From NCBI GenBank assembly GCA_030668875.1, contig DAOVER010000015.1, forward strand, positions 30,001 to 62,000: a stretch of 32,000 nucleotides of DNA, written 5' to 3'. Shown here piece after piece: positions 1 to 32,000 of this stretch; position 1 is the first letter of the stretch; each line of letters opens with the position of its first letter. Source of the DNA: Candidatus Heimdallarchaeota archaeon (lineage in GTDB: Archaea; Asgardarchaeota; Heimdallarchaeia; Heimdallarchaeales; Heimdallarchaeaceae). The notes under the pieces were generated by a model, which did not search any database, had not been told where the DNA came from, and saw nothing but the letters and a program-made list of their open reading frames with translations. The position numbers were made by a program, and so were the translations under genes.

Positions 1-903
1 ATCTTCTGCGATGACACTAACTGGCCATCCGTTATACTTTCGAACTTTCTTGAAAATACTAAGATCCTTGAGTTTAGGAAAACGCAATATCAATTTTGAC
101 ATTAACTTATCGAATGTAGGTCCACCTTTACTTGAAGCCTGCAACAAAGGTACAATGTCGATATAGATCCTTGGAGCAAAGTAGAGGCAAGAATCTGAAA
201 CAGGACATCCTTCCACACATCTGTCTGGAGCACCTTCAGGTTGATTATGTTTTCCGAAGAATATCTGCGACCCAAAGGAACTAACTTTCTTTGCTTTGCT
301 ACCTATGAACCAATAGAGGATATCAAGATCATGACACGATTTAGCCAAAATCATCGGGCTAGTCTCTTCACGATTGTGCCAATGTCCTCTTATATATGAA
401 TGGGCATAATGAAATGAGGAGACATTTTCTCTTAATGATATGTTTGCTATCTTTCCTATTTTACCAGAAGATATGATTTCCTTTATTTTTGTGAAGAACT
501 CGGTATATCGCAAAACGTGACAAATTTGTAGGATATTACCAGTTTTCTCAGCAACTTCAACTAACTTTTTGCAATCCTTAATAGATACTGCCATAGGTTT
601 CTCCAATAAGACATCATAACCTCTCTCCAGGGCAAGAATTGCTGGTTTAAAGTGCATTGTGTCTTGAGTTGTAATAACTGCAATATCTGCGATTTTTTGT
701 TGTGCAAAGATGTCTTCCCAAGTTGTGAAACAATTTTCTTTTTTAATACCATGTTTTTGCTTGAAAATATTTCTGCGCTCTTCATTCGGCTCAGCTACTG
801 CAACAAACTTTATTTCATTTGGGTGCCTTAAAGCATAATTTCCATAGATGTCTGCTCCTCTATCACCTGCTCCAATAACAATAGCTTTCAAGATATCTGA
901 CAT
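1..903 (-). CDS. Gfo/Idh/MocA family NAD(P)-dependent oxidoreductase (3' end runs off the window; missing from the ORF track)
   Basis: Manual translation from ATG at 903: MSDILKAIVIGAGDRG... (Rossmann GxGxxG), VLLEKPMA (EKP motif), ICHVLRY, ILAKSCHDLD. The frame is open to position 1. Confidence 0.85.
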   Translation of the reverse strand, partial: MSDILKAIVIGAGDRGADIYGNYALRHPNEIKFVAVAEPNEERRNIFKQKHGIKKENCFTTWEDIFAQQKIADIAVITTQDTMHFKPAILALERGYDVLLEKPMAVSIKDCKKLVEVAEKTGNILQICHVLRYTEFFTKIKEIISSGKIGKIANISLRENVSSFHYAHSYIRGHWHNREETSPMILAKSCHDLDILYWFIGSKAKKVSSFGSQIFFGKHNQPEGAPDRCVEGCPVSDSCLYFAPRIYIDIVPLLQASSKGGPTFDKLMSKLILRFPKLKDLSIFKKVRKYNGWPVSVIAED

Positions 904-979
904 TCTTTTCAGTTGTAAAGATACAATTAGGCTTATATCTTTTTTCTAAAAATTGGAAGAAGAGGGATGAATTAACAGC

Positions 980-2125
980 TTATATTTCTTGGATTTCTTC
1001 TTTTATAATGACATTTCGCTTTGCTAATTCTTCAATTATTGCAGTGTATGTTTCAAGGTGTTTTCCAAGATACTCGGGAGGGATAATTCCTTTCTCGTCA
1101 TAAACACCTTCTATGATCTGTTTAACAATAACAGTACAAGTGTAACCTGTTGTTCTAGCCATAGAAATGACTTTCTTTTCTTTATCATATTTATCAAGCA
1201 TATAATATGAGTAGCGGAGTTTCTTCTCACCTTTTATCCCCTCAACAATAATTTTCATTACGGTAAGGTCTTTATCTTCTTCTTCCATTTTCCATTTGTC
1301 GAATAAGAGTTTTGAAGTAAGATCAATAGGTCTGATTTCTTTTCCATTTATCTTAATAGTTTTTTTATCAAAAAATCCTGTTTCTCTCAACATTTTCATT
1401 TTTTCTATATGCCCAGGATAACGTAGAGTTTTTTCTTTCATGAAAGGAACATTCATAGTTCTGAGTAGTGTTCGTAATCCATCAGTGTTAAAAGCTTCAA
1501 GAGTTCCAATACCAGTAAATTCCAATAATTCTGGCTCGGAAAGAGCTTGTTTTACTACTATCTCACTATTTTCTACATATCTTGCTAATCTAGTATATTC
1601 TTCTAAGACATCAATTGGGCTAAAAGGCGCTTTGTATTCGAAAGGCCAATCACGAATAATTGGTAATCCTCCAACATAACACAAGAAATTTCGTGTTTCT
1701 TCTAGAACGCTATAAACATGACCCAAAATAATATTGCTTAAACCTGGAGCAACACCAGCATCAATAACTGCTGTTACTCCTTTCTCTTTGGCTAACTCAT
1801 CCAACTCGAAAGGGTCTTCTCCAAAGAAAGAAATATCTACAATATTTTTTCCTGATTCAATTACCGCTTTTACAGATTGATATCCCATGAATCCAGGCAA
1901 AGCTCCCACTACAATATCATATCCGACTACTATCTCTTTGATAACATTAACATTTGATAAATCAGCACAAATGCCGTGAATGTTATATTGAGCAGTTATC
2001 TCATCCAGTGTTTCTTGGTTAACATCGACAAGAGAAACATCATTGTTTATATCTTCAGCAAGATCCCTTGCAATAACATTTCCAACTAAACCTGCACCTA
2101 AAACGATTATTTTCAAATCTAGCAC
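980..2125 (-). CDS. Saccharopine dehydrogenase / lysine 6-dehydrogenase family protein
   Basis: GAGLVG Rossmann motif, DAGVAPGLSN, YVGGLP, FSPIDVLEEY, LEAFNTDGLRTL, KTLRYPGH, MARTTGY. GTG start. Confidence 0.85.
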   Translation of the reverse strand: MLDLKIIVLGAGLVGNVIARDLAEDINNDVSLVDVNQETLDEITAQYNIHGICADLSNVNVIKEIVVGYDIVVGALPGFMGYQSVKAVIESGKNIVDISFFGEDPFELDELAKEKGVTAVIDAGVAPGLSNIILGHVYSVLEETRNFLCYVGGLPIIRDWPFEYKAPFSPIDVLEEYTRLARYVENSEIVVKQALSEPELLEFTGIGTLEAFNTDGLRTLLRTMNVPFMKEKTLRYPGHIEKMKMLRETGFFDKKTIKINGKEIRPIDLTSKLLFDKWKMEEEDKDLTVMKIIVEGIKGEKKLRYSYYMLDKYDKEKKVISMARTTGYTCTVIVKQIIEGVYDEKGIIPPEYLGKHLETYTAIIEELAKRNVIIKEEIQEI

Positions 2126-2348
2126 CTTAGATTATTTGGTTGTATTAGAGTGAATAAGAAGAAGTTAAAAGAGTTACTACGTCAAAGCGGATTTAAGTCA
2201 GTCAACTATGGGCTCTACTTCTTCATTAGAAAGATCATGATAATTACACTAATTTGAAATCTAATGTTCTGATTCTAGAATACCTGTTTCTTCTTCAAAG
2301 TGAAGAATGAAAGAAAGAAATGATGAACTGTTTCAGCTAACATTGTTG

Positions 2349-2885
2349 TTAACTTATCTTCTTAAATACCAAAACTTTTTTTGTTTTTTCTTTTAGCTCA
2401 AATAAATTATCTTTTGTTATATTTTGGATTAGTTTTTCTTCGGATATTTGCCATCTTTGTATGGAAATACAACCATCATTCTTTAGAATTCTATACATCT
2501 CCGTTAATACTTTATCAAGAAATTTATTTAGAAAGTGCATGAAACCAAAAAGAAATGCTAAATCAATACTATTGTTATCTAAAGATGTTTCTGTAACATC
2601 TTCTAATAATGGTTTAACATTCTTGACACCAGTTTTATTAATTTTCTTTTCAATTTTTTTAATCGCATAAGGGTTAATATCATTCGCATAAATTATGCCT
2701 TCTTCACCAACGATTTTAGCAGCTGGAATAGTAAAAAAACCCGGACCACAACCAACTTCTAGAACATGTTGACCTGTTTTTAATCCAGCCGGAATGAGCA
2801 GTTTTTTTGGGTTCATAAATAAACTATACATTTTCTCGTGAATAAAAGAAGTCATTACAAAAGCTGTTTTTTCATGAAATGACAT
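2349..2885 (-). CDS. Class I SAM-dependent methyltransferase
   Basis: Motif I VLEVGCGPG, acidic motif ANDIN, EMYRILK. I place the start at ATG 2885 (MSFHEK), just after the upstream gene's stop and a GAGGGGA RBS, rather than at 2933. Confidence 0.8.
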   Translation of the reverse strand: MSFHEKTAFVMTSFIHEKMYSLFMNPKKLLIPAGLKTGQHVLEVGCGPGFFTIPAAKIVGEEGIIYANDINPYAIKKIEKKINKTGVKNVKPLLEDVTETSLDNNSIDLAFLFGFMHFLNKFLDKVLTEMYRILKNDGCISIQRWQISEEKLIQNITKDNLFELKEKTKKVLVFKKIS

Positions 2886-2886
2886 A

Positions 2887-3537
2887 CTATCCCCTCTTTT
2901 CACAAACAAACTCACAATATTCATTGCCTTCAAAAATAGTTTTACCTATTCCATCTCTATGAAATACAACTTTATCAGGGCAATAAATGTTGTACAATGC
3001 ATTATCGACGTTACACATTATCTTTGTAATCTCAGGTACTCCAAGTCTTTTGAAAAGTCCACTATGCATACAGCTTTTAACTCTGAAATGGTATTTTTTC
3101 TCTGAAGATTCAATGATTTCTATTCTATTTGCTCTTGTTGGACCTTCTGCAATCGCTATTTCATGATATTTTTTTAAGTTTTCAAATGAACGATTTGTTT
3201 CAGCATAGCGAAAATTCCCTAATTGAACAGATATTGCTACAGGTGTAATAATAGCTTGAATTGTTGATAAGGCCCTTTTTTCATCGGTCTTTTTCTTTAA
3301 GATCAGATACATTGATGAGATTAAAGCTACTTGCTTTTTTATGTCACCAGGCATTTTTTTTGGTAACTTCCTTTCCAAACTAGGAACTTTCATCAATGTT
3401 TTTATTAGAAACCAAAATGGTCTTTTAATATATCCTATTATTCCTCCATAAGCTATCAGAATAGTCGATGGTTTTGCTTTATTTTCAATAGATGTTTTCA
3501 ACATAGTTGATACCAATATAGGTATATGCGCAAACAC
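2887..3537 (-). CDS. Putative L-2-amino-thiazoline-4-carboxylic acid hydrolase (ATC hydrolase)-like protein
   Basis: C-terminal pattern FRVKSC-x4-F-x2-LG-x-PE-x4-MC-x-VD ... R-x5-TIFEGNEYCEF, with the Cys-Cys-Cys spacing I recall for this family. Confidence 0.55.
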   Translation of the reverse strand: MFAHIPILVSTMLKTSIENKAKPSTILIAYGGIIGYIKRPFWFLIKTLMKVPSLERKLPKKMPGDIKKQVALISSMYLILKKKTDEKRALSTIQAIITPVAISVQLGNFRYAETNRSFENLKKYHEIAIAEGPTRANRIEIIESSEKKYHFRVKSCMHSGLFKRLGVPEITKIMCNVDNALYNIYCPDKVVFHRDGIGKTIFEGNEYCEFVCEKRG

Positions 3538-3620
3538 TTATTAATATTTCTGTATTGAACAAATAATTCTAGGAATATTTCTAAATTCTTTTTCATATTG
3601 TTTAAGTGAATCATTAATTA

Positions 3621-3657
3621 ATTGATGATTGTGTAAAACTCGATGTAAATCAAGGAG
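3621..3657 (+). repeat. Conserved 5' module upstream of P1 (copy 1 of 3)
   Basis: attgatgattgtgtaaaactcgatgtaaatcaaggag; 33/37 identical to the copy at 4336-4372. Confidence 0.8.
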
Positions 3658-4170
3658 TTGCTAAAGATAAACGAAAACCATCTGGAAAAAGTTGGAGATT
3701 TAGTAGATGTAAATACAAGCGATTTAACAAAGAATAGATTCGGTAAAAAAATAACTCTGGTCTATTATTATTTGATACAATTTTCATTCTTCATATTTTC
3801 TAGCTTAGTAGGACTAGTATTTGGTTTGTATAGTAGACCTATTGCTACTTATCCTTATAGTGGGTTTCCTCAAAGATATATTTATGGATCAATAATATTA
3901 GCAATAACTCATAGTGGAAATCTGGGTTTATCCTACCAACTAAGTAGAAAAAAAAGACTGATATTGAGTAAGAGAGAACCTAAGATATTATCACCCCTTT
4001 ATATATATCCAATAATAGTTCTAAATTTAATTATGTCAACAATAAGTCTTTTTTCAACACATAATTTTGTATTTGATGGAAGTATATTCACTATAGGTAC
4101 TTTGTATGGAGTTTATGAAAAAAAGAACTTGAATATTAAGAAAAATTTCAGTAAGATTAAGAATGCATAA
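3658..4170 (+). CDS. Membrane protein paralog P1 of 7 (putative radical SAM substrate; subfamily A)
   Basis: AAGGAG RBS and TTG start. Leader NENHLEKVGDLVDV, three hydrophobic segments, YPY loop, C-terminal LYGVY (Tyr codon 4105) and basic tail. Confidence 0.85.
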   Translation: MLKINENHLEKVGDLVDVNTSDLTKNRFGKKITLVYYYLIQFSFFIFSSLVGLVFGLYSRPIATYPYSGFPQRYIYGSIILAITHSGNLGLSYQLSRKKRLILSKREPKILSPLYIYPIIVLNLIMSTISLFSTHNFVFDGSIFTIGTLYGVYEKKNLNIKKNFSKIKNA

Positions 4171-4335
4171 ACATGAATATACCATTCTGGAAAATAAAAC
4201 TAAACTGTAATTGAGGACTAAAATACTACTCTAAAGATGGTTTAACTATGCAAAAAAATGCTTTATTACTCAAGTTCAAGGAAATTTTTTTATATTCTTT
4301 TGTACACATATAAGTATATAATAAAACAATTGATG

Positions 4336-4372
4336 ATTGATGATTAAGTAAAATTAGATGTAAATCAAGGAG
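4336..4372 (+). repeat. Conserved 5' module upstream of P2 (copy 2 of 3)
   Basis: attgatgattaagtaaaattagatgtaaatcaaggag, preceded by an extra attgatg unit. Confidence 0.8.
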
Positions 4373-4375
4373 TGG

Positions 4376-4816
4376 GTGAGGATAAACGAAGACAAATTAG
4401 AAGAAGTTGGAGATTTAGCAAATGTAAATCCAGATGATCTTAAACAGAAAAGAAAGAAAAAGGTAATAGGACGTCTCATTTTTTACTTTATTCAAATATT
4501 CTTCATTTTATTTTCATCACTACTTGGTTATCTATTTGTTTTATGGGAACACGCTGATAGAACAGCCTACCCCCATGGAATTGCGCCTAGACAGGCATAT
4601 GGTGGACTTTTTACTCTAGTTGGTCTTATTGGTGCTAATGGTACAATTTCCTATTATTATAGAAAGAAAAACAAACTTCGCTATATTGAAATGATACCAG
4701 TTCAAATTGCAAACATTGTAATCTCCTTAATTGGCTTTTATTTTATCTGTGGATTAGTTTATCAACCAGAGGTGTTTGTAGGAACCCCATTATATGGTGT
4801 CTATAGAAAAAATTAG
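4376..4816 (+). CDS. Membrane protein paralog P2 of 7 (subfamily B)
   Basis: AAGGAG RBS and GTG start. NEDKLEEVGDLANV leader, YPH loop, LYGVY (Tyr codon 4793). Confidence 0.85.
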   Translation: MRINEDKLEEVGDLANVNPDDLKQKRKKKVIGRLIFYFIQIFFILFSSLLGYLFVLWEHADRTAYPHGIAPRQAYGGLFTLVGLIGANGTISYYYRKKNKLRYIEMIPVQIANIVISLIGFYFICGLVYQPEVFVGTPLYGVYRKN

Positions 4817-4901
4817 TTTTTCAAAATTTAACTCGCACAAGTTCTAGAAATTTTAAATAATTTTCCATACAGCTACCAGACACTTTGTTTTACAAATTCT
4901 C

Positions 4902-4915
4902 GGAAACCTTTTAAG
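4902..4915 (+). promoter_or_regulatory. BRE/TATA candidate for the P3-P7-rSAM-MTase operon
   Basis: GGAAAC-C-TTTTAAG in the P2-P3 gap, upstream of a tightly packed gene run. Confidence 0.45.
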
Positions 4916-4989
4916 TAATTTTGCATATTTCTTCACAACACATAAAATAATCTAAAGTGCATAATAATCCAAATACAGAATGTGATAAC

Positions 4990-5463
4990 TTGAATAAGGG
5001 AAATGTTGAACAAGTTGGAAAACTTGTTGATGTAGATCCATCTGATATCAAACGAAAGAACAGGCGGAAGGTTACTGGGTATGTGATTCATTACTTTGTT
5101 CAAGTTTTTGTCTTTCTATTATCGTCATTATTTGGTTATTTATTCATTCTGTGGGAAAACGCAGATCAATCAAGTTATCCATATGGAACGTTCCCAAGAC
5201 ACCTCTATTTAGGTCCAATAAGTCTATATGGTCTATTTCAAGGTAATGCCATATTTACCTATTTCCACAGAAAAAAACATAAGTTTCGCAACATTGAAGT
5301 ATTTCCAGTAGTATTTGTAAATCTTATAGTCTCTCTCATAAGTTTCTTCATGATTTTTAACGCAATATACCAAGGCCCAGCTCCTACTTTAGGTGTTGCC
5401 GTTGCTTATGGTATTTATGAAAAGGAAAATCCAAGAAGTTTTAAAAAAGTAATGAAAATATGA
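4990..5463 (+). CDS. Membrane protein paralog P3 of 7 (subfamily B)
   Basis: Alignment with the other paralogs favours TTG 4990 (LNKGNVEQVGKLVDV) over GTG 4957. YPY loop, AYGIY (Tyr codon 5407). Confidence 0.8.
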   Translation: MNKGNVEQVGKLVDVDPSDIKRKNRRKVTGYVIHYFVQVFVFLLSSLFGYLFILWENADQSSYPYGTFPRHLYLGPISLYGLFQGNAIFTYFHRKKHKFRNIEVFPVVFVNLIVSLISFFMIFNAIYQGPAPTLGVAVAYGIYEKENPRSFKKVMKI

Positions 5464-5477
5464 AGGAGTTTACACTA

Positions 5478-5972
5478 ATGAACAAAGAAAAATTATCTAA
5501 GGTAGGAGCTTTAACCGAGTTAAAATCTGAGGATATAACTCCGAAAAAGATTAGAAAGAATTTAACTTTAGCTTATTATTATATTATACAGTTTGTATTC
5601 TTCATATTTTCAAGCCTTGTTGGAGTTGTTTTTGGTTTGTATGGCAACTCTCTTTCTTTCTATCCCTATAATGCTTTTCCTCAAAGATATCTCTATGGAT
5701 CAATAATATTAGCAATAACCCATGGAGGTAATTTTGGTCTATCTTACCAATTAAGTAGAAAAAAAAGGTTGATGTTGAGCAAAAGTGAACCTAAGGTGTT
5801 ATCTCCTGTCTATATATATCCGGCAATTGTTCTAAATTTTCTCCTATCAACAATAAGTCTTTTCTCAATACATAACTTAGTAACCAACGGAAGTCCATTA
5901 ACTATGAATACTCTTTATGGTGTATTTTCTAAAGGAAAATCTAATAGAATTAGGAAAATCATGAAAAAATGA
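5478..5972 (+). CDS. Membrane protein paralog P4 of 7 (subfamily A)
   Basis: AAGGAG RBS overlapping the P3 stop, then ATG 5478 (MNKEKLSKVGALTEL). YPY loop, LYGVF (Tyr codon 5916). Confidence 0.85.
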   Translation: MNKEKLSKVGALTELKSEDITPKKIRKNLTLAYYYIIQFVFFIFSSLVGVVFGLYGNSLSFYPYNAFPQRYLYGSIILAITHGGNFGLSYQLSRKKRLMLSKSEPKVLSPVYIYPAIVLNFLLSTISLFSIHNLVTNGSPLTMNTLYGVFSKGKSNRIRKIMKK

Positions 5973-5986
5973 AAGAGGTTATAAAA

Positions 5987-6484
5987 ATGAATGAAAAGAA
6001 ATTGAATGAAGTAGGGAAATTAACTGAAGTTGATTCTAAAGATATAACTCAAAACAAATTCAAGAAGAAAATCACTTTAATGTATTTCTATTTTATTCAG
6101 CTTGGTTATTTAGCGATCTCAAGTTTAGTTGGATACTTATTTGGTTTGTATAAGAATGCGAATAACAGTTATCCATACAATGGATTTGATCAGAGTTACA
6201 TTTTCGGACCACTTCTCGTAGCTATTATTCACGGAGGCAATCTTGGGATGTATTATGGATTGAATAAAAGTAATAGATTAATTCTGAAAGACGGTACAAA
6301 TGCTAAACCATTACCTTTCCATATCTATCCTGTTGTTTTTCTGAATATACTTCTATCTATATTCTCCTTCTTCTTCATCTATAATGATATGATTAGTGGA
6401 TATGTTTTCACAGCTACAACTGATTATGGTGTATATATTAGAAAGAAAGTTCAATTTCATAATAAGCGAGCCAAAAATAATTGA
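5987..6484 (+). CDS. Membrane protein paralog P5 of 7 (subfamily C)
   Basis: GAGGT RBS then ATG 5987 (MNEKKLNEVGKLTEV). YPY loop, DYGVY (Tyr codon 6425). Confidence 0.85.
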   Translation: MNEKKLNEVGKLTEVDSKDITQNKFKKKITLMYFYFIQLGYLAISSLVGYLFGLYKNANNSYPYNGFDQSYIFGPLLVAIIHGGNLGMYYGLNKSNRLILKDGTNAKPLPFHIYPVVFLNILLSIFSFFFIYNDMISGYVFTATTDYGVYIRKKVQFHNKRAKNN

Positions 6485-6518
6485 TGATAGACCAAAATAG
6501 ATGTAAATATTGGAGGAG
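6480..6518 (+). repeat. Conserved 5' module upstream of P6 (copy 3 of 3, more diverged)
   Basis: attgatgat-agacc-aaaat-agatgtaaat-attggaggag. It overlaps the P5 stop codon. Confidence 0.65.
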
Positions 6519-7034
6519 ATGAAGATAAACGAAAAAAAACTAGAAGAAGTTGGAGCATTAACAGAGGTAGGTTCTGCGGATATAACTAAGAATAAGATTA
6601 GAGCAAAAATCACCTTAGTTTATTATTATCTTATACAACTTGGATTTTTAGTTGTCTCAGGATTTATTGGATATCTATTTGGTATGAACAAGAATACTAG
6701 TTCTGCTTATCCGTATAGTGGATTCGATCAAAGTTACATTTTTGGGTCCATTTTTATAGTAATTGCCCATGGAGGAAATTTCGGTTTATCTTATGGATTG
6801 AGCAAGAAAGACAAATTAATTTTAAAGAAAGGGGCAAATATTAAACTATCTCCTTTCTATATCTATCCTGCAGTTTCCTTAAATTTTGTTTTATCAATAC
6901 TAAGCTTCTTAGCTATCTATAATCTGGTGTTTAGTGGGGATGTTTTCACAACTACAACACGTTATGGAGTATATGAACAAAAGATATGCAAAATCTCGAA
7001 ATGTAAATATAATACTAATAATAAAATGAGTTGA
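6519..7034 (+). CDS. Membrane protein paralog P6 of 7 (subfamily C)
   Basis: GGAGGAG RBS then ATG 6519 (MKINEKKLEEVGALTEV). YPY loop, RYGVY (Tyr codon 6963). Confidence 0.85.
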   Translation: MKINEKKLEEVGALTEVGSADITKNKIRAKITLVYYYLIQLGFLVVSGFIGYLFGMNKNTSSAYPYSGFDQSYIFGSIFIVIAHGGNFGLSYGLSKKDKLILKKGANIKLSPFYIYPAVSLNFVLSILSFLAIYNLVFSGDVFTTTTRYGVYEQKICKISKCKYNTNNKMS

Positions 7035-7039
7035 AATTT

Positions 7040-7543
7040 ATGAACGAAAAAAAGCTCGAAGAAATTGGGAAACTCACAGAAACGGATCCAAATGATTTAG
7101 CAATGAATAAAATCAAGAGAAAAATTTCTTTGATGTTTTATTATATTATACAATTTGTATTTTTAATAACTTCAGGACTGATTGGGTTTATATTTGGTAT
7201 TTATGAAAATGAGATAAATACTTATCCTTATGTTGGTTTTGATAAAAATTACATTATCGGACCTATTCTTGTAGTAGTAGTTCAAGGAGGGAATTTTGGC
7301 ATGTCATATGGACTGAGAAAATCAAACAAATTAATATTAAAAAAGGGAACAGAGACTAAACTTTCTCCTTTCTATATCTACCCTGTTGTTTTTCTAAATC
7401 TGATTTTATCGTTATTGCTGTTTTTATCTATCTATCAGATGTTTGTACCTAGATTTTCTCAAACGACATTCCCAATGTATGGCGTATTTATAAGAAAGGA
7501 ATTAAAAAGTAAAAATGTATTAAGTAGGATTAATTATGTATAG
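7040..7543 (+). CDS. Membrane protein paralog P7 of 7 (subfamily C)
   Basis: ATG 7040 (MNEKKLEEIGKLTET). YPY loop, MYGVF (Tyr codon 7478). Overlaps the radical SAM gene by 8 nt. Confidence 0.85.
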   Translation: MNEKKLEEIGKLTETDPNDLAMNKIKRKISLMFYYIIQFVFLITSGLIGFIFGIYENEINTYPYVGFDKNYIIGPILVVVVQGGNFGMSYGLRKSNKLILKKGTETKLSPFYIYPVVFLNLILSLLLFLSIYQMFVPRFSQTTFPMYGVFIRKELKSKNVLSRINYV

Positions 7544-8600
7544 ACTAGATTGTGCGATTTGGGAACTCACGTTAGCTTGTAATATGAATTGTAAACATTG
7601 TGGGTCAAGTGCTGGAAAAGCTAGAAAAGATGAGCTTTCTTTAGATGAGTGTTACGAATTATGTAAAGAATTTGCAGATGAAGGATGTAACTTAGTTACA
7701 TTGATGGGTGGGGAACCATTTGTTAGAAAAGATTGGAACCAAATTTCTTGGTGTATCAAAGATCTTGGAATGGACCTAGGGTATGTGACAAATGCACTAC
7801 TAGTTCCTAATATCATTGAAGACTTAATTTTACTTGAACCACTGGTTGTCGGTATCTCTTTGGATGGCGTGAAAGAAACTCACGATAGTATCAGAATAGA
7901 AGGGTCATTTGATGCTGTAATTAAGGCATTAGATCTTCTCGAAGAAGCTGGTATTCAAATAACTATAATTACTACTCTAAGCAAAACCAATTTCAAAGAA
8001 TTACGAAAAATAAAAGAAATCATCCAAAATAGAAAAATAAATTGGCAGTTACAAATAGGTTTACCCTTTGGTAACTTTGATCCTGCGCTTACTTTGAGTT
8101 TAGAAGAGTTTTACGCTTCTGCAATGTTTATCACTGCTGAAGGAATTAAGAACAAATTCAGAGAAATGCCTGTAGTTGGAGCACATTGTTATGGGTATTA
8201 TTCCCATCTTCTTCCAAACAACAAAAATTGGAAGGGATGCACAGCGGGTATAAATACGGTAGGAATAACTTCCGATGGTTCAATTGTAGGGTGTTTATCA
8301 ATGGGCAACAATAAATTTATTGAGGGTAATGTCAGAGATCGTAGCTTCTCTGATATCTGGAATGATCCTAATTCCTTTGCATACAATCGGCAATTTACTA
8401 GAGATAACTTAGGTGAGAATTGTGTTAATTGCTTCTATGGTGAAACCTGCAAAGGTGGATGTAATTCTTCTTCTCTTCATCTTACTCACACTTTTCATAA
8501 CAATCCTTACTGTTTCAAGCAAATTGAAGAAAACCTCTTTGAGGTTAAGCCATACCGTAAGGAGATTAAGTGGTTAAAAGAAAAAGGAGTTAAGATCTGA
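7536..8600 (+). CDS. Radical SAM/SPASM domain enzyme, splicease (PlpX)-like peptide/protein maturase
   Basis: C15-x3-C19-x2-C22, GGEP, SLDG and SPASM cysteines (GCTAG...GC...CVNC-x5-CKGGC...NNPYC). Subfamily call rests on recalled motifs WELTLACN..C.HCGS.AGKAR.DELS, WQ.Q...P.GN, GYY and W.GC.AG. Radical SAM-SPASM is certain; the splicease assignment is less so. Confidence 0.9.
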   Translation: MYRLDCAIWELTLACNMNCKHCGSSAGKARKDELSLDECYELCKEFADEGCNLVTLMGGEPFVRKDWNQISWCIKDLGMDLGYVTNALLVPNIIEDLILLEPLVVGISLDGVKETHDSIRIEGSFDAVIKALDLLEEAGIQITIITTLSKTNFKELRKIKEIIQNRKINWQLQIGLPFGNFDPALTLSLEEFYASAMFITAEGIKNKFREMPVVGAHCYGYYSHLLPNNKNWKGCTAGINTVGITSDGSIVGCLSMGNNKFIEGNVRDRSFSDIWNDPNSFAYNRQFTRDNLGENCVNCFYGETCKGGCNSSSLHLTHTFHNNPYCFKQIEENLFEVKPYRKEIKWLKEKGVKI

Positions 8601-9883
8601 TGATAAAACTAAATTTAGGCTGTGGTGTATTCTATAAACCTGGATATGTCAATATTGATTTATCAGAAAAGGATGTAGCTGATGAGGTACAGAATGTTGC
8701 TGAACTTAAGTATGAATCTAATACTGTAGATGTCATAGAAGCATCCCATATTATCGAACACTTCGATATTATTCATCTTCCATACGTTCTTGCAGAATGG
8801 TTTAGAGTACTAAAACCAGATGGGGTTTTATACATCGAAACTCCAAATTTATTGAAATCAATAATTACTTTGAAGCCTAAAAACTATGAGTCAAAGAAAC
8901 TCACATATCAATTTCTATTCGGTATTGATTATGAAGGAAATTCCCACAAAATGGGTTTCACTTCTAAATTTTTAAAGAAATATCTTCTCTCTACTGGTTT
9001 TACAAAGATATCCAAACAAAAGCAAAGAAGCTTCAATTCAGAGAAGAGTATAAGGTACTGTTGCAGGAAACCTACTGATACTCCATTGACGAACAAAAAA
9101 TTCTTTCTAAATCATTTAAGAACACTTATTAAAAATCAATTCGGTTTATCAGATACTCTCTTCTTAGATCATTGTGAGTCAAATTGTATGAGTTTTTTCA
9201 GAAACTTGAAACTAAAAAATGACATGGATAATTTGAACGATGAATTATGCTTAGAACTAATAGCTTCCCTAACACTTTTTAGTCCCAAAGTAGCTAAAAT
9301 CTTCATTAAGCTTTTCTCAGACAACTTGCCTGCTAACATTAATCTTGATATAATAGATTATTTAGATTCAATAGATTTCTCATCTAGAATGTATGAGAGT
9401 TGGAAGAGTTGGATAAAAAATAAAGATGGAACTATGTACGCTGCATTTTATTTCTACAATCACTGGACTTCAAAAATAAAGAAAAATTTGTTAGCAGAAA
9501 CTAAAATTGATGTTATGTATGATTACATTGAATCATTAGATAAAAGTGATTACAATTACTTCTGTTTTGAGCAAGTAAATATCTTATCTCTCAGGACATC
9601 TAATCAAGGTTTACGATACTTCTCCAACAAAAATTTTGAGAAAGCAAAGGAGTTATTTCTAGAAGCATTGAAGCTTCAACCCTATGATCCAGTTTCAAAC
9701 TGGAATCTAGCTAGATTATCTAAAAATTCTGATAACAAAGAAAAGTTGCTCTTCTATTACAAACAAGCAATTATGAATGTCTCATCTAGAAAGCACAAAA
9801 AGAAAATTAGAAAGGAAGTTAAACTTCTTAAGAACGGTAATAGTAAACTAATATCTTCAGAACCTATTCAAATTAGATTCTAG
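8600..9883 (+). CDS. SAM-dependent methyltransferase-like domain fused to a helical region and C-terminal TPR
   Basis: KLNLGCG, VNID, ASHIIEHF, EWFRVLKPDG at the N-terminus. TPR-like NQGLRYFSNKNFEKAKELFLEALKLQPYDPVSNWNLA at the C-terminus. ATG overlaps the radical SAM TGA. Confidence 0.75.
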   Translation: MIKLNLGCGVFYKPGYVNIDLSEKDVADEVQNVAELKYESNTVDVIEASHIIEHFDIIHLPYVLAEWFRVLKPDGVLYIETPNLLKSIITLKPKNYESKKLTYQFLFGIDYEGNSHKMGFTSKFLKKYLLSTGFTKISKQKQRSFNSEKSIRYCCRKPTDTPLTNKKFFLNHLRTLIKNQFGLSDTLFLDHCESNCMSFFRNLKLKNDMDNLNDELCLELIASLTLFSPKVAKIFIKLFSDNLPANINLDIIDYLDSIDFSSRMYESWKSWIKNKDGTMYAAFYFYNHWTSKIKKNLLAETKIDVMYDYIESLDKSDYNYFCFEQVNILSLRTSNQGLRYFSNKNFEKAKELFLEALKLQPYDPVSNWNLARLSKNSDNKEKLLFYYKQAIMNVSSRKHKKKIRKEVKLLKNGNSKLISSEPIQIRF

Positions 9884-9914
9884 CTTTGGAGAAATGGAAG
9901 GTAACTAGTTTCAA

Positions 9915-9933
9915 CTATCTCTAAATTAGATAG
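9915..9933 (+). terminator. Small hairpin after the MTase-TPR gene (possible terminator)
   Basis: CTATCT-ctaaatt-AGATAG 6-bp stem. There is no clear T-tract. Confidence 0.2.
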
Positions 9934-9950
9934 GAGATATATCAAATCAA

Positions 9951-9963
9951 ATAAACTTATAAA
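9951..9963 (+). promoter_or_regulatory. TATA candidate for the glycyl radical enzyme operon
   Basis: ATAAAC-TTATAAA about 40 nt upstream of GTG 10001, with a GAGGG RBS between them. Confidence 0.45.
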
Positions 9964-10000
9964 TCTTCTAAACAAAATCTCTCGAAAAGAGGGCATTTTA

Positions 10001-12400
10001 GTGACAAAAGCTATTAAGGACACAGATAACATCTGGCAACCATCTGAAAATCTTAGTCCGAGAATAAAAAGATTAAGAGATGAATATTTCTCCTTTTACG
10101 AACGTTATGATTATTATACGAATGAAGTTCGCCCTTACACAACAGGTACTTCTTGGGATGATGTTTATAGTTATACTAACTGGGGAGCAGCTCCTGAGGG
10201 GCTTGACTTTTTTCCAGGTTATAAAGACAATCTACGCTCTTTAGCTGAAAAGGTTGAATTTCCTAATGAGTTCTATAAATTATCTATTGCTGAAAGAAGA
10301 GCTCATTTCTTAAACAAAGTTGTTGAGAAAAATCTCCCTGCTATTATCCTTAAAGGTGAATTAATTATAGGAAGCCATTTCAGTACAGCTTTAAGTAGAA
10401 CTCTTACAAAATCTGAAACAAAGAAGTGGTCAAAAGATCAGAATAAATACTTCAAGGAGTTAGTTTTTAGATGTGAAACTGGGGAATTTAACTATGGTGC
10501 CATTCCTGGTCATCTAATTCCAAACTATGAAAAAGCTATAAAGATTGGTTTCTCTGGTATTCAAAAAGAGTTGAAGGAATTAAGAAAATCTCCAAAGAAC
10601 AAAGAACATTCTCAATGGCTTGATGCACTCATTGAGTCTTGTGAGGTCCCTAAACTGCTTGCTGAACGATATTCTAAGGAAGCAGAGAAACTAGCTAAAC
10701 TGGAAAAGGACCCTAGTAGAAAATCTGAGCTTCTCTATCTCTCTCAAATTTGTAAAAAAGTTCCTTGGGAGCCTGCTGAATCTTTCTGGGAAGCTGTACA
10801 ATCTCTTTGGTTTACTCATATTTTAGTTATGGCAGCTGAAAGCTATCCTGGACCAGGAACAAGTCCTGGACGAATTGATCAGTATCTCTACCCTTACTTT
10901 AAACAAGATATTGACAACGGAAAAATAGATTATGATTTTGCAAAGGAGATCTTAAGTTGTTATTGGATTAAACACAATTATGCTTATGATTTTCAAGGAC
11001 AAGTTGGAAATTCTCAAGGAATAAATTCTAGTTTTGGTCAATTAATTACTCTTGGTGGAATAGATGAAAATCATGAGGATGCATCAAATGAATTAACACT
11101 TTTAATGTTGGATATAATCGATGAAATTAATCTTCTTGAACCCAAGCCTAATGTAAGAATTCATGCGAAGACATCAGATAAAGTCGTGAAGAAAGTTGCT
11201 GAAATGATTGTTAAATCTCAAGGAAGTCCATTCCTGATGAATTTTGACGAAACAGCTATGAAAGGACTGATTTGGCAAGGTATACCTGAGGACGAAGTTT
11301 GGAATTATGGTCCCGTTGGTTGTCTAGAAAATACTATGATTGGTAATGATGTTTCCGGAACCGTTGATGTTAATGTTAACATTGCTAAGGCAGTTGAACT
11401 AACATTGTTCAATGGTAAAGATCTCCAAACAAAAAAGCAAGTAGGACCAAAAACAGGAAATCCAAAGAAATTCAAAACATTTGATCATTTTAAAGATGCA
11501 TACATTAAGCAACTCACTGCCTTGCTAGATAGAGCTATTGACGCAAATAATCATGCTGATATGATAAGAGCAGTTTACGAGCCTGTTCCGTATGTTTCTC
11601 TATTAATCGATGGATGTGCAGAATCTGGCAAAGATTGTAGAGCTGGAGGAGCTAAATATAATTTCATAACGGTCGAAGCTTTAGGTTTAGCAAATGTCGC
11701 TGATTCTCTAGCTGCTGTTAAAAAACTTGTTTATGAAGAAAAAAGAATAACAATGGATCATCTTCTAAAAGCTCTTAAGAAAAATTATGAAGGATATGAA
11801 GAAACTAGACAACTACTGCTAAATCATGCTCCTAAGTATGGTAATGATGATGATTATGTAGATAGTATCGCACGAGAGATTTCTCAATATTGGGGGATCT
11901 ATGTTTCAACAAAAACTTCCCCTATTACTAACAGACAGTATCGTGGTGGTTATCTTTCTTGGAATTATTTCATTTCTTTTGCACCCAAAACTGGAGCTCT
12001 TCCAGATGGTCGTCCAAGAGGAGCTTACTTATCGGGTGGTGTTGGACCAACTCAAGGTGTTGATACCAGTGGTCCAACAGCTTCTATAATGAGTGTTGGT
12101 AAACTTGGCGTGGAAGTACAACCTAATGGATCATCTCATACAATGTCATTTAGCCCAGCAAGTCTTCGAGATGAGGAACATGTAGAAAAACTCATTGCAC
12201 TTCTTAGGGCCTATGGGCATGTTGGGGGAACTGCGTTACAAACAAATGTTGTCAGTATTGATACACTCAAGAATGCTCAAACTGATCCAGAGAAATATAG
12301 AAACCTCTTAGTACGAGTTACAGGATATAATGCGTATTTCACAACCTTAGGAAAAGAACAACAAGATGAGATAATTGCAAGAGAATCTCATAAAGTCTAA
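10001..12400 (+). CDS. Glycyl radical enzyme (PFL2/dehydratase-lyase-like; substrate unknown)
   Basis: C-terminal LLVRVTGYNAYF (Gly775), active-site loop GCLEN (Cys441), SPGRIDQYLYPY, GALPDGR. 799 aa. Confidence 0.9.
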   Translation: MTKAIKDTDNIWQPSENLSPRIKRLRDEYFSFYERYDYYTNEVRPYTTGTSWDDVYSYTNWGAAPEGLDFFPGYKDNLRSLAEKVEFPNEFYKLSIAERRAHFLNKVVEKNLPAIILKGELIIGSHFSTALSRTLTKSETKKWSKDQNKYFKELVFRCETGEFNYGAIPGHLIPNYEKAIKIGFSGIQKELKELRKSPKNKEHSQWLDALIESCEVPKLLAERYSKEAEKLAKLEKDPSRKSELLYLSQICKKVPWEPAESFWEAVQSLWFTHILVMAAESYPGPGTSPGRIDQYLYPYFKQDIDNGKIDYDFAKEILSCYWIKHNYAYDFQGQVGNSQGINSSFGQLITLGGIDENHEDASNELTLLMLDIIDEINLLEPKPNVRIHAKTSDKVVKKVAEMIVKSQGSPFLMNFDETAMKGLIWQGIPEDEVWNYGPVGCLENTMIGNDVSGTVDVNVNIAKAVELTLFNGKDLQTKKQVGPKTGNPKKFKTFDHFKDAYIKQLTALLDRAIDANNHADMIRAVYEPVPYVSLLIDGCAESGKDCRAGGAKYNFITVEALGLANVADSLAAVKKLVYEEKRITMDHLLKALKKNYEGYEETRQLLLNHAPKYGNDDDYVDSIAREISQYWGIYVSTKTSPITNRQYRGGYLSWNYFISFAPKTGALPDGRPRGAYLSGGVGPTQGVDTSGPTASIMSVGKLGVEVQPNGSSHTMSFSPASLRDEEHVEKLIALLRAYGHVGGTALQTNVVSIDTLKNAQTDPEKYRNLLVRVTGYNAYFTTLGKEQQDEIIARESHKV

Positions 12401-12414
12401 AGAGCAAATCTCTA

Positions 12415-13368
12415 ATGTCAGTAAACCAAAACCTTTCAGGTAGAGTATTAAACATCCAACGATTCTCAACAGAAGATGGACCTGGTATCAGAACAACCAT
12501 TTTTCTTCAAGGTTGTGCGTTACGATGTAAATGGTGTCAGAATCCTGAAAGTTGGTATTTAAAACCTCAATTAGTATGGTACGATGATAGATGTATAGCA
12601 GCTAAAGATTGCTTATTAGCATGTCCGGAGGATGCACTAGACCTTACAGCTGAAGGAATGGTTATTGATAGAGAAAAATGTACGGGTTGTGGGAAATGTG
12701 TAGTAGCATGTCCAACAAAATCATATGAAATTATGGGGAAAGAAATGTCTGCAACAGCAGTCATTAAACAAGCTTTACGTGACAAAACATTCTATGAACA
12801 ATCTGAAGGTGGAGTGACAATTTCAGGAGGGGATCCTCTCTTTCAGCAGAAATTTAGTCTGGAAATACTTAACTCCCTAAAACAAGAAGGAATTCACACT
12901 GCAATTGATACAACAGGTTTTTCTAAACCAGAAGAATTTCAGCAATTGGTGGATCTTTCTGATTTAATACTTCTAGACTTCAAACAGATGAACCCTAATT
13001 TACACAAAGAATTTACAGATGTAGATTTAGATAAAATTCTTACAAACGCTAAATGGTTGGGTGTACAAAAAAAGAAAGTTTGGATAAGAACTCCAATTAT
13101 TCCCGAGTATACAGATCAAGAAGAGAATATAATTGAAATTGCTAAATTCATAAAAGAGAATATGAGTGATGTTGTTGAAAGATGGGATCTACTAACTTAC
13201 AATAATCTATGTGTTTCAAAATGGAAAAGATTAGATATTTGTTATGAATTAGAACATTTACCTTTAGTAACAACATCAAAAATCCAGAAACTTGCAGACT
13301 TAGCAAAAGAGTCTGGTGTGCCTGTCACTTGGACAGGAGTCTTACAAAAAAATGAAAATGATGGATAA
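12415..13368 (+). CDS. Glycyl radical enzyme activating enzyme (radical SAM, long form with ferredoxin insertion)
   Basis: DGPGIRTTIFLQGCALRCKWCQNPES, insertion CIAAKDCLLAC...CTGCGKCVVAC, GGVTISGGDP, WIRTPIIP. Lies directly downstream of the GRE. Confidence 0.92.
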   Translation: MSVNQNLSGRVLNIQRFSTEDGPGIRTTIFLQGCALRCKWCQNPESWYLKPQLVWYDDRCIAAKDCLLACPEDALDLTAEGMVIDREKCTGCGKCVVACPTKSYEIMGKEMSATAVIKQALRDKTFYEQSEGGVTISGGDPLFQQKFSLEILNSLKQEGIHTAIDTTGFSKPEEFQQLVDLSDLILLDFKQMNPNLHKEFTDVDLDKILTNAKWLGVQKKKVWIRTPIIPEYTDQEENIIEIAKFIKENMSDVVERWDLLTYNNLCVSKWKRLDICYELEHLPLVTTSKIQKLADLAKESGVPVTWTGVLQKNENDG

Positions 13369-13376
13369 GAGTAAAA

Positions 13377-14168
13377 ATGAAATTAACAGAAAAAGCAAAA
13401 GAAGCATTTAATATCTTTGAAGCTGCTAAATTTATGGCAACTAAAGATGAGGCTAACATCCCTAATATTGCTATGATCGCAACCTTAAGTCCATGGGGTG
13501 AAGATGAACTAATCTTTGGAACATTTTTAATGTGGCAGACTGAGAAGAACCTTCGAAGTGGTTCTCCTGTTACTGCTAGTGTTATGACAACTAACTTTGA
13601 TAGTTATCAAGTAAAGGGAGAATTTCTAGGTTTCGAGAAGCAAGGTGAAAAATTTGATACTTTGAGTAATTTAGATCTTTTTAGATATTCAGCTATCGGT
13701 CTTCTTAGATCAGTTGGAACTATTGCAGTTAAAGAAGTTAAACCTCTCAATTTAAGTTTGTTTTCCGTAGCACGAGAGTGGATGTCAACAAAATTTGGTG
13801 GTAAAAGACCAAAAGATTTTCCGGAAGGTAAAAAAGCTAATCCAATAGTTGTTAAGAACACAAGCGTCCTGATGGGTGCCAAATATCTTACCGTCATAAG
13901 AGACAACGAATTAGAACAGTTTCCAGTTCTTGGGATGAGACCCGTAGAAGATTATTTAGCGATTAGAGCTGATTTACCTTTAGAAGTAGGAGAAAATGTT
14001 GCAGTATCTTCTTTCAACCTTGGTCTTAAAGCATATCAGTTTAAAGGAACATATCAAGGTGTAAAAAGAGCTAGAGGTATCACTTTAGGTTACGTAAAAG
14101 TAGATAGAATACTTTCACAGACTCCTCCTTTAGTTTCTAAAGAGGTTCCTTCAGATAATTTCAATTAG
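13377..14168 (+). CDS. Pyridoxamine 5'-phosphate oxidase-like (split-barrel) protein with two tandem domains
   Basis: FMATKDEANIPN...QTEKNLRSGSPV...SYQVKG is echoed by KYLTVIRD...ENVAV...AYQFKG. Confidence 0.65.
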   Translation: MKLTEKAKEAFNIFEAAKFMATKDEANIPNIAMIATLSPWGEDELIFGTFLMWQTEKNLRSGSPVTASVMTTNFDSYQVKGEFLGFEKQGEKFDTLSNLDLFRYSAIGLLRSVGTIAVKEVKPLNLSLFSVAREWMSTKFGGKRPKDFPEGKKANPIVVKNTSVLMGAKYLTVIRDNELEQFPVLGMRPVEDYLAIRADLPLEVGENVAVSSFNLGLKAYQFKGTYQGVKRARGITLGYVKVDRILSQTPPLVSKEVPSDNFN

Positions 14169-14182
14169 AAGAAGAAGGAATT

Positions 14183-15304
14183 TTATTTCCTTTTTCTTAA
14201 AACTGTAACAATTGCAGCTAATGCAATAAACCCTAGAATAACAGATAAGGTTCCATATGAAGCGCCAGAAACATCATTTATAATTGTAAAGACCTTGCTG
14301 GATACCATGACAGTGGGAATTGTAATAGCTTCGTAATCCCAACTAAAGTGAGGTTTCATCCCAATTGCTGCAAAATATACGTAATTGTTGCCAGCATTAA
14401 GTGGAAAGGTATACTCATTTTTTAGTGAGAATGCTCCATCATTTGCCCACCAAAAGGAAATGCCAGGTCCAAGGTGATGTAGACTCTGAAACACTGCATA
14501 TCCGTCATCTTCAACTAGAGCTAGTGGATAGGTTGAGTAATTGTAATCAGCTTCCACATAAGCATCATCAACCGATCTAAGTAATGTTTGAGAAAGAGTA
14601 CTAACATCACTATCATGTAGTTCTGTTGTGACACGAATATCGGTCCAAGTCCATTCAAAGTGATTTACTAGTTGATCTGCATCAGTTGGATAGGATCTAA
14701 CATTACAAACATTCGATGCCTGTTTTCTTTCAGGTGGATTGTCTATTGGGTCTTCTGAAACATAGAAGTATAAATTATCTTTAGCCCATTCCCAACTGAA
14801 GGTTGTGTGATAGATATCAGAAACAACCTCTCCTGCGATAATTGTCAGCAAATGCCAACCTTCTTCTAGAGTTACTGCTATGCCTTGAGTTGTGTTTATT
14901 CCAGAATATTGACCTATATTTGAAATTCCTAGGTCAGTATTGTCTAAATATAAATTGAAATTGCCTTGTAACCTAGTAACATTATACTCACCAAATTCAT
15001 TAGGTTCATTGAAATACCATTGATTAACATAAGATTCTTCCCCGCTATCAGTAAATAAAGTGTCATCAGCAATATCTATGTCAAAACCAAACCATATATC
15101 GTCATCTGTCGTATAGACTTGCTCATTAGCCATTATTGATCTGTTAAATTCTATAAACATTGAAGGACCGAGTTCATAAGTAAAAATTGGTGCAATCTTC
15201 AAAGTAACTGGAACAAGTTTCGTTTCTTGTTCTCCAATTATAGTTAAAGCAGAAAATGTTGATGCCAGAATCAAAACAAGTAAAACAAAATTTTTCTTAT
15301 TCAT
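14183..15304 (-). CDS. Hypothetical cell-surface protein with signal peptide and C-terminal membrane anchor
   Basis: MNKK plus hydrophobic N-terminus; acidic, aromatic-rich body; C-terminal TM followed by RKRK. Confidence 0.7.
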   Translation of the reverse strand: MNKKNFVLLVLILASTFSALTIIGEQETKLVPVTLKIAPIFTYELGPSMFIEFNRSIMANEQVYTTDDDIWFGFDIDIADDTLFTDSGEESYVNQWYFNEPNEFGEYNVTRLQGNFNLYLDNTDLGISNIGQYSGINTTQGIAVTLEEGWHLLTIIAGEVVSDIYHTTFSWEWAKDNLYFYVSEDPIDNPPERKQASNVCNVRSYPTDADQLVNHFEWTWTDIRVTTELHDSDVSTLSQTLLRSVDDAYVEADYNYSTYPLALVEDDGYAVFQSLHHLGPGISFWWANDGAFSLKNEYTFPLNAGNNYVYFAAIGMKPHFSWDYEAITIPTVMVSSKVFTIINDVSGASYGTLSVILGFIALAAIVTVLRKRK

Positions 15305-15728
15305 TTGTCAATACCTTTTTTACATTTGTGTTTCTTCAAGCATAAAAAAATCTTTCCACGTTTGCATGGTGAAACATTAAAATAATAGAAACATTAAAAC
15401 CGTAGTCAACTGATGAGCAGAAACTTACCCAATCTTGTTATGAGGGAAAATGAGGGGAAAAATTTTTAGCGAAAATAAGAAAGAGAGAATATGTTAGTGA
15501 GAATAGGGAAAACTCCTCCTAGCTGACTTTTCTTCGCGTTTATATGCCATTCTGTGGATAAGTAGGTGAAGACAATGGTCTCACAAGCAACAAAACAAAT
15601 ACAAGTAGCTGTCAACCCTCATACAAAAACAGTGATGGAATTGAGAAGGATTATATAGATTTTATTTCAGGAACAATAGCAGAAATTACTGTTGCAGAGA
15701 AGAAGGTGAGTCTTGTAGTAAAGGATAG

Positions 15729-17276
15729 TTAACTTCTTTTTTTACTTCTTCTTGGAAGTCTTAATACTAAAAGGAATAGAAATAAAATCATAATAGAAGG
15801 TACAAAAAGAATGTTTGCTATAACAGTGTACTCTTCATCAATTTTATCTGAAAGCGGATATGTGTCTGCTGAGTTACTAGCTCCATCTATCTCATAATCT
15901 CCACTTTCAAAGTCACTCCAGAAATTTCCCTCTAAGGTTGTAGGATTGTACCATAGATTTTCTTCACCATCATCATATGCTTGACTCTCACCCATTTGGT
16001 TATTACTGTAAAATTCATTATGATCTATTTGATTCCAATAACTCTCATAATCGATATATACTCCATAATCCCGATTATGATGGAAGTAATTGTAATTAAT
16101 TGAAATATTATTACTATTCATTAAATGAAGACCATTTCCATCGTTATAAGATATGGAATTCTTTTCAATCATATTTTCTGAACATTTATATAAGAAGATA
16201 CCATTTAAACCATTTTGAAGAATTGAATTCCGAGATATCAAGGTACTTACTATACCTTCTGCACTGATTCCTTTATATCTACTCTCTTCGATTTTATTTG
16301 AATAAATAAAAGCCCCAATAATCTCTTTTAAAGATAAACCAATATTATTACTTTGTGAAATGTTATTAAACTGTATTATCGGATAATTAGCAGTTTCATA
16401 AAAGATACTTTCTACAGACTCAATCAATATTCCAACTTCAGTTTTCGAAATACCATTTTTACTTATAAGTAAAGTGTCACAATTTATAGCACGTATACCA
16501 ACATCACCAGCTGAAAAAATTATATTAGATACAACTTTACATCCTTCAGAGTATTCTATATCTATTGAATTATCATCTAAATTATAGTACATATTGTTAA
16601 GAAATGAAAAATGATTGTTATAAATTAATGTCCGGTCAGAGTGACTAGTTAGTATTCCATTATCACACAAGAAAAACTGATTATTATATATATGACAATC
16701 ATCTGAATGACTAATCATAACTGGATATAGACACTTAGAGAAAGTATTGTTAGTTAAATAACAAAACTGAGAATAATAATTGTAAATACCAGCCTCACAT
16801 CTAGAGAAAATATTCCATTCCAATTTAACACGATATGAATTTTCTACTCTTATCCCATTTATCATCGAATATGAGTTACCATTGAAAGTGTTATTGACAA
16901 TGTTTATTGTTTCATTTAGAATGTCTTTGATTTTTATTCCATAAATACCTTCATAAAAAGTACAGTTACGTATTTCGATGTGTTTAGTTGTTTTATAAAT
17001 GTAAATAACATTCTCAGTTGAAGGTTGTCCTGTAAAAATGATATTTTCAATTAAGAAAGGATTTTCAATAGTTCCATTTCCTGTTAAACTAAGTAAATCT
17101 GGATCTGAATCAGAGGTGATTAAAATCTCATTTATTGAATCTAGATTTGGATTTACATTCAATTGCACTAATGAAGAAGAAGTATTAATCAGAGCAAAGA
17201 AAAATAACGAAAATAATAAACATATTAGAAAAGTAGTTTTCAATATATTCTTTTGATTGATACTTTTCCACTTCAT
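15729..17276 (-). CDS. Right-handed parallel beta-helix (NosD/PbH1-repeat) surface protein
   Basis: Repeated I-x-x-N-x-[FI]-x-x-N/C...GI units, GNGTIENPFLIEN, terminal GNFWSD...DTYPL. N-terminal signal and C-terminal TM with basic tail. Confidence 0.8.
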   Translation of the reverse strand: MKWKSINQKNILKTTFLICLLFSLFFFALINTSSSLVQLNVNPNLDSINEILITSDSDPDLLSLTGNGTIENPFLIENIIFTGQPSTENVIYIYKTTKHIEIRNCTFYEGIYGIKIKDILNETINIVNNTFNGNSYSMINGIRVENSYRVKLEWNIFSRCEAGIYNYYSQFCYLTNNTFSKCLYPVMISHSDDCHIYNNQFFLCDNGILTSHSDRTLIYNNHFSFLNNMYYNLDDNSIDIEYSEGCKVVSNIIFSAGDVGIRAINCDTLLISKNGISKTEVGILIESVESIFYETANYPIIQFNNISQSNNIGLSLKEIIGAFIYSNKIEESRYKGISAEGIVSTLISRNSILQNGLNGIFLYKCSENMIEKNSISYNDGNGLHLMNSNNISINYNYFHHNRDYGVYIDYESYWNQIDHNEFYSNNQMGESQAYDDGEENLWYNPTTLEGNFWSDFESGDYEIDGASNSADTYPLSDKIDEEYTVIANILFVPSIMILFLFLLVLRLPRRSKKRS

Positions 17277-17297
17277 ATCAATTTTCTAGTTGATTTG

Positions 17298-18341
17298 TTA
17301 AGATTTTAAATATTTCTCGATTTCTTCTCTTTTCAATTCAAATTCTAATTCTGTCAGCCATAATTTATGGTTTAATGTCTTATTGATCTTAATCATATGC
17401 TCATTACTCCCAGCATTGCCTGTTATCCAGTACTTAGCATTAGTTTCTTCAAGGAGCTGCAACAAAGATTGATATTTTAACATCAAACCTAATCCCTTCC
17501 CTCTATGTTCTGGAATTACCCCAGTGTCATCTTGCCAGGCTACTTGCTTATTCAATGGATTTGTACTAAAAATAGTATACCCTACAGGTTTGTTCGTTTC
17601 TTCATGTATACATAGAAAAGAATAGTAATTATCACCACCGAGCATTTCAATATCATACATCTCTTTGTATCTTTCAGGAGTTAGAGTATGATCTTCATAA
17701 GTAAGTTTTTCTCTTGGCATATCATTCCATATCTGTTGAACAACAGTAACGAATTCTTCAATGTCAACATGATTTTCAAATGTCATATTCTTAACTTCAA
17801 CAACTCTATAACCTTTCTCCTTTGCTTTTTTCAGAAGTTTATTAGCTTCCTCTCTCACTTTATTGACATTAAATTCTGTTAAATCTGCAGCATTACGTTT
17901 CTCTTGATAGTCATTATCTTTCTTTATTTTTCTTAGAAAGAACTCTCCATTAGATCCTAGAACACTTCCTGCATATATGAGTTTAATTTGCTCCGGGGGT
18001 TTAGTGATAAGAGCTTTAAGCATTGATTTTCCAATCCCTTTTCTTCTGTGCTCTTTAGCAACATATGCAACAAACCAACCTCTATCAAGATTTTCATATT
18101 TTATATTCCATCCGATAATCCCAAAGCCTACAACAAGATCCTCTGAGTTTATTGCTACTGCTCTTAACTTCTTAATCCAATAAACTTCTCTGACTTTCCA
18201 TTTCTTTCTAAACAACTCAATCTCAGGCGGTAAAATTCCCCACTTCTCCTCCTCCTCTAGTTGTTGAAGAGCAAACAGCTGTTCTAAATATTTTACTGGA
18301 ATGTCTTCTTTGTTGCCAACAAGGATTTTGATGTCATTCAT
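17298..18341 (-). CDS. Tandem GNAT family N-acetyltransferase
   Basis: Two acetyl-CoA motif A copies (YVAKEHRRKGIG; TGVIPEHRGKGLG) and TGNAGSNEHMIKINKTL. Confidence 0.85.
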   Translation of the reverse strand: MNDIKILVGNKEDIPVKYLEQLFALQQLEEEEKWGILPPEIELFRKKWKVREVYWIKKLRAVAINSEDLVVGFGIIGWNIKYENLDRGWFVAYVAKEHRRKGIGKSMLKALITKPPEQIKLIYAGSVLGSNGEFFLRKIKKDNDYQEKRNAADLTEFNVNKVREEANKLLKKAKEKGYRVVEVKNMTFENHVDIEEFVTVVQQIWNDMPREKLTYEDHTLTPERYKEMYDIEMLGGDNYYSFLCIHEETNKPVGYTIFSTNPLNKQVAWQDDTGVIPEHRGKGLGLMLKYQSLLQLLEETNAKYWITGNAGSNEHMIKINKTLNHKLWLTELEFELKREEIEKYLKS

Positions 18342-18468
18342 TTAGATTATCTCAGATTGAGAAAATAGTTATTGGTTTAAGATTATTATTACTTTGGAGA
18401 TATGTGAGTAAAGAAACAATTAAAATCTTGAAACAATTATACATAATAATTAACCTAGGTTTACTAAA

Positions 18469-19392
18469 ATGTCTACAAAACAAGAGCATCAGCAGATTAC
18501 TTATGTCTGTAATACTTGCACAAAAAAAAGAATTATACTATTTCCAGCAGGAATGGAAATTAAAGTTGATTCAAGAGGCTTAAGTGAGTTTGTAGACATT
18601 CACAAATGCAAAGATGATAAACTGATAGCACTAATCTTGTTTGTTGATGGTCAATACGCAGTCAGATCTCAGGTACCAATAAGCAGCGAGGAAGCTACAA
18701 AATCTATTCCAGACGATCTAGCAAGTATGCCTGTACCAGTTCCAAGAAAGTCAGGGCTAGCAAAAATAAAAATTAACCCTCCTAAAAGCTTCAAAGCTTC
18801 TGTTATTAATGAGTTAATTATTAAAGATAGATTACGACAACTTCAATATTCATTGGAACCAAAAAAAACTGATGATGATCGCGATATAATGATTGATTCT
18901 CAATTCTGTTTTGTTCATATCCGCGCTAATGTTTCCAAGAAAACTGATTTAGTAAAGGCAAAAAGATGGTTCAAAGAAATAGCAAACTTGCTTGAACAAA
19001 CAGTACATATCAACGATGAAGTTTTTACTTTACTTTTGGAATATCTTGAAGAAAAATTAAAGAAGGATGATTTCATCCAAGAATTCAAAGAATTAATGAT
19101 ACTCTTAAATGGACCAGTAACAGTTCCTATCTCTACTAAAAAGTCGATTAAAGATTTTGATAGTAGATGGGGGAGCATAGATGGAAAGTTAACTCTAGGA
19201 GACTATAATAAGTATAATAAACTATTATTAGCTTGCTTAGATAACAAACAGAAAACACTTCTTGATATCTTCTCTCTTATGCAAGGACGCATGAAATTAT
19301 CCTATTTCCTCTCTGCATTTTATGACCTATTCTGTAACGCTTTTATGAAACTAGAAAAACCACAATTCTTCGCAACTTCCGATTTTGAATAG
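18469..19392 (+). CDS. Hypothetical protein with putative N-terminal Zn-binding motif
   Basis: 307-aa ORF with CNTC...HKC near the N-terminus, followed by LILFVDGQYAVRSQ. Confidence 0.6.
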   Translation: MSTKQEHQQITYVCNTCTKKRIILFPAGMEIKVDSRGLSEFVDIHKCKDDKLIALILFVDGQYAVRSQVPISSEEATKSIPDDLASMPVPVPRKSGLAKIKINPPKSFKASVINELIIKDRLRQLQYSLEPKKTDDDRDIMIDSQFCFVHIRANVSKKTDLVKAKRWFKEIANLLEQTVHINDEVFTLLLEYLEEKLKKDDFIQEFKELMILLNGPVTVPISTKKSIKDFDSRWGSIDGKLTLGDYNKYNKLLLACLDNKQKTLLDIFSLMQGRMKLSYFLSAFYDLFCNAFMKLEKPQFFATSDFE

Positions 19393-19418
19393 ACAAATAA
19401 AACAAAAGGGGATTTTGG

Positions 19419-21329
19419 TTAATTTTCACTTATATTTTTCCTCCTCCTAATCCAAATAATAGCAATTATACAAAGAAGTGGTAAGTAGAATGAGATATTT
19501 GCATATGCTATAATTATATTGTATCCTGCAAATTCTAGCCATTCATTAGCTTCTGCAAGATCATAATTATATTTGATAATATCTTTATAATAATGGTAAG
19601 TATTCGCGGGTAAAATCATACTATGACTGATAATGTATTCCCCATTGTGAACAACATGGTTGATATCTTTTCTATCAATAGCATAACAAATAGCTTTTCT
19701 CACAGCAACTGCTTTAGTATAATCTTCTTTACCTTCTGCGGTAAGAAACACAAAGTTATCAACACCACCTACGAAAGGTCTCTGAAGATTAAAGGCCAGA
19801 AAAGTCATTGAATTCCTTGGATAGCTGAAAACAGAGAATCTTTGATCATTTTGCATTTGTTTTCTTTCAGATGGGAAGAACATTAAACCAGTCCAGTCCA
19901 ATTTGCCAGCCTTGAATTCAGCTAATTCTTCAGTAATATCAGATATAACACGTACGTTGAATGTTTCAATATCTAGATCTTGCGTTGTTCCGTCAATTGC
20001 ACCAACATACATCCAGTATGGGCTAGCTTGGAGAACAGTAACGGAGTTTTTGATATAATGATCTAACATGTATTTTCCACAACCAAATGCGGAAGTACTA
20101 TAGTATAACCATGGATTAGTGTCTAGAATACCAGTATAGAAACCAGTACATTCAGCTCCACCAGAAGTGTATGAGACAGTGGGATTTGAGGAATTCAAGA
20201 AGAATTCGGGTAGAATTTCCCAAGGTAGTCTGGCCCAAAAGTCGACGTATTGTTCAATTTCTGGAGTATATGGGTTTCCATCAATCTCAATGTGGAAGGA
20301 TAGTTCATCTACTGGGTCAACATAGCAAGCTGAAATCCAGTTATGATAAGATGGACTTTCACTAACGATTGCGTTTGCCCATGCAAGGTAGGTAAAGACT
20401 GCGTCTTTGGCAGTGACTTGTTGGTTTTCACCATTACTAACTTCACCATTTTTTAGACCTACCATTAAAGGAGTGGTAGTTGGGTCAAGTGGGTCAGAGC
20501 TGGCATCTCTGCCTGTTACGTCAAATGATGGGTTCCACCATACATCATCTCTCATAGTAAATTCGTAATGGAATTCGTCAATTTGTTTCCAATCTGAAAC
20601 TAATGAGGTTTTAAGTGGGACAAAATCAGGACTCCAACCAACAATTGATTCAGCCATTAAGCTGAATATGAAAGAGCTGGATGTATCATCTGTTTGTAAT
20701 GGGTTCAAATCTCTCCAATAAGCATCAGCTATGTTGAATTCAGTTAATGAATCTTGACCTTCATGAAGACCACTATATTCGATGTAAGGTAAGGAGTCAA
20801 TTATTCCCCAGCGCACATCATAACCGAGTGTGTTTGACCATGTAGCAACGTATGATCTCGGTGAGAACAATGGTAGAATATGAACTATCTTATCCATAAC
20901 TAATTGCTGCCAGTTATAGTAGTGTTGCTGTTTTTGTTCAAGATCAGTTATGGTAACACCTTCAATAAGCATATTTTCACTAATGTTTCCATATGGTATC
21001 TCTCTAGGTATTTTTACAGACAAACCATCATAAGAATTAAATGGATTTTGATTTCCTGACAGTCCTATTATGTACATATCATAATCTTGTGTAAGCAGTA
21101 AACATCCAACGAACACTGTCCATTCTTCGACTTTAACTTCTACTTCAATACCGATTTCTCTAAGATACTGAGCTATGTAAAGACCATAGTCAGGTCTTAC
21201 TCCTCCCCCGTTAGTTTTTAGAACTAAATTACAATGAGGTTCAATACTCGCTTGAACACTAACAACTGAATAGAGAATTGACACCGAAAGTAAACTAACA
21301 AAGACTAGCGTATTTGTTTTTTTACACAT
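19419..21329 (-). CDS. ABC-type solute-binding protein family 5 (peptide/nickel), circularly permuted, C-terminally anchored
   Basis: VTAKDAVF, FGCGKYML, AEFKAGKLD, FLAFNLQRPF, VRKAICYAIDR, YDLAEANEWLEFAGY. GGTGA RBS, signal peptide, and C-terminal TM followed by RRRK. Confidence 0.85.
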   Translation of the reverse strand: MCKKTNTLVFVSLLSVSILYSVVSVQASIEPHCNLVLKTNGGGVRPDYGLYIAQYLREIGIEVEVKVEEWTVFVGCLLLTQDYDMYIIGLSGNQNPFNSYDGLSVKIPREIPYGNISENMLIEGVTITDLEQKQQHYYNWQQLVMDKIVHILPLFSPRSYVATWSNTLGYDVRWGIIDSLPYIEYSGLHEGQDSLTEFNIADAYWRDLNPLQTDDTSSSFIFSLMAESIVGWSPDFVPLKTSLVSDWKQIDEFHYEFTMRDDVWWNPSFDVTGRDASSDPLDPTTTPLMVGLKNGEVSNGENQQVTAKDAVFTYLAWANAIVSESPSYHNWISACYVDPVDELSFHIEIDGNPYTPEIEQYVDFWARLPWEILPEFFLNSSNPTVSYTSGGAECTGFYTGILDTNPWLYYSTSAFGCGKYMLDHYIKNSVTVLQASPYWMYVGAIDGTTQDLDIETFNVRVISDITEELAEFKAGKLDWTGLMFFPSERKQMQNDQRFSVFSYPRNSMTFLAFNLQRPFVGGVDNFVFLTAEGKEDYTKAVAVRKAICYAIDRKDINHVVHNGEYIISHSMILPANTYHYYKDIIKYNYDLAEANEWLEFAGYNIIIAYANISFYLPLLCIIAIIWIRRRKNISEN

Positions 21330-21365
21330 ATAGAATTCACCAAGAGAATTGTTATTTTATGAGTA

Positions 21366-21378
21366 TATGCACTTATAA
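21366..21378 (-). promoter_or_regulatory. Archaeal TATA box upstream of SBP gene
   Basis: TTATAAGTGCATA, matching the TTATAAGTGTATA of the other two SBP promoters. Confidence 0.55.
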
Positions 21379-21577
21379 GGAGTTTGCGAGTTTTAGGTCC
21401 TTTCTACAAATCTTGATGATTTTTTCAGTTTTGAACAACCTTGTTGCTAAGGTGGTTATCTAGGAACTACGTCTATACAAGAAGGTCTAGCATCACTTCT
21501 AAATTGATCTATCTCCCTTATAGGAAGGTATTATTGAAATTGAGAAGTCAAATAAAATAGCGAATAGGCGCTCTTCC

Positions 21578-22603
21578 TCAATTAACCTTTTCTTCTAATA
21601 AGGTGACTTGATCCCTATACTTCTTCCATTTCTTTGATAAGAAAACAAGAATTAAACATGGAATTACATTTACTGTAAGTAGAAGTGCTCCATAAATGAG
21701 AAACTCACCATCATAAAAACAATGGACCATAATTAGATATCCTGCAGCATTTAACCATTCAAATGCCAAATCTGCATTTCTATTATAAATCGGTAAATCA
21801 TTATTTATCCAATAACTCTCATATGGTAGAATAATGGAATCAATAATCGATGCTTCCCCATCAAAGATTTGGTAATTTATATCCTCTCGGTCTATAGTAT
21901 AGCATATTGTTTTACGTACTCCACTTGCCACAGAATTAAGTTCCTTTCCAGGCGCTGTTATATATACATAATTGTCACAACCTCCAACAAAGGGTCTTTG
22001 CAAGTTAAACCCAAGATAAATAGATTGATTGTAAGATTCATGAACTAAAGTAACTATTGGGAATAAGCAGACTAGCTTATCCATAGCAAGATCTTGGAAT
22101 TCAAGTAAATAGTCTCTCTTCTTAATTGGATTTGACTCATTTGTTGCATTAACTAACAAATTGTTTGCTAGCATCACATAAGGTATAGTTAGATTCAGAT
22201 TTGTTGGATTATTATAATTACTTACATTCCAAAAAAGCTGTTCTGTTATTTCAGAAGTATTCAGACTTATGAGAAATAAATCATAATCATGGGTAACATT
22301 CAGTTGAGAACTGAATATTCCTCTTTCTACTACTTTCATTTCAACTTCAATTAGTATTGATCTAAGATTCTTAACAATAATTAATCCAATATCAAGCAAT
22401 CTATCTTCAGCTGTAGTTTTGAGAACTAAATTGCATATAGGTTCAGGATAGTTTGGACCTTCATTGAAAATTATTGGTGGAGGGTTCCTTTTCTTCCAGT
22501 GCATTATGAAAAATCTTGTTGAAAAAACTAAATCTGTTAAAATTAAAATAATCATCAAACTAGAAACAACTATAACTATAGTTTTCTTTGTCTTATTTTT
22601 CAT
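21578..22603 (-). CDS. Shortened family-5 solute-binding protein paralog (one lobe only), with TM segments at both ends
   Basis: CNLVLKT...LFPIV is joined by a short linker to YLGFNLQRPF...VRKTICYTIDR...AFEWLNAAGY. The central region present in the paralogs is absent. Confidence 0.75.
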   Translation of the reverse strand: MKNKTKKTIVIVVSSLMIILILTDLVFSTRFFIMHWKKRNPPPIIFNEGPNYPEPICNLVLKTTAEDRLLDIGLIIVKNLRSILIEVEMKVVERGIFSSQLNVTHDYDLFLISLNTSEITEQLFWNVSNYNNPTNLNLTIPYVMLANNLLVNATNESNPIKKRDYLLEFQDLAMDKLVCLFPIVTLVHESYNQSIYLGFNLQRPFVGGCDNYVYITAPGKELNSVASGVRKTICYTIDREDINYQIFDGEASIIDSIILPYESYWINNDLPIYNRNADLAFEWLNAAGYLIMVHCFYDGEFLIYGALLLTVNVIPCLILVFLSKKWKKYRDQVTLLEEKVN

Positions 22604-22629
22604 CTTATGTTTTCATCCTTCTTACTCTA

Positions 22630-22688
22630 CAAGGGATTTACATTGAATCATCCAGATTCATGTATTATACTATTATACACTTATAAAT
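22630..22688 (-). repeat. Duplicated promoter plus decayed gene start (copy 1)
   Basis: caagggatttaca...cagattcatgtattatactattatacacttataaat. A 13-nt identical block and a 35/36 block are shared with 26350-26409. Confidence 0.85.
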
Positions 22689-22723
22689 ATTAACAAAATT
22701 TTTTAACAGATTCCCATGAAATT

Positions 22724-24379
22724 CTAAAAAATTGGAGGTTCTAACAAAGGATAAGGGTCTGTTGATCCTGAGTAACCACCAATTAGATAGCCATTAGTCT
22801 GATTCCAGTCAGACCAATAATTTCCTTCAAGTGTTAATGTATCGTACCAATAATTTCCTGAACCACTATCATATGCTTGGGAAGTAGAATTTTCATTATT
22901 ATAGAAGAAGGAATTATGATGAATGAAATTGATATTACTAGACCTACCTAAATTAATTGCATTATCTTTATTCTTCAAGAAGATATTAAATGAAATCGTA
23001 TTAACCTCACAATTAGAACTTATGATAATCCCATATTCGTTTTGAATAATGCGGTTTGCAGTGATATTAGTTAATAAAACCTGTTGAAGGGCAATACCGT
23101 AAATGGATTGTTCCACTGTATTATTAGTTATTGACATACAAGTAGAGGAACCAATTTGGATACCAGCTCCTGTATTAGATCTGAAGGTATTGTTAATCAA
23201 TTCTGAATAACCAGAATATCTAAGACTGATCCCAGAATAATTAAAATCAAATGTATTGTTGATAATCATTGACCACCTACAATAATAGAATATTAAACCA
23301 AAATTTGTGTTACTCAAAGATTGATTTGCGATTAAGAGATTGTCACATGAAACAAAGATTAGTTGTCCATAATCAGGTATGACGAATGAACAATTATCTA
23401 AATTAACATAATAACCTAACTTTTTTCCATTTACTAAATTATCTGAAAAAAGATATGTTTCATAATCTGCTTCAAACACATTGTAAATGTAAAAACCAGT
23501 ATTAGTACAGTTGTTTCTTTTAACTAATGAATAAGGTGAACGATTTGTATAAATCCCATAGTAGTGACAAGAAGAACAAGTGTTATTCTCAATAATAGAG
23601 AACTTTGAAAAAAAGATAAATATACCCCATCCAGAATCTGAGATGCAATTGTTTGATATTGTAACATTTATTGATTTGTAAGCTTCAATACCACAATCAG
23701 CTGTTAAAATGAAATTATTAGTGATATTAGTTGAATTAGCGTAGTAAGTTTTAATACAATAAGAAGTAGAGCTAAATTCATTGTTTGCTATTGTGGTGTT
23801 CTCAGTGTAATAGATTTTTACTCCTAAACCTATATAACCCCCAAGCTCGAATCCCGAAATTAAACTATCATAGAAGCAATTATTTGAAACACTACAATTT
23901 GAACTGTATTCAATATTTAAAGCAATGTCAAAACTAACAAAATAATTATCTGTGATAGATGTAGAGTTAGCTCGATTTATCCGGATTCCCCGCTCGCTTA
24001 GAAAAGAATTATTAATTATTTTTGCTGTTTTTTCTTTTATATCAGAGATGACTATGCTACAATAATTACTGTTATCAAAAATACAATTTTGTATAGTAAA
24101 ATAACTTGTTGTATTTGCAATAAAAATTCCTTGTTGAGATTGATTAGCAAAATTTCGATTCTCAATTAAGTAAGGGAAATTTTTGGTTCCATCTCCCTCA
24201 AAACCATAATATTTGAAATCATCATCAGAATCAATACATATCTCAGCATTAGAGCAAATAACAGAGTAGTCTTCTAAATTCAGATATATTATGAATAATG
24301 GAATGCTAATTGCAGAAACTATTAGGATAGTTAAACTAGCAAAAACGAATGATTTTTTACTAAGTAAACCTTCGATCAT
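22724..24379 (-). CDS. Right-handed parallel beta-helix (NosD/PbH1-repeat) surface protein
   Basis: N-terminal TM, GDGTKNFPYLIEN, many I-x-x-N-x-F repeats, terminal GNYWSDW...DPYPL. ATGA overlap with the upstream SBP gene. Confidence 0.8.
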   Translation of the reverse strand: MIEGLLSKKSFVFASLTILIVSAISIPLFIIYLNLEDYSVICSNAEICIDSDDDFKYYGFEGDGTKNFPYLIENRNFANQSQQGIFIANTTSYFTIQNCIFDNSNYCSIVISDIKEKTAKIINNSFLSERGIRINRANSTSITDNYFVSFDIALNIEYSSNCSVSNNCFYDSLISGFELGGYIGLGVKIYYTENTTIANNEFSSTSYCIKTYYANSTNITNNFILTADCGIEAYKSINVTISNNCISDSGWGIFIFFSKFSIIENNTCSSCHYYGIYTNRSPYSLVKRNNCTNTGFYIYNVFEADYETYLFSDNLVNGKKLGYYVNLDNCSFVIPDYGQLIFVSCDNLLIANQSLSNTNFGLIFYYCRWSMIINNTFDFNYSGISLRYSGYSELINNTFRSNTGAGIQIGSSTCMSITNNTVEQSIYGIALQQVLLTNITANRIIQNEYGIIISSNCEVNTISFNIFLKNKDNAINLGRSSNINFIHHNSFFYNNENSTSQAYDSGSGNYWYDTLTLEGNYWSDWNQTNGYLIGGYSGSTDPYPLLEPPIF

Positions 24380-26382
24380 TTTTTCCTTTTCCTCATTCTT
24401 TTTTGGAATACTAGAAGAGTTGAAGTTAGTAGAAACACGTTTATTGCTAACAATCCAAACGGATAACTAGTAGCATATGGTGTGAAGTAACCTGCAGCTT
24501 CTAACCATTCTGCAGCTTTTTTATCATCGTAATCATATTTTATTATATCATCGTGATACCATTCTTCAAGATAGTTAGGTATAGTACTATCAAAGATAAT
24601 ATAATCGTTATCATGAATAACTTCATTCATTTCTGACCTATCTATAGCATAATTCATAGCTTTTCTGACTGCAACAGCCTTAGTGAAGTTTTTTCCGTCT
24701 TTCTGTATCCATATTTCATTATCTTCTGCACCTATAAATGGTCTCTCAGTGTTATAAAGAAGAAAAATTGCTTTTTCTCCATAATCCTCGTAAATAGTGT
24801 ATCTAATATCACTATCCATTTCTATTCGTTCATCAGGAAAATAGTTCATTCTAATGAAGTCTAATTTACCTGCTTTAAATTCTGCCAATTCTGCTGAAAT
24901 ATCAGGAATAACTCGAATAACTACGGAGTCTATGTTCATAGTATAATTTTTCCCATCAATTACTCCTATTCCAAACCAATAAGGACTTGATCGAAGAACA
25001 GTAACGGAGTTTCTAATGTAGTAATCTAACATATATTTACCTGAACCAAAAGGAGAATAGAAATAACTTCCCCAGGAATTTGTCTCAGTTATTGATTGAT
25101 TTATGCCTATATATTCAATTCCAGTAATTGTATTAGAAATTTCTAAACTTGAGGAATTAAAATAGAATTCTGGTAGAAGAGGTTTGTTCAGGGTTTGCCA
25201 GAAGGGGATAAAAATCTCAACTTCTTCAGTTCTAGGGTCATAATCATGGAAATATAAATGAAAAGATAGAGGATCATTATTATCAACTTTTATATCTTTA
25301 ATCCATAGAAATTCGTCAGCTCTTTCGTTGACATATTCTGTTGAATAAAGAAGAAGAGAAAATACTGCATCTTTAGCTGTTACACGCTGATTTGTTCCAT
25401 TACTCATCTCATCCTTTAAACCTATCATCAACGGAGTACTGGTTGGATCAAGCAAATCTGAACTTACATTTCTTTCAGCAGTATTGTATGAGGGATTCCA
25501 GTAGATATTTTCTCTTAGCTTGAACACATAATGATCATCCTCTAATCTCTCCCAATCCTCAACAACTCCGTTTCTTGTTGGTAGATATTTATTGTCCAAA
25601 CTAATAATAGGTTCAGTGATTAAATCTAATAATTCTTTGTCAGGTTCTAGGCTAATTTCAAAAGGATTCATCTCTCTCCAATTCGAACTAGCGATTCGTA
25701 GTTCATCTTGTGATTCTTGCCCTTCATGCATTCCATTATAAATCATATAAGGCAATGAATCGACTAACCCCCATGAGCTTTGGAAACCAATAAGGTTTGA
25801 CCATGTTGCTCTATATTCATGATTAACAAAGAACGGTAATATAGGTACAATTTTTTCCATAACTAACTGTTGCCATCTGTTATAGATTATTTTACGTGCA
25901 GAAATATTTTCTTCAAATACTCCTCTATGTATCAAATCCTTATGTTCGTTATAATATGGAGAATCTTGAAAAGCATTATACCCAAAACCTAACTTCAGTA
26001 TATCTGGGGTTACCCAATGAATCTGAACACTATCAACAAAATTTGATCTAATAGGGTCAGGATCTCCTTGAAGATTTGATAGGCTTGCAATGGTTAAATC
26101 AAAATCCCAAGTTGGTATTACGAAAGGAAATATTAGCCCATCATCTACTTTAACTTCTAATTCTATGCCTATTGCCCTTAGATATTGTGCAATATATAAA
26201 CCATAATCGGGTCTAACCCCGCCTCCATTTGTTTTGAAAATCAAGTTAGCAATAGGTTCAGCATTTCCACACACACTACTAGCACTGCTAACAGCTGAAA
26301 TTGTGAAGCAAATAACTAAAGCGAATGCTACTATTTGTTGCTTCTTCTTCAAGGGATTTACACTTAATCTTTTCAGATTCAT
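24376..26382 (-). CDS. ABC-type solute-binding protein family 5, circularly permuted, C-terminally anchored
   Basis: Clear paralog of 19419-21329 (KTNGGGVRPDYGLYIAQYLR is identical), plus VTAKDAVFS, FGSGKYML, AVRKAMNYAIDR and AEWLEAAGY. Confidence 0.85.
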   Translation of the reverse strand: MNLKRLSVNPLKKKQQIVAFALVICFTISAVSSASSVCGNAEPIANLIFKTNGGGVRPDYGLYIAQYLRAIGIELEVKVDDGLIFPFVIPTWDFDLTIASLSNLQGDPDPIRSNFVDSVQIHWVTPDILKLGFGYNAFQDSPYYNEHKDLIHRGVFEENISARKIIYNRWQQLVMEKIVPILPFFVNHEYRATWSNLIGFQSSWGLVDSLPYMIYNGMHEGQESQDELRIASSNWREMNPFEISLEPDKELLDLITEPIISLDNKYLPTRNGVVEDWERLEDDHYVFKLRENIYWNPSYNTAERNVSSDLLDPTSTPLMIGLKDEMSNGTNQRVTAKDAVFSLLLYSTEYVNERADEFLWIKDIKVDNNDPLSFHLYFHDYDPRTEEVEIFIPFWQTLNKPLLPEFYFNSSSLEISNTITGIEYIGINQSITETNSWGSYFYSPFGSGKYMLDYYIRNSVTVLRSSPYWFGIGVIDGKNYTMNIDSVVIRVIPDISAELAEFKAGKLDFIRMNYFPDERIEMDSDIRYTIYEDYGEKAIFLLYNTERPFIGAEDNEIWIQKDGKNFTKAVAVRKAMNYAIDRSEMNEVIHDNDYIIFDSTIPNYLEEWYHDDIIKYDYDDKKAAEWLEAAGYFTPYATSYPFGLLAINVFLLTSTLLVFQKRMRKRKK

Positions 26383-26409
26383 GTATTATACTCTTATACA
26401 CTTATAAAT
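26350..26409 (-). repeat. Duplicated promoter plus gene start (copy 2, intact)
   Basis: Contains TTTATAAG and the first codons (MNLKRLSVNPL) of the 668-aa SBP gene. Confidence 0.85.
26401..26408 (-). promoter_or_regulatory. Archaeal TATA box, leaderless SBP gene
   Basis: TTTATAAG begins 26 nt upstream of ATG 26382. Confidence 0.6.
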
Positions 26410-26532
26410 TTTAATGAAAATCCTCTACATTGAACTTTTAGTCGGTATTACATTATAGGGGAAATCATTATATATGCAGTGTAAAATCATCTTTTGTTGA
26501 GGTTCAACCAACGTCTCTGAGCAGGATTGTTA

Positions 26533-27246
26533 ATGAGTACAAAATACATCGATAAGTTAGACGATAGCGAAAGCATCATCAACCTAATCTCTGAATTAAA
26601 GGATAAAGATTCTAAAGAGATTAACCATCTTGCCGCAGTTATTTCTAAATTAGGGGATAAAGTTGTTGAACCGCTGATTGATGCCTTCAAAGACGAAGAT
26701 AAAGATGTTCGGTATCTAGCTGCCAGATTTCTGGAAGAGATTGGTTCCTATGCTGTTGAACCTTTGATAGCTGAATTAAGCAATATTCAGAGTACAGTTA
26801 GAGTTTGTGCTGTTGAAACCTTAGGTAAAATAGGTGATCCCAAAGCTATTCATCCTTTAATTAATACGCTCAAAGATAAGAAAGAAGATGCATTAGTTAG
26901 AGAATATTCAGTGTATGCTTTAGAAAGGATAGGTAAGCCTGCAGTCAAGACTCTAATCACCGCGCTAAAAGAACTTGATGATCCTAATGCTTTAGCTCCT
27001 CTTAAAGCAGCTCTTTTTTACAATCAAAAAGATGTTAGACAAACAGCAACTGAAATTGCTTCAGATTTACAAGACTGTTACTTCACTTACAAAGATGTCA
27101 AATCTATCTTGAAAAGAGATCATAAAAAAGTTCCTCAATCAAAAGAAATAACTTCAGAATACTTGAGAGACAAATATAGTCGAAAGAAAGGAGACAAATA
27201 TCTTAAGTTCACACAAACTACTTTGAAAGAATTCATAGATGAATAA
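26533..27246 (+). CDS. HEAT (PBS lyase-like) repeat protein
   Basis: Repeats VEPLIDAFKDEDKDVRYLAARFL and VEPLIAEL...VRVCAVETLGKIGDPKAIHPLI. ATG 26533 is preferred over TTG 26527. Confidence 0.85.
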   Translation: MSTKYIDKLDDSESIINLISELKDKDSKEINHLAAVISKLGDKVVEPLIDAFKDEDKDVRYLAARFLEEIGSYAVEPLIAELSNIQSTVRVCAVETLGKIGDPKAIHPLINTLKDKKEDALVREYSVYALERIGKPAVKTLITALKELDDPNALAPLKAALFYNQKDVRQTATEIASDLQDCYFTYKDVKSILKRDHKKVPQSKEITSEYLRDKYSRKKGDKYLKFTQTTLKEFIDE

Positions 27247-27356
27247 AAACAAAGTAGCTAATAATAATATTTTACAAGCGCAAATTTATTACATTATTAT
27301 TCAGTAAATATATTAAGGTAAATCTAATAATTATAGGTTATGTTGAGAGGAAAACT

Positions 27357-28535
27357 ATGTCAAATAAAAAACTAATCATTTCCTTTTCCTTGAGTTTAAT
27401 TGCTCTAACTATAAGTGTGTCTGTTTTTAGTTATGTGATTATGGATAATAAGAGAATAGAAGAAGAGTATGGAGAACTATTCTATCTAGGATACACAGAA
27501 ACAACCCGTGTCCTTGATATGATTTTGGATGAACCTATTAGAATGCAAATTAATGGTTTTCAATCAGATGGACTAACAGCTTTTGATGACAGGATATTCA
27601 TTCTAGGTCAAGATGAAAATTATACTCAGAGAAAAATAGTAGAAATAAAAATTAATGATGAAGTCAATACTATAATTGATGTGAAAGAGCATAATTTGCC
27701 TTTCCTTAATAGCAGTTTAAATTGTATGGGGCTAGGATATAATGGTACAAATTTCTTTACATTACTTACTTTAACCTTCCCAATAACCCAATATTTCTGT
27801 ACATTTAACATAACTCATGGAATAATTTCTAACAGGACTCTATCTGTACCTACATCAAGTTATCCGGATGTAAATGATTTAGTAAGAACAAATTTTGATA
27901 TTTGGAACGATAAAATCTACTGCACAGAAGGGGGAGAACTAGATGGTTATTGGGTAGAACGGAACATCACCTGTTATGATTTGAATACACTGAATATTAT
28001 AGATTCTTTTAATATAACGAATTTCGGAAGACCGAGACAATTCAGTATAGATGAATCAGGACAAGCTTGGATTACTTACAATGAAAACCCATTTACTAAT
28101 CCACAAAGTAGCTCAGGAACAAGATTTAGTTCTGTTTGGAAGTCATTTCTTGACTTTTCTCTTGAAACTCATAATTTGTTGTCAACAATACATGTGGGAG
28201 GTGGTTATCCTGACCCCCTTAACACATCACTCGAATTAGGTGCTTGGGGGGAATACTTCTATTATTTTAACGATACATATGTAATGGTTCAAGATGATCG
28301 TTCCTTTGTTTATCATGATAGAATAATTCAACCTCTGTATATGAGAGCAGATTGGGTGTACTATTTTGTAGGGTTCAGAGTGTATAGTTATGACCCTATA
28401 GATTTAATAAAATCCAGCGAACTTCAAACATTAATACTTAGCTTTACTATCTTTCTTGGAGTTGCTACCTATACTGTAATCTTATCATTGAAGAAGATAA
28501 ATCATGAAGAAGAAAGCGAGATAGAATCGACATAA
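27357..28535 (+). CDS. Hypothetical membrane protein, N- and C-terminal TM flanking an extracellular beta-rich domain
   Basis: Hydrophobic segments at both ends, many N-x-S/T sequons, and short beta-strand repeats (GLTAFDDRIFIL, GLGYNGTNFFTL, FDIWNDKIYC, FSIDESGQAWI) suggesting a propeller. Confidence 0.6.
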   Translation: MSNKKLIISFSLSLIALTISVSVFSYVIMDNKRIEEEYGELFYLGYTETTRVLDMILDEPIRMQINGFQSDGLTAFDDRIFILGQDENYTQRKIVEIKINDEVNTIIDVKEHNLPFLNSSLNCMGLGYNGTNFFTLLTLTFPITQYFCTFNITHGIISNRTLSVPTSSYPDVNDLVRTNFDIWNDKIYCTEGGELDGYWVERNITCYDLNTLNIIDSFNITNFGRPRQFSIDESGQAWITYNENPFTNPQSSSGTRFSSVWKSFLDFSLETHNLLSTIHVGGGYPDPLNTSLELGAWGEYFYYFNDTYVMVQDDRSFVYHDRIIQPLYMRADWVYYFVGFRVYSYDPIDLIKSSELQTLILSFTIFLGVATYTVILSLKKINHEEESEIEST

Positions 28536-28854
28536 ATTATATAAGTGCATACAATTCACTTGAAATACTAAAAAACGAGGTGTCAGTGATTGTATGTTAT
28601 GTAAAATTCAAGTTAATCTGATTGTAAAGAGCAACACTGACACAACAAACTGATTTTTTGTTTTTGGTGTTGATTTAGTTAGGTTAATTCATCCATCATT
28701 GTCTTCTCATAATTATGTGATATAAAATGACACAAGAATTAAAACTGATAAAAATACAGAGATGTATTGAAGATAAATTTGTAGAAGAATTTAAAGAGTA
28801 CAAAACAATCTATCGTAAAAGAAATTCTTTCAAAATAATTATAGGGTGCAGAAA

Positions 28855-30030
28855 ATGTTTGTAGAATTGCCTAAAGAGAGATACAAAGAGACAATTCCTC
28901 TCTACAATAACGCTCGATTCATTAATGCTGCTAGAAGTCATCTTGAGAGAACTCCTATTGAAAAAACAGTTTTTGTAGACAATCTAGATTCACCTAAGAC
29001 AGCTGCCTTGATAGTCAAACATAGGACATTTTTAGGTGGTGATTCTACCAATAGTGCATTCAATATTGCCTTAAGAGACTTCTTCTTTTCTGAGAGGAGA
29101 GAGTTACTTGAGGTACAAGATCTCTATGAATTAGATTTTTACTTCTCTTCTGATGATTGGATAGAAGCTCTTACTTCTACTTTCCCATACTCATTTGCAT
29201 ATCCACGATATTATTACGAGATTAAAGAGCTAAAGGAGAAAGATTGGAGAGAGAAAATCCTTAAAGGGTATACAATAGAACCTGTAGATTTATCTTTGCT
29301 TGAAAAAAAACATCTGGAAAATTATGAATGGCTAATAGAAGAAATAGAAGAAAATTGGCTACCTTTTGAAGAACATCTCAAGGAAACTAGAGGATTTTAT
29401 ATTGTTTATAATTTGAAAGAGATCGTTGCTTGGTGCACTGTAGAATATCTTACAGTAGACAACCATATAGAAGTAGGAATAGCTACTAGAAACGAACACC
29501 GAAAAAAAGGTCTTGCTACAATTGTTGGTTCAGCTACAGCTGAGCTTAATCTTTCAAAATATGAGACGGTTGGTTGGCATTGTGGTGTCAATAACATTGG
29601 TTCAAATAAAACAGCTTTGAGTATAGGGTTTGAAAAAGTGAAGGATTATTGGAAAGTTGCATGTTTCTTCAACAAATTCGATAATTTCATCGTTCAAGGA
29701 TATAATAACTATCTGGGCAAAAACTACACTGAAGCAATCAAATTCTACGGTTTAGTAATAGATGCTCATTCCGCAGGAGCTGAGGATGTTAAGACATCAG
29801 CATTCCTTACCAAATGGGGCTTTACAATTGATAAGTTAGTGATGGAGTGTGCTTCTTTTTATGCAGCATATGGAAAGAAAGAAACGTGTTTAGAGAATAT
29901 TCAAAAAGCTATTGACTTAGGGTACAATAATCTAGAAACGTTTGAAGAAGAGGTTAATTTTAAATTTATAAAAAACGAATCTAAATGGGATCTATTCATT
30001 GAAGCTATTCAGAAAAATAAGGAGGATTAG
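28855..30030 (+). CDS. GNAT family N-acetyltransferase with C-terminal TPR-like domain
   Basis: IEVGIATRNEHRKKGLAT, WHCGVNNIGSNKTALSIGF, then helical YTEAIKFY...CLENIQKAIDLGY. ATG 28855 chosen by alignment with the downstream paralog. Confidence 0.8.
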   Translation: MFVELPKERYKETIPLYNNARFINAARSHLERTPIEKTVFVDNLDSPKTAALIVKHRTFLGGDSTNSAFNIALRDFFFSERRELLEVQDLYELDFYFSSDDWIEALTSTFPYSFAYPRYYYEIKELKEKDWREKILKGYTIEPVDLSLLEKKHLENYEWLIEEIEENWLPFEEHLKETRGFYIVYNLKEIVAWCTVEYLTVDNHIEVGIATRNEHRKKGLATIVGSATAELNLSKYETVGWHCGVNNIGSNKTALSIGFEKVKDYWKVACFFNKFDNFIVQGYNNYLGKNYTEAIKFYGLVIDAHSAGAEDVKTSAFLTKWGFTIDKLVMECASFYAAYGKKETCLENIQKAIDLGYNNLETFEEEVNFKFIKNESKWDLFIEAIQKNKED

Positions 30031-30031
30031 A

Positions 30032-30862
30032 ATGTTTGCAGAATTAACCCCAGAAAATTATCGAAAAGTTCGTAAAATGTTTTCTAGTATAGAAGAGATT
30101 GATCTTTCTGTTACTTCTGTATTCGAAAACAATTATCAAGGAAGAATACTTGTGGATAACTTAGATAATCCCTCTTCCACGTTTCTTAATTTAGGCCACA
30201 GAACCTTTATGTTTGTAGGAGAAGAGACAAACATAGACTTTAATTTAAGCATAATTGAAGAGATTAATAGAAATATTATACCCACAAGAATGAGTCATTT
30301 TGTCAATAAATTTTTCTTCATAATATTTGACAAAAATTGGTTAGAAACTATTCCGAGACTCTTCCCTGAATCTATCTTGGAAACTAGAAAACATTATGTT
30401 TTTGATAAACTTAAAATACCCAACTGGCAAAAACTAATTCCTGAATCTTATTTTGTTCATCAAATAGATAAAGATACTTTGCAAAAGGAAGCAGTTAAAA
30501 AACATATGATGATTAACAAATGGATTACTGATCTGTATGGTACTTATGATAGTTTTCTTGAAAGAGGATTAGGTTTCTTTATGATCTACAAGGACGAAGA
30601 GATTGTGAGTTATAATATTATCAATTATGTTAATGATAAACGTGACAGAATTGAATTGGGGATTATTACTGAGGAAAAATTCCAGGGAAAAGGTCTTACT
30701 AAATTACTTGTTTCTGCAACTCTTGAACATTGCGTAAATGAGGGTATAAAGAAGATTGGGTGGCATACTAATGTAAAAAATATAGCAAGTCAGAAAACAG
30801 CTGAATCAGTTGGTTTTACTCATGAGAGAGATTACATAATCTATATTGGTAAGTTTATCTGA
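30032..30862 (+). CDS. GNAT family N-acetyltransferase (paralog of the upstream gene)
   Basis: AGGAGG RBS and ATG 30032 (MFAELTPE). IELGIITEEKFQGKGLT, WHTNVKNIASQKTAESVGF. Confidence 0.85.
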   Translation: MFAELTPENYRKVRKMFSSIEEIDLSVTSVFENNYQGRILVDNLDNPSSTFLNLGHRTFMFVGEETNIDFNLSIIEEINRNIIPTRMSHFVNKFFFIIFDKNWLETIPRLFPESILETRKHYVFDKLKIPNWQKLIPESYFVHQIDKDTLQKEAVKKHMMINKWITDLYGTYDSFLERGLGFFMIYKDEEIVSYNIINYVNDKRDRIELGIITEEKFQGKGLTKLLVSATLEHCVNEGIKKIGWHTNVKNIASQKTAESVGFTHERDYIIYIGKFI

Positions 30863-30877
30863 ATCACTGTGGAATAA

Positions 30878-30886
30878 TTTTTTAAG
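30878..30886 (+). promoter_or_regulatory. TATA box, leaderless SDR gene
   Basis: TTTTTTAAG, with TTTAAG starting 26 nt before ATG 30907 and no RBS. Confidence 0.45.
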
Positions 30887-30906
30887 TCTTCTTTTAACTT
30901 CTAACT

Positions 30907-31806
30907 ATGAGTGATAAAGAAGAATTGAAGGCTGTTTTAATCACTGGTGCAAATAGTGGTATTGGTAGAAAAACCTTAGAATTGCTCATAGATAAGGGAT
31001 ATTTTGTCTATGCAGGTGCTAGAAAAGATAAGGATATTGAAGAATTAAACAAGCTTCCTAATACTCTTGCTATCAAACTTGATGTGACAAATGATGAGCA
31101 AGTTAAACAAGCTATTGAAACCATTACAAAGGAAGGTAGAGGACTTTATGGCTTAGTAAATAATGCTGGAATTGTAGTGTTTGGACCAATTATTACAACA
31201 TCTATGGAAATGATGAAGGATTTATTCGAAGTAAATGTTTATGGTCCTCATCGTATGACTTTAGCTTGTTTCCCATTATTAAGAAAATCTAAGGGGAGAA
31301 TCGTGAATATAAGCTCAATCAGTGGTATTTTGACTGGCAAAATTCTTGGTTTGTATAGTATGAGTAAGCATGCTTTAGAAGCTTATTCTGATACACTTAT
31401 TCAAAATGCAGCAGATTTTGATATGAACGTGAGTGTCATAGAACCTGGCAATTTTAAATCTGATATAGGTAGTAATTTGATTGAGAAAATGAGAAAAGAA
31501 GAAGAAAGTTATAGGATAAATATGACTGCCGTACAAAGGAAACAACAGTTTAAGGAAGTAGAAGAAGGTTTCTCAACAGATCATGGATTTCCAGAACCAT
31601 TTAAGGTAGCAGAAGCGATATTTGATGCTTTATTCTCAGAAAAACCAAAACTAAGATATCTTGTGTGTGGTAATGAAGAAGAAGTAAAGTGGGTCATCAA
31701 AAGAATGTTTGTAGAATTACTTCAATTAAATCATAATCATGAATATAGCTTTGACAAAAAAGTTTTGATAGATATTTTGGATGAATGTATCAGTGAAATG
31801 AAATAG
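30907..31806 (+). CDS. Short-chain dehydrogenase/reductase (SDR)
   Basis: TGANSGIG, LVNNAG, GRIVNISS, catalytic YSMSK, IEPG. Confidence 0.92.
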   Translation: MSDKEELKAVLITGANSGIGRKTLELLIDKGYFVYAGARKDKDIEELNKLPNTLAIKLDVTNDEQVKQAIETITKEGRGLYGLVNNAGIVVFGPIITTSMEMMKDLFEVNVYGPHRMTLACFPLLRKSKGRIVNISSISGILTGKILGLYSMSKHALEAYSDTLIQNAADFDMNVSVIEPGNFKSDIGSNLIEKMRKEEESYRINMTAVQRKQQFKEVEEGFSTDHGFPEPFKVAEAIFDALFSEKPKLRYLVCGNEEEVKWVIKRMFVELLQLNHNHEYSFDKKVLIDILDECISEMK

Positions 31807-31889
31807 AATAAATAGAATTGTTTGATACTTCATACTTTTCCCTTCTGGTAATATTTAAAAAGAGTGAGGATTGTCAAAGTTGACTATAT

Positions 31890-32000
31890 ATGAAATATGA
31901 TTTTGATAAAATTATTGATCGCAAAGGTACTCATGCAATAAAATGGGATAAACATTTACTTGAAGAGTTTTTTGGCACTTCTGATGTGCTTCCTCTATGG
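31890..32000 (+). CDS. MalY/PatB-like PLP-dependent C-S lyase/aminotransferase, 5' fragment
   Basis: MKYDFDKIIDRKGTHAIKWD...DVLPLW is the typical N-terminus of this family. The frame is open to the window end. Confidence 0.8.
   Translation, partial: MKYDFDKIIDRKGTHAIKWDKHLLEEFFGTSDVLPLW

Follow-up and report, generated by a model that had tools for sequence, protein, structure and literature searches.

A conserved archaeal gene set of radical SAM/SPASM enzyme, methyltransferase-TPR protein and tyrosine-motif proteins as its probable substrates

Genes at the locus

The window, a 32,000-nt stretch of DNA from Candidatus Heimdallarchaeota archaeon (GCA_030668875.1 DAOVER010000015.1:30001-62000), carries seven mutually homologous plus-strand ORFs for proteins of 146–174 aa at positions 3658–7543 in its ORF listing (P1–P7), and next to them, on the same strand, the genes of a radical SAM/SPASM enzyme (rSAM) and a methyltransferase-TPR protein (MT-TPR). 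P1 (3658..4170, 170 aa, subtype A) has the leader KINENHLEKVGDL, TYPY at aa 64–67 and the tail L-YGVY at aa 150–153 (nt 4105–4116). P2 (4376..4816, 146 aa, subtype B) has a short loop 2 and the tail L-YGVY (nt 4793–4804), after which just 3 residues follow, and P3 (4957..5463, 168 aa), also of subtype B, has the tail A-YGIY (nt 5407–5418). P4 (5460..5972, 170 aa) is of subtype A with the tail L-YGVF (nt 5916–5927), and subtype C comprises P5 (5969..6484, 171 aa, tail D-YGVY at nt 6425–6436), P6 (6510..7034, 174 aa, R-YGVY at nt 6963–6974) and P7 (7031..7543, 170 aa, M-YGVF at nt 7478–7489). Gaps of 205 and 140 nt separate P1 from P2 and P2 from P3, and P3/P4, P4/P5 and P6/P7 overlap by 4 nt each. 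The overlaps claimed in the original prediction, 8 nt between P7 and the rSAM gene and 1 nt between the rSAM and MT-TPR genes, were reproduced from the coordinates; its protein lengths (145–170 aa) were roughly right in size but differ somewhat from the measured range.

Identity to P1 ranges from 33 to 60% across P1–P7, and 19 alignment columns are invariant, among them an adjacent Tyr and Gly. A joint profile of P1–P7 matched all seven paralogs in the 3.2-Mb genome and gave no further match anywhere in it. The tail motif X-Y-G-[VI]-[YF] near the C-terminus and the N-terminal leader-like motif, both described beforehand, were found in 7/7 paralogs, the latter as the stretch N-E-x-K-L-x-E-[VI]-G-x-L; an X-Y-P-[YH] motif is likewise present in all seven, and the tail motif, whose last residue is Phe in P4 and P7, is followed by 3–19 residues. 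Three membrane helices are predicted for each of P1–P7. The AF2 model of P5 (pLDDT 76) has helices at residues 9–18, 30–65, 76–100, 116–141 and 155–170, with a short N-terminal helix and three long helices, and places Y153-G154 in a disordered linker. Because of the three long helices the term ‘polytopic’ is correct, and ORFs, alignment, profile and model agree with the earlier picture of seven small homologous polytopic proteins in tandem. That picture had also included a ‘diversified family’; the paralogs instead sort into three subtypes, all of which have orthologs in congeneric genomes, and are not a freely diversifying library. The conservation of the subtypes suggests a fixed complex rather than a toxin library.

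The rSAM gene (7536..8600) encodes 354 aa with Pfam Radical_SAM (1e-22) and SPASM (1.9e-9) domains. Its CX3CX2C motif is formed by C15, C19 and C22, and eight Cys residues of the C-terminal half (C218, C235, C253, C296, C299, C305, C309 and C326) do not vary among 43 homologs; an RRE domain is absent from its N-terminus. MT-TPR (8600..9883, 427 aa) consists of a minimal class I methyltransferase domain of the Methyltransf_11 type (around aa 1–160; invariant LNLGCG, D20, D28 and E53-H54), a helical region and a C-terminal TPR.

Linkage and motif conservation

The cassette was found in 52 of 399 Asgard genomes. At 15 related Asgard loci from 13 genomes, including that of the cultured Promethearchaeum syntrophicum MK-D1, one or more precursor genes, the rSAM gene and the MT-TPR gene are adjacent, and every precursor array with enough flank adjoins orthologs of rSAM and MT-TPR (52–88% and 30–80% identity, respectively). 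Gene order within the cassette varies among Asgard lineages, and the flanking genes show no conservation between loci. Eight further cassettes, from a Thermoplasmatota MAG, GCA_019058315.1 and unassigned metagenome contigs, have the order MT (388–437 aa), one to three precursors and rSAM, and in P0210 and P0223 MT-TPR and rSAM are joined in one fused protein. The paralogs, rSAM and MT-TPR had been predicted to act as one unit, and the Asgard loci and further cassettes bear this out; since the three form one conserved unit, a refutation based on paralog homologs that commonly lack the rSAM gene fails. It is thus very probable that P1–P7, rSAM and MT-TPR are one cassette with P1–P7 as its substrates. 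No published description of this three-part cassette was found in the literature.

As foreseen, no transporter or protease gene adjoins the cassette within the window, and none is conserved with it across the compared loci. Nor were MftB/D/E/F-like, PqqB/C/D-like or peptidase genes linked to it at the compared loci, or a PlpY-like small gene found at the window locus. The lack of a linked protease or exporter, together with protein sizes far above those of classical RiPP precursors, would also suit a role of the small membrane proteins as partners of the enzymes (membrane anchor, immunity or transport protein), in which case rSAM and MT would act on a product encoded elsewhere, a small molecule or lipid. 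We regard this as highly improbable: tandem gene copies that share an invariant short motif are a typical mark of precursors, related rSAMs carry fused Y-G repeats, and the same slot is occupied elsewhere by soluble proteins. In the cassette of GCA_019058315.1 the precursors are soluble peptides of 54 and 65 aa, which have only the G-Y-P-[FY] and Y-G-V-Y motifs in common with the membrane precursors, and soluble proteins with the ending ..YAVF.. take the slot at an MT::rSAM fusion locus. The conserved N-terminal helix is missing from the soluble peptides of L053. Membrane anchoring is therefore not required, and the conserved part is the motifs, not a membrane function, so that the membrane-protein nature of the paralogs, to which the original prediction gave a defining role, does not define the family.

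In 64 family precursors we counted 66 copies of the tail motif. Tyr is present in all 66; position +1 is occupied by G (43), N (14), S (6), D (2) or A (1), position +2 by V (58), T (4), I (2) or S (2), and position +3 by Y (37), F (27), H (1) or W (1), whereas position −1 varies, with L and M most frequent. The expectation that Y-G is conserved in the wider family thus holds for Tyr only: in roughly one in three precursors (~35%), N, S, D or A stands in place of the Gly of the published X-Y-G splice motif. The motif is never C-terminal (1–56 residues follow it). Five columns are invariant in an alignment of 53 precursors, the tail Tyr among them, and leader residue G16 is conserved in at least 90%. 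The precursors share another invariant motif, X-Y-P-[YF], which a splicing reading leaves unexplained. Since the precursors have no conserved Cys or Trp, thioether and Trp crosslinks are excluded. The tail Tyr is likely to be the modification target.

Triceptides are three-residue cyclophane RiPPs made by rSAM/SPASM 3-CyFE enzymes, with aromatic-X-X3 as their crosslink motif. Like their precursors, those of the cassette are Cys-free and accompanied by an rSAM/SPASM enzyme, and Y-[GNSDA]-[VTIS] in all 66 copies corresponds, as a pattern match only, to an aromatic, any small residue and a residue with a C-beta hydrogen. The same cassette and substrates could accordingly serve a crosslinking rSAM, which would join the Tyr ring to C-beta of the Val/Thr at +2 or, in a variant, link Val and the aromatic at +2/+3, after which MT would methylate the product, for example at the Tyr hydroxyl. 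The invariant Tyr, the small or turn-forming +1 residue, the constantly aromatic +3 position and the V, T or I at +2 in 64 of the 66 copies (Ser in the other two) would fit such a reaction, which also reconciles the replacement of Gly more easily than the published X-Y-G splice motif does. No splicing role is known for the near-invariant Val/Thr at +2 or the aromatic at +3, both of which suit a crosslink motif. Even so, in view of the relatives of rSAM described below, we consider a crosslink a serious but less likely alternative to tyramine excision.

Relatives of the radical SAM enzyme

The best NCBIfam match of rSAM is TIGR03913 (200.4 bits against a cut-off of 591.75, profile positions 21–357), the second best is TIGR04103 (189.8 bits against 725, over the full length), and every other family scored at most 138 bits. 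Other members of the trio clade scored 201–230 bits against TIGR04103. Neither cut-off was reached by any of ten neighbouring clade representatives, and no TIGR03913 member above the cut-off was found in the window's own genome or in 14 control genomes. TIGR03913 (rad_SAM_trio, ‘GDL motif peptide-associated radical SAM/SPASM maturase’) resembles the cassette as a small gene set with a peptide; however, rSAM scores only a third of its 592-bit cut-off, and the profile has 477 positions as compared with 354 residues. The V-G-D-L in the leaders of P1 and P2 recalls the GDL peptide, a sequence resemblance that is only a lead. TIGR04103 is the PlpX family, IPR026482 (PMC11002830), and rSAM, which lies far below its cut-off, does not qualify as a member of the PlpX-type spliceases.

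Sequence places rSAM in the same superclade as the PlpX family, in a tree that contains no experimentally proven splicease and has a weakly supported backbone. Three sister subclades of this superclade adjoin or are fused to Y-G-[V/I/A] or Y-G-[Y/F] substrates: rSAMs with C-terminal fusions of 4–11 [DE]YG[VILMF]xP repeats, a Bacteroides rSAM whose neighbour contains six repeats of KYG[YF]PP, and the P0216 clade, where the rSAM gene overlaps that of a secreted peptide of 91 aa containing KKYGAI and TKYGVI. The designation ‘splicease-like’ is supported to the extent that TIGR03913 and TIGR04103 are the two best families and the sister subclades have Y-G substrates, but the scores are far below both cut-offs. 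These relatives speak against a crosslink, as the Y-G-[V/I/M/L/F/A]-x-P repeats of the sister subclades have no fixed +2 residue, no family annotated as a cyclophane-forming maturase (3-CyFE/triceptide) is among the best 25 of 72 NCBIfam matches of rSAM, and the named crosslinking enzymes score at the general SPASM background (WgkB 111, DynA 75 and SkfB 68 bits), well under TIGR03913 and TIGR04103.

The C-terminal tripeptide of MftA is G-V-Y, and MftC acts on it. G-V-Y also occurs within the tail motif, the enzyme is likewise an rSAM/SPASM protein with a proposed Tyr-directed chemistry, and MftC (TIGR03962) is among its matches (124.9 bits for rSAM, 125–134 bits across the clade). With two invariant Tyr motifs in the precursors, three conserved subtypes, and methyltransferases being common in quinone-type cofactor pathways, a redox cofactor could be formed from the conserved Tyr residues as in PQQ (PqqE) or mycofactocin (MftC) biosynthesis, either membrane-tethered or later released. 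This appears improbable, as the MftC score is less than half of the 265-bit cut-off, no other mft genes or PqqB/C/D-like genes accompany the cassette, and MftC-type decarboxylation is impossible because the motif is internal and its last aromatic is often Phe (27/66). Identity of rSAM as an MftC equivalog was rejected on the same score and on the internal position of G-V-Y.

We also compared the cassette with the spliceotide classes, type I PlpX/PcpX with PlpY (TIGR04103, IPR026482) and type II binary RhaX/RasX/RcsX with leader-bearing precursors. As in those systems, the rSAM enzyme has a complete SPASM domain and lacks a fused RRE, and several precursor genes are present per enzyme. The commonest X residues, L and M, match the native Met and Leu of PlpA-type substrates (PMC9811515), and the hydrophobic residue after X-Y-G in P1–P7 resembles the known splice tags ..YGVVFP and ..YGLPI (PMC10533398). 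In type II systems a leader helix, e.g. that of RhaA, activates binary spliceases (PMC11414181), and the conserved N-terminal helix of the cassette precursors (AF2 9–18) parallels it. On the other hand, the cassette lacks PlpY and has an obligate MT-TPR, in some organisms fused to rSAM; most of its precursors are membrane proteins, have two or three hydrophobic segments and, judging from gene content, stay unprocessed; Gly is replaceable and +2 Val and +3 aromatic are nearly fixed; the precursors have the second invariant Y-P motif; and the hosts are archaea.

Proposed function and significance

We infer the target residue, the reaction, the role of MT and the membrane side of the product as follows. 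The self-contained, three-component protein-maturation cassette would use P1–P7 as substrates, and the cytoplasmic rSAM/SPASM enzyme would act on the invariant Tyr of the C-terminal X-Y-[G/N/S/D/A]-[V/T/I]-[Y/F], which would place the modification where the last membrane helix ends. MT-TPR would be the obligate partner, whose TPR and helical part may bind the precursor and whose MT domain may methylate the substrate or product. The likeliest chemistry would be that of spliceases as the nearest characterised relatives of rSAM, and we put tyramine excision at a little short of an even chance. No methyltransferase partner of spliceases was found described in the splicease literature, and a ketoamide has no obvious methyl acceptor. 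The precursor tail may lie outside the cell, since three helices are predicted in the precursors and their N-flank, loop 2 and tail are positively charged, and if so the modification would be needed before membrane insertion.

With more reserve we propose that a splicease-derived rSAM and a dedicated MT edit the backbone of archaeal integral membrane proteins at a Tyr of the membrane–water interface. The result might be a membrane-anchored, reactive ketoamide or a methylated derivative, possibly outward-facing, i.e. a permanent modification and not a secreted product, and the three subtypes might form a modified membrane complex.

To our knowledge, rSAM enzymes have so far been seen to splice backbones in bacterial peptide natural products and in engineered proteins. 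If the proposal is true, the cassette would represent the first natural backbone splicing of integral membrane proteins, the first splicing system that depends on a methyltransferase partner, and also the first one characterised in archaea, specifically in the closest lineage to eukaryotes. Irrespective of its chemistry, the cassette is a widespread archaeal gene set without assigned function; the soluble 54- and 65-aa precursors offer an easy biochemical entry point, and its presence in the cultured P. syntrophicum MK-D1 makes the modification accessible directly in a living organism.

Gene content of the cassette and its surroundings

The ORF listing of 3658-9883 gave nine genes, all on the + strand: seven mutually homologous ORFs (P1-P7, 146-174 aa) for candidate precursor proteins, a radical SAM/SPASM enzyme (rSAM, 7536-8600, 354 aa) and a methyltransferase-TPR protein (MT-TPR, 8600-9883, 427 aa). 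The paralogs had 33-60% identity to P1, and the alignment of all seven contained 19 invariant columns; a profile search of the 3.2 Mb genome returned these seven ORFs as the whole family. P3-P7, rSAM and MT-TPR were tightly packed, with overlaps of 4, 8 and 1 nt and one 25-nt gap, and spacers preceded P1 (3538-3657, 120 nt) and P2 (4171-4375, 205 nt). A stretch of about 40 nt (..TTGATGATT..GATGTAAATCAAGGAG, with GATGTAAATCAAGGAG at its end) was common to these two spacers, and a shorter copy, GATGTAAATA, was located 5' of P6 (6485-6509), indicating that the 5' region travelled along with the duplications; P1 and P2 might each be driven by a separate promoter. A GGAG resembling a Shine-Dalgarno sequence stands 0-3 nt from the TTG and GTG start codons as called, which leaves these calls uncertain by a few codons. 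What the original prediction had observed at the locus (the ORFs, homology, overlaps and motifs examined) was correct in each checkable detail. The names of homologs put the genome in Heimdallarchaeaceae. The assembly is derived from marine sediment, and four DNA runs of one marine-sediment study contain the stretch and may be its source; the listing of sequencing runs with the stretch included no RNA run.

Regarding the neighbouring genes, a glycyl-radical enzyme (PFL-like + Gly_radical, 799 aa), its activase (317 aa, a radical SAM protein with two ferredoxin-type clusters) and a 263-aa ORF to which no Pfam family could be assigned occupy 10001-14168 on the + strand, 117 nt past the cassette. 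A functional link of the glycyl-radical enzyme and its activase to the cassette was rejected, because a tblastn comparison with 17 Asgard loci gave no match to either gene, and the pair is thus not conserved beside the cassette at these loci. Divergent from P1, on the − strand (2349-3537), are two genes that overlap by 47 nt, one for an ATC_hydrolase-family protein of 216 aa and one for a class I methyltransferase of 194 aa; this pair was likewise not conserved beside the cassette in other loci. On the − strand at 15729-26382, two NosD/beta-helix genes (515 and 551 aa) alternate with three genes of 636, 341 and 668 aa that resemble family-5 solute-binding proteins. A gene for a double-GNAT acetyltransferase stands among them, and the run is suggestive of a surface or uptake module that has been duplicated.

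Linkage and distribution

Of 399 Asgard genomes, 18 contained relatives of the seven-paralog profile, in almost every case arranged as tandem arrays of 2-5. Among these genomes is the cultured Promethearchaeum syntrophicum MK-D1, whose three precursors are encoded at about 1.576-1.578 Mb of NZ_CP042905.2. At all 15 loci with enough flank, the array adjoined orthologs of rSAM (52-88% identity) and MT-TPR (30-80%); across these 15 Asgard loci the gene order of the cassette varied between lineages and the other neighbours were unrelated. Close relatives of rSAM (>53% identity) carried source names including Heimdall-, Promethearchaeota-, Hel- and Hodarchaeota and Thermoplasmatota, and in each of the eight contexts of rSAM relatives examined a methyltransferase (388-437 aa) came first, 1-3 small proteins followed and rSAM stood last. 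Moreover, MT-TPR was fused to rSAM in two representative proteins of the rSAM clusters, P0210 (728 aa) and P0223 (834 aa), which is direct evidence that the two work together. Judged by this gene linkage, the precursors, rSAM and MT-TPR form one unit. At an E value of 1e-90 or better, rSAM was detected in 52 of the 399 Asgard genomes, which represent 17 of 85 genera, showing that the cassette is accessory and patchy in distribution. As a separate observation, a divergent precursor homolog stands alone on a 5-kb contig (L051:184-630, G140:C299), with rSAM and MT not within reach; the same genome has a full cassette on a different contig.

Among the papers available to the literature search, none described the cassette and none tied spliceases to Asgard archaea or Thermoplasmatota. 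The survey of Scott et al. 2022 (Chem 8:2659), in which about 940 predicted splicease systems from bacteria and archaea were reportedly classified and 27 spliceases tested by experiment, may include this clade in its predictions.

Precursor motifs and the proposed reaction at the tail tyrosine

Three elements are conserved in all seven paralogs: N-E-x-K-L-x-E-[VI]-G-x-L at the N-terminus, X-Y-P-[YH] beyond the first hydrophobic segment and X-Y-G-[VI]-[YF] close to the C-terminus. Among 64 precursors with 66 copies of the tail motif, Tyr was present in all 66 (+1: G 43, N 14, S 6, D 2, A 1; +2: V 58, T 4, I 2, S 2; +3: Y 37, F 27, H 1, W 1), and position −1 was variable, with L and M most frequent. 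An alignment of 53 sequences had only five invariant columns, namely the Y-P pair, two polar helix residues and the tail Tyr. Position +1 accepts only small residues (G, N, D, S, A), most of which would favour turn or left-handed conformations, and this suggests that the requirement at this position is conformational rather than chemical. The precursors had no conserved Cys or Trp, so that thioether (sactipeptide, ranthipeptide) and Trp-crosslink chemistries were rejected.

rSAM is a minimal radical SAM/SPASM protein without an RRE domain. Its top two curated families, both aligned over the full length, were TIGR03913 (200 bits, cut-off 592) and TIGR04103 (190 bits, cut-off 725), all remaining families scored 138 bits or less, and rSAM relatives ranked the families alike. 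The prototype tyramine splicease, PlpX, belongs to TIGR04103 (IPR026482; PMC11002830). Measured against its curated cut-off, the rSAM of the window falls outside TIGR04103; none of ten clade representatives reached the cut-off of either family, and no TIGR03913 members were found in the control genomes. PDB sequence searches with the cassette enzymes returned only generic SPASM enzymes, class I methyltransferases and consensus TPRs.

An exhaustive search gave 364 representative clusters at an E value of 1e-30 or better. At 33-38% identity, many of these have a C-terminal extension in which a hydrophobic segment is followed by 4-11 acidic [DE]-Y-G-[VILMF]-x-P repeats; a Bacteroides homolog (36% identity) adjoins a protein with six K-Y-G-[YF]-P-P repeats, and the gene of the P0216 clade overlaps one for a 91-aa secreted peptide with the motifs KKYGAI and TKYGVI. 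In a FastTree of 150 sequences, which holds no experimentally proven splicease, the clade of rSAMs from cassettes comprising precursors, rSAM and MT-TPR had a support of 99 and grouped weakly with the methyltransferase-fusion enzymes, the Y-G-fusion clades lying in the sister group. Together these results place the enzyme in a large superclade in which an association with Tyr-Gly-hydrophobic sites recurs and tyramine excision is the sole activity characterised.

The tail Tyr is taken as the putative target of rSAM because Y-G-V is common to the sister subclades and to published splice tags, such as ..YGVVFP and ..YGLPI (PMC10533398). Tyramine excision is our best single guess for the reaction, held tentatively and at somewhat less than even odds, since Gly is substituted in a third of the precursors, splicing gives no known reason for the nearly fixed +2 Val and +3 aromatic residue, it is not obvious what a methyltransferase would do to a ketoamide, and the Y-P motif is left without explanation. 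A cyclophane-type crosslink from Tyr to Val/Thr would account for the motif no less well than excision does; enzyme similarity, however, lends it no support, and we consider it a serious but somewhat less likely rival. Less likely still are a cofactor-type pathway and the possibility that the small proteins are not substrates.

As to the partner enzyme, the methyltransferase domain keeps its SAM-binding residues even in very distant members and was modelled confidently (pLDDT 90). A fold search of the MT-TPR model against PDB returned only generic class I methyltransferases and consensus TPRs, which did not indicate the methyl acceptor.

Precursor structure, variants and subtypes

In the AF2 model of P5 (pLDDT 76), a short N-terminal helix is followed by three long helices and a terminal amphipathic helix, and Y153-G154 lies in a disordered linker. 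Complex prediction of rSAM with P5 scored 0.02, giving no verdict either way. Searches of the seven paralogs against Pfam and NCBIfam gave sub-threshold matches only, of which DUF981 (P2, E 0.004) and MSC_0624 (P3, E 0.002) were taken as chance, and the best match of the P5 model among AlphaFold DB clusters had an E of about 0.1, the top match being a 143-aa uncharacterised protein. Because the precursor has three helices and its N-flank, loop 2 and tail are all positively charged, the positive-inside rule cannot be satisfied. For relatives with a very short tail, the rule would put both Tyr motifs at the outer membrane face; if so, cytoplasmic enzymes would have to modify the precursor ahead of its insertion, perhaps while the TPR protein keeps hold of it.

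In GCA_019058315.1, soluble peptides of 54 and 65 aa occupy the place of the membrane proteins and have only G-Y-P-[FY] and Y-G-V-Y in common with other precursors, indicating that the membrane anchor is common but not essential and that the system needs the motifs. A PFL-like gene lies about 5 kb from the cassette in this genome. Soluble precursors, ending ..[RKL]-Y-A-V-F.., also occur at the MT::rSAM fusion locus, L097 (ENA contig_70242, 1283-6187). Besides the MT-TPR::rSAM fusion P0210 and three such precursors (..YAVF..), this locus has a further, stand-alone rSAM/SPASM gene (403 aa) immediately upstream, and is a two-rSAM variant of the system. The cassette of L054 (JGI Ga0527077_0064, 4178-7014) has bacterial-looking neighbours (PNPase, ribosomal protein bL19 and FtsH with an intein), and in its precursor of 168 aa a Pro-rich region contains G-Y-P-F twice and the tail is duplicated (..PVFGQAIKYNVYKKR and ..PIFGQAIKYNVYSKR); transfer of the system between domains is possible.

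The seven paralogs fall into subtypes A (P1, P4), B (P2, P3) and C (P5, P6, P7), and orthologs of each subtype were found in four congeneric genomes, where the arrays read A-B-C or A-B-C-C-C. By this pattern the paralogs are not a random library; the orthology points to non-redundant roles, and the precursor subtypes possibly form a hetero-oligomer.

Follow-up and report, generated by a model that had tools for sequence, protein, structure and literature searches.

How can the C-terminal motif of a membrane protein be the substrate of a cytoplasmic enzyme when the predicted topology would place that motif outside the cell? This question is raised by a stretch of 32,000 nucleotides from a Candidatus Heimdallarchaeota archaeon (the window), in which seven paralogous genes on the forward strand are followed by a gene for a radical SAM (rSAM)/SPASM enzyme. 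All seven paralogs contain X-Y-G-[VI]-[YF] near the C-terminus, exactly at the positions given by the initial annotation: LYGVY at 4102-4116 in P1 (3658..4170, 170 aa; a leader helix, then three TM helices, then a flexible tail), LYGVY at 4790-4804 in P2 (4376..4816, 146 aa; the shortest tail, RKN), AYGIY at 5404-5418 in P3 (4957..5463, 168 aa), LYGVF at 5913-5927 in P4 (5460..5972, 170 aa), DYGVY at 6422-6436 in P5 (5969..6484, 171 aa), RYGVY at 6960-6974 in P6 (6510..7034, 174 aa) and MYGVF at 7475-7489 in P7 (7031..7543, 170 aa), which overlaps the start of the rSAM gene. The span opens with the X codon of P1 (first base at 4102) and closes with the F codon of P7 (last base at 7489).

The motif is indeed invariant among the paralogs, but it is not their sole invariant feature, as the seven-way alignment holds 19 invariant columns. 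The earlier count of 16 YG dipeptides is also correct (against 6.5 expected from composition). The nine that lie outside the motif are incidental: they fall in alignment columns without YG conservation (in column 76, for instance, Tyr is present in 34/111 sequences). The motif is followed by 5-21 residues, a tail that is basic in every paralog (2-7 K+R, 0-2 D+E).

Beyond the window the pattern is similar. In 64 close homologs Tyr is kept in 64/64, Gly in 60/64 (the other four read YSV) and Val in 62/64, whereas X varies, as noted earlier (L24, M14, A11, F5, D3, Y3, E2, R1, K1). YGV[YF] are the four least variable residues (entropy 0.36 bits) and are flanked by the most variable segments: the linker before the motif, described earlier as hypervariable, reaches 1.84 bits and the tail after it 1.78 bits, against 1.1-1.4 bits elsewhere. 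Over 113 family members only Y65-P66 in loop 1 and Y150 of the motif are invariant, with G151 conserved in 85% and V152 in 92%. These data support a real, strongly selected island that adjoins the gene of a splicease-like rSAM/SPASM enzyme. It might be argued that the island is selected for a structural, sorting or interaction role (e.g. docking on loop 1 or on a surface partner), while the enzymes act on Y65 or elsewhere. Y65-P66 is as invariant as Y150 and could itself be the target, or a second one, and polar residues conserved within the helices (Q41, S48, H85, N88, S92, N123 and S127) suggest that the membrane domain has a function of its own.

The presumed maturase (7536..8600, forward strand, 354 aa; Pfam Radical_SAM E 1e-22, SPASM E 1.9e-9) is single-copy, being the sole member of its family in this genome. 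Across 52 homologs its CxxxCxxC motif (C15, C19, C22) and eight C-terminal cysteines show little or no variation. A SAM methyltransferase with a TPR C-terminal part (8600..9883, forward strand, 427 aa; Pfam Methyltransf_11/23 and TPR) completes the cassette as its third conserved gene. Paralogs, rSAM and methyltransferase recur together amid unrelated flanking genes in other Heimdall contigs, and the same cassette is present in the cultured Promethearchaeum syntrophicum MK-D1. Among about 100 loci with this rSAM family, a substrate-like ORF lies beside the rSAM gene in 69/73 archaeal loci, and the methyltransferase adjoins it in 63/73 archaeal and 24/29 bacterial loci. The cassette contains no PqqD-like gene, the paralog family has no match in Pfam, NCBIfam or PADLOC, and a search of the literature gave no published description of the cassette. 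Both rSAM and methyltransferase lack a signal or TM segment and must act in the cytoplasm. Judged from this gene context and the conservation, the X-Tyr-Gly-Val-Tyr/Phe island is most likely the site modified by the neighbouring rSAM, with Y150 as the probable target.

The topology puzzle noted in the initial annotation is real and family-wide: three helices put the motif on the opposite side from the N-terminus. In the AlphaFold2 model of P1 (113 sequences; mean pLDDT 77, pTM 0.61) the helices span residues 34-58, 72-97 and 113-138 (block pLDDT 87-96), and the short loops together with the pTM suggest that they are packed antiparallel. The N-terminal helix at residues 6-15 is conserved and predicted at pLDDT 55-60 only. 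Residues 139-160, motif included, are coil with pLDDT 50-60, and Foldseek returned no PDB fold match at E <= 0.001 for the models of P1 and P6; the YG is therefore not found buried as a packing element of a known membrane protein fold. The charge distribution favours an outward-facing C-terminus: the stretch before TM1 is basic, loop 2 has 5.5 K+R, and the 11-residue linker after TM3 has 0.2. The first K/R lies at least 16 residues beyond TM3 in P1-P7, unlike in surface proteins of the window, where a K/R cluster immediately follows the C-terminal helix.

Nonetheless, Heimdall tails carry about 5 K+R (5.1; net +3.9), which is unfavourable for translocation across the membrane. The tail might instead stay in the cytoplasm and be modified after insertion, either because TM2 does not span (leaving a two-span protein, N-in/C-in) or because the chain re-enters after TM3 as a short fourth span or an extended strand, as the initial annotation had suggested. 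Apart from the tail charge in this subfamily and the cytoplasmic location of the two enzymes, this reading draws on TM2 being the least hydrophobic segment (mean Kyte-Doolittle hydropathy, KD, 0.67) and on Thermoplasmata forms of 120-130 aa whose middle segment measures only about 10-15 residues. TM2 is nevertheless modelled as a 26-residue helix with pLDDT of about 90, and what follows TM3 is the coil described above, beginning with a linker that is short, nearly free of K/R and polar (mean KD 0.5). The basic tail, moreover, is lineage-specific and no family feature: relatives end 2-8 residues past the motif, often with acidic residues, and many have tails of 2-6 residues, some of them acidic.

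More decisive are relatives encoded beside orthologous rSAM genes, which keep leader and Tyr core throughout four other architectures (single-span proteins, bacterial lipoproteins, signal-peptide proteins with a Kunitz stretch, and soluble leader-core peptides). In the single-span layout the leader is followed by one TM helix and then by Y-[PTLA]-x-G-x-x-Y-[SGAN]-x-[VIL]-x-x-x-[DE]-F; the P1 tail IGTLYGVYEKKNL and the single-span sequence SGTLYSTVKLKDF align in one register. The N-side flank of that helix has 2.9 K+R and the C-side flank 0.9, so that N-in/C-out is predicted, and with only 8-12 residues from helix to Tyr there is no space for a second crossing. The bacterial loci, with rSAMs 40-45% identical, encode in 18 of 29 cases the same leader, a lipobox signal peptide (Cys at about 37-51) and the same C-terminal core. 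A profile built solely on archaeal cores matches the bacterial C-termini (E 2e-6 to 2e-2 in a search of 1,350 ORFs), and one built solely on archaeal leaders matches the bacterial N-termini (E 6e-5 to 4e-3). The leaders of P1-P7 themselves are undetected at E <= 1 by the leader profile from single-span and soluble forms; their likeness to those forms lies in pattern and spacing, together with full-length profile matches (E 2e-3 to 6.5e-7).

Four bacterial substrates (from Syntrophus, Smithellaceae, Deltaproteobacteria and Nitrospiraceae loci) consist of a leader, a Sec-type signal, a Kunitz/BPTI-like stretch and K-Y-G-[GA]-V...DF. PF00014 is strong in the Syntrophus and Deltaproteobacteria proteins (E 1e-13 and 5.6e-15), marginal in the Smithellaceae protein (22.5 bits, cut-off 21) and just under the cut-off in the Nitrospiraceae protein (19.9 bits). 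The Kunitz fold is extracytoplasmic, disulfide-rich and protease-inhibiting. Thermoplasmatales loci, finally, encode soluble peptides (52-85 aa) in which a leader is joined to a core with the ending X-Y-G-T-[IV]-S-I-K-D-F, the classical layout of RiPP precursors.

These architectures bear on both alternatives raised so far. Since exported forms share the leader and the Tyr core, with the core placed behind a single TM helix, behind lipoprotein or Sec signals and even past a Kunitz domain, the core appears to be the exported segment, modified before export, and not a re-entrant strand. Of the two solutions in the initial annotation, modification before insertion thus fits, and a cytoplasmic tail in the mature protein seems unlikely to us. 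A motif that is no substrate at all is unlikelier still: the soluble peptides consist of leader and core alone, and besides the leader the core is the only element common to all four substrate architectures. In single-span and soluble forms a Y-P-like Tyr sits 5-6 residues from the core Tyr, which places both within one short core.

We therefore lean, if only slightly, towards the island being the core of a RiPP-like protein-maturing system, so far undescribed and shared by archaea and bacteria, in which the rSAM modifies the Tyr in the cytoplasm and the tail is exported afterwards. In each paralog a cytoplasmic leader helix at the N-terminus would be joined through a membrane domain of three helices to a flexible core at the C-terminus. 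The cytoplasmic rSAM/SPASM enzyme, probably with the methyltransferase-TPR protein, would act on the invariant Tyr before the tail has left the cytoplasm; TM3 would then insert and the tail move to the outer face. The mature protein would be N-in/C-out, exposing the modified Tyr site at the cell surface, where the invariant Tyr-Pro of loop 1 would also lie. This order has precedents in two rSAM/SPASM enzymes, anSME (AtsB) and QhpD, whose protein substrates are modified in the cytoplasm and exported afterwards. There, too, a cytoplasmic SPASM enzyme acts on a short motif and the modified part ends outside the cytoplasm, so that an exported site and a cytoplasmic rSAM are no contradiction. Their chemistry differs (Cys/Ser to formylglycine, and thioether crosslinks) and concerns another residue, and their substrates neither carry a leader helix ahead of the signal peptide nor form arrays of membrane-protein paralogs. 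anSME is a distant PDB match, with sequence similarity not going beyond the superfamily level (E 1e-5).

As to the chemistry, the leading hypothesis, and the most likely reaction, is tyramine excision of the splicease type, which would convert X-Tyr-Gly to an alpha-keto-beta-amino amide. In this reaction C8H9NO (135.06 Da) is lost, and a Gly after the Tyr defines the known splice sites. The top NCBIfam models of the window rSAM are TIGR03913 (200 bits) and TIGR04103 (190 bits; PlpX-type, presumably equivalent to IPR026482), both splicease-like and well ahead of crosslinking SPASM models; the next model scores 138 bits. Tyramine excision must nonetheless be called hypothetical, because the enzyme is nearest to PlpX-type models yet far under their cut-offs (190 and 188.7 bits against 725 for TIGR04103), reaching only about 1/4 to 1/3 of the family cut-offs; it is thus no member of the PlpX-type subfamily. 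A role as GDL-motif maturase was dismissed: TIGR03913 has a cut-off of 592 bits, no GDL peptide lies beside the rSAM gene in the window, and its neighbours are Tyr-core membrane proteins.

PlpX belongs to a dedicated rSAM-SPASM subclass, IPR026482 (PMC11002830). With the described spliceotide systems (PlpX/PlpY of type I and the binary RhaX, RasX and RcsX of type II; PMC11414181, PMC11626197, PMC11002830) the window has in common an rSAM with SPASM domain, tandem precursor genes and an X-Tyr-Gly site whose X varies, located in a C-terminal core that is flexible. In binary spliceases a leader helix serves as activator (PMC11414181); the paralogs here have a predicted N-terminal helix that may play this part, and a separate RRE protein is likewise missing. 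Spliced ketoamides act as inhibitors of Ser and Cys proteases (PMC11626197, PMC9811515), a link that is echoed here by the Kunitz-fused bacterial substrates. In contrast to spliceotide precursors, those found here are not Nif11/NHLP peptides but three-helix membrane proteins (elsewhere single-span proteins, lipoproteins, Kunitz proteins and short peptides), with a membrane or export segment between leader and core. The hosts differ as well, being Asgard and other archaea, Elusimicrobia and other bacteria.

The rSAM might also modify the Tyr otherwise, by forming a crosslink (C-C or C-O), by beta-hydroxylation or by desaturation, and the partner methyltransferase would then add a methyl group. 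We regard this as a serious contender, though with somewhat less than an even chance. Besides the low PlpX-type score, it is favoured by the variable residue after the Tyr (G, S, A, N, D, Y or F): instead of Gly, 15% of three-helix relatives have N, D or S, many single-span forms have S or A, and Elusimicrobia lipoproteins have Y or F. The initial annotation envisaged a combinatorial library of beta-amino acid side chains; X does vary, but mostly among L, M, A and F, and this preference, together with a Gly that relatives can replace, weakens the case for a splicease strictly bound to XYG. What is kept is the Tyr, a second Tyr located 5-6 residues before it and an aliphatic side chain at +2 or +3. 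The methyltransferase-TPR partner, conserved in most cassettes, has no counterpart in described splicease systems (PMC11414181). Candidate crosslink partners are the conserved Tyr of the Y-P motif or the residue at +2 or +3. Tyramine excision, on the other hand, is favoured by the two nearest curated models, by a strict X-Y-G with variable X in 7/7 window paralogs and in the soluble Thermoplasmatales cores, as in spliceotides, and by the Kunitz fusion, which suits a protease-inhibitor warhead.

If tyramine excision takes place, the seven paralogs would end up with L, L, A, L, D, R and M as P1-like side chains and might serve as protease inhibitors tethered to the surface. A more far-reaching proposal, which we consider rather doubtful, takes the undescribed RiPP-like system of archaea and bacteria as one in which the recognition leader lies ahead of whatever exports the protein, be it a signal peptide, a single TM helix or the three-helix domain. 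A splicease-like rSAM could then make an electrophilic ketoamide at X-Tyr-Gly before export, giving Asgard archaea a surface panel of membrane-tethered protease-inhibitor warheads. These would differ in the P1 side chain, and the Kunitz-fused bacterial versions would be double-headed inhibitors.

A further likeness concerns mycofactocin maturation, where the SPASM rSAM MftC acts on a Tyr of MftA in Gly-Val-Tyr context; the window motif contains G-V-Y as well. MftC requires a C-terminal Tyr, because its reaction is an oxidative decarboxylation. The window system was rejected as MftC/MftA, given the residues that follow the motif and a TIGR03962 score of 125 bits against a cut-off of 265; different from MftA, the invariant Tyr here precedes the Gly.

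The C-terminal motif X-Y-G-[VI]-[YF] of the seven tandem small membrane-protein paralogs (P1-P7) is very probably the target of the putative maturase, the radical SAM/SPASM protein (rSAM) encoded directly after P7. The seven motifs had been read exactly in the initial annotation, the first beginning at 4102 and the last ending at 7489. Among 64 close homologs the Tyr is found in all (64/64) and the Gly in 60, and just three residues never vary in the 113 family members (P1 numbering): Y65 and P66 in the first loop, and Y150. Variability peaks in the linker that precedes the motif and in the tail behind it, and is lowest in Y-G-V-[YF]. X differs both between paralogs and inside orthologous groups; L, M, A and F together account for 84% of the 64 close homologs. 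The count of 16 YG dipeptides in P1-P7 was right (6.5 are expected), but the nine additional ones occupy columns in which YG is not conserved in relatives, and thus carry no signal.

The seven paralog genes (146-174 codons) are followed by the rSAM gene (7536-8600, 354 aa) and a methyltransferase-TPR gene (8600-9883, 427 aa). Together they form a cassette on the + strand (3658-9883) in which stop and start codons overlap or abut from the paralogs through the rSAM to the methyltransferase. The paralog products are 34-60% identical to P1. None matches a Pfam, NCBIfam or PADLOC family above threshold (only sub-threshold chance matches were obtained), and a protein Atlas features search with P1 returned unnamed clusters only, all scoring below 0.9. 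The source genome (3.2 Mb assembly, 92% complete) holds copies of the paralog at this locus only, namely these seven, and one rSAM of this family; close homologs are labelled Heimdallarchaeota. For the locus, the sequencing-run index lists no RNA runs and four DNA runs, all from a single study of marine sediment; of the sampled words of the genes of the cultured MK-D1, 61% are indexed in one RNA-seq run.

The rSAM itself is widespread. More than 1,500 relatives are found at E <= 1e-10, and the best 120 listed are at least 53% identical across most of the length. In a sample of 200 Asgard genomes it is present in 36, almost always once per genome. Among the species genomes scanned, it occurs in Heimdall-, Prometh-, Hod-, Hel-, Hermod- and Thorarchaeota (including MK-D1), Thermoplasmata, Undinarchaeota and Nanohalarchaeota. 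Bacterial carriers, with an rSAM that is 40-45% identical, are Elusimicrobia, Chloroflexia, Nitrospiraceae, Syntrophus, Smithellaceae, other Deltaproteobacteria and one Shapirobacteria genome. We fetched about 100 loci (73 archaeal and 29 bacterial, a few being duplicates of one another). A substrate-like small ORF adjoins the rSAM in 69 of the 73 archaeal loci, and the methyltransferase is present in 63 archaeal and 24 bacterial ones.

Four substrate architectures have one leader (the conserved N-terminal helix) and one core (the region of the C-terminal Tyr motif) in common. Form A, in which three hydrophobic segments separate the leader from x-Y-[G/N/D/S]-[V/T]-[Y/F], is the version of the window proteins and also occurs in Thermoplasmata, one Chloroflexia genome and MK-D1, where three paralogs lie at L027:6429-7843. 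Form B has a single TM helix between the leader and Y-[PTLA]-x-G-x-x-Y-[SGAN]-x-[VIL]-x-x-x-[DE]-F, a core with which the tail of P1 aligns in register. Form C occurs in two bacterial versions: in Elusimicrobia a hydrophobic region with a lipobox Cys at its end and then a Pro/Ala/Gln-rich linker precede C-G-P-Y-P-G-Y-P-C-G-T-R-Y-[YF]-T-V-S-x-x-D-F; in the other, a Sec-type signal and a Kunitz/BPTI domain precede Y-P-V-S-K-Y-G-[GA]-V-x-x-R-D-F. Form D, from Thermoplasmatales, is a classical leader-core precursor: a soluble peptide of 52-85 aa, with a sometimes repeated core that ends in X-Y-G-T-[IV]-S-I-K-D-F.

Nine loci (L050, L052-L057, L061 and L103) carry these form D peptides, which lack a hydrophobic segment (for example L061:5067-5246, L055:3591-3848 and L056:3270-3650, numbered within each locus). 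They also carry two paralogous rSAMs; one ORF holds three core repeats and another two fused leader-core units. The Kunitz/BPTI-like stretch lies between the Sec-type signal and the K-Y-G core, beside an orthologous rSAM, in four bacterial loci, none of which has a methyltransferase within 4 kb. It matches PF00014 strongly in Syntrophus (L096:3571-3999, E 1e-13) and in a deltaproteobacterium (L086:3460-3999, E 5.6e-15), marginally in Smithellaceae (L090:3595-3999, 22.5 bits at a cut-off of 21) and just below cut-off in Nitrospiraceae (L085:3595-3999, 19.9 bits).

The architectures are linked by their shared rSAM and methyltransferase neighbours and by profile matches. A profile built from archaeal cores alone recovers bacterial C-termini among 1,350 ORFs (E 2e-6 to 2e-2), one built from archaeal leaders alone recovers bacterial N-termini (E 6e-5 to 4e-3), and the three-helix profile matches the single-span forms (E 2e-3 to 6.5e-7). 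The leader profile of the single-span and soluble forms does not match P1-P7, so that this link is weaker; the full-length three-helix profile likewise gave no match to the bacterial lipoprotein substrates.

With regard to topology, hydropathy shows three hydrophobic segments in P1-P7, of which two are strong and the third is weaker. AlphaFold2 gave a poor model with 64 sequences (pLDDT 64) and a better one of P1 with 113 (pLDDT 77, pTM 0.61), in which helices span residues 34-58, 72-97 and 113-138 (block pLDDT 87-96), a leader helix covers 6-15, and the motif lies in a stretch of coil, residues 139-160 (pLDDT 50-60). Foldseek found no solved fold in the PDB for either monomer model at E <= 0.001. 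Lys and Arg are frequent in the stretch before TM1 (7.0) and in loop 2 (5.5) whereas loop 1 (1.3) and the 11-residue linker after TM3 (0.2) are poor in them, and therefore an N-in/C-out orientation is predicted. Consequently, the puzzle raised initially, a motif outside the cell and an enzyme inside it, is genuine. We weighed dual topology but dismissed it, as the charge bias is N-in in every one of the seven paralogs; N-glycosylation sequons ahead of the Tyr core (N-x-T-Y) were dropped as an outside marker since Thr is part of the conserved motif, which would bias the count.

The Lys/Arg-rich tail, which seemed to argue for a cytoplasmic C-terminus, is peculiar to the Heimdall subfamily: there it is indeed basic (net +3.9), but distant relatives reach only +1.0. 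Form A tails often comprise just 2-8 neutral or acidic residues. The basic residues of the tail start at least 16 residues past TM3; surface proteins encoded in the same window have theirs immediately against the helix of the C-terminal anchor. A fourth span or re-entrant strand, one of the two solutions offered initially, is not predicted, and the short polar linkers are incompatible with it. Conserved polar and Gly residues lie inside the helices throughout the family (Q41, S48 and G52 in TM1; H85, G87, N88 and S92 in TM2; N123 and S127 in TM3), which suggests that the membrane domain may have a function of its own beyond anchoring, such as oligomerisation or a polar pathway.

The other solution, modification before insertion, resolves the puzzle better, given exported cores behind a lipobox, Sec signal or Kunitz domain and no predicted fourth span. 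In forms A-C, leader and core are separated by an element for membrane insertion or export, be it three helices, a single helix or a signal peptide. The lipobox, the Sec signal and the disulfide-rich Kunitz domain imply that in bacteria the core finishes outside the cytoplasm; the charge bias of the single-span archaeal forms (2.9 Lys and Arg on the N-side against 0.9 on the C-side) and the three confident helices of P1 point the same way. The rSAM requires SAM and a cytoplasmic reductant. The simplest reading is therefore that the core is modified in the cytoplasm and then exported, as with the anaerobic sulfatase maturase and QhpD, whose substrates are modified first and exported afterwards. 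The leader, preceding the export signal, would remain cytoplasmic and could keep the enzyme close to the emerging C-terminus.

As for the chemistry, the rSAM scores best against the NCBIfam models TIGR03913 (200 bits) and TIGR04103 (190 bits), nearly over the full length; the next-best model scores 138 bits, and other rSAMs of the same genome at most 59. Neither score comes near its cut-off (592 and 725, respectively), and the protein is therefore a relative of these equivalogs, not a member. Spliceases cut tyramine out at X-Y-G, and in binary systems a leader helix acts as activator (PMC11414181); PlpX, the founding splicease, sits in a dedicated SPASM subclass (PMC11002830), and spliced ketoamides inhibit Ser and Cys proteases (PMC11626197, PMC9811515). 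The splicease picture fits with the strict X-Y-G and variable X of the window and the soluble cores, with the predicted leader helix and with the Kunitz fusion. Splicease types have reportedly been classified by Scott and co-workers (Chem, 2022). Nonetheless, the Gly is replaceable in many relatives, an upstream Tyr-Pro is conserved and a methyltransferase accompanies the rSAM, which calls for caution and leaves room for another Tyr-centred reaction instead of splicing. Full-length P6 was also modelled in complex with the rSAM, SAM and three 4Fe-4S clusters; the three runs (0.01, 0.55 and 0.00) are evidence neither way. Overall, the initial interpretation of the motif is partly supported; that varying X yields a library of beta-amino acids is a hypothesis within the splicease picture.

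A literature search found no article on the cassette, on Kunitz domains combined with an rSAM or on Asgard spliceases, and to our knowledge backbone-editing radical chemistry has so far been described only for a few bacterial peptides. If the reading holds, such chemistry would be a widespread decoration of exported and membrane proteins in Asgard archaea (MK-D1 included), Thermoplasmata, Elusimicrobia and syntrophic Deltaproteobacteria. It would also provide a concrete case in which a leader ahead of an export signal fixes the order of modification and export, and a handle on Asgard cell-surface biology. The soluble leader-core peptides and Kunitz fusions are easy constructs for chemistry tests, and the system could widen the splicease protein-engineering toolbox to membrane and secreted proteins.

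Upstream of the cassette, the opposite strand (2349-3537, - strand) encodes a class I SAM methyltransferase and a protein of the ATC_hydrolase family, a pair that is not kept beside the cassette in other loci. Directly downstream, a tight operon (10001-14168) encodes a glycyl-radical enzyme (PFL-like and Gly_radical domains), the activase of this enzyme, which carries a ferredoxin insert, and a 263-aa protein without a Pfam match. Beyond it, six clustered genes, all on the - strand, encode predicted surface proteins with NosD/beta-helix and family-5 solute-binding domains. Four of these (14183-15304, 15729-17276, 19419-21329 and 24376-26382) end in a TM helix with an immediate Arg/Lys cluster; a fifth (21578-22603) has a longer tail beyond its basic cluster, and in the sixth (22724-24379) the only hydrophobic segment is N-terminal. 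NosD-like genes flank the cassette on other Heimdall contigs too.

Follow-up and report, generated by a model that had tools for sequence, protein, structure and literature searches.

Analysis of a 32,000-nt window from a Candidatus Heimdallarchaeota archaeon showed that a radical SAM enzyme encoded there (P0001) belongs to a conserved cassette of three components: between one and seven precursors, this maturase at its centre, and a ~430-aa methyltransferase carrying a helical-repeat domain (Table 1). Judged from sequence comparisons, the enzyme most likely modifies an invariant Tyr of seven small membrane proteins encoded upstream, and would do so without a separate helper. The cassette recurs in six Asgard lineages, in Thermoplasmatota and in three bacterial phyla. 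Along the cluster in the window the genes overlap by 4, 4, 4, 8 and 1 nt, the first base of the methyltransferase gene overlapping the radical SAM stop codon; a promoter and terminator scan of the locus, based on the sigma-70 consensus that is not relevant to an archaeon, gave counts equal to those of shuffled sequence. No description of the cassette was found in the literature searched on spliceotides, TIGR03913/DUF1843 and Asgard RiPPs made by radical SAM enzymes. A classification of splicease types (Scott et al., Chem, 2022) reportedly includes archaeal clusters. Spliceotide clusters have been detected in both bacteria and archaea (PMC11626197).

Table 1. Features of the cassette and their positions in the window.
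Feature	Position	Strand	Evidence and remarks
Precursor paralogue P1, 170 aa, core L-Y-G-V-Y	3658..4170	+	Alignments; leader and core motifs
Precursor paralogue P2, 146 aa, core L-Y-G-V-Y	4376..4816	+	Alignments
Precursor paralogue P3, 168 aa, core A-Y-G-I-Y	4957..5463	+	Alignments; motifs
Precursor paralogue P4, 170 aa, core L-Y-G-V-F	5460..5972	+	Alignments; motifs; 4-nt overlap with P3
Precursor paralogue P5, 171 aa, core D-Y-G-V-Y	5969..6484	+	Alignments; motifs; 4-nt overlap with P4
Precursor paralogue P6, 174 aa, core R-Y-G-V-Y	6510..7034	+	Alignments; motifs
Precursor paralogue P7, 170 aa, core M-Y-G-V-F	7031..7543	+	Alignments; overlaps P6 by 4 nt and the radical SAM gene by 8 nt
Radical SAM/SPASM maturase P0001, 354 aa	7536..8600	+	ORF, translation, Pfam, NCBIfam, AlphaFold2 model
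C15-x3-C19-x2-C22 then G23, radical SAM cluster motif	7578..7601	+	Translation; Cys universal
W170-Q171-x-Q173 motif, common to splicease clade	8043..8054	+	Conservation comparison
SPASM region, eight Cys (218, 235, 253, 296, 299, 305, 309, 326), two auxiliary Fe-S clusters	8187..8513	+	Translation; invariant alignment columns; Pfam SPASM
Class I SAM methyltransferase (~residues 1-160) with all-helical TPR-like domain, 427 aa	8600..9883	+	Pfam Methyltransf_11/23, TPR

The radical SAM gene, a single uninterrupted frame in the ORF list and translation, is genuine and not a chance frame, on the basis of more than 1500 homologues and the confidence of its AlphaFold2 model (mean pLDDT 90.7). The best 120 homologues listed are mostly 53-68% identical and 330-370 aa long, with two of them reaching 83-87% identity. 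Pfam profiles placed Radical_SAM at residues 10-160 (81.5 bits) and SPASM at residues 235-299 (38.1 bits), both above cut-off, and detected no further Pfam domain in the protein. The compact layout described in the original prediction, with the chain starting at the radical SAM core and ending soon after SPASM, is borne out by the translation and Pfam, the C-terminus lying ~28 residues past the last SPASM Cys (C326), and every motif quoted there was found in the translation, namely the CxxxCxxC segment (C15, C19, C22), VTLMGGEPFVRKDW, WQLQIGLPFGN, GYY, the WKGC...GCLS segment, GNVRDRS, CVNC-x5-CKGGC and NNPYC. Cluster motif, SPASM Cys set, Pfam domains and fold all place P0001 in the radical SAM/SPASM superfamily; the nearest solved folds (PqqE, SkfB, SuiB, anSME, CteB and ChlB) are mostly SPASM/twitch enzymes that modify peptides or proteins. 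The best match in a sequence search of the PDB was SkfB (1.7e-14), with no solved splicease among the matches. Longer radical SAM frames of 597-673 aa at three family loci (L031, L032 and L052) are taken to be upstream read-through, not fusions.

Comparison of P0001 with the NCBIfam models gave TIGR03913 as the top match (200.4 bits, residues 7-331) and TIGR04103 as the second (189.8 bits, residues 2-329), the two families named in the original prediction. Both alignments run end to end; the scores nevertheless amount to ~1/3 to 1/4 of the curated cut-offs (591.75 and 725 bits, respectively), so that P0001 belongs to neither family, and while the predicted resemblance holds, identity with a PlpX- or GDL-type enzyme does not. 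The same two models match all 37 family members tested, with the best E-values of any family. A closer fit to these families than to heme d1- or PQQ-type SPASM enzymes had also been proposed, and is upheld by the observation that AhbD, NirJ and MftC align mainly over the N-terminal half: the AhbC, AhbD and NirJ models scored 108-127 bits (AhbD 127, NirJ 123) with the best stretch at residues 7-169 and cut-offs of 500-650 bits, and MftC scored 124.9 bits, its best stretch again in the N-terminal half, with a cut-off of 265 bits. Cross-linking maturases among the 25 best NCBIfam families listed for P0001 were WgkB (111 bits) and DynA (76 bits), and no triceptide maturase family was found in those 25.

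Phylogenetic analysis recovered the P0001 family as its own clade (support 100/99) and the splicease references, which are of the TIGR04103 and TIGR03913 types, as another (100/99). Both fall within a superclade (86/79) together with an Agathobacter-type group and TIGR04133, and outside it lie NirJ, MftC, TIGR04053, TIGR04347 and PqqE; with NirJ there, the grouping with Ahb/NirJ that had been named beforehand as the refuting result was not seen. The nearest neighbours of the family are uncharacterised Firmicutes enzymes and TIGR04133, the splicease clade being one node farther, and forcing the family and the spliceases into an exclusive clade was 9.1 lnL worse (AU test p = 0.09), an arrangement which is thus neither rejected nor favoured. 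Nine positions (L13, G23, G27, W170, Q171, Q173, G220, W232 and G252) are shared by the 5 splicease references without exception and by at least 90% of 76 family members, and each is found in no more than 1 of 7 other SPASM enzymes. Among them, G23 is found in 5 of 5 references versus 0 of 7 other enzymes, and W170-Q171-x-Q173 in at least 99% of the 76 members, 5 of 5 references and at most 1 of the 7 outgroup enzymes. About a dozen further positions are conserved in the family and unlike all splicease references, such as I145 (N in the references) and A216-H217 (G-N). The superclade is moderately supported, and within it the P0001 family stands as a clade separate from the spliceases. The P0001 clade extends over Heimdall-, Prometh-, Hod-, Hel-, Hermod- and Thorarchaeota, Thermoplasmatota and some Elusimicrobia, Chloroflexota and Margulisbacteria. 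Its distribution is patchy, covering 66 of the 300 Asgard genomes sampled and 8 of the 21 genomes of the host genus. In the host genome the enzyme is single-copy, and the precursor paralogues are confined to the same locus.

The seven paralogues are very probably the substrates of the radical SAM enzyme. Precursors across the family share an N-terminal leader motif, hydrophobic-x-x-hydrophobic-G-x-x-hydrophobic-(G/D/E/N)-hydrophobic-x3-(D/E)-hydrophobic, and a C-terminal core, x-Tyr-(Gly)-(Val/Thr), and ORFs carrying both motifs made up 85 of the 1318 same-strand ORFs located within 3.5 kb of an enzyme gene versus 1 of 3276 elsewhere, occurring at 48 of the 83 loci. Profile searches matched P1-P7 to no Pfam family above cut-off and to no NCBIfam family. 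Hydropathy profiles show three hydrophobic segments in each paralogue, of which two are strong and the third is weak; two-helix and three-helix topologies were both considered and both fail the positive-inside rule. The residue preceding the core Tyr varies from P1 to P7 (L, L, A, L, D, R and M), and an X-Tyr-Gly site is present in 7 of 7.

The core Tyr itself is probably the target of the modification. It is present in 90 of 90 family precursors and is followed by 3 to 27 residues, the next residue being Gly in 63 precursors, Ser in 8, Ala in 6, Tyr in 5 and Asn and Asp in 4 each; Promethearchaeum syntrophicum MK-D1, for instance, has three paralogues, with Y-G, Y-N and Y-D at this site. At +2 the residue is V, T, S or I without exception, the scoring pattern having permitted no other letters, so that the alignment is the cleaner evidence; there, position +2 (V/T/S) is better conserved than the Gly at +1. 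Across 37 precursors of subclade 1 nothing is invariant except the core Tyr and a Y-P pair located in the first loop, and Val at +2 is conserved to at least 90%. In subclade 2, these two Tyr motifs stand just 5-6 residues apart, as in Y-P-x-G-x-x-Y-G-T. Additionally, the 37%-identical Agathobacter enzyme is immediately preceded by an unannotated ORF that terminates in ...M-Y-G-T-G-V-R-M.

Several characterised or annotated systems were compared with the cassette. The binary (type II) spliceotide systems of Rheinheimera, RhaX/RhaA, RasX and RcsX (PMC11414181, PMC11626197), also pair a radical SAM/SPASM enzyme that has no separate Y or RRE protein with adjoining precursor genes, a leader helix that binds the enzyme, and an X-Tyr-Gly site with variable X near the C-terminus. 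The window enzyme differs in being shorter (354 aa) and in its separate clade, its kinship being judged through the TIGR04103 and TIGR03913 references; its precursors, in contrast, are membrane proteins of 146-174 aa that have an unrelated leader and, besides the core, another invariant motif (Y-P), the Gly varies family-wide, and the dedicated methyltransferase-helical protein of ~430 aa belongs to the window cassette. The TIGR03913 enzymes of Burkholderia, Azospirillum and Aureibacter share W-Q-x-Q, C-x2-C-G, G-Y and W232 with P0001, their DUF1843/DUF1842 precursors carry x-Y-G-V, often in tandem copies, and in Aureibacter a class I methyltransferase directly follows the enzyme. However, these enzymes are 474-516 aa long with a C-terminal extension that P0001 lacks, and in their precursors, which are soluble DUF1843 helices, the Tyr lies close to the N-terminus and has G-D-L after it. 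No DUF1843/DUF1842 precursor of the Y-x10-G-D-L type was found beside P0001, the paralogues having no Pfam match, whereas the Burkholderia precursor matches PF08898 at 92.7 bits. The type I enzymes of TIGR04103 (PlpX/PcpX) have the same signature positions, and the Nostoc precursor likewise bears its XYG site near the C-terminus; unlike the archaeal window system, these are cyanobacterial, require a Y protein (in Nostoc a gene of 71 aa comes after that of the enzyme, with none at the window locus) and act on precursors with Nif11 or NHLP leaders, families that the window precursors do not match.

By homology with these systems the likeliest chemistry is tyramine splicing, a reading to which we give slightly less than an even chance. 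The maturase, having no RRE, would read the precursors directly through their common N-terminal leader, as the published binary spliceases do, and a 5'-deoxyadenosyl radical would be directed at the Tyr that is invariant in the core, x-Y-G-(V/I)-(Y/F), near the C-terminus. Homology suggests that a tyramine unit would then be excised, converting the variable X into an alpha-keto-beta-amino residue, after which the methyltransferase may modify the same precursors or help to hold them. Cores of splicease substrates resemble those of the paralogues, with ...L-Y-G-L in the Nostoc Nif11 precursor and P-Y-G-V and M-Y-G-V in the Burkholderia DUF1843/DUF1842 proteins, and splice tags derived from PlpA3, with Gly engineered at X, read ...G-Y-G-V-V-F-P (PMC10533398). 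Several features weigh on the other side: the Gly after Tyr, which defines the published XYG site, varies across the family; the splicing model leaves the second invariant Tyr, that of the Y-P motif, without a function, and likewise the methyltransferase; and access of a cytoplasmic enzyme to the motifs is a difficulty, given that neither precursor topology considered obeys the positive-inside rule. The whole chain, in which P0001 is the cassette maturase, recognises the leader and splices out tyramine at the core Tyr, is accordingly a tentative proposal that we hold at a little under evens.

The same cassette and substrates would also accommodate a C-C or C-O cross-link formed at the invariant Tyr in place of excision, a serious alternative that we rate as less likely than splicing. 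Such a link could be a three-residue cyclophane from the Tyr ring to the beta-carbon of the +2 Val/Thr, triceptide-like or related to the Val-Tyr chemistry of MftC, or a bond that joins one invariant Tyr motif, Y-P, to the other, Y-G-V. A cross-link motif accounts for the better-conserved +2 position no less well than splicing does: a variable +1 and a constrained +2 amount to an aromatic-X-X3 motif more than a strict XYG, the Y-x-(V/T/S) of the family precursors fits the triceptide aromatic-X-X motif, and the two invariant Tyr motifs, so close together in subclade 2, may act jointly. MftC is moreover a detectable relative of P0001 (125 bits), and like the triceptide maturases it is a radical SAM/SPASM enzyme whose target is an aromatic residue within a short, Val-containing motif at the C-terminus; its substrate, MftA, ends in G-V-Y. 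Against this, the splicease families are closer (200 and 190 bits over the full length) than MftC, WgkB or DynA, and the variable X before Tyr is typical of spliceotides. The known triceptide and MftC systems furthermore use an RRE domain or MftB, neither of which is found at this locus, P0001 itself having no RRE domain. MftC needs its target to stand at the very end of the substrate, and an MftC assignment calls for 265 bits or more, MftB as a partner and a precursor with a Val-Tyr end, whereas P0001 falls at 124.9 bits, no PqqD-like protein adjoins it and 3-27 residues extend past the Tyr.

With respect to recognition, the direct leader reading in the splicing proposal agrees with the gene content of the locus. 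No PlpY-like helper was found among plus-strand ORFs of at least 50 aa between 3537 and 10001, which comprise the seven paralogues, the radical SAM and methyltransferase genes and a 54-aa frame (8413-8577) nested in the radical SAM gene. Matches to the PqqD model (PF05402) in the host genome lie on other contigs only, C33 (inside a 462-aa frame) and, weakly, C96, with the caveat that Y proteins are divergent and an HMM miss does not prove the absence of a helper. The ORF list, the Pfam domains and the genome-wide PqqD search thus agree with the original prediction that the cluster has no small PlpY-like ORF or RRE. Type II spliceases function without a Y protein, the precursor leader helix binding the enzyme directly (PMC11414181), and because direct leader binding is a known recognition mode the missing RRE is unsurprising by itself. 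The label of a compact, RRE-independent splicease therefore stands as regards compactness and the want of an RRE domain or PqqD-like neighbour; the helper-free mode is not new in itself, binary spliceases having been published (PMC11414181), and splicing is the inferred part. Structure prediction of the enzyme with P7 gave ipSAE values of 0.60, 0.60 and 0.55, compared with 0.00 for the best of three controls, with at least 68% of contacts agreeing between runs and a partner pLDDT of at least 61. Among 80 solved complexes 58 attain the ipSAE mark, compared with 2 among 110 mismatched pairs, and the cases passing at 0.60 or below include only 7 of the 80 solved complexes and both mismatches, so the predictions lend weak support to direct binding of P7 by the enzyme.

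Alternatively, the enzyme alone may be unable to recognise its substrates, with the TPR-like domain of the methyltransferase, or co-localisation at the membrane, substituting for the RRE and presenting the precursor; we consider this improbable. TPR-like repeats often bind peptides, and a methyltransferase homologue lies within a few kb of the radical SAM gene, usually less than 2 kb, at 64 of the 83 loci, conserved over its full length, helical domain included (30 orthologues). The Helarchaeota precursors (locus L004) also lack the leader motif and retain the cassette plus an extra TPR protein. On the other hand, the leader motif is kept in both subclades, even in soluble precursors of 57-70 aa, the Elusimicrobia methyltransferases are shortened to 206-357 aa with much of the helical domain missing, the published binary spliceases bind the leader directly (PMC11414181), and the two-chain prediction with P7 already passes weakly with no methyltransferase included. 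The suggestion that the TPR protein or the membrane serves substrate recognition thus gives way to the conserved leader as the simpler route, which the complex prediction weakly favours. The methyltransferase model itself is confident (AlphaFold2 pLDDT 91.9), and a fold search with it returned generic class I methyltransferases only (TM 0.2-0.3); the RiPP C-terminal methyltransferase LahSB, considered as a guide to function, ranked 11th with an rmsd of 22.7 Å and gave no assignment.

A cofactor or tetrapyrrole enzyme (AhbC/AhbD/NirJ) or another small-molecule SPASM enzyme, beside which the paralogues would lie by coincidence, has AhbD and NirJ among the weaker profile matches in its favour and is close to refuted and highly improbable, given that those matches are best over just residues 8-169 with far higher cut-offs (500-515 bits), that NirJ, TIGR04053 and TIGR04347 lie outside the superclade, that precursor, enzyme and methyltransferase stay together across the Asgard, Thermoplasmatota and bacterial lineages, that the patchy occurrence is unlike that of a core cofactor pathway, and that inspection of Pfam domains and neighbours found no heme or PQQ genes adjoining the radical SAM gene, HMM coverage, tree placement and gene context together speaking strongly against a heme- or PQQ-type function.

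Whichever chemistry applies, the precursor family and its methyltransferase partner are absent from Pfam and NCBIfam, and the presence of the system in a cultured Asgard archaeon, P. syntrophicum MK-D1, makes it directly testable. If the chemistry is other than splicing, the cassette would represent an uncharacterised Tyr-directed modification found in about one-fifth of sampled Asgard genomes, many Thermoplasmatota and some bacteria. A bolder and more doubtful version of the splicing proposal is that a compact, one-component archaeal splicease places alpha-ketoamides in the tails of membrane proteins, the paralogues forming a panel of warheads (Leu, Ala, Asp, Arg and Met) and the methyltransferase finishing the product. 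Should splicing hold, naturally minimal enzymes of 337-354 aa that need no helper would be of interest to protein engineers, and ribosomal formation of beta-amino acids (ketoamides) would be extended from bacterial peptides to archaeal membrane proteins. The bolder version would, if true, make this the earliest demonstrated case of protein-backbone splicing for Archaea and for membrane proteins, and would place it in the archaeal lineage most closely related to eukaryotes.

The translated enzyme contains all of the strings quoted in the original prediction, including C15-x3-C19-x2-C22, W-Q-L-Q at residues 170-173 and G-Y-Y, and its SPASM cysteines extend up to C326. Pfam matched Radical_SAM (residues 10-160) and SPASM (235-299) as sole domains, and the enzyme thus lacks an N-terminal recognition domain; as had been noticed, it starts at the radical SAM domain and stops soon after SPASM, with its C-terminus ~28 residues past the last cluster ligand.

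Features of the window and of compared loci (L, locus; G, genome, G000 being the window's own; C, contig)
Feature	Position	Strand	Description
Radical SAM/SPASM enzyme	window 7536-8600	+	one open frame, 354 aa, by ORF call and translation
Seven precursor paralogues	window 3658-7543	+	upstream of enzyme
Methyltransferase	window 8600-9883	+	427 aa, TPR-like helical domain
Glycyl radical enzyme, its activase, third protein	window 10001-14168	+	799, 317 and 263 aa; downstream of cassette
Class I methyltransferase, ATC-hydrolase-family protein	window 2349-3537	-	194 and 216 aa; divergent, upstream of first paralogue
PqqD-domain frame (L001)	G000:C33:6253-7416	-	within 462-aa frame
Agathobacter rectalis small ORF	L010:3713-3919	+	plasmid NZ_CP143948.1; unannotated
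Thermoplasmatales peptide	L053:5591-5848		repeated cores
168-aa protein	L006:7488-7994		repeated cores
Elusimicrobia precursors	L071:8527-8838, L086:6096-6428		lipobox-like Cys
Helarchaeota precursors	L004:5109-7988		46, 54 and 65 aa; same contig as L033
Enzyme orthologue with stops	G297:C18:19177-20229		2 TGA, 1 TAG

An NCBIfam search ranked highest the two families named in the original prediction, TIGR03913 (200.4 bits, residues 7-331) and TIGR04103 (189.8 bits, residues 2-329), followed by TIGR04133 (138 bits), AhbD (127), MftC (125) and NirJ (123), with the best stretch for AhbD, MftC and NirJ confined to the N-terminal half. Both top families were matched by all 37 relatives tested, with the best E-values of all families. 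The proposed splicease-family identity therefore held for the best matches but not for membership, since the scores lie far under the curated cut-offs of 592 bits (TIGR03913) and 725 bits (TIGR04103) and the enzyme belongs to neither equivalog. In a tree with annotated enzymes from plasmid records as references, the enzyme's family forms a single clade (support 100/99), and the splicease references (Nostoc TIGR04103, Burkholderia and Azospirillum GDL-type, the Aureibacter DUF1843-associated enzyme and Tropicibacter) form their own (100/99). These, the Agathobacter/Paraclostridium group and TIGR04133 make up a superclade (86/79), outside which fall NirJ, MftC, TIGR04053, TIGR04347, PqqE and a Microbulbifer enzyme; branching order within it is not settled, an exclusive clade of the family and the spliceases being 9.1 lnL worse when forced (AU p = 0.09). 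Conservation of L13, G23, G27, W170, Q171, Q173, G220, W232 and G252 extends from the family to all 5 splicease references but to at most one of 7 outgroups; roughly a dozen other positions are family-specific. The enzyme is a splicease relative, which is as far as sequence evidence reaches.

One to seven small genes adjoin the enzyme, and their products share an N-terminal leader that reads hydrophobic-x-x-hydrophobic-G-x-x-hydrophobic-(G/D/E/N)-hydrophobic-x3-(D/E)-hydrophobic, and a C-terminal core whose Tyr is invariant; these products are matched by no Pfam or NCBIfam model. ORFs with leader and core numbered 85 of 1318 on the same strand within 3.5 kb of the enzyme versus 1 of 3276 elsewhere, a very large contrast even though the exact ratio is optimistic, the patterns having been drawn up after data inspection. 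Subclade 1, which includes the window, has the core x-Y-(G/N/D)-V-(Y/F), preceded by between one and three hydrophobic segments and by a second invariant motif, Y-P. Subclade 2 (Thor, many Thermoplasmatota, Elusimicrobia and a second Prometharchaeal copy) has the core Y-x-x-G-x-x-Y-(G/S/A/Y)-(T/S)-(I/V)-x-x-x-D-F in precursors of 57-170 aa, of which some are soluble and some have a single hydrophobic segment or a Cys in a lipobox-like setting.

In all seven window paralogues the leader and the Y-P motif are accompanied by x-Y-G-(V/I)-(Y/F), X being L, L, A, L, D, R and M in order; the paralogues occur at no other site in the genome, where the enzyme is single-copy. From the third paralogue through the enzyme to the methyltransferase the genes are tightly packed, overlapping by 4, 4, 4, 8 and 1 nt, with the 25-nt space between the fifth and sixth paralogues (P5-P6) as the sole gap. 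The paralogues are very probably the enzyme's substrates. Of their three hydrophobic segments two are strong and one is weak, with basic residues flanking on both sides, and modification may precede membrane insertion.

Elsewhere, cores are repeated in a Thermoplasmatales peptide (three tandem Y-K-A-G-T-x-Y-G-T-(V/I)-S units) and in the 168-aa protein of L006 (two G-Q-A-I-K-Y-N-V-Y units and two G-Y-P-F motifs). In Elusimicrobia a hydrophobic, lipobox-like segment containing a Cys comes between the leader and the core G-Y-P-C-G-T-R-Y-Y-T-V-S-P-x-D-F, an arrangement which suggests that the modified C-terminal part is exported and lipid-anchored. Three short soluble Helarchaeota precursors carry G-Y-P-(F/Y) and x-Y-G-V-Y without the usual leader motif, and a separate 346-aa TPR protein is encoded there upstream of the methyltransferase.

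Tyramine splicing may well be the reaction, though it falls somewhat short of probable, given the kinship with splicease families and references, the variable X before the invariant Tyr and a core that resembles those of splicease substrates, known or annotated. The window core x-Y-G-(V/I) is like L-Y-G-L of a Nostoc Nif11 precursor and P-Y-G-V and M-Y-G-V of Burkholderia DUF1843/DUF1842 proteins, and resembles PlpA3-derived splice tags, printed as G-Y-G-V-V-F-P with Gly engineered into position X (PMC10533398). Also counted for splicing is the small ORF that immediately precedes the nearest bacterial relative (37% identity; MFS transporter gene next) in Agathobacter, a human gut Firmicute; this ORF ends in ...G-P-V-M-Y-G-T-G-V-R-M and is a candidate precursor of the X-Tyr-Gly type. 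Against splicing, Gly follows the core Tyr in just 63 of 90 precursors, MK-D1 has Y-G, Y-N and Y-D paralogues with one enzyme for all, and the +2 position (V/T/S) is more conserved than Gly; nor does a splicing model account for the methyltransferase or the other invariant Tyr. These features make a Tyr cross-link, whether a three-residue cyclophane or a link joining the two Tyr motifs, a serious rival, a Tyr-centred radical reaction other than splicing being possible, if less likely.

An ORF survey of the window cluster bore out the reported lack of a PlpY-like ORF, and the PqqD model matched the genome on two other contigs only, with none at the cassette. The sole clear PqqD-domain match lies in a frame that also matches the enzyme at 25% identity and reads as a separate RRE-fused rSAM/SPASM maturase. 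RRE-independence, as originally proposed, stands in that the cassette has neither helper ORF nor RRE domain, but it is not exceptional, because the Y protein is reported to be absent from all spliceotide pathways beyond the original cyanobacterial type (Richter et al., PMC11414181); in binary RhaX/RhaA, the leader helix sits in the enzyme site filled by the Y protein in ternary systems (PMC11414181), a known mechanism that accounts for the absence. The conserved precursor leader would be the same solution, taking the place of the Y protein on the enzyme. Two-chain prediction of the enzyme with P7, the last paralogue, including SAM and three clusters, gave ipSAE of 0.60, 0.60 and 0.55 versus 0.00 for the highest-scoring of three controls. 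Of 80 solved complexes 58 passed the mark, as did 2 of 110 mismatched pairs; just 7 of the 80, and both mismatches, passed at 0.60 or below. The runs share at least 68% of contacts with partner pLDDT of at least 61, and weakly support direct binding, a small push rather than proof. Recognition that needs the methyltransferase-TPR protein, compatible with splicing or other Tyr chemistry, is unlikely. In 64 of 83 loci a homologue of this protein is encoded within a few kb of the enzyme, usually <2 kb away; the protein is conserved over its whole ~430 aa, helical domain included, and in fold searches its methyltransferase domain yields generic class I folds only.

The AlphaFold2 model of the enzyme is confident (pLDDT 90.7), and its nearest solved folds are PqqE, SkfB, SuiB, anSME, CteB and ChlB, mostly peptide- or protein-modifying SPASM/twitch enzymes; sequence and fold searches of the PDB found no splicease structure. 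A cofactor-type function is highly improbable, and the grouping with Ahb/NirJ that would have spoken against the original prediction was not recovered, NirJ lying outside the superclade and the Ahb/NirJ models matching more weakly.

Enzyme homologues gave >1500 matches, the best 120 of these mostly 53-68% identical. A scan of species-representative genomes yielded 79 loci, in Heimdallarchaeota (85-88% identity, making this group the window's most likely source), cultured Promethearchaeum syntrophicum MK-D1 (64%), Hod-, Hel-, Hermod- and Thorarchaeota, Thermoplasmatota, Undinarchaeota and Nanohalarchaeota, and among bacteria in Elusimicrobia, Chloroflexia and Margulisbacteria. Some orthologues carry in-frame stops (three in G297, one in others) and may be decaying copies or MAG assembly errors. 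As in the window, where a glycyl radical enzyme follows the cassette, L004 has one (PFL-like) at a distance of ~5 kb, probably through unrelated neighbourhood conservation among Asgard genomes.

No description of the cassette was found in the searchable literature, an earlier listing being possible in the Scott et al. 2022 (Chem) survey, which detected archaeal spliceotide clusters according to PMC11626197. The family is patchy: it occurs in 66 of the 300 Asgard genomes sampled, in 20 of the 89 that are of high quality and in 8 of 21 from the window's own genus. The cassette is an accessory system and not housekeeping. The enzyme family stands next to the spliceases as a distinct clade that is uncharacterised and has its own dedicated methyltransferase and unusual membrane-protein precursors.
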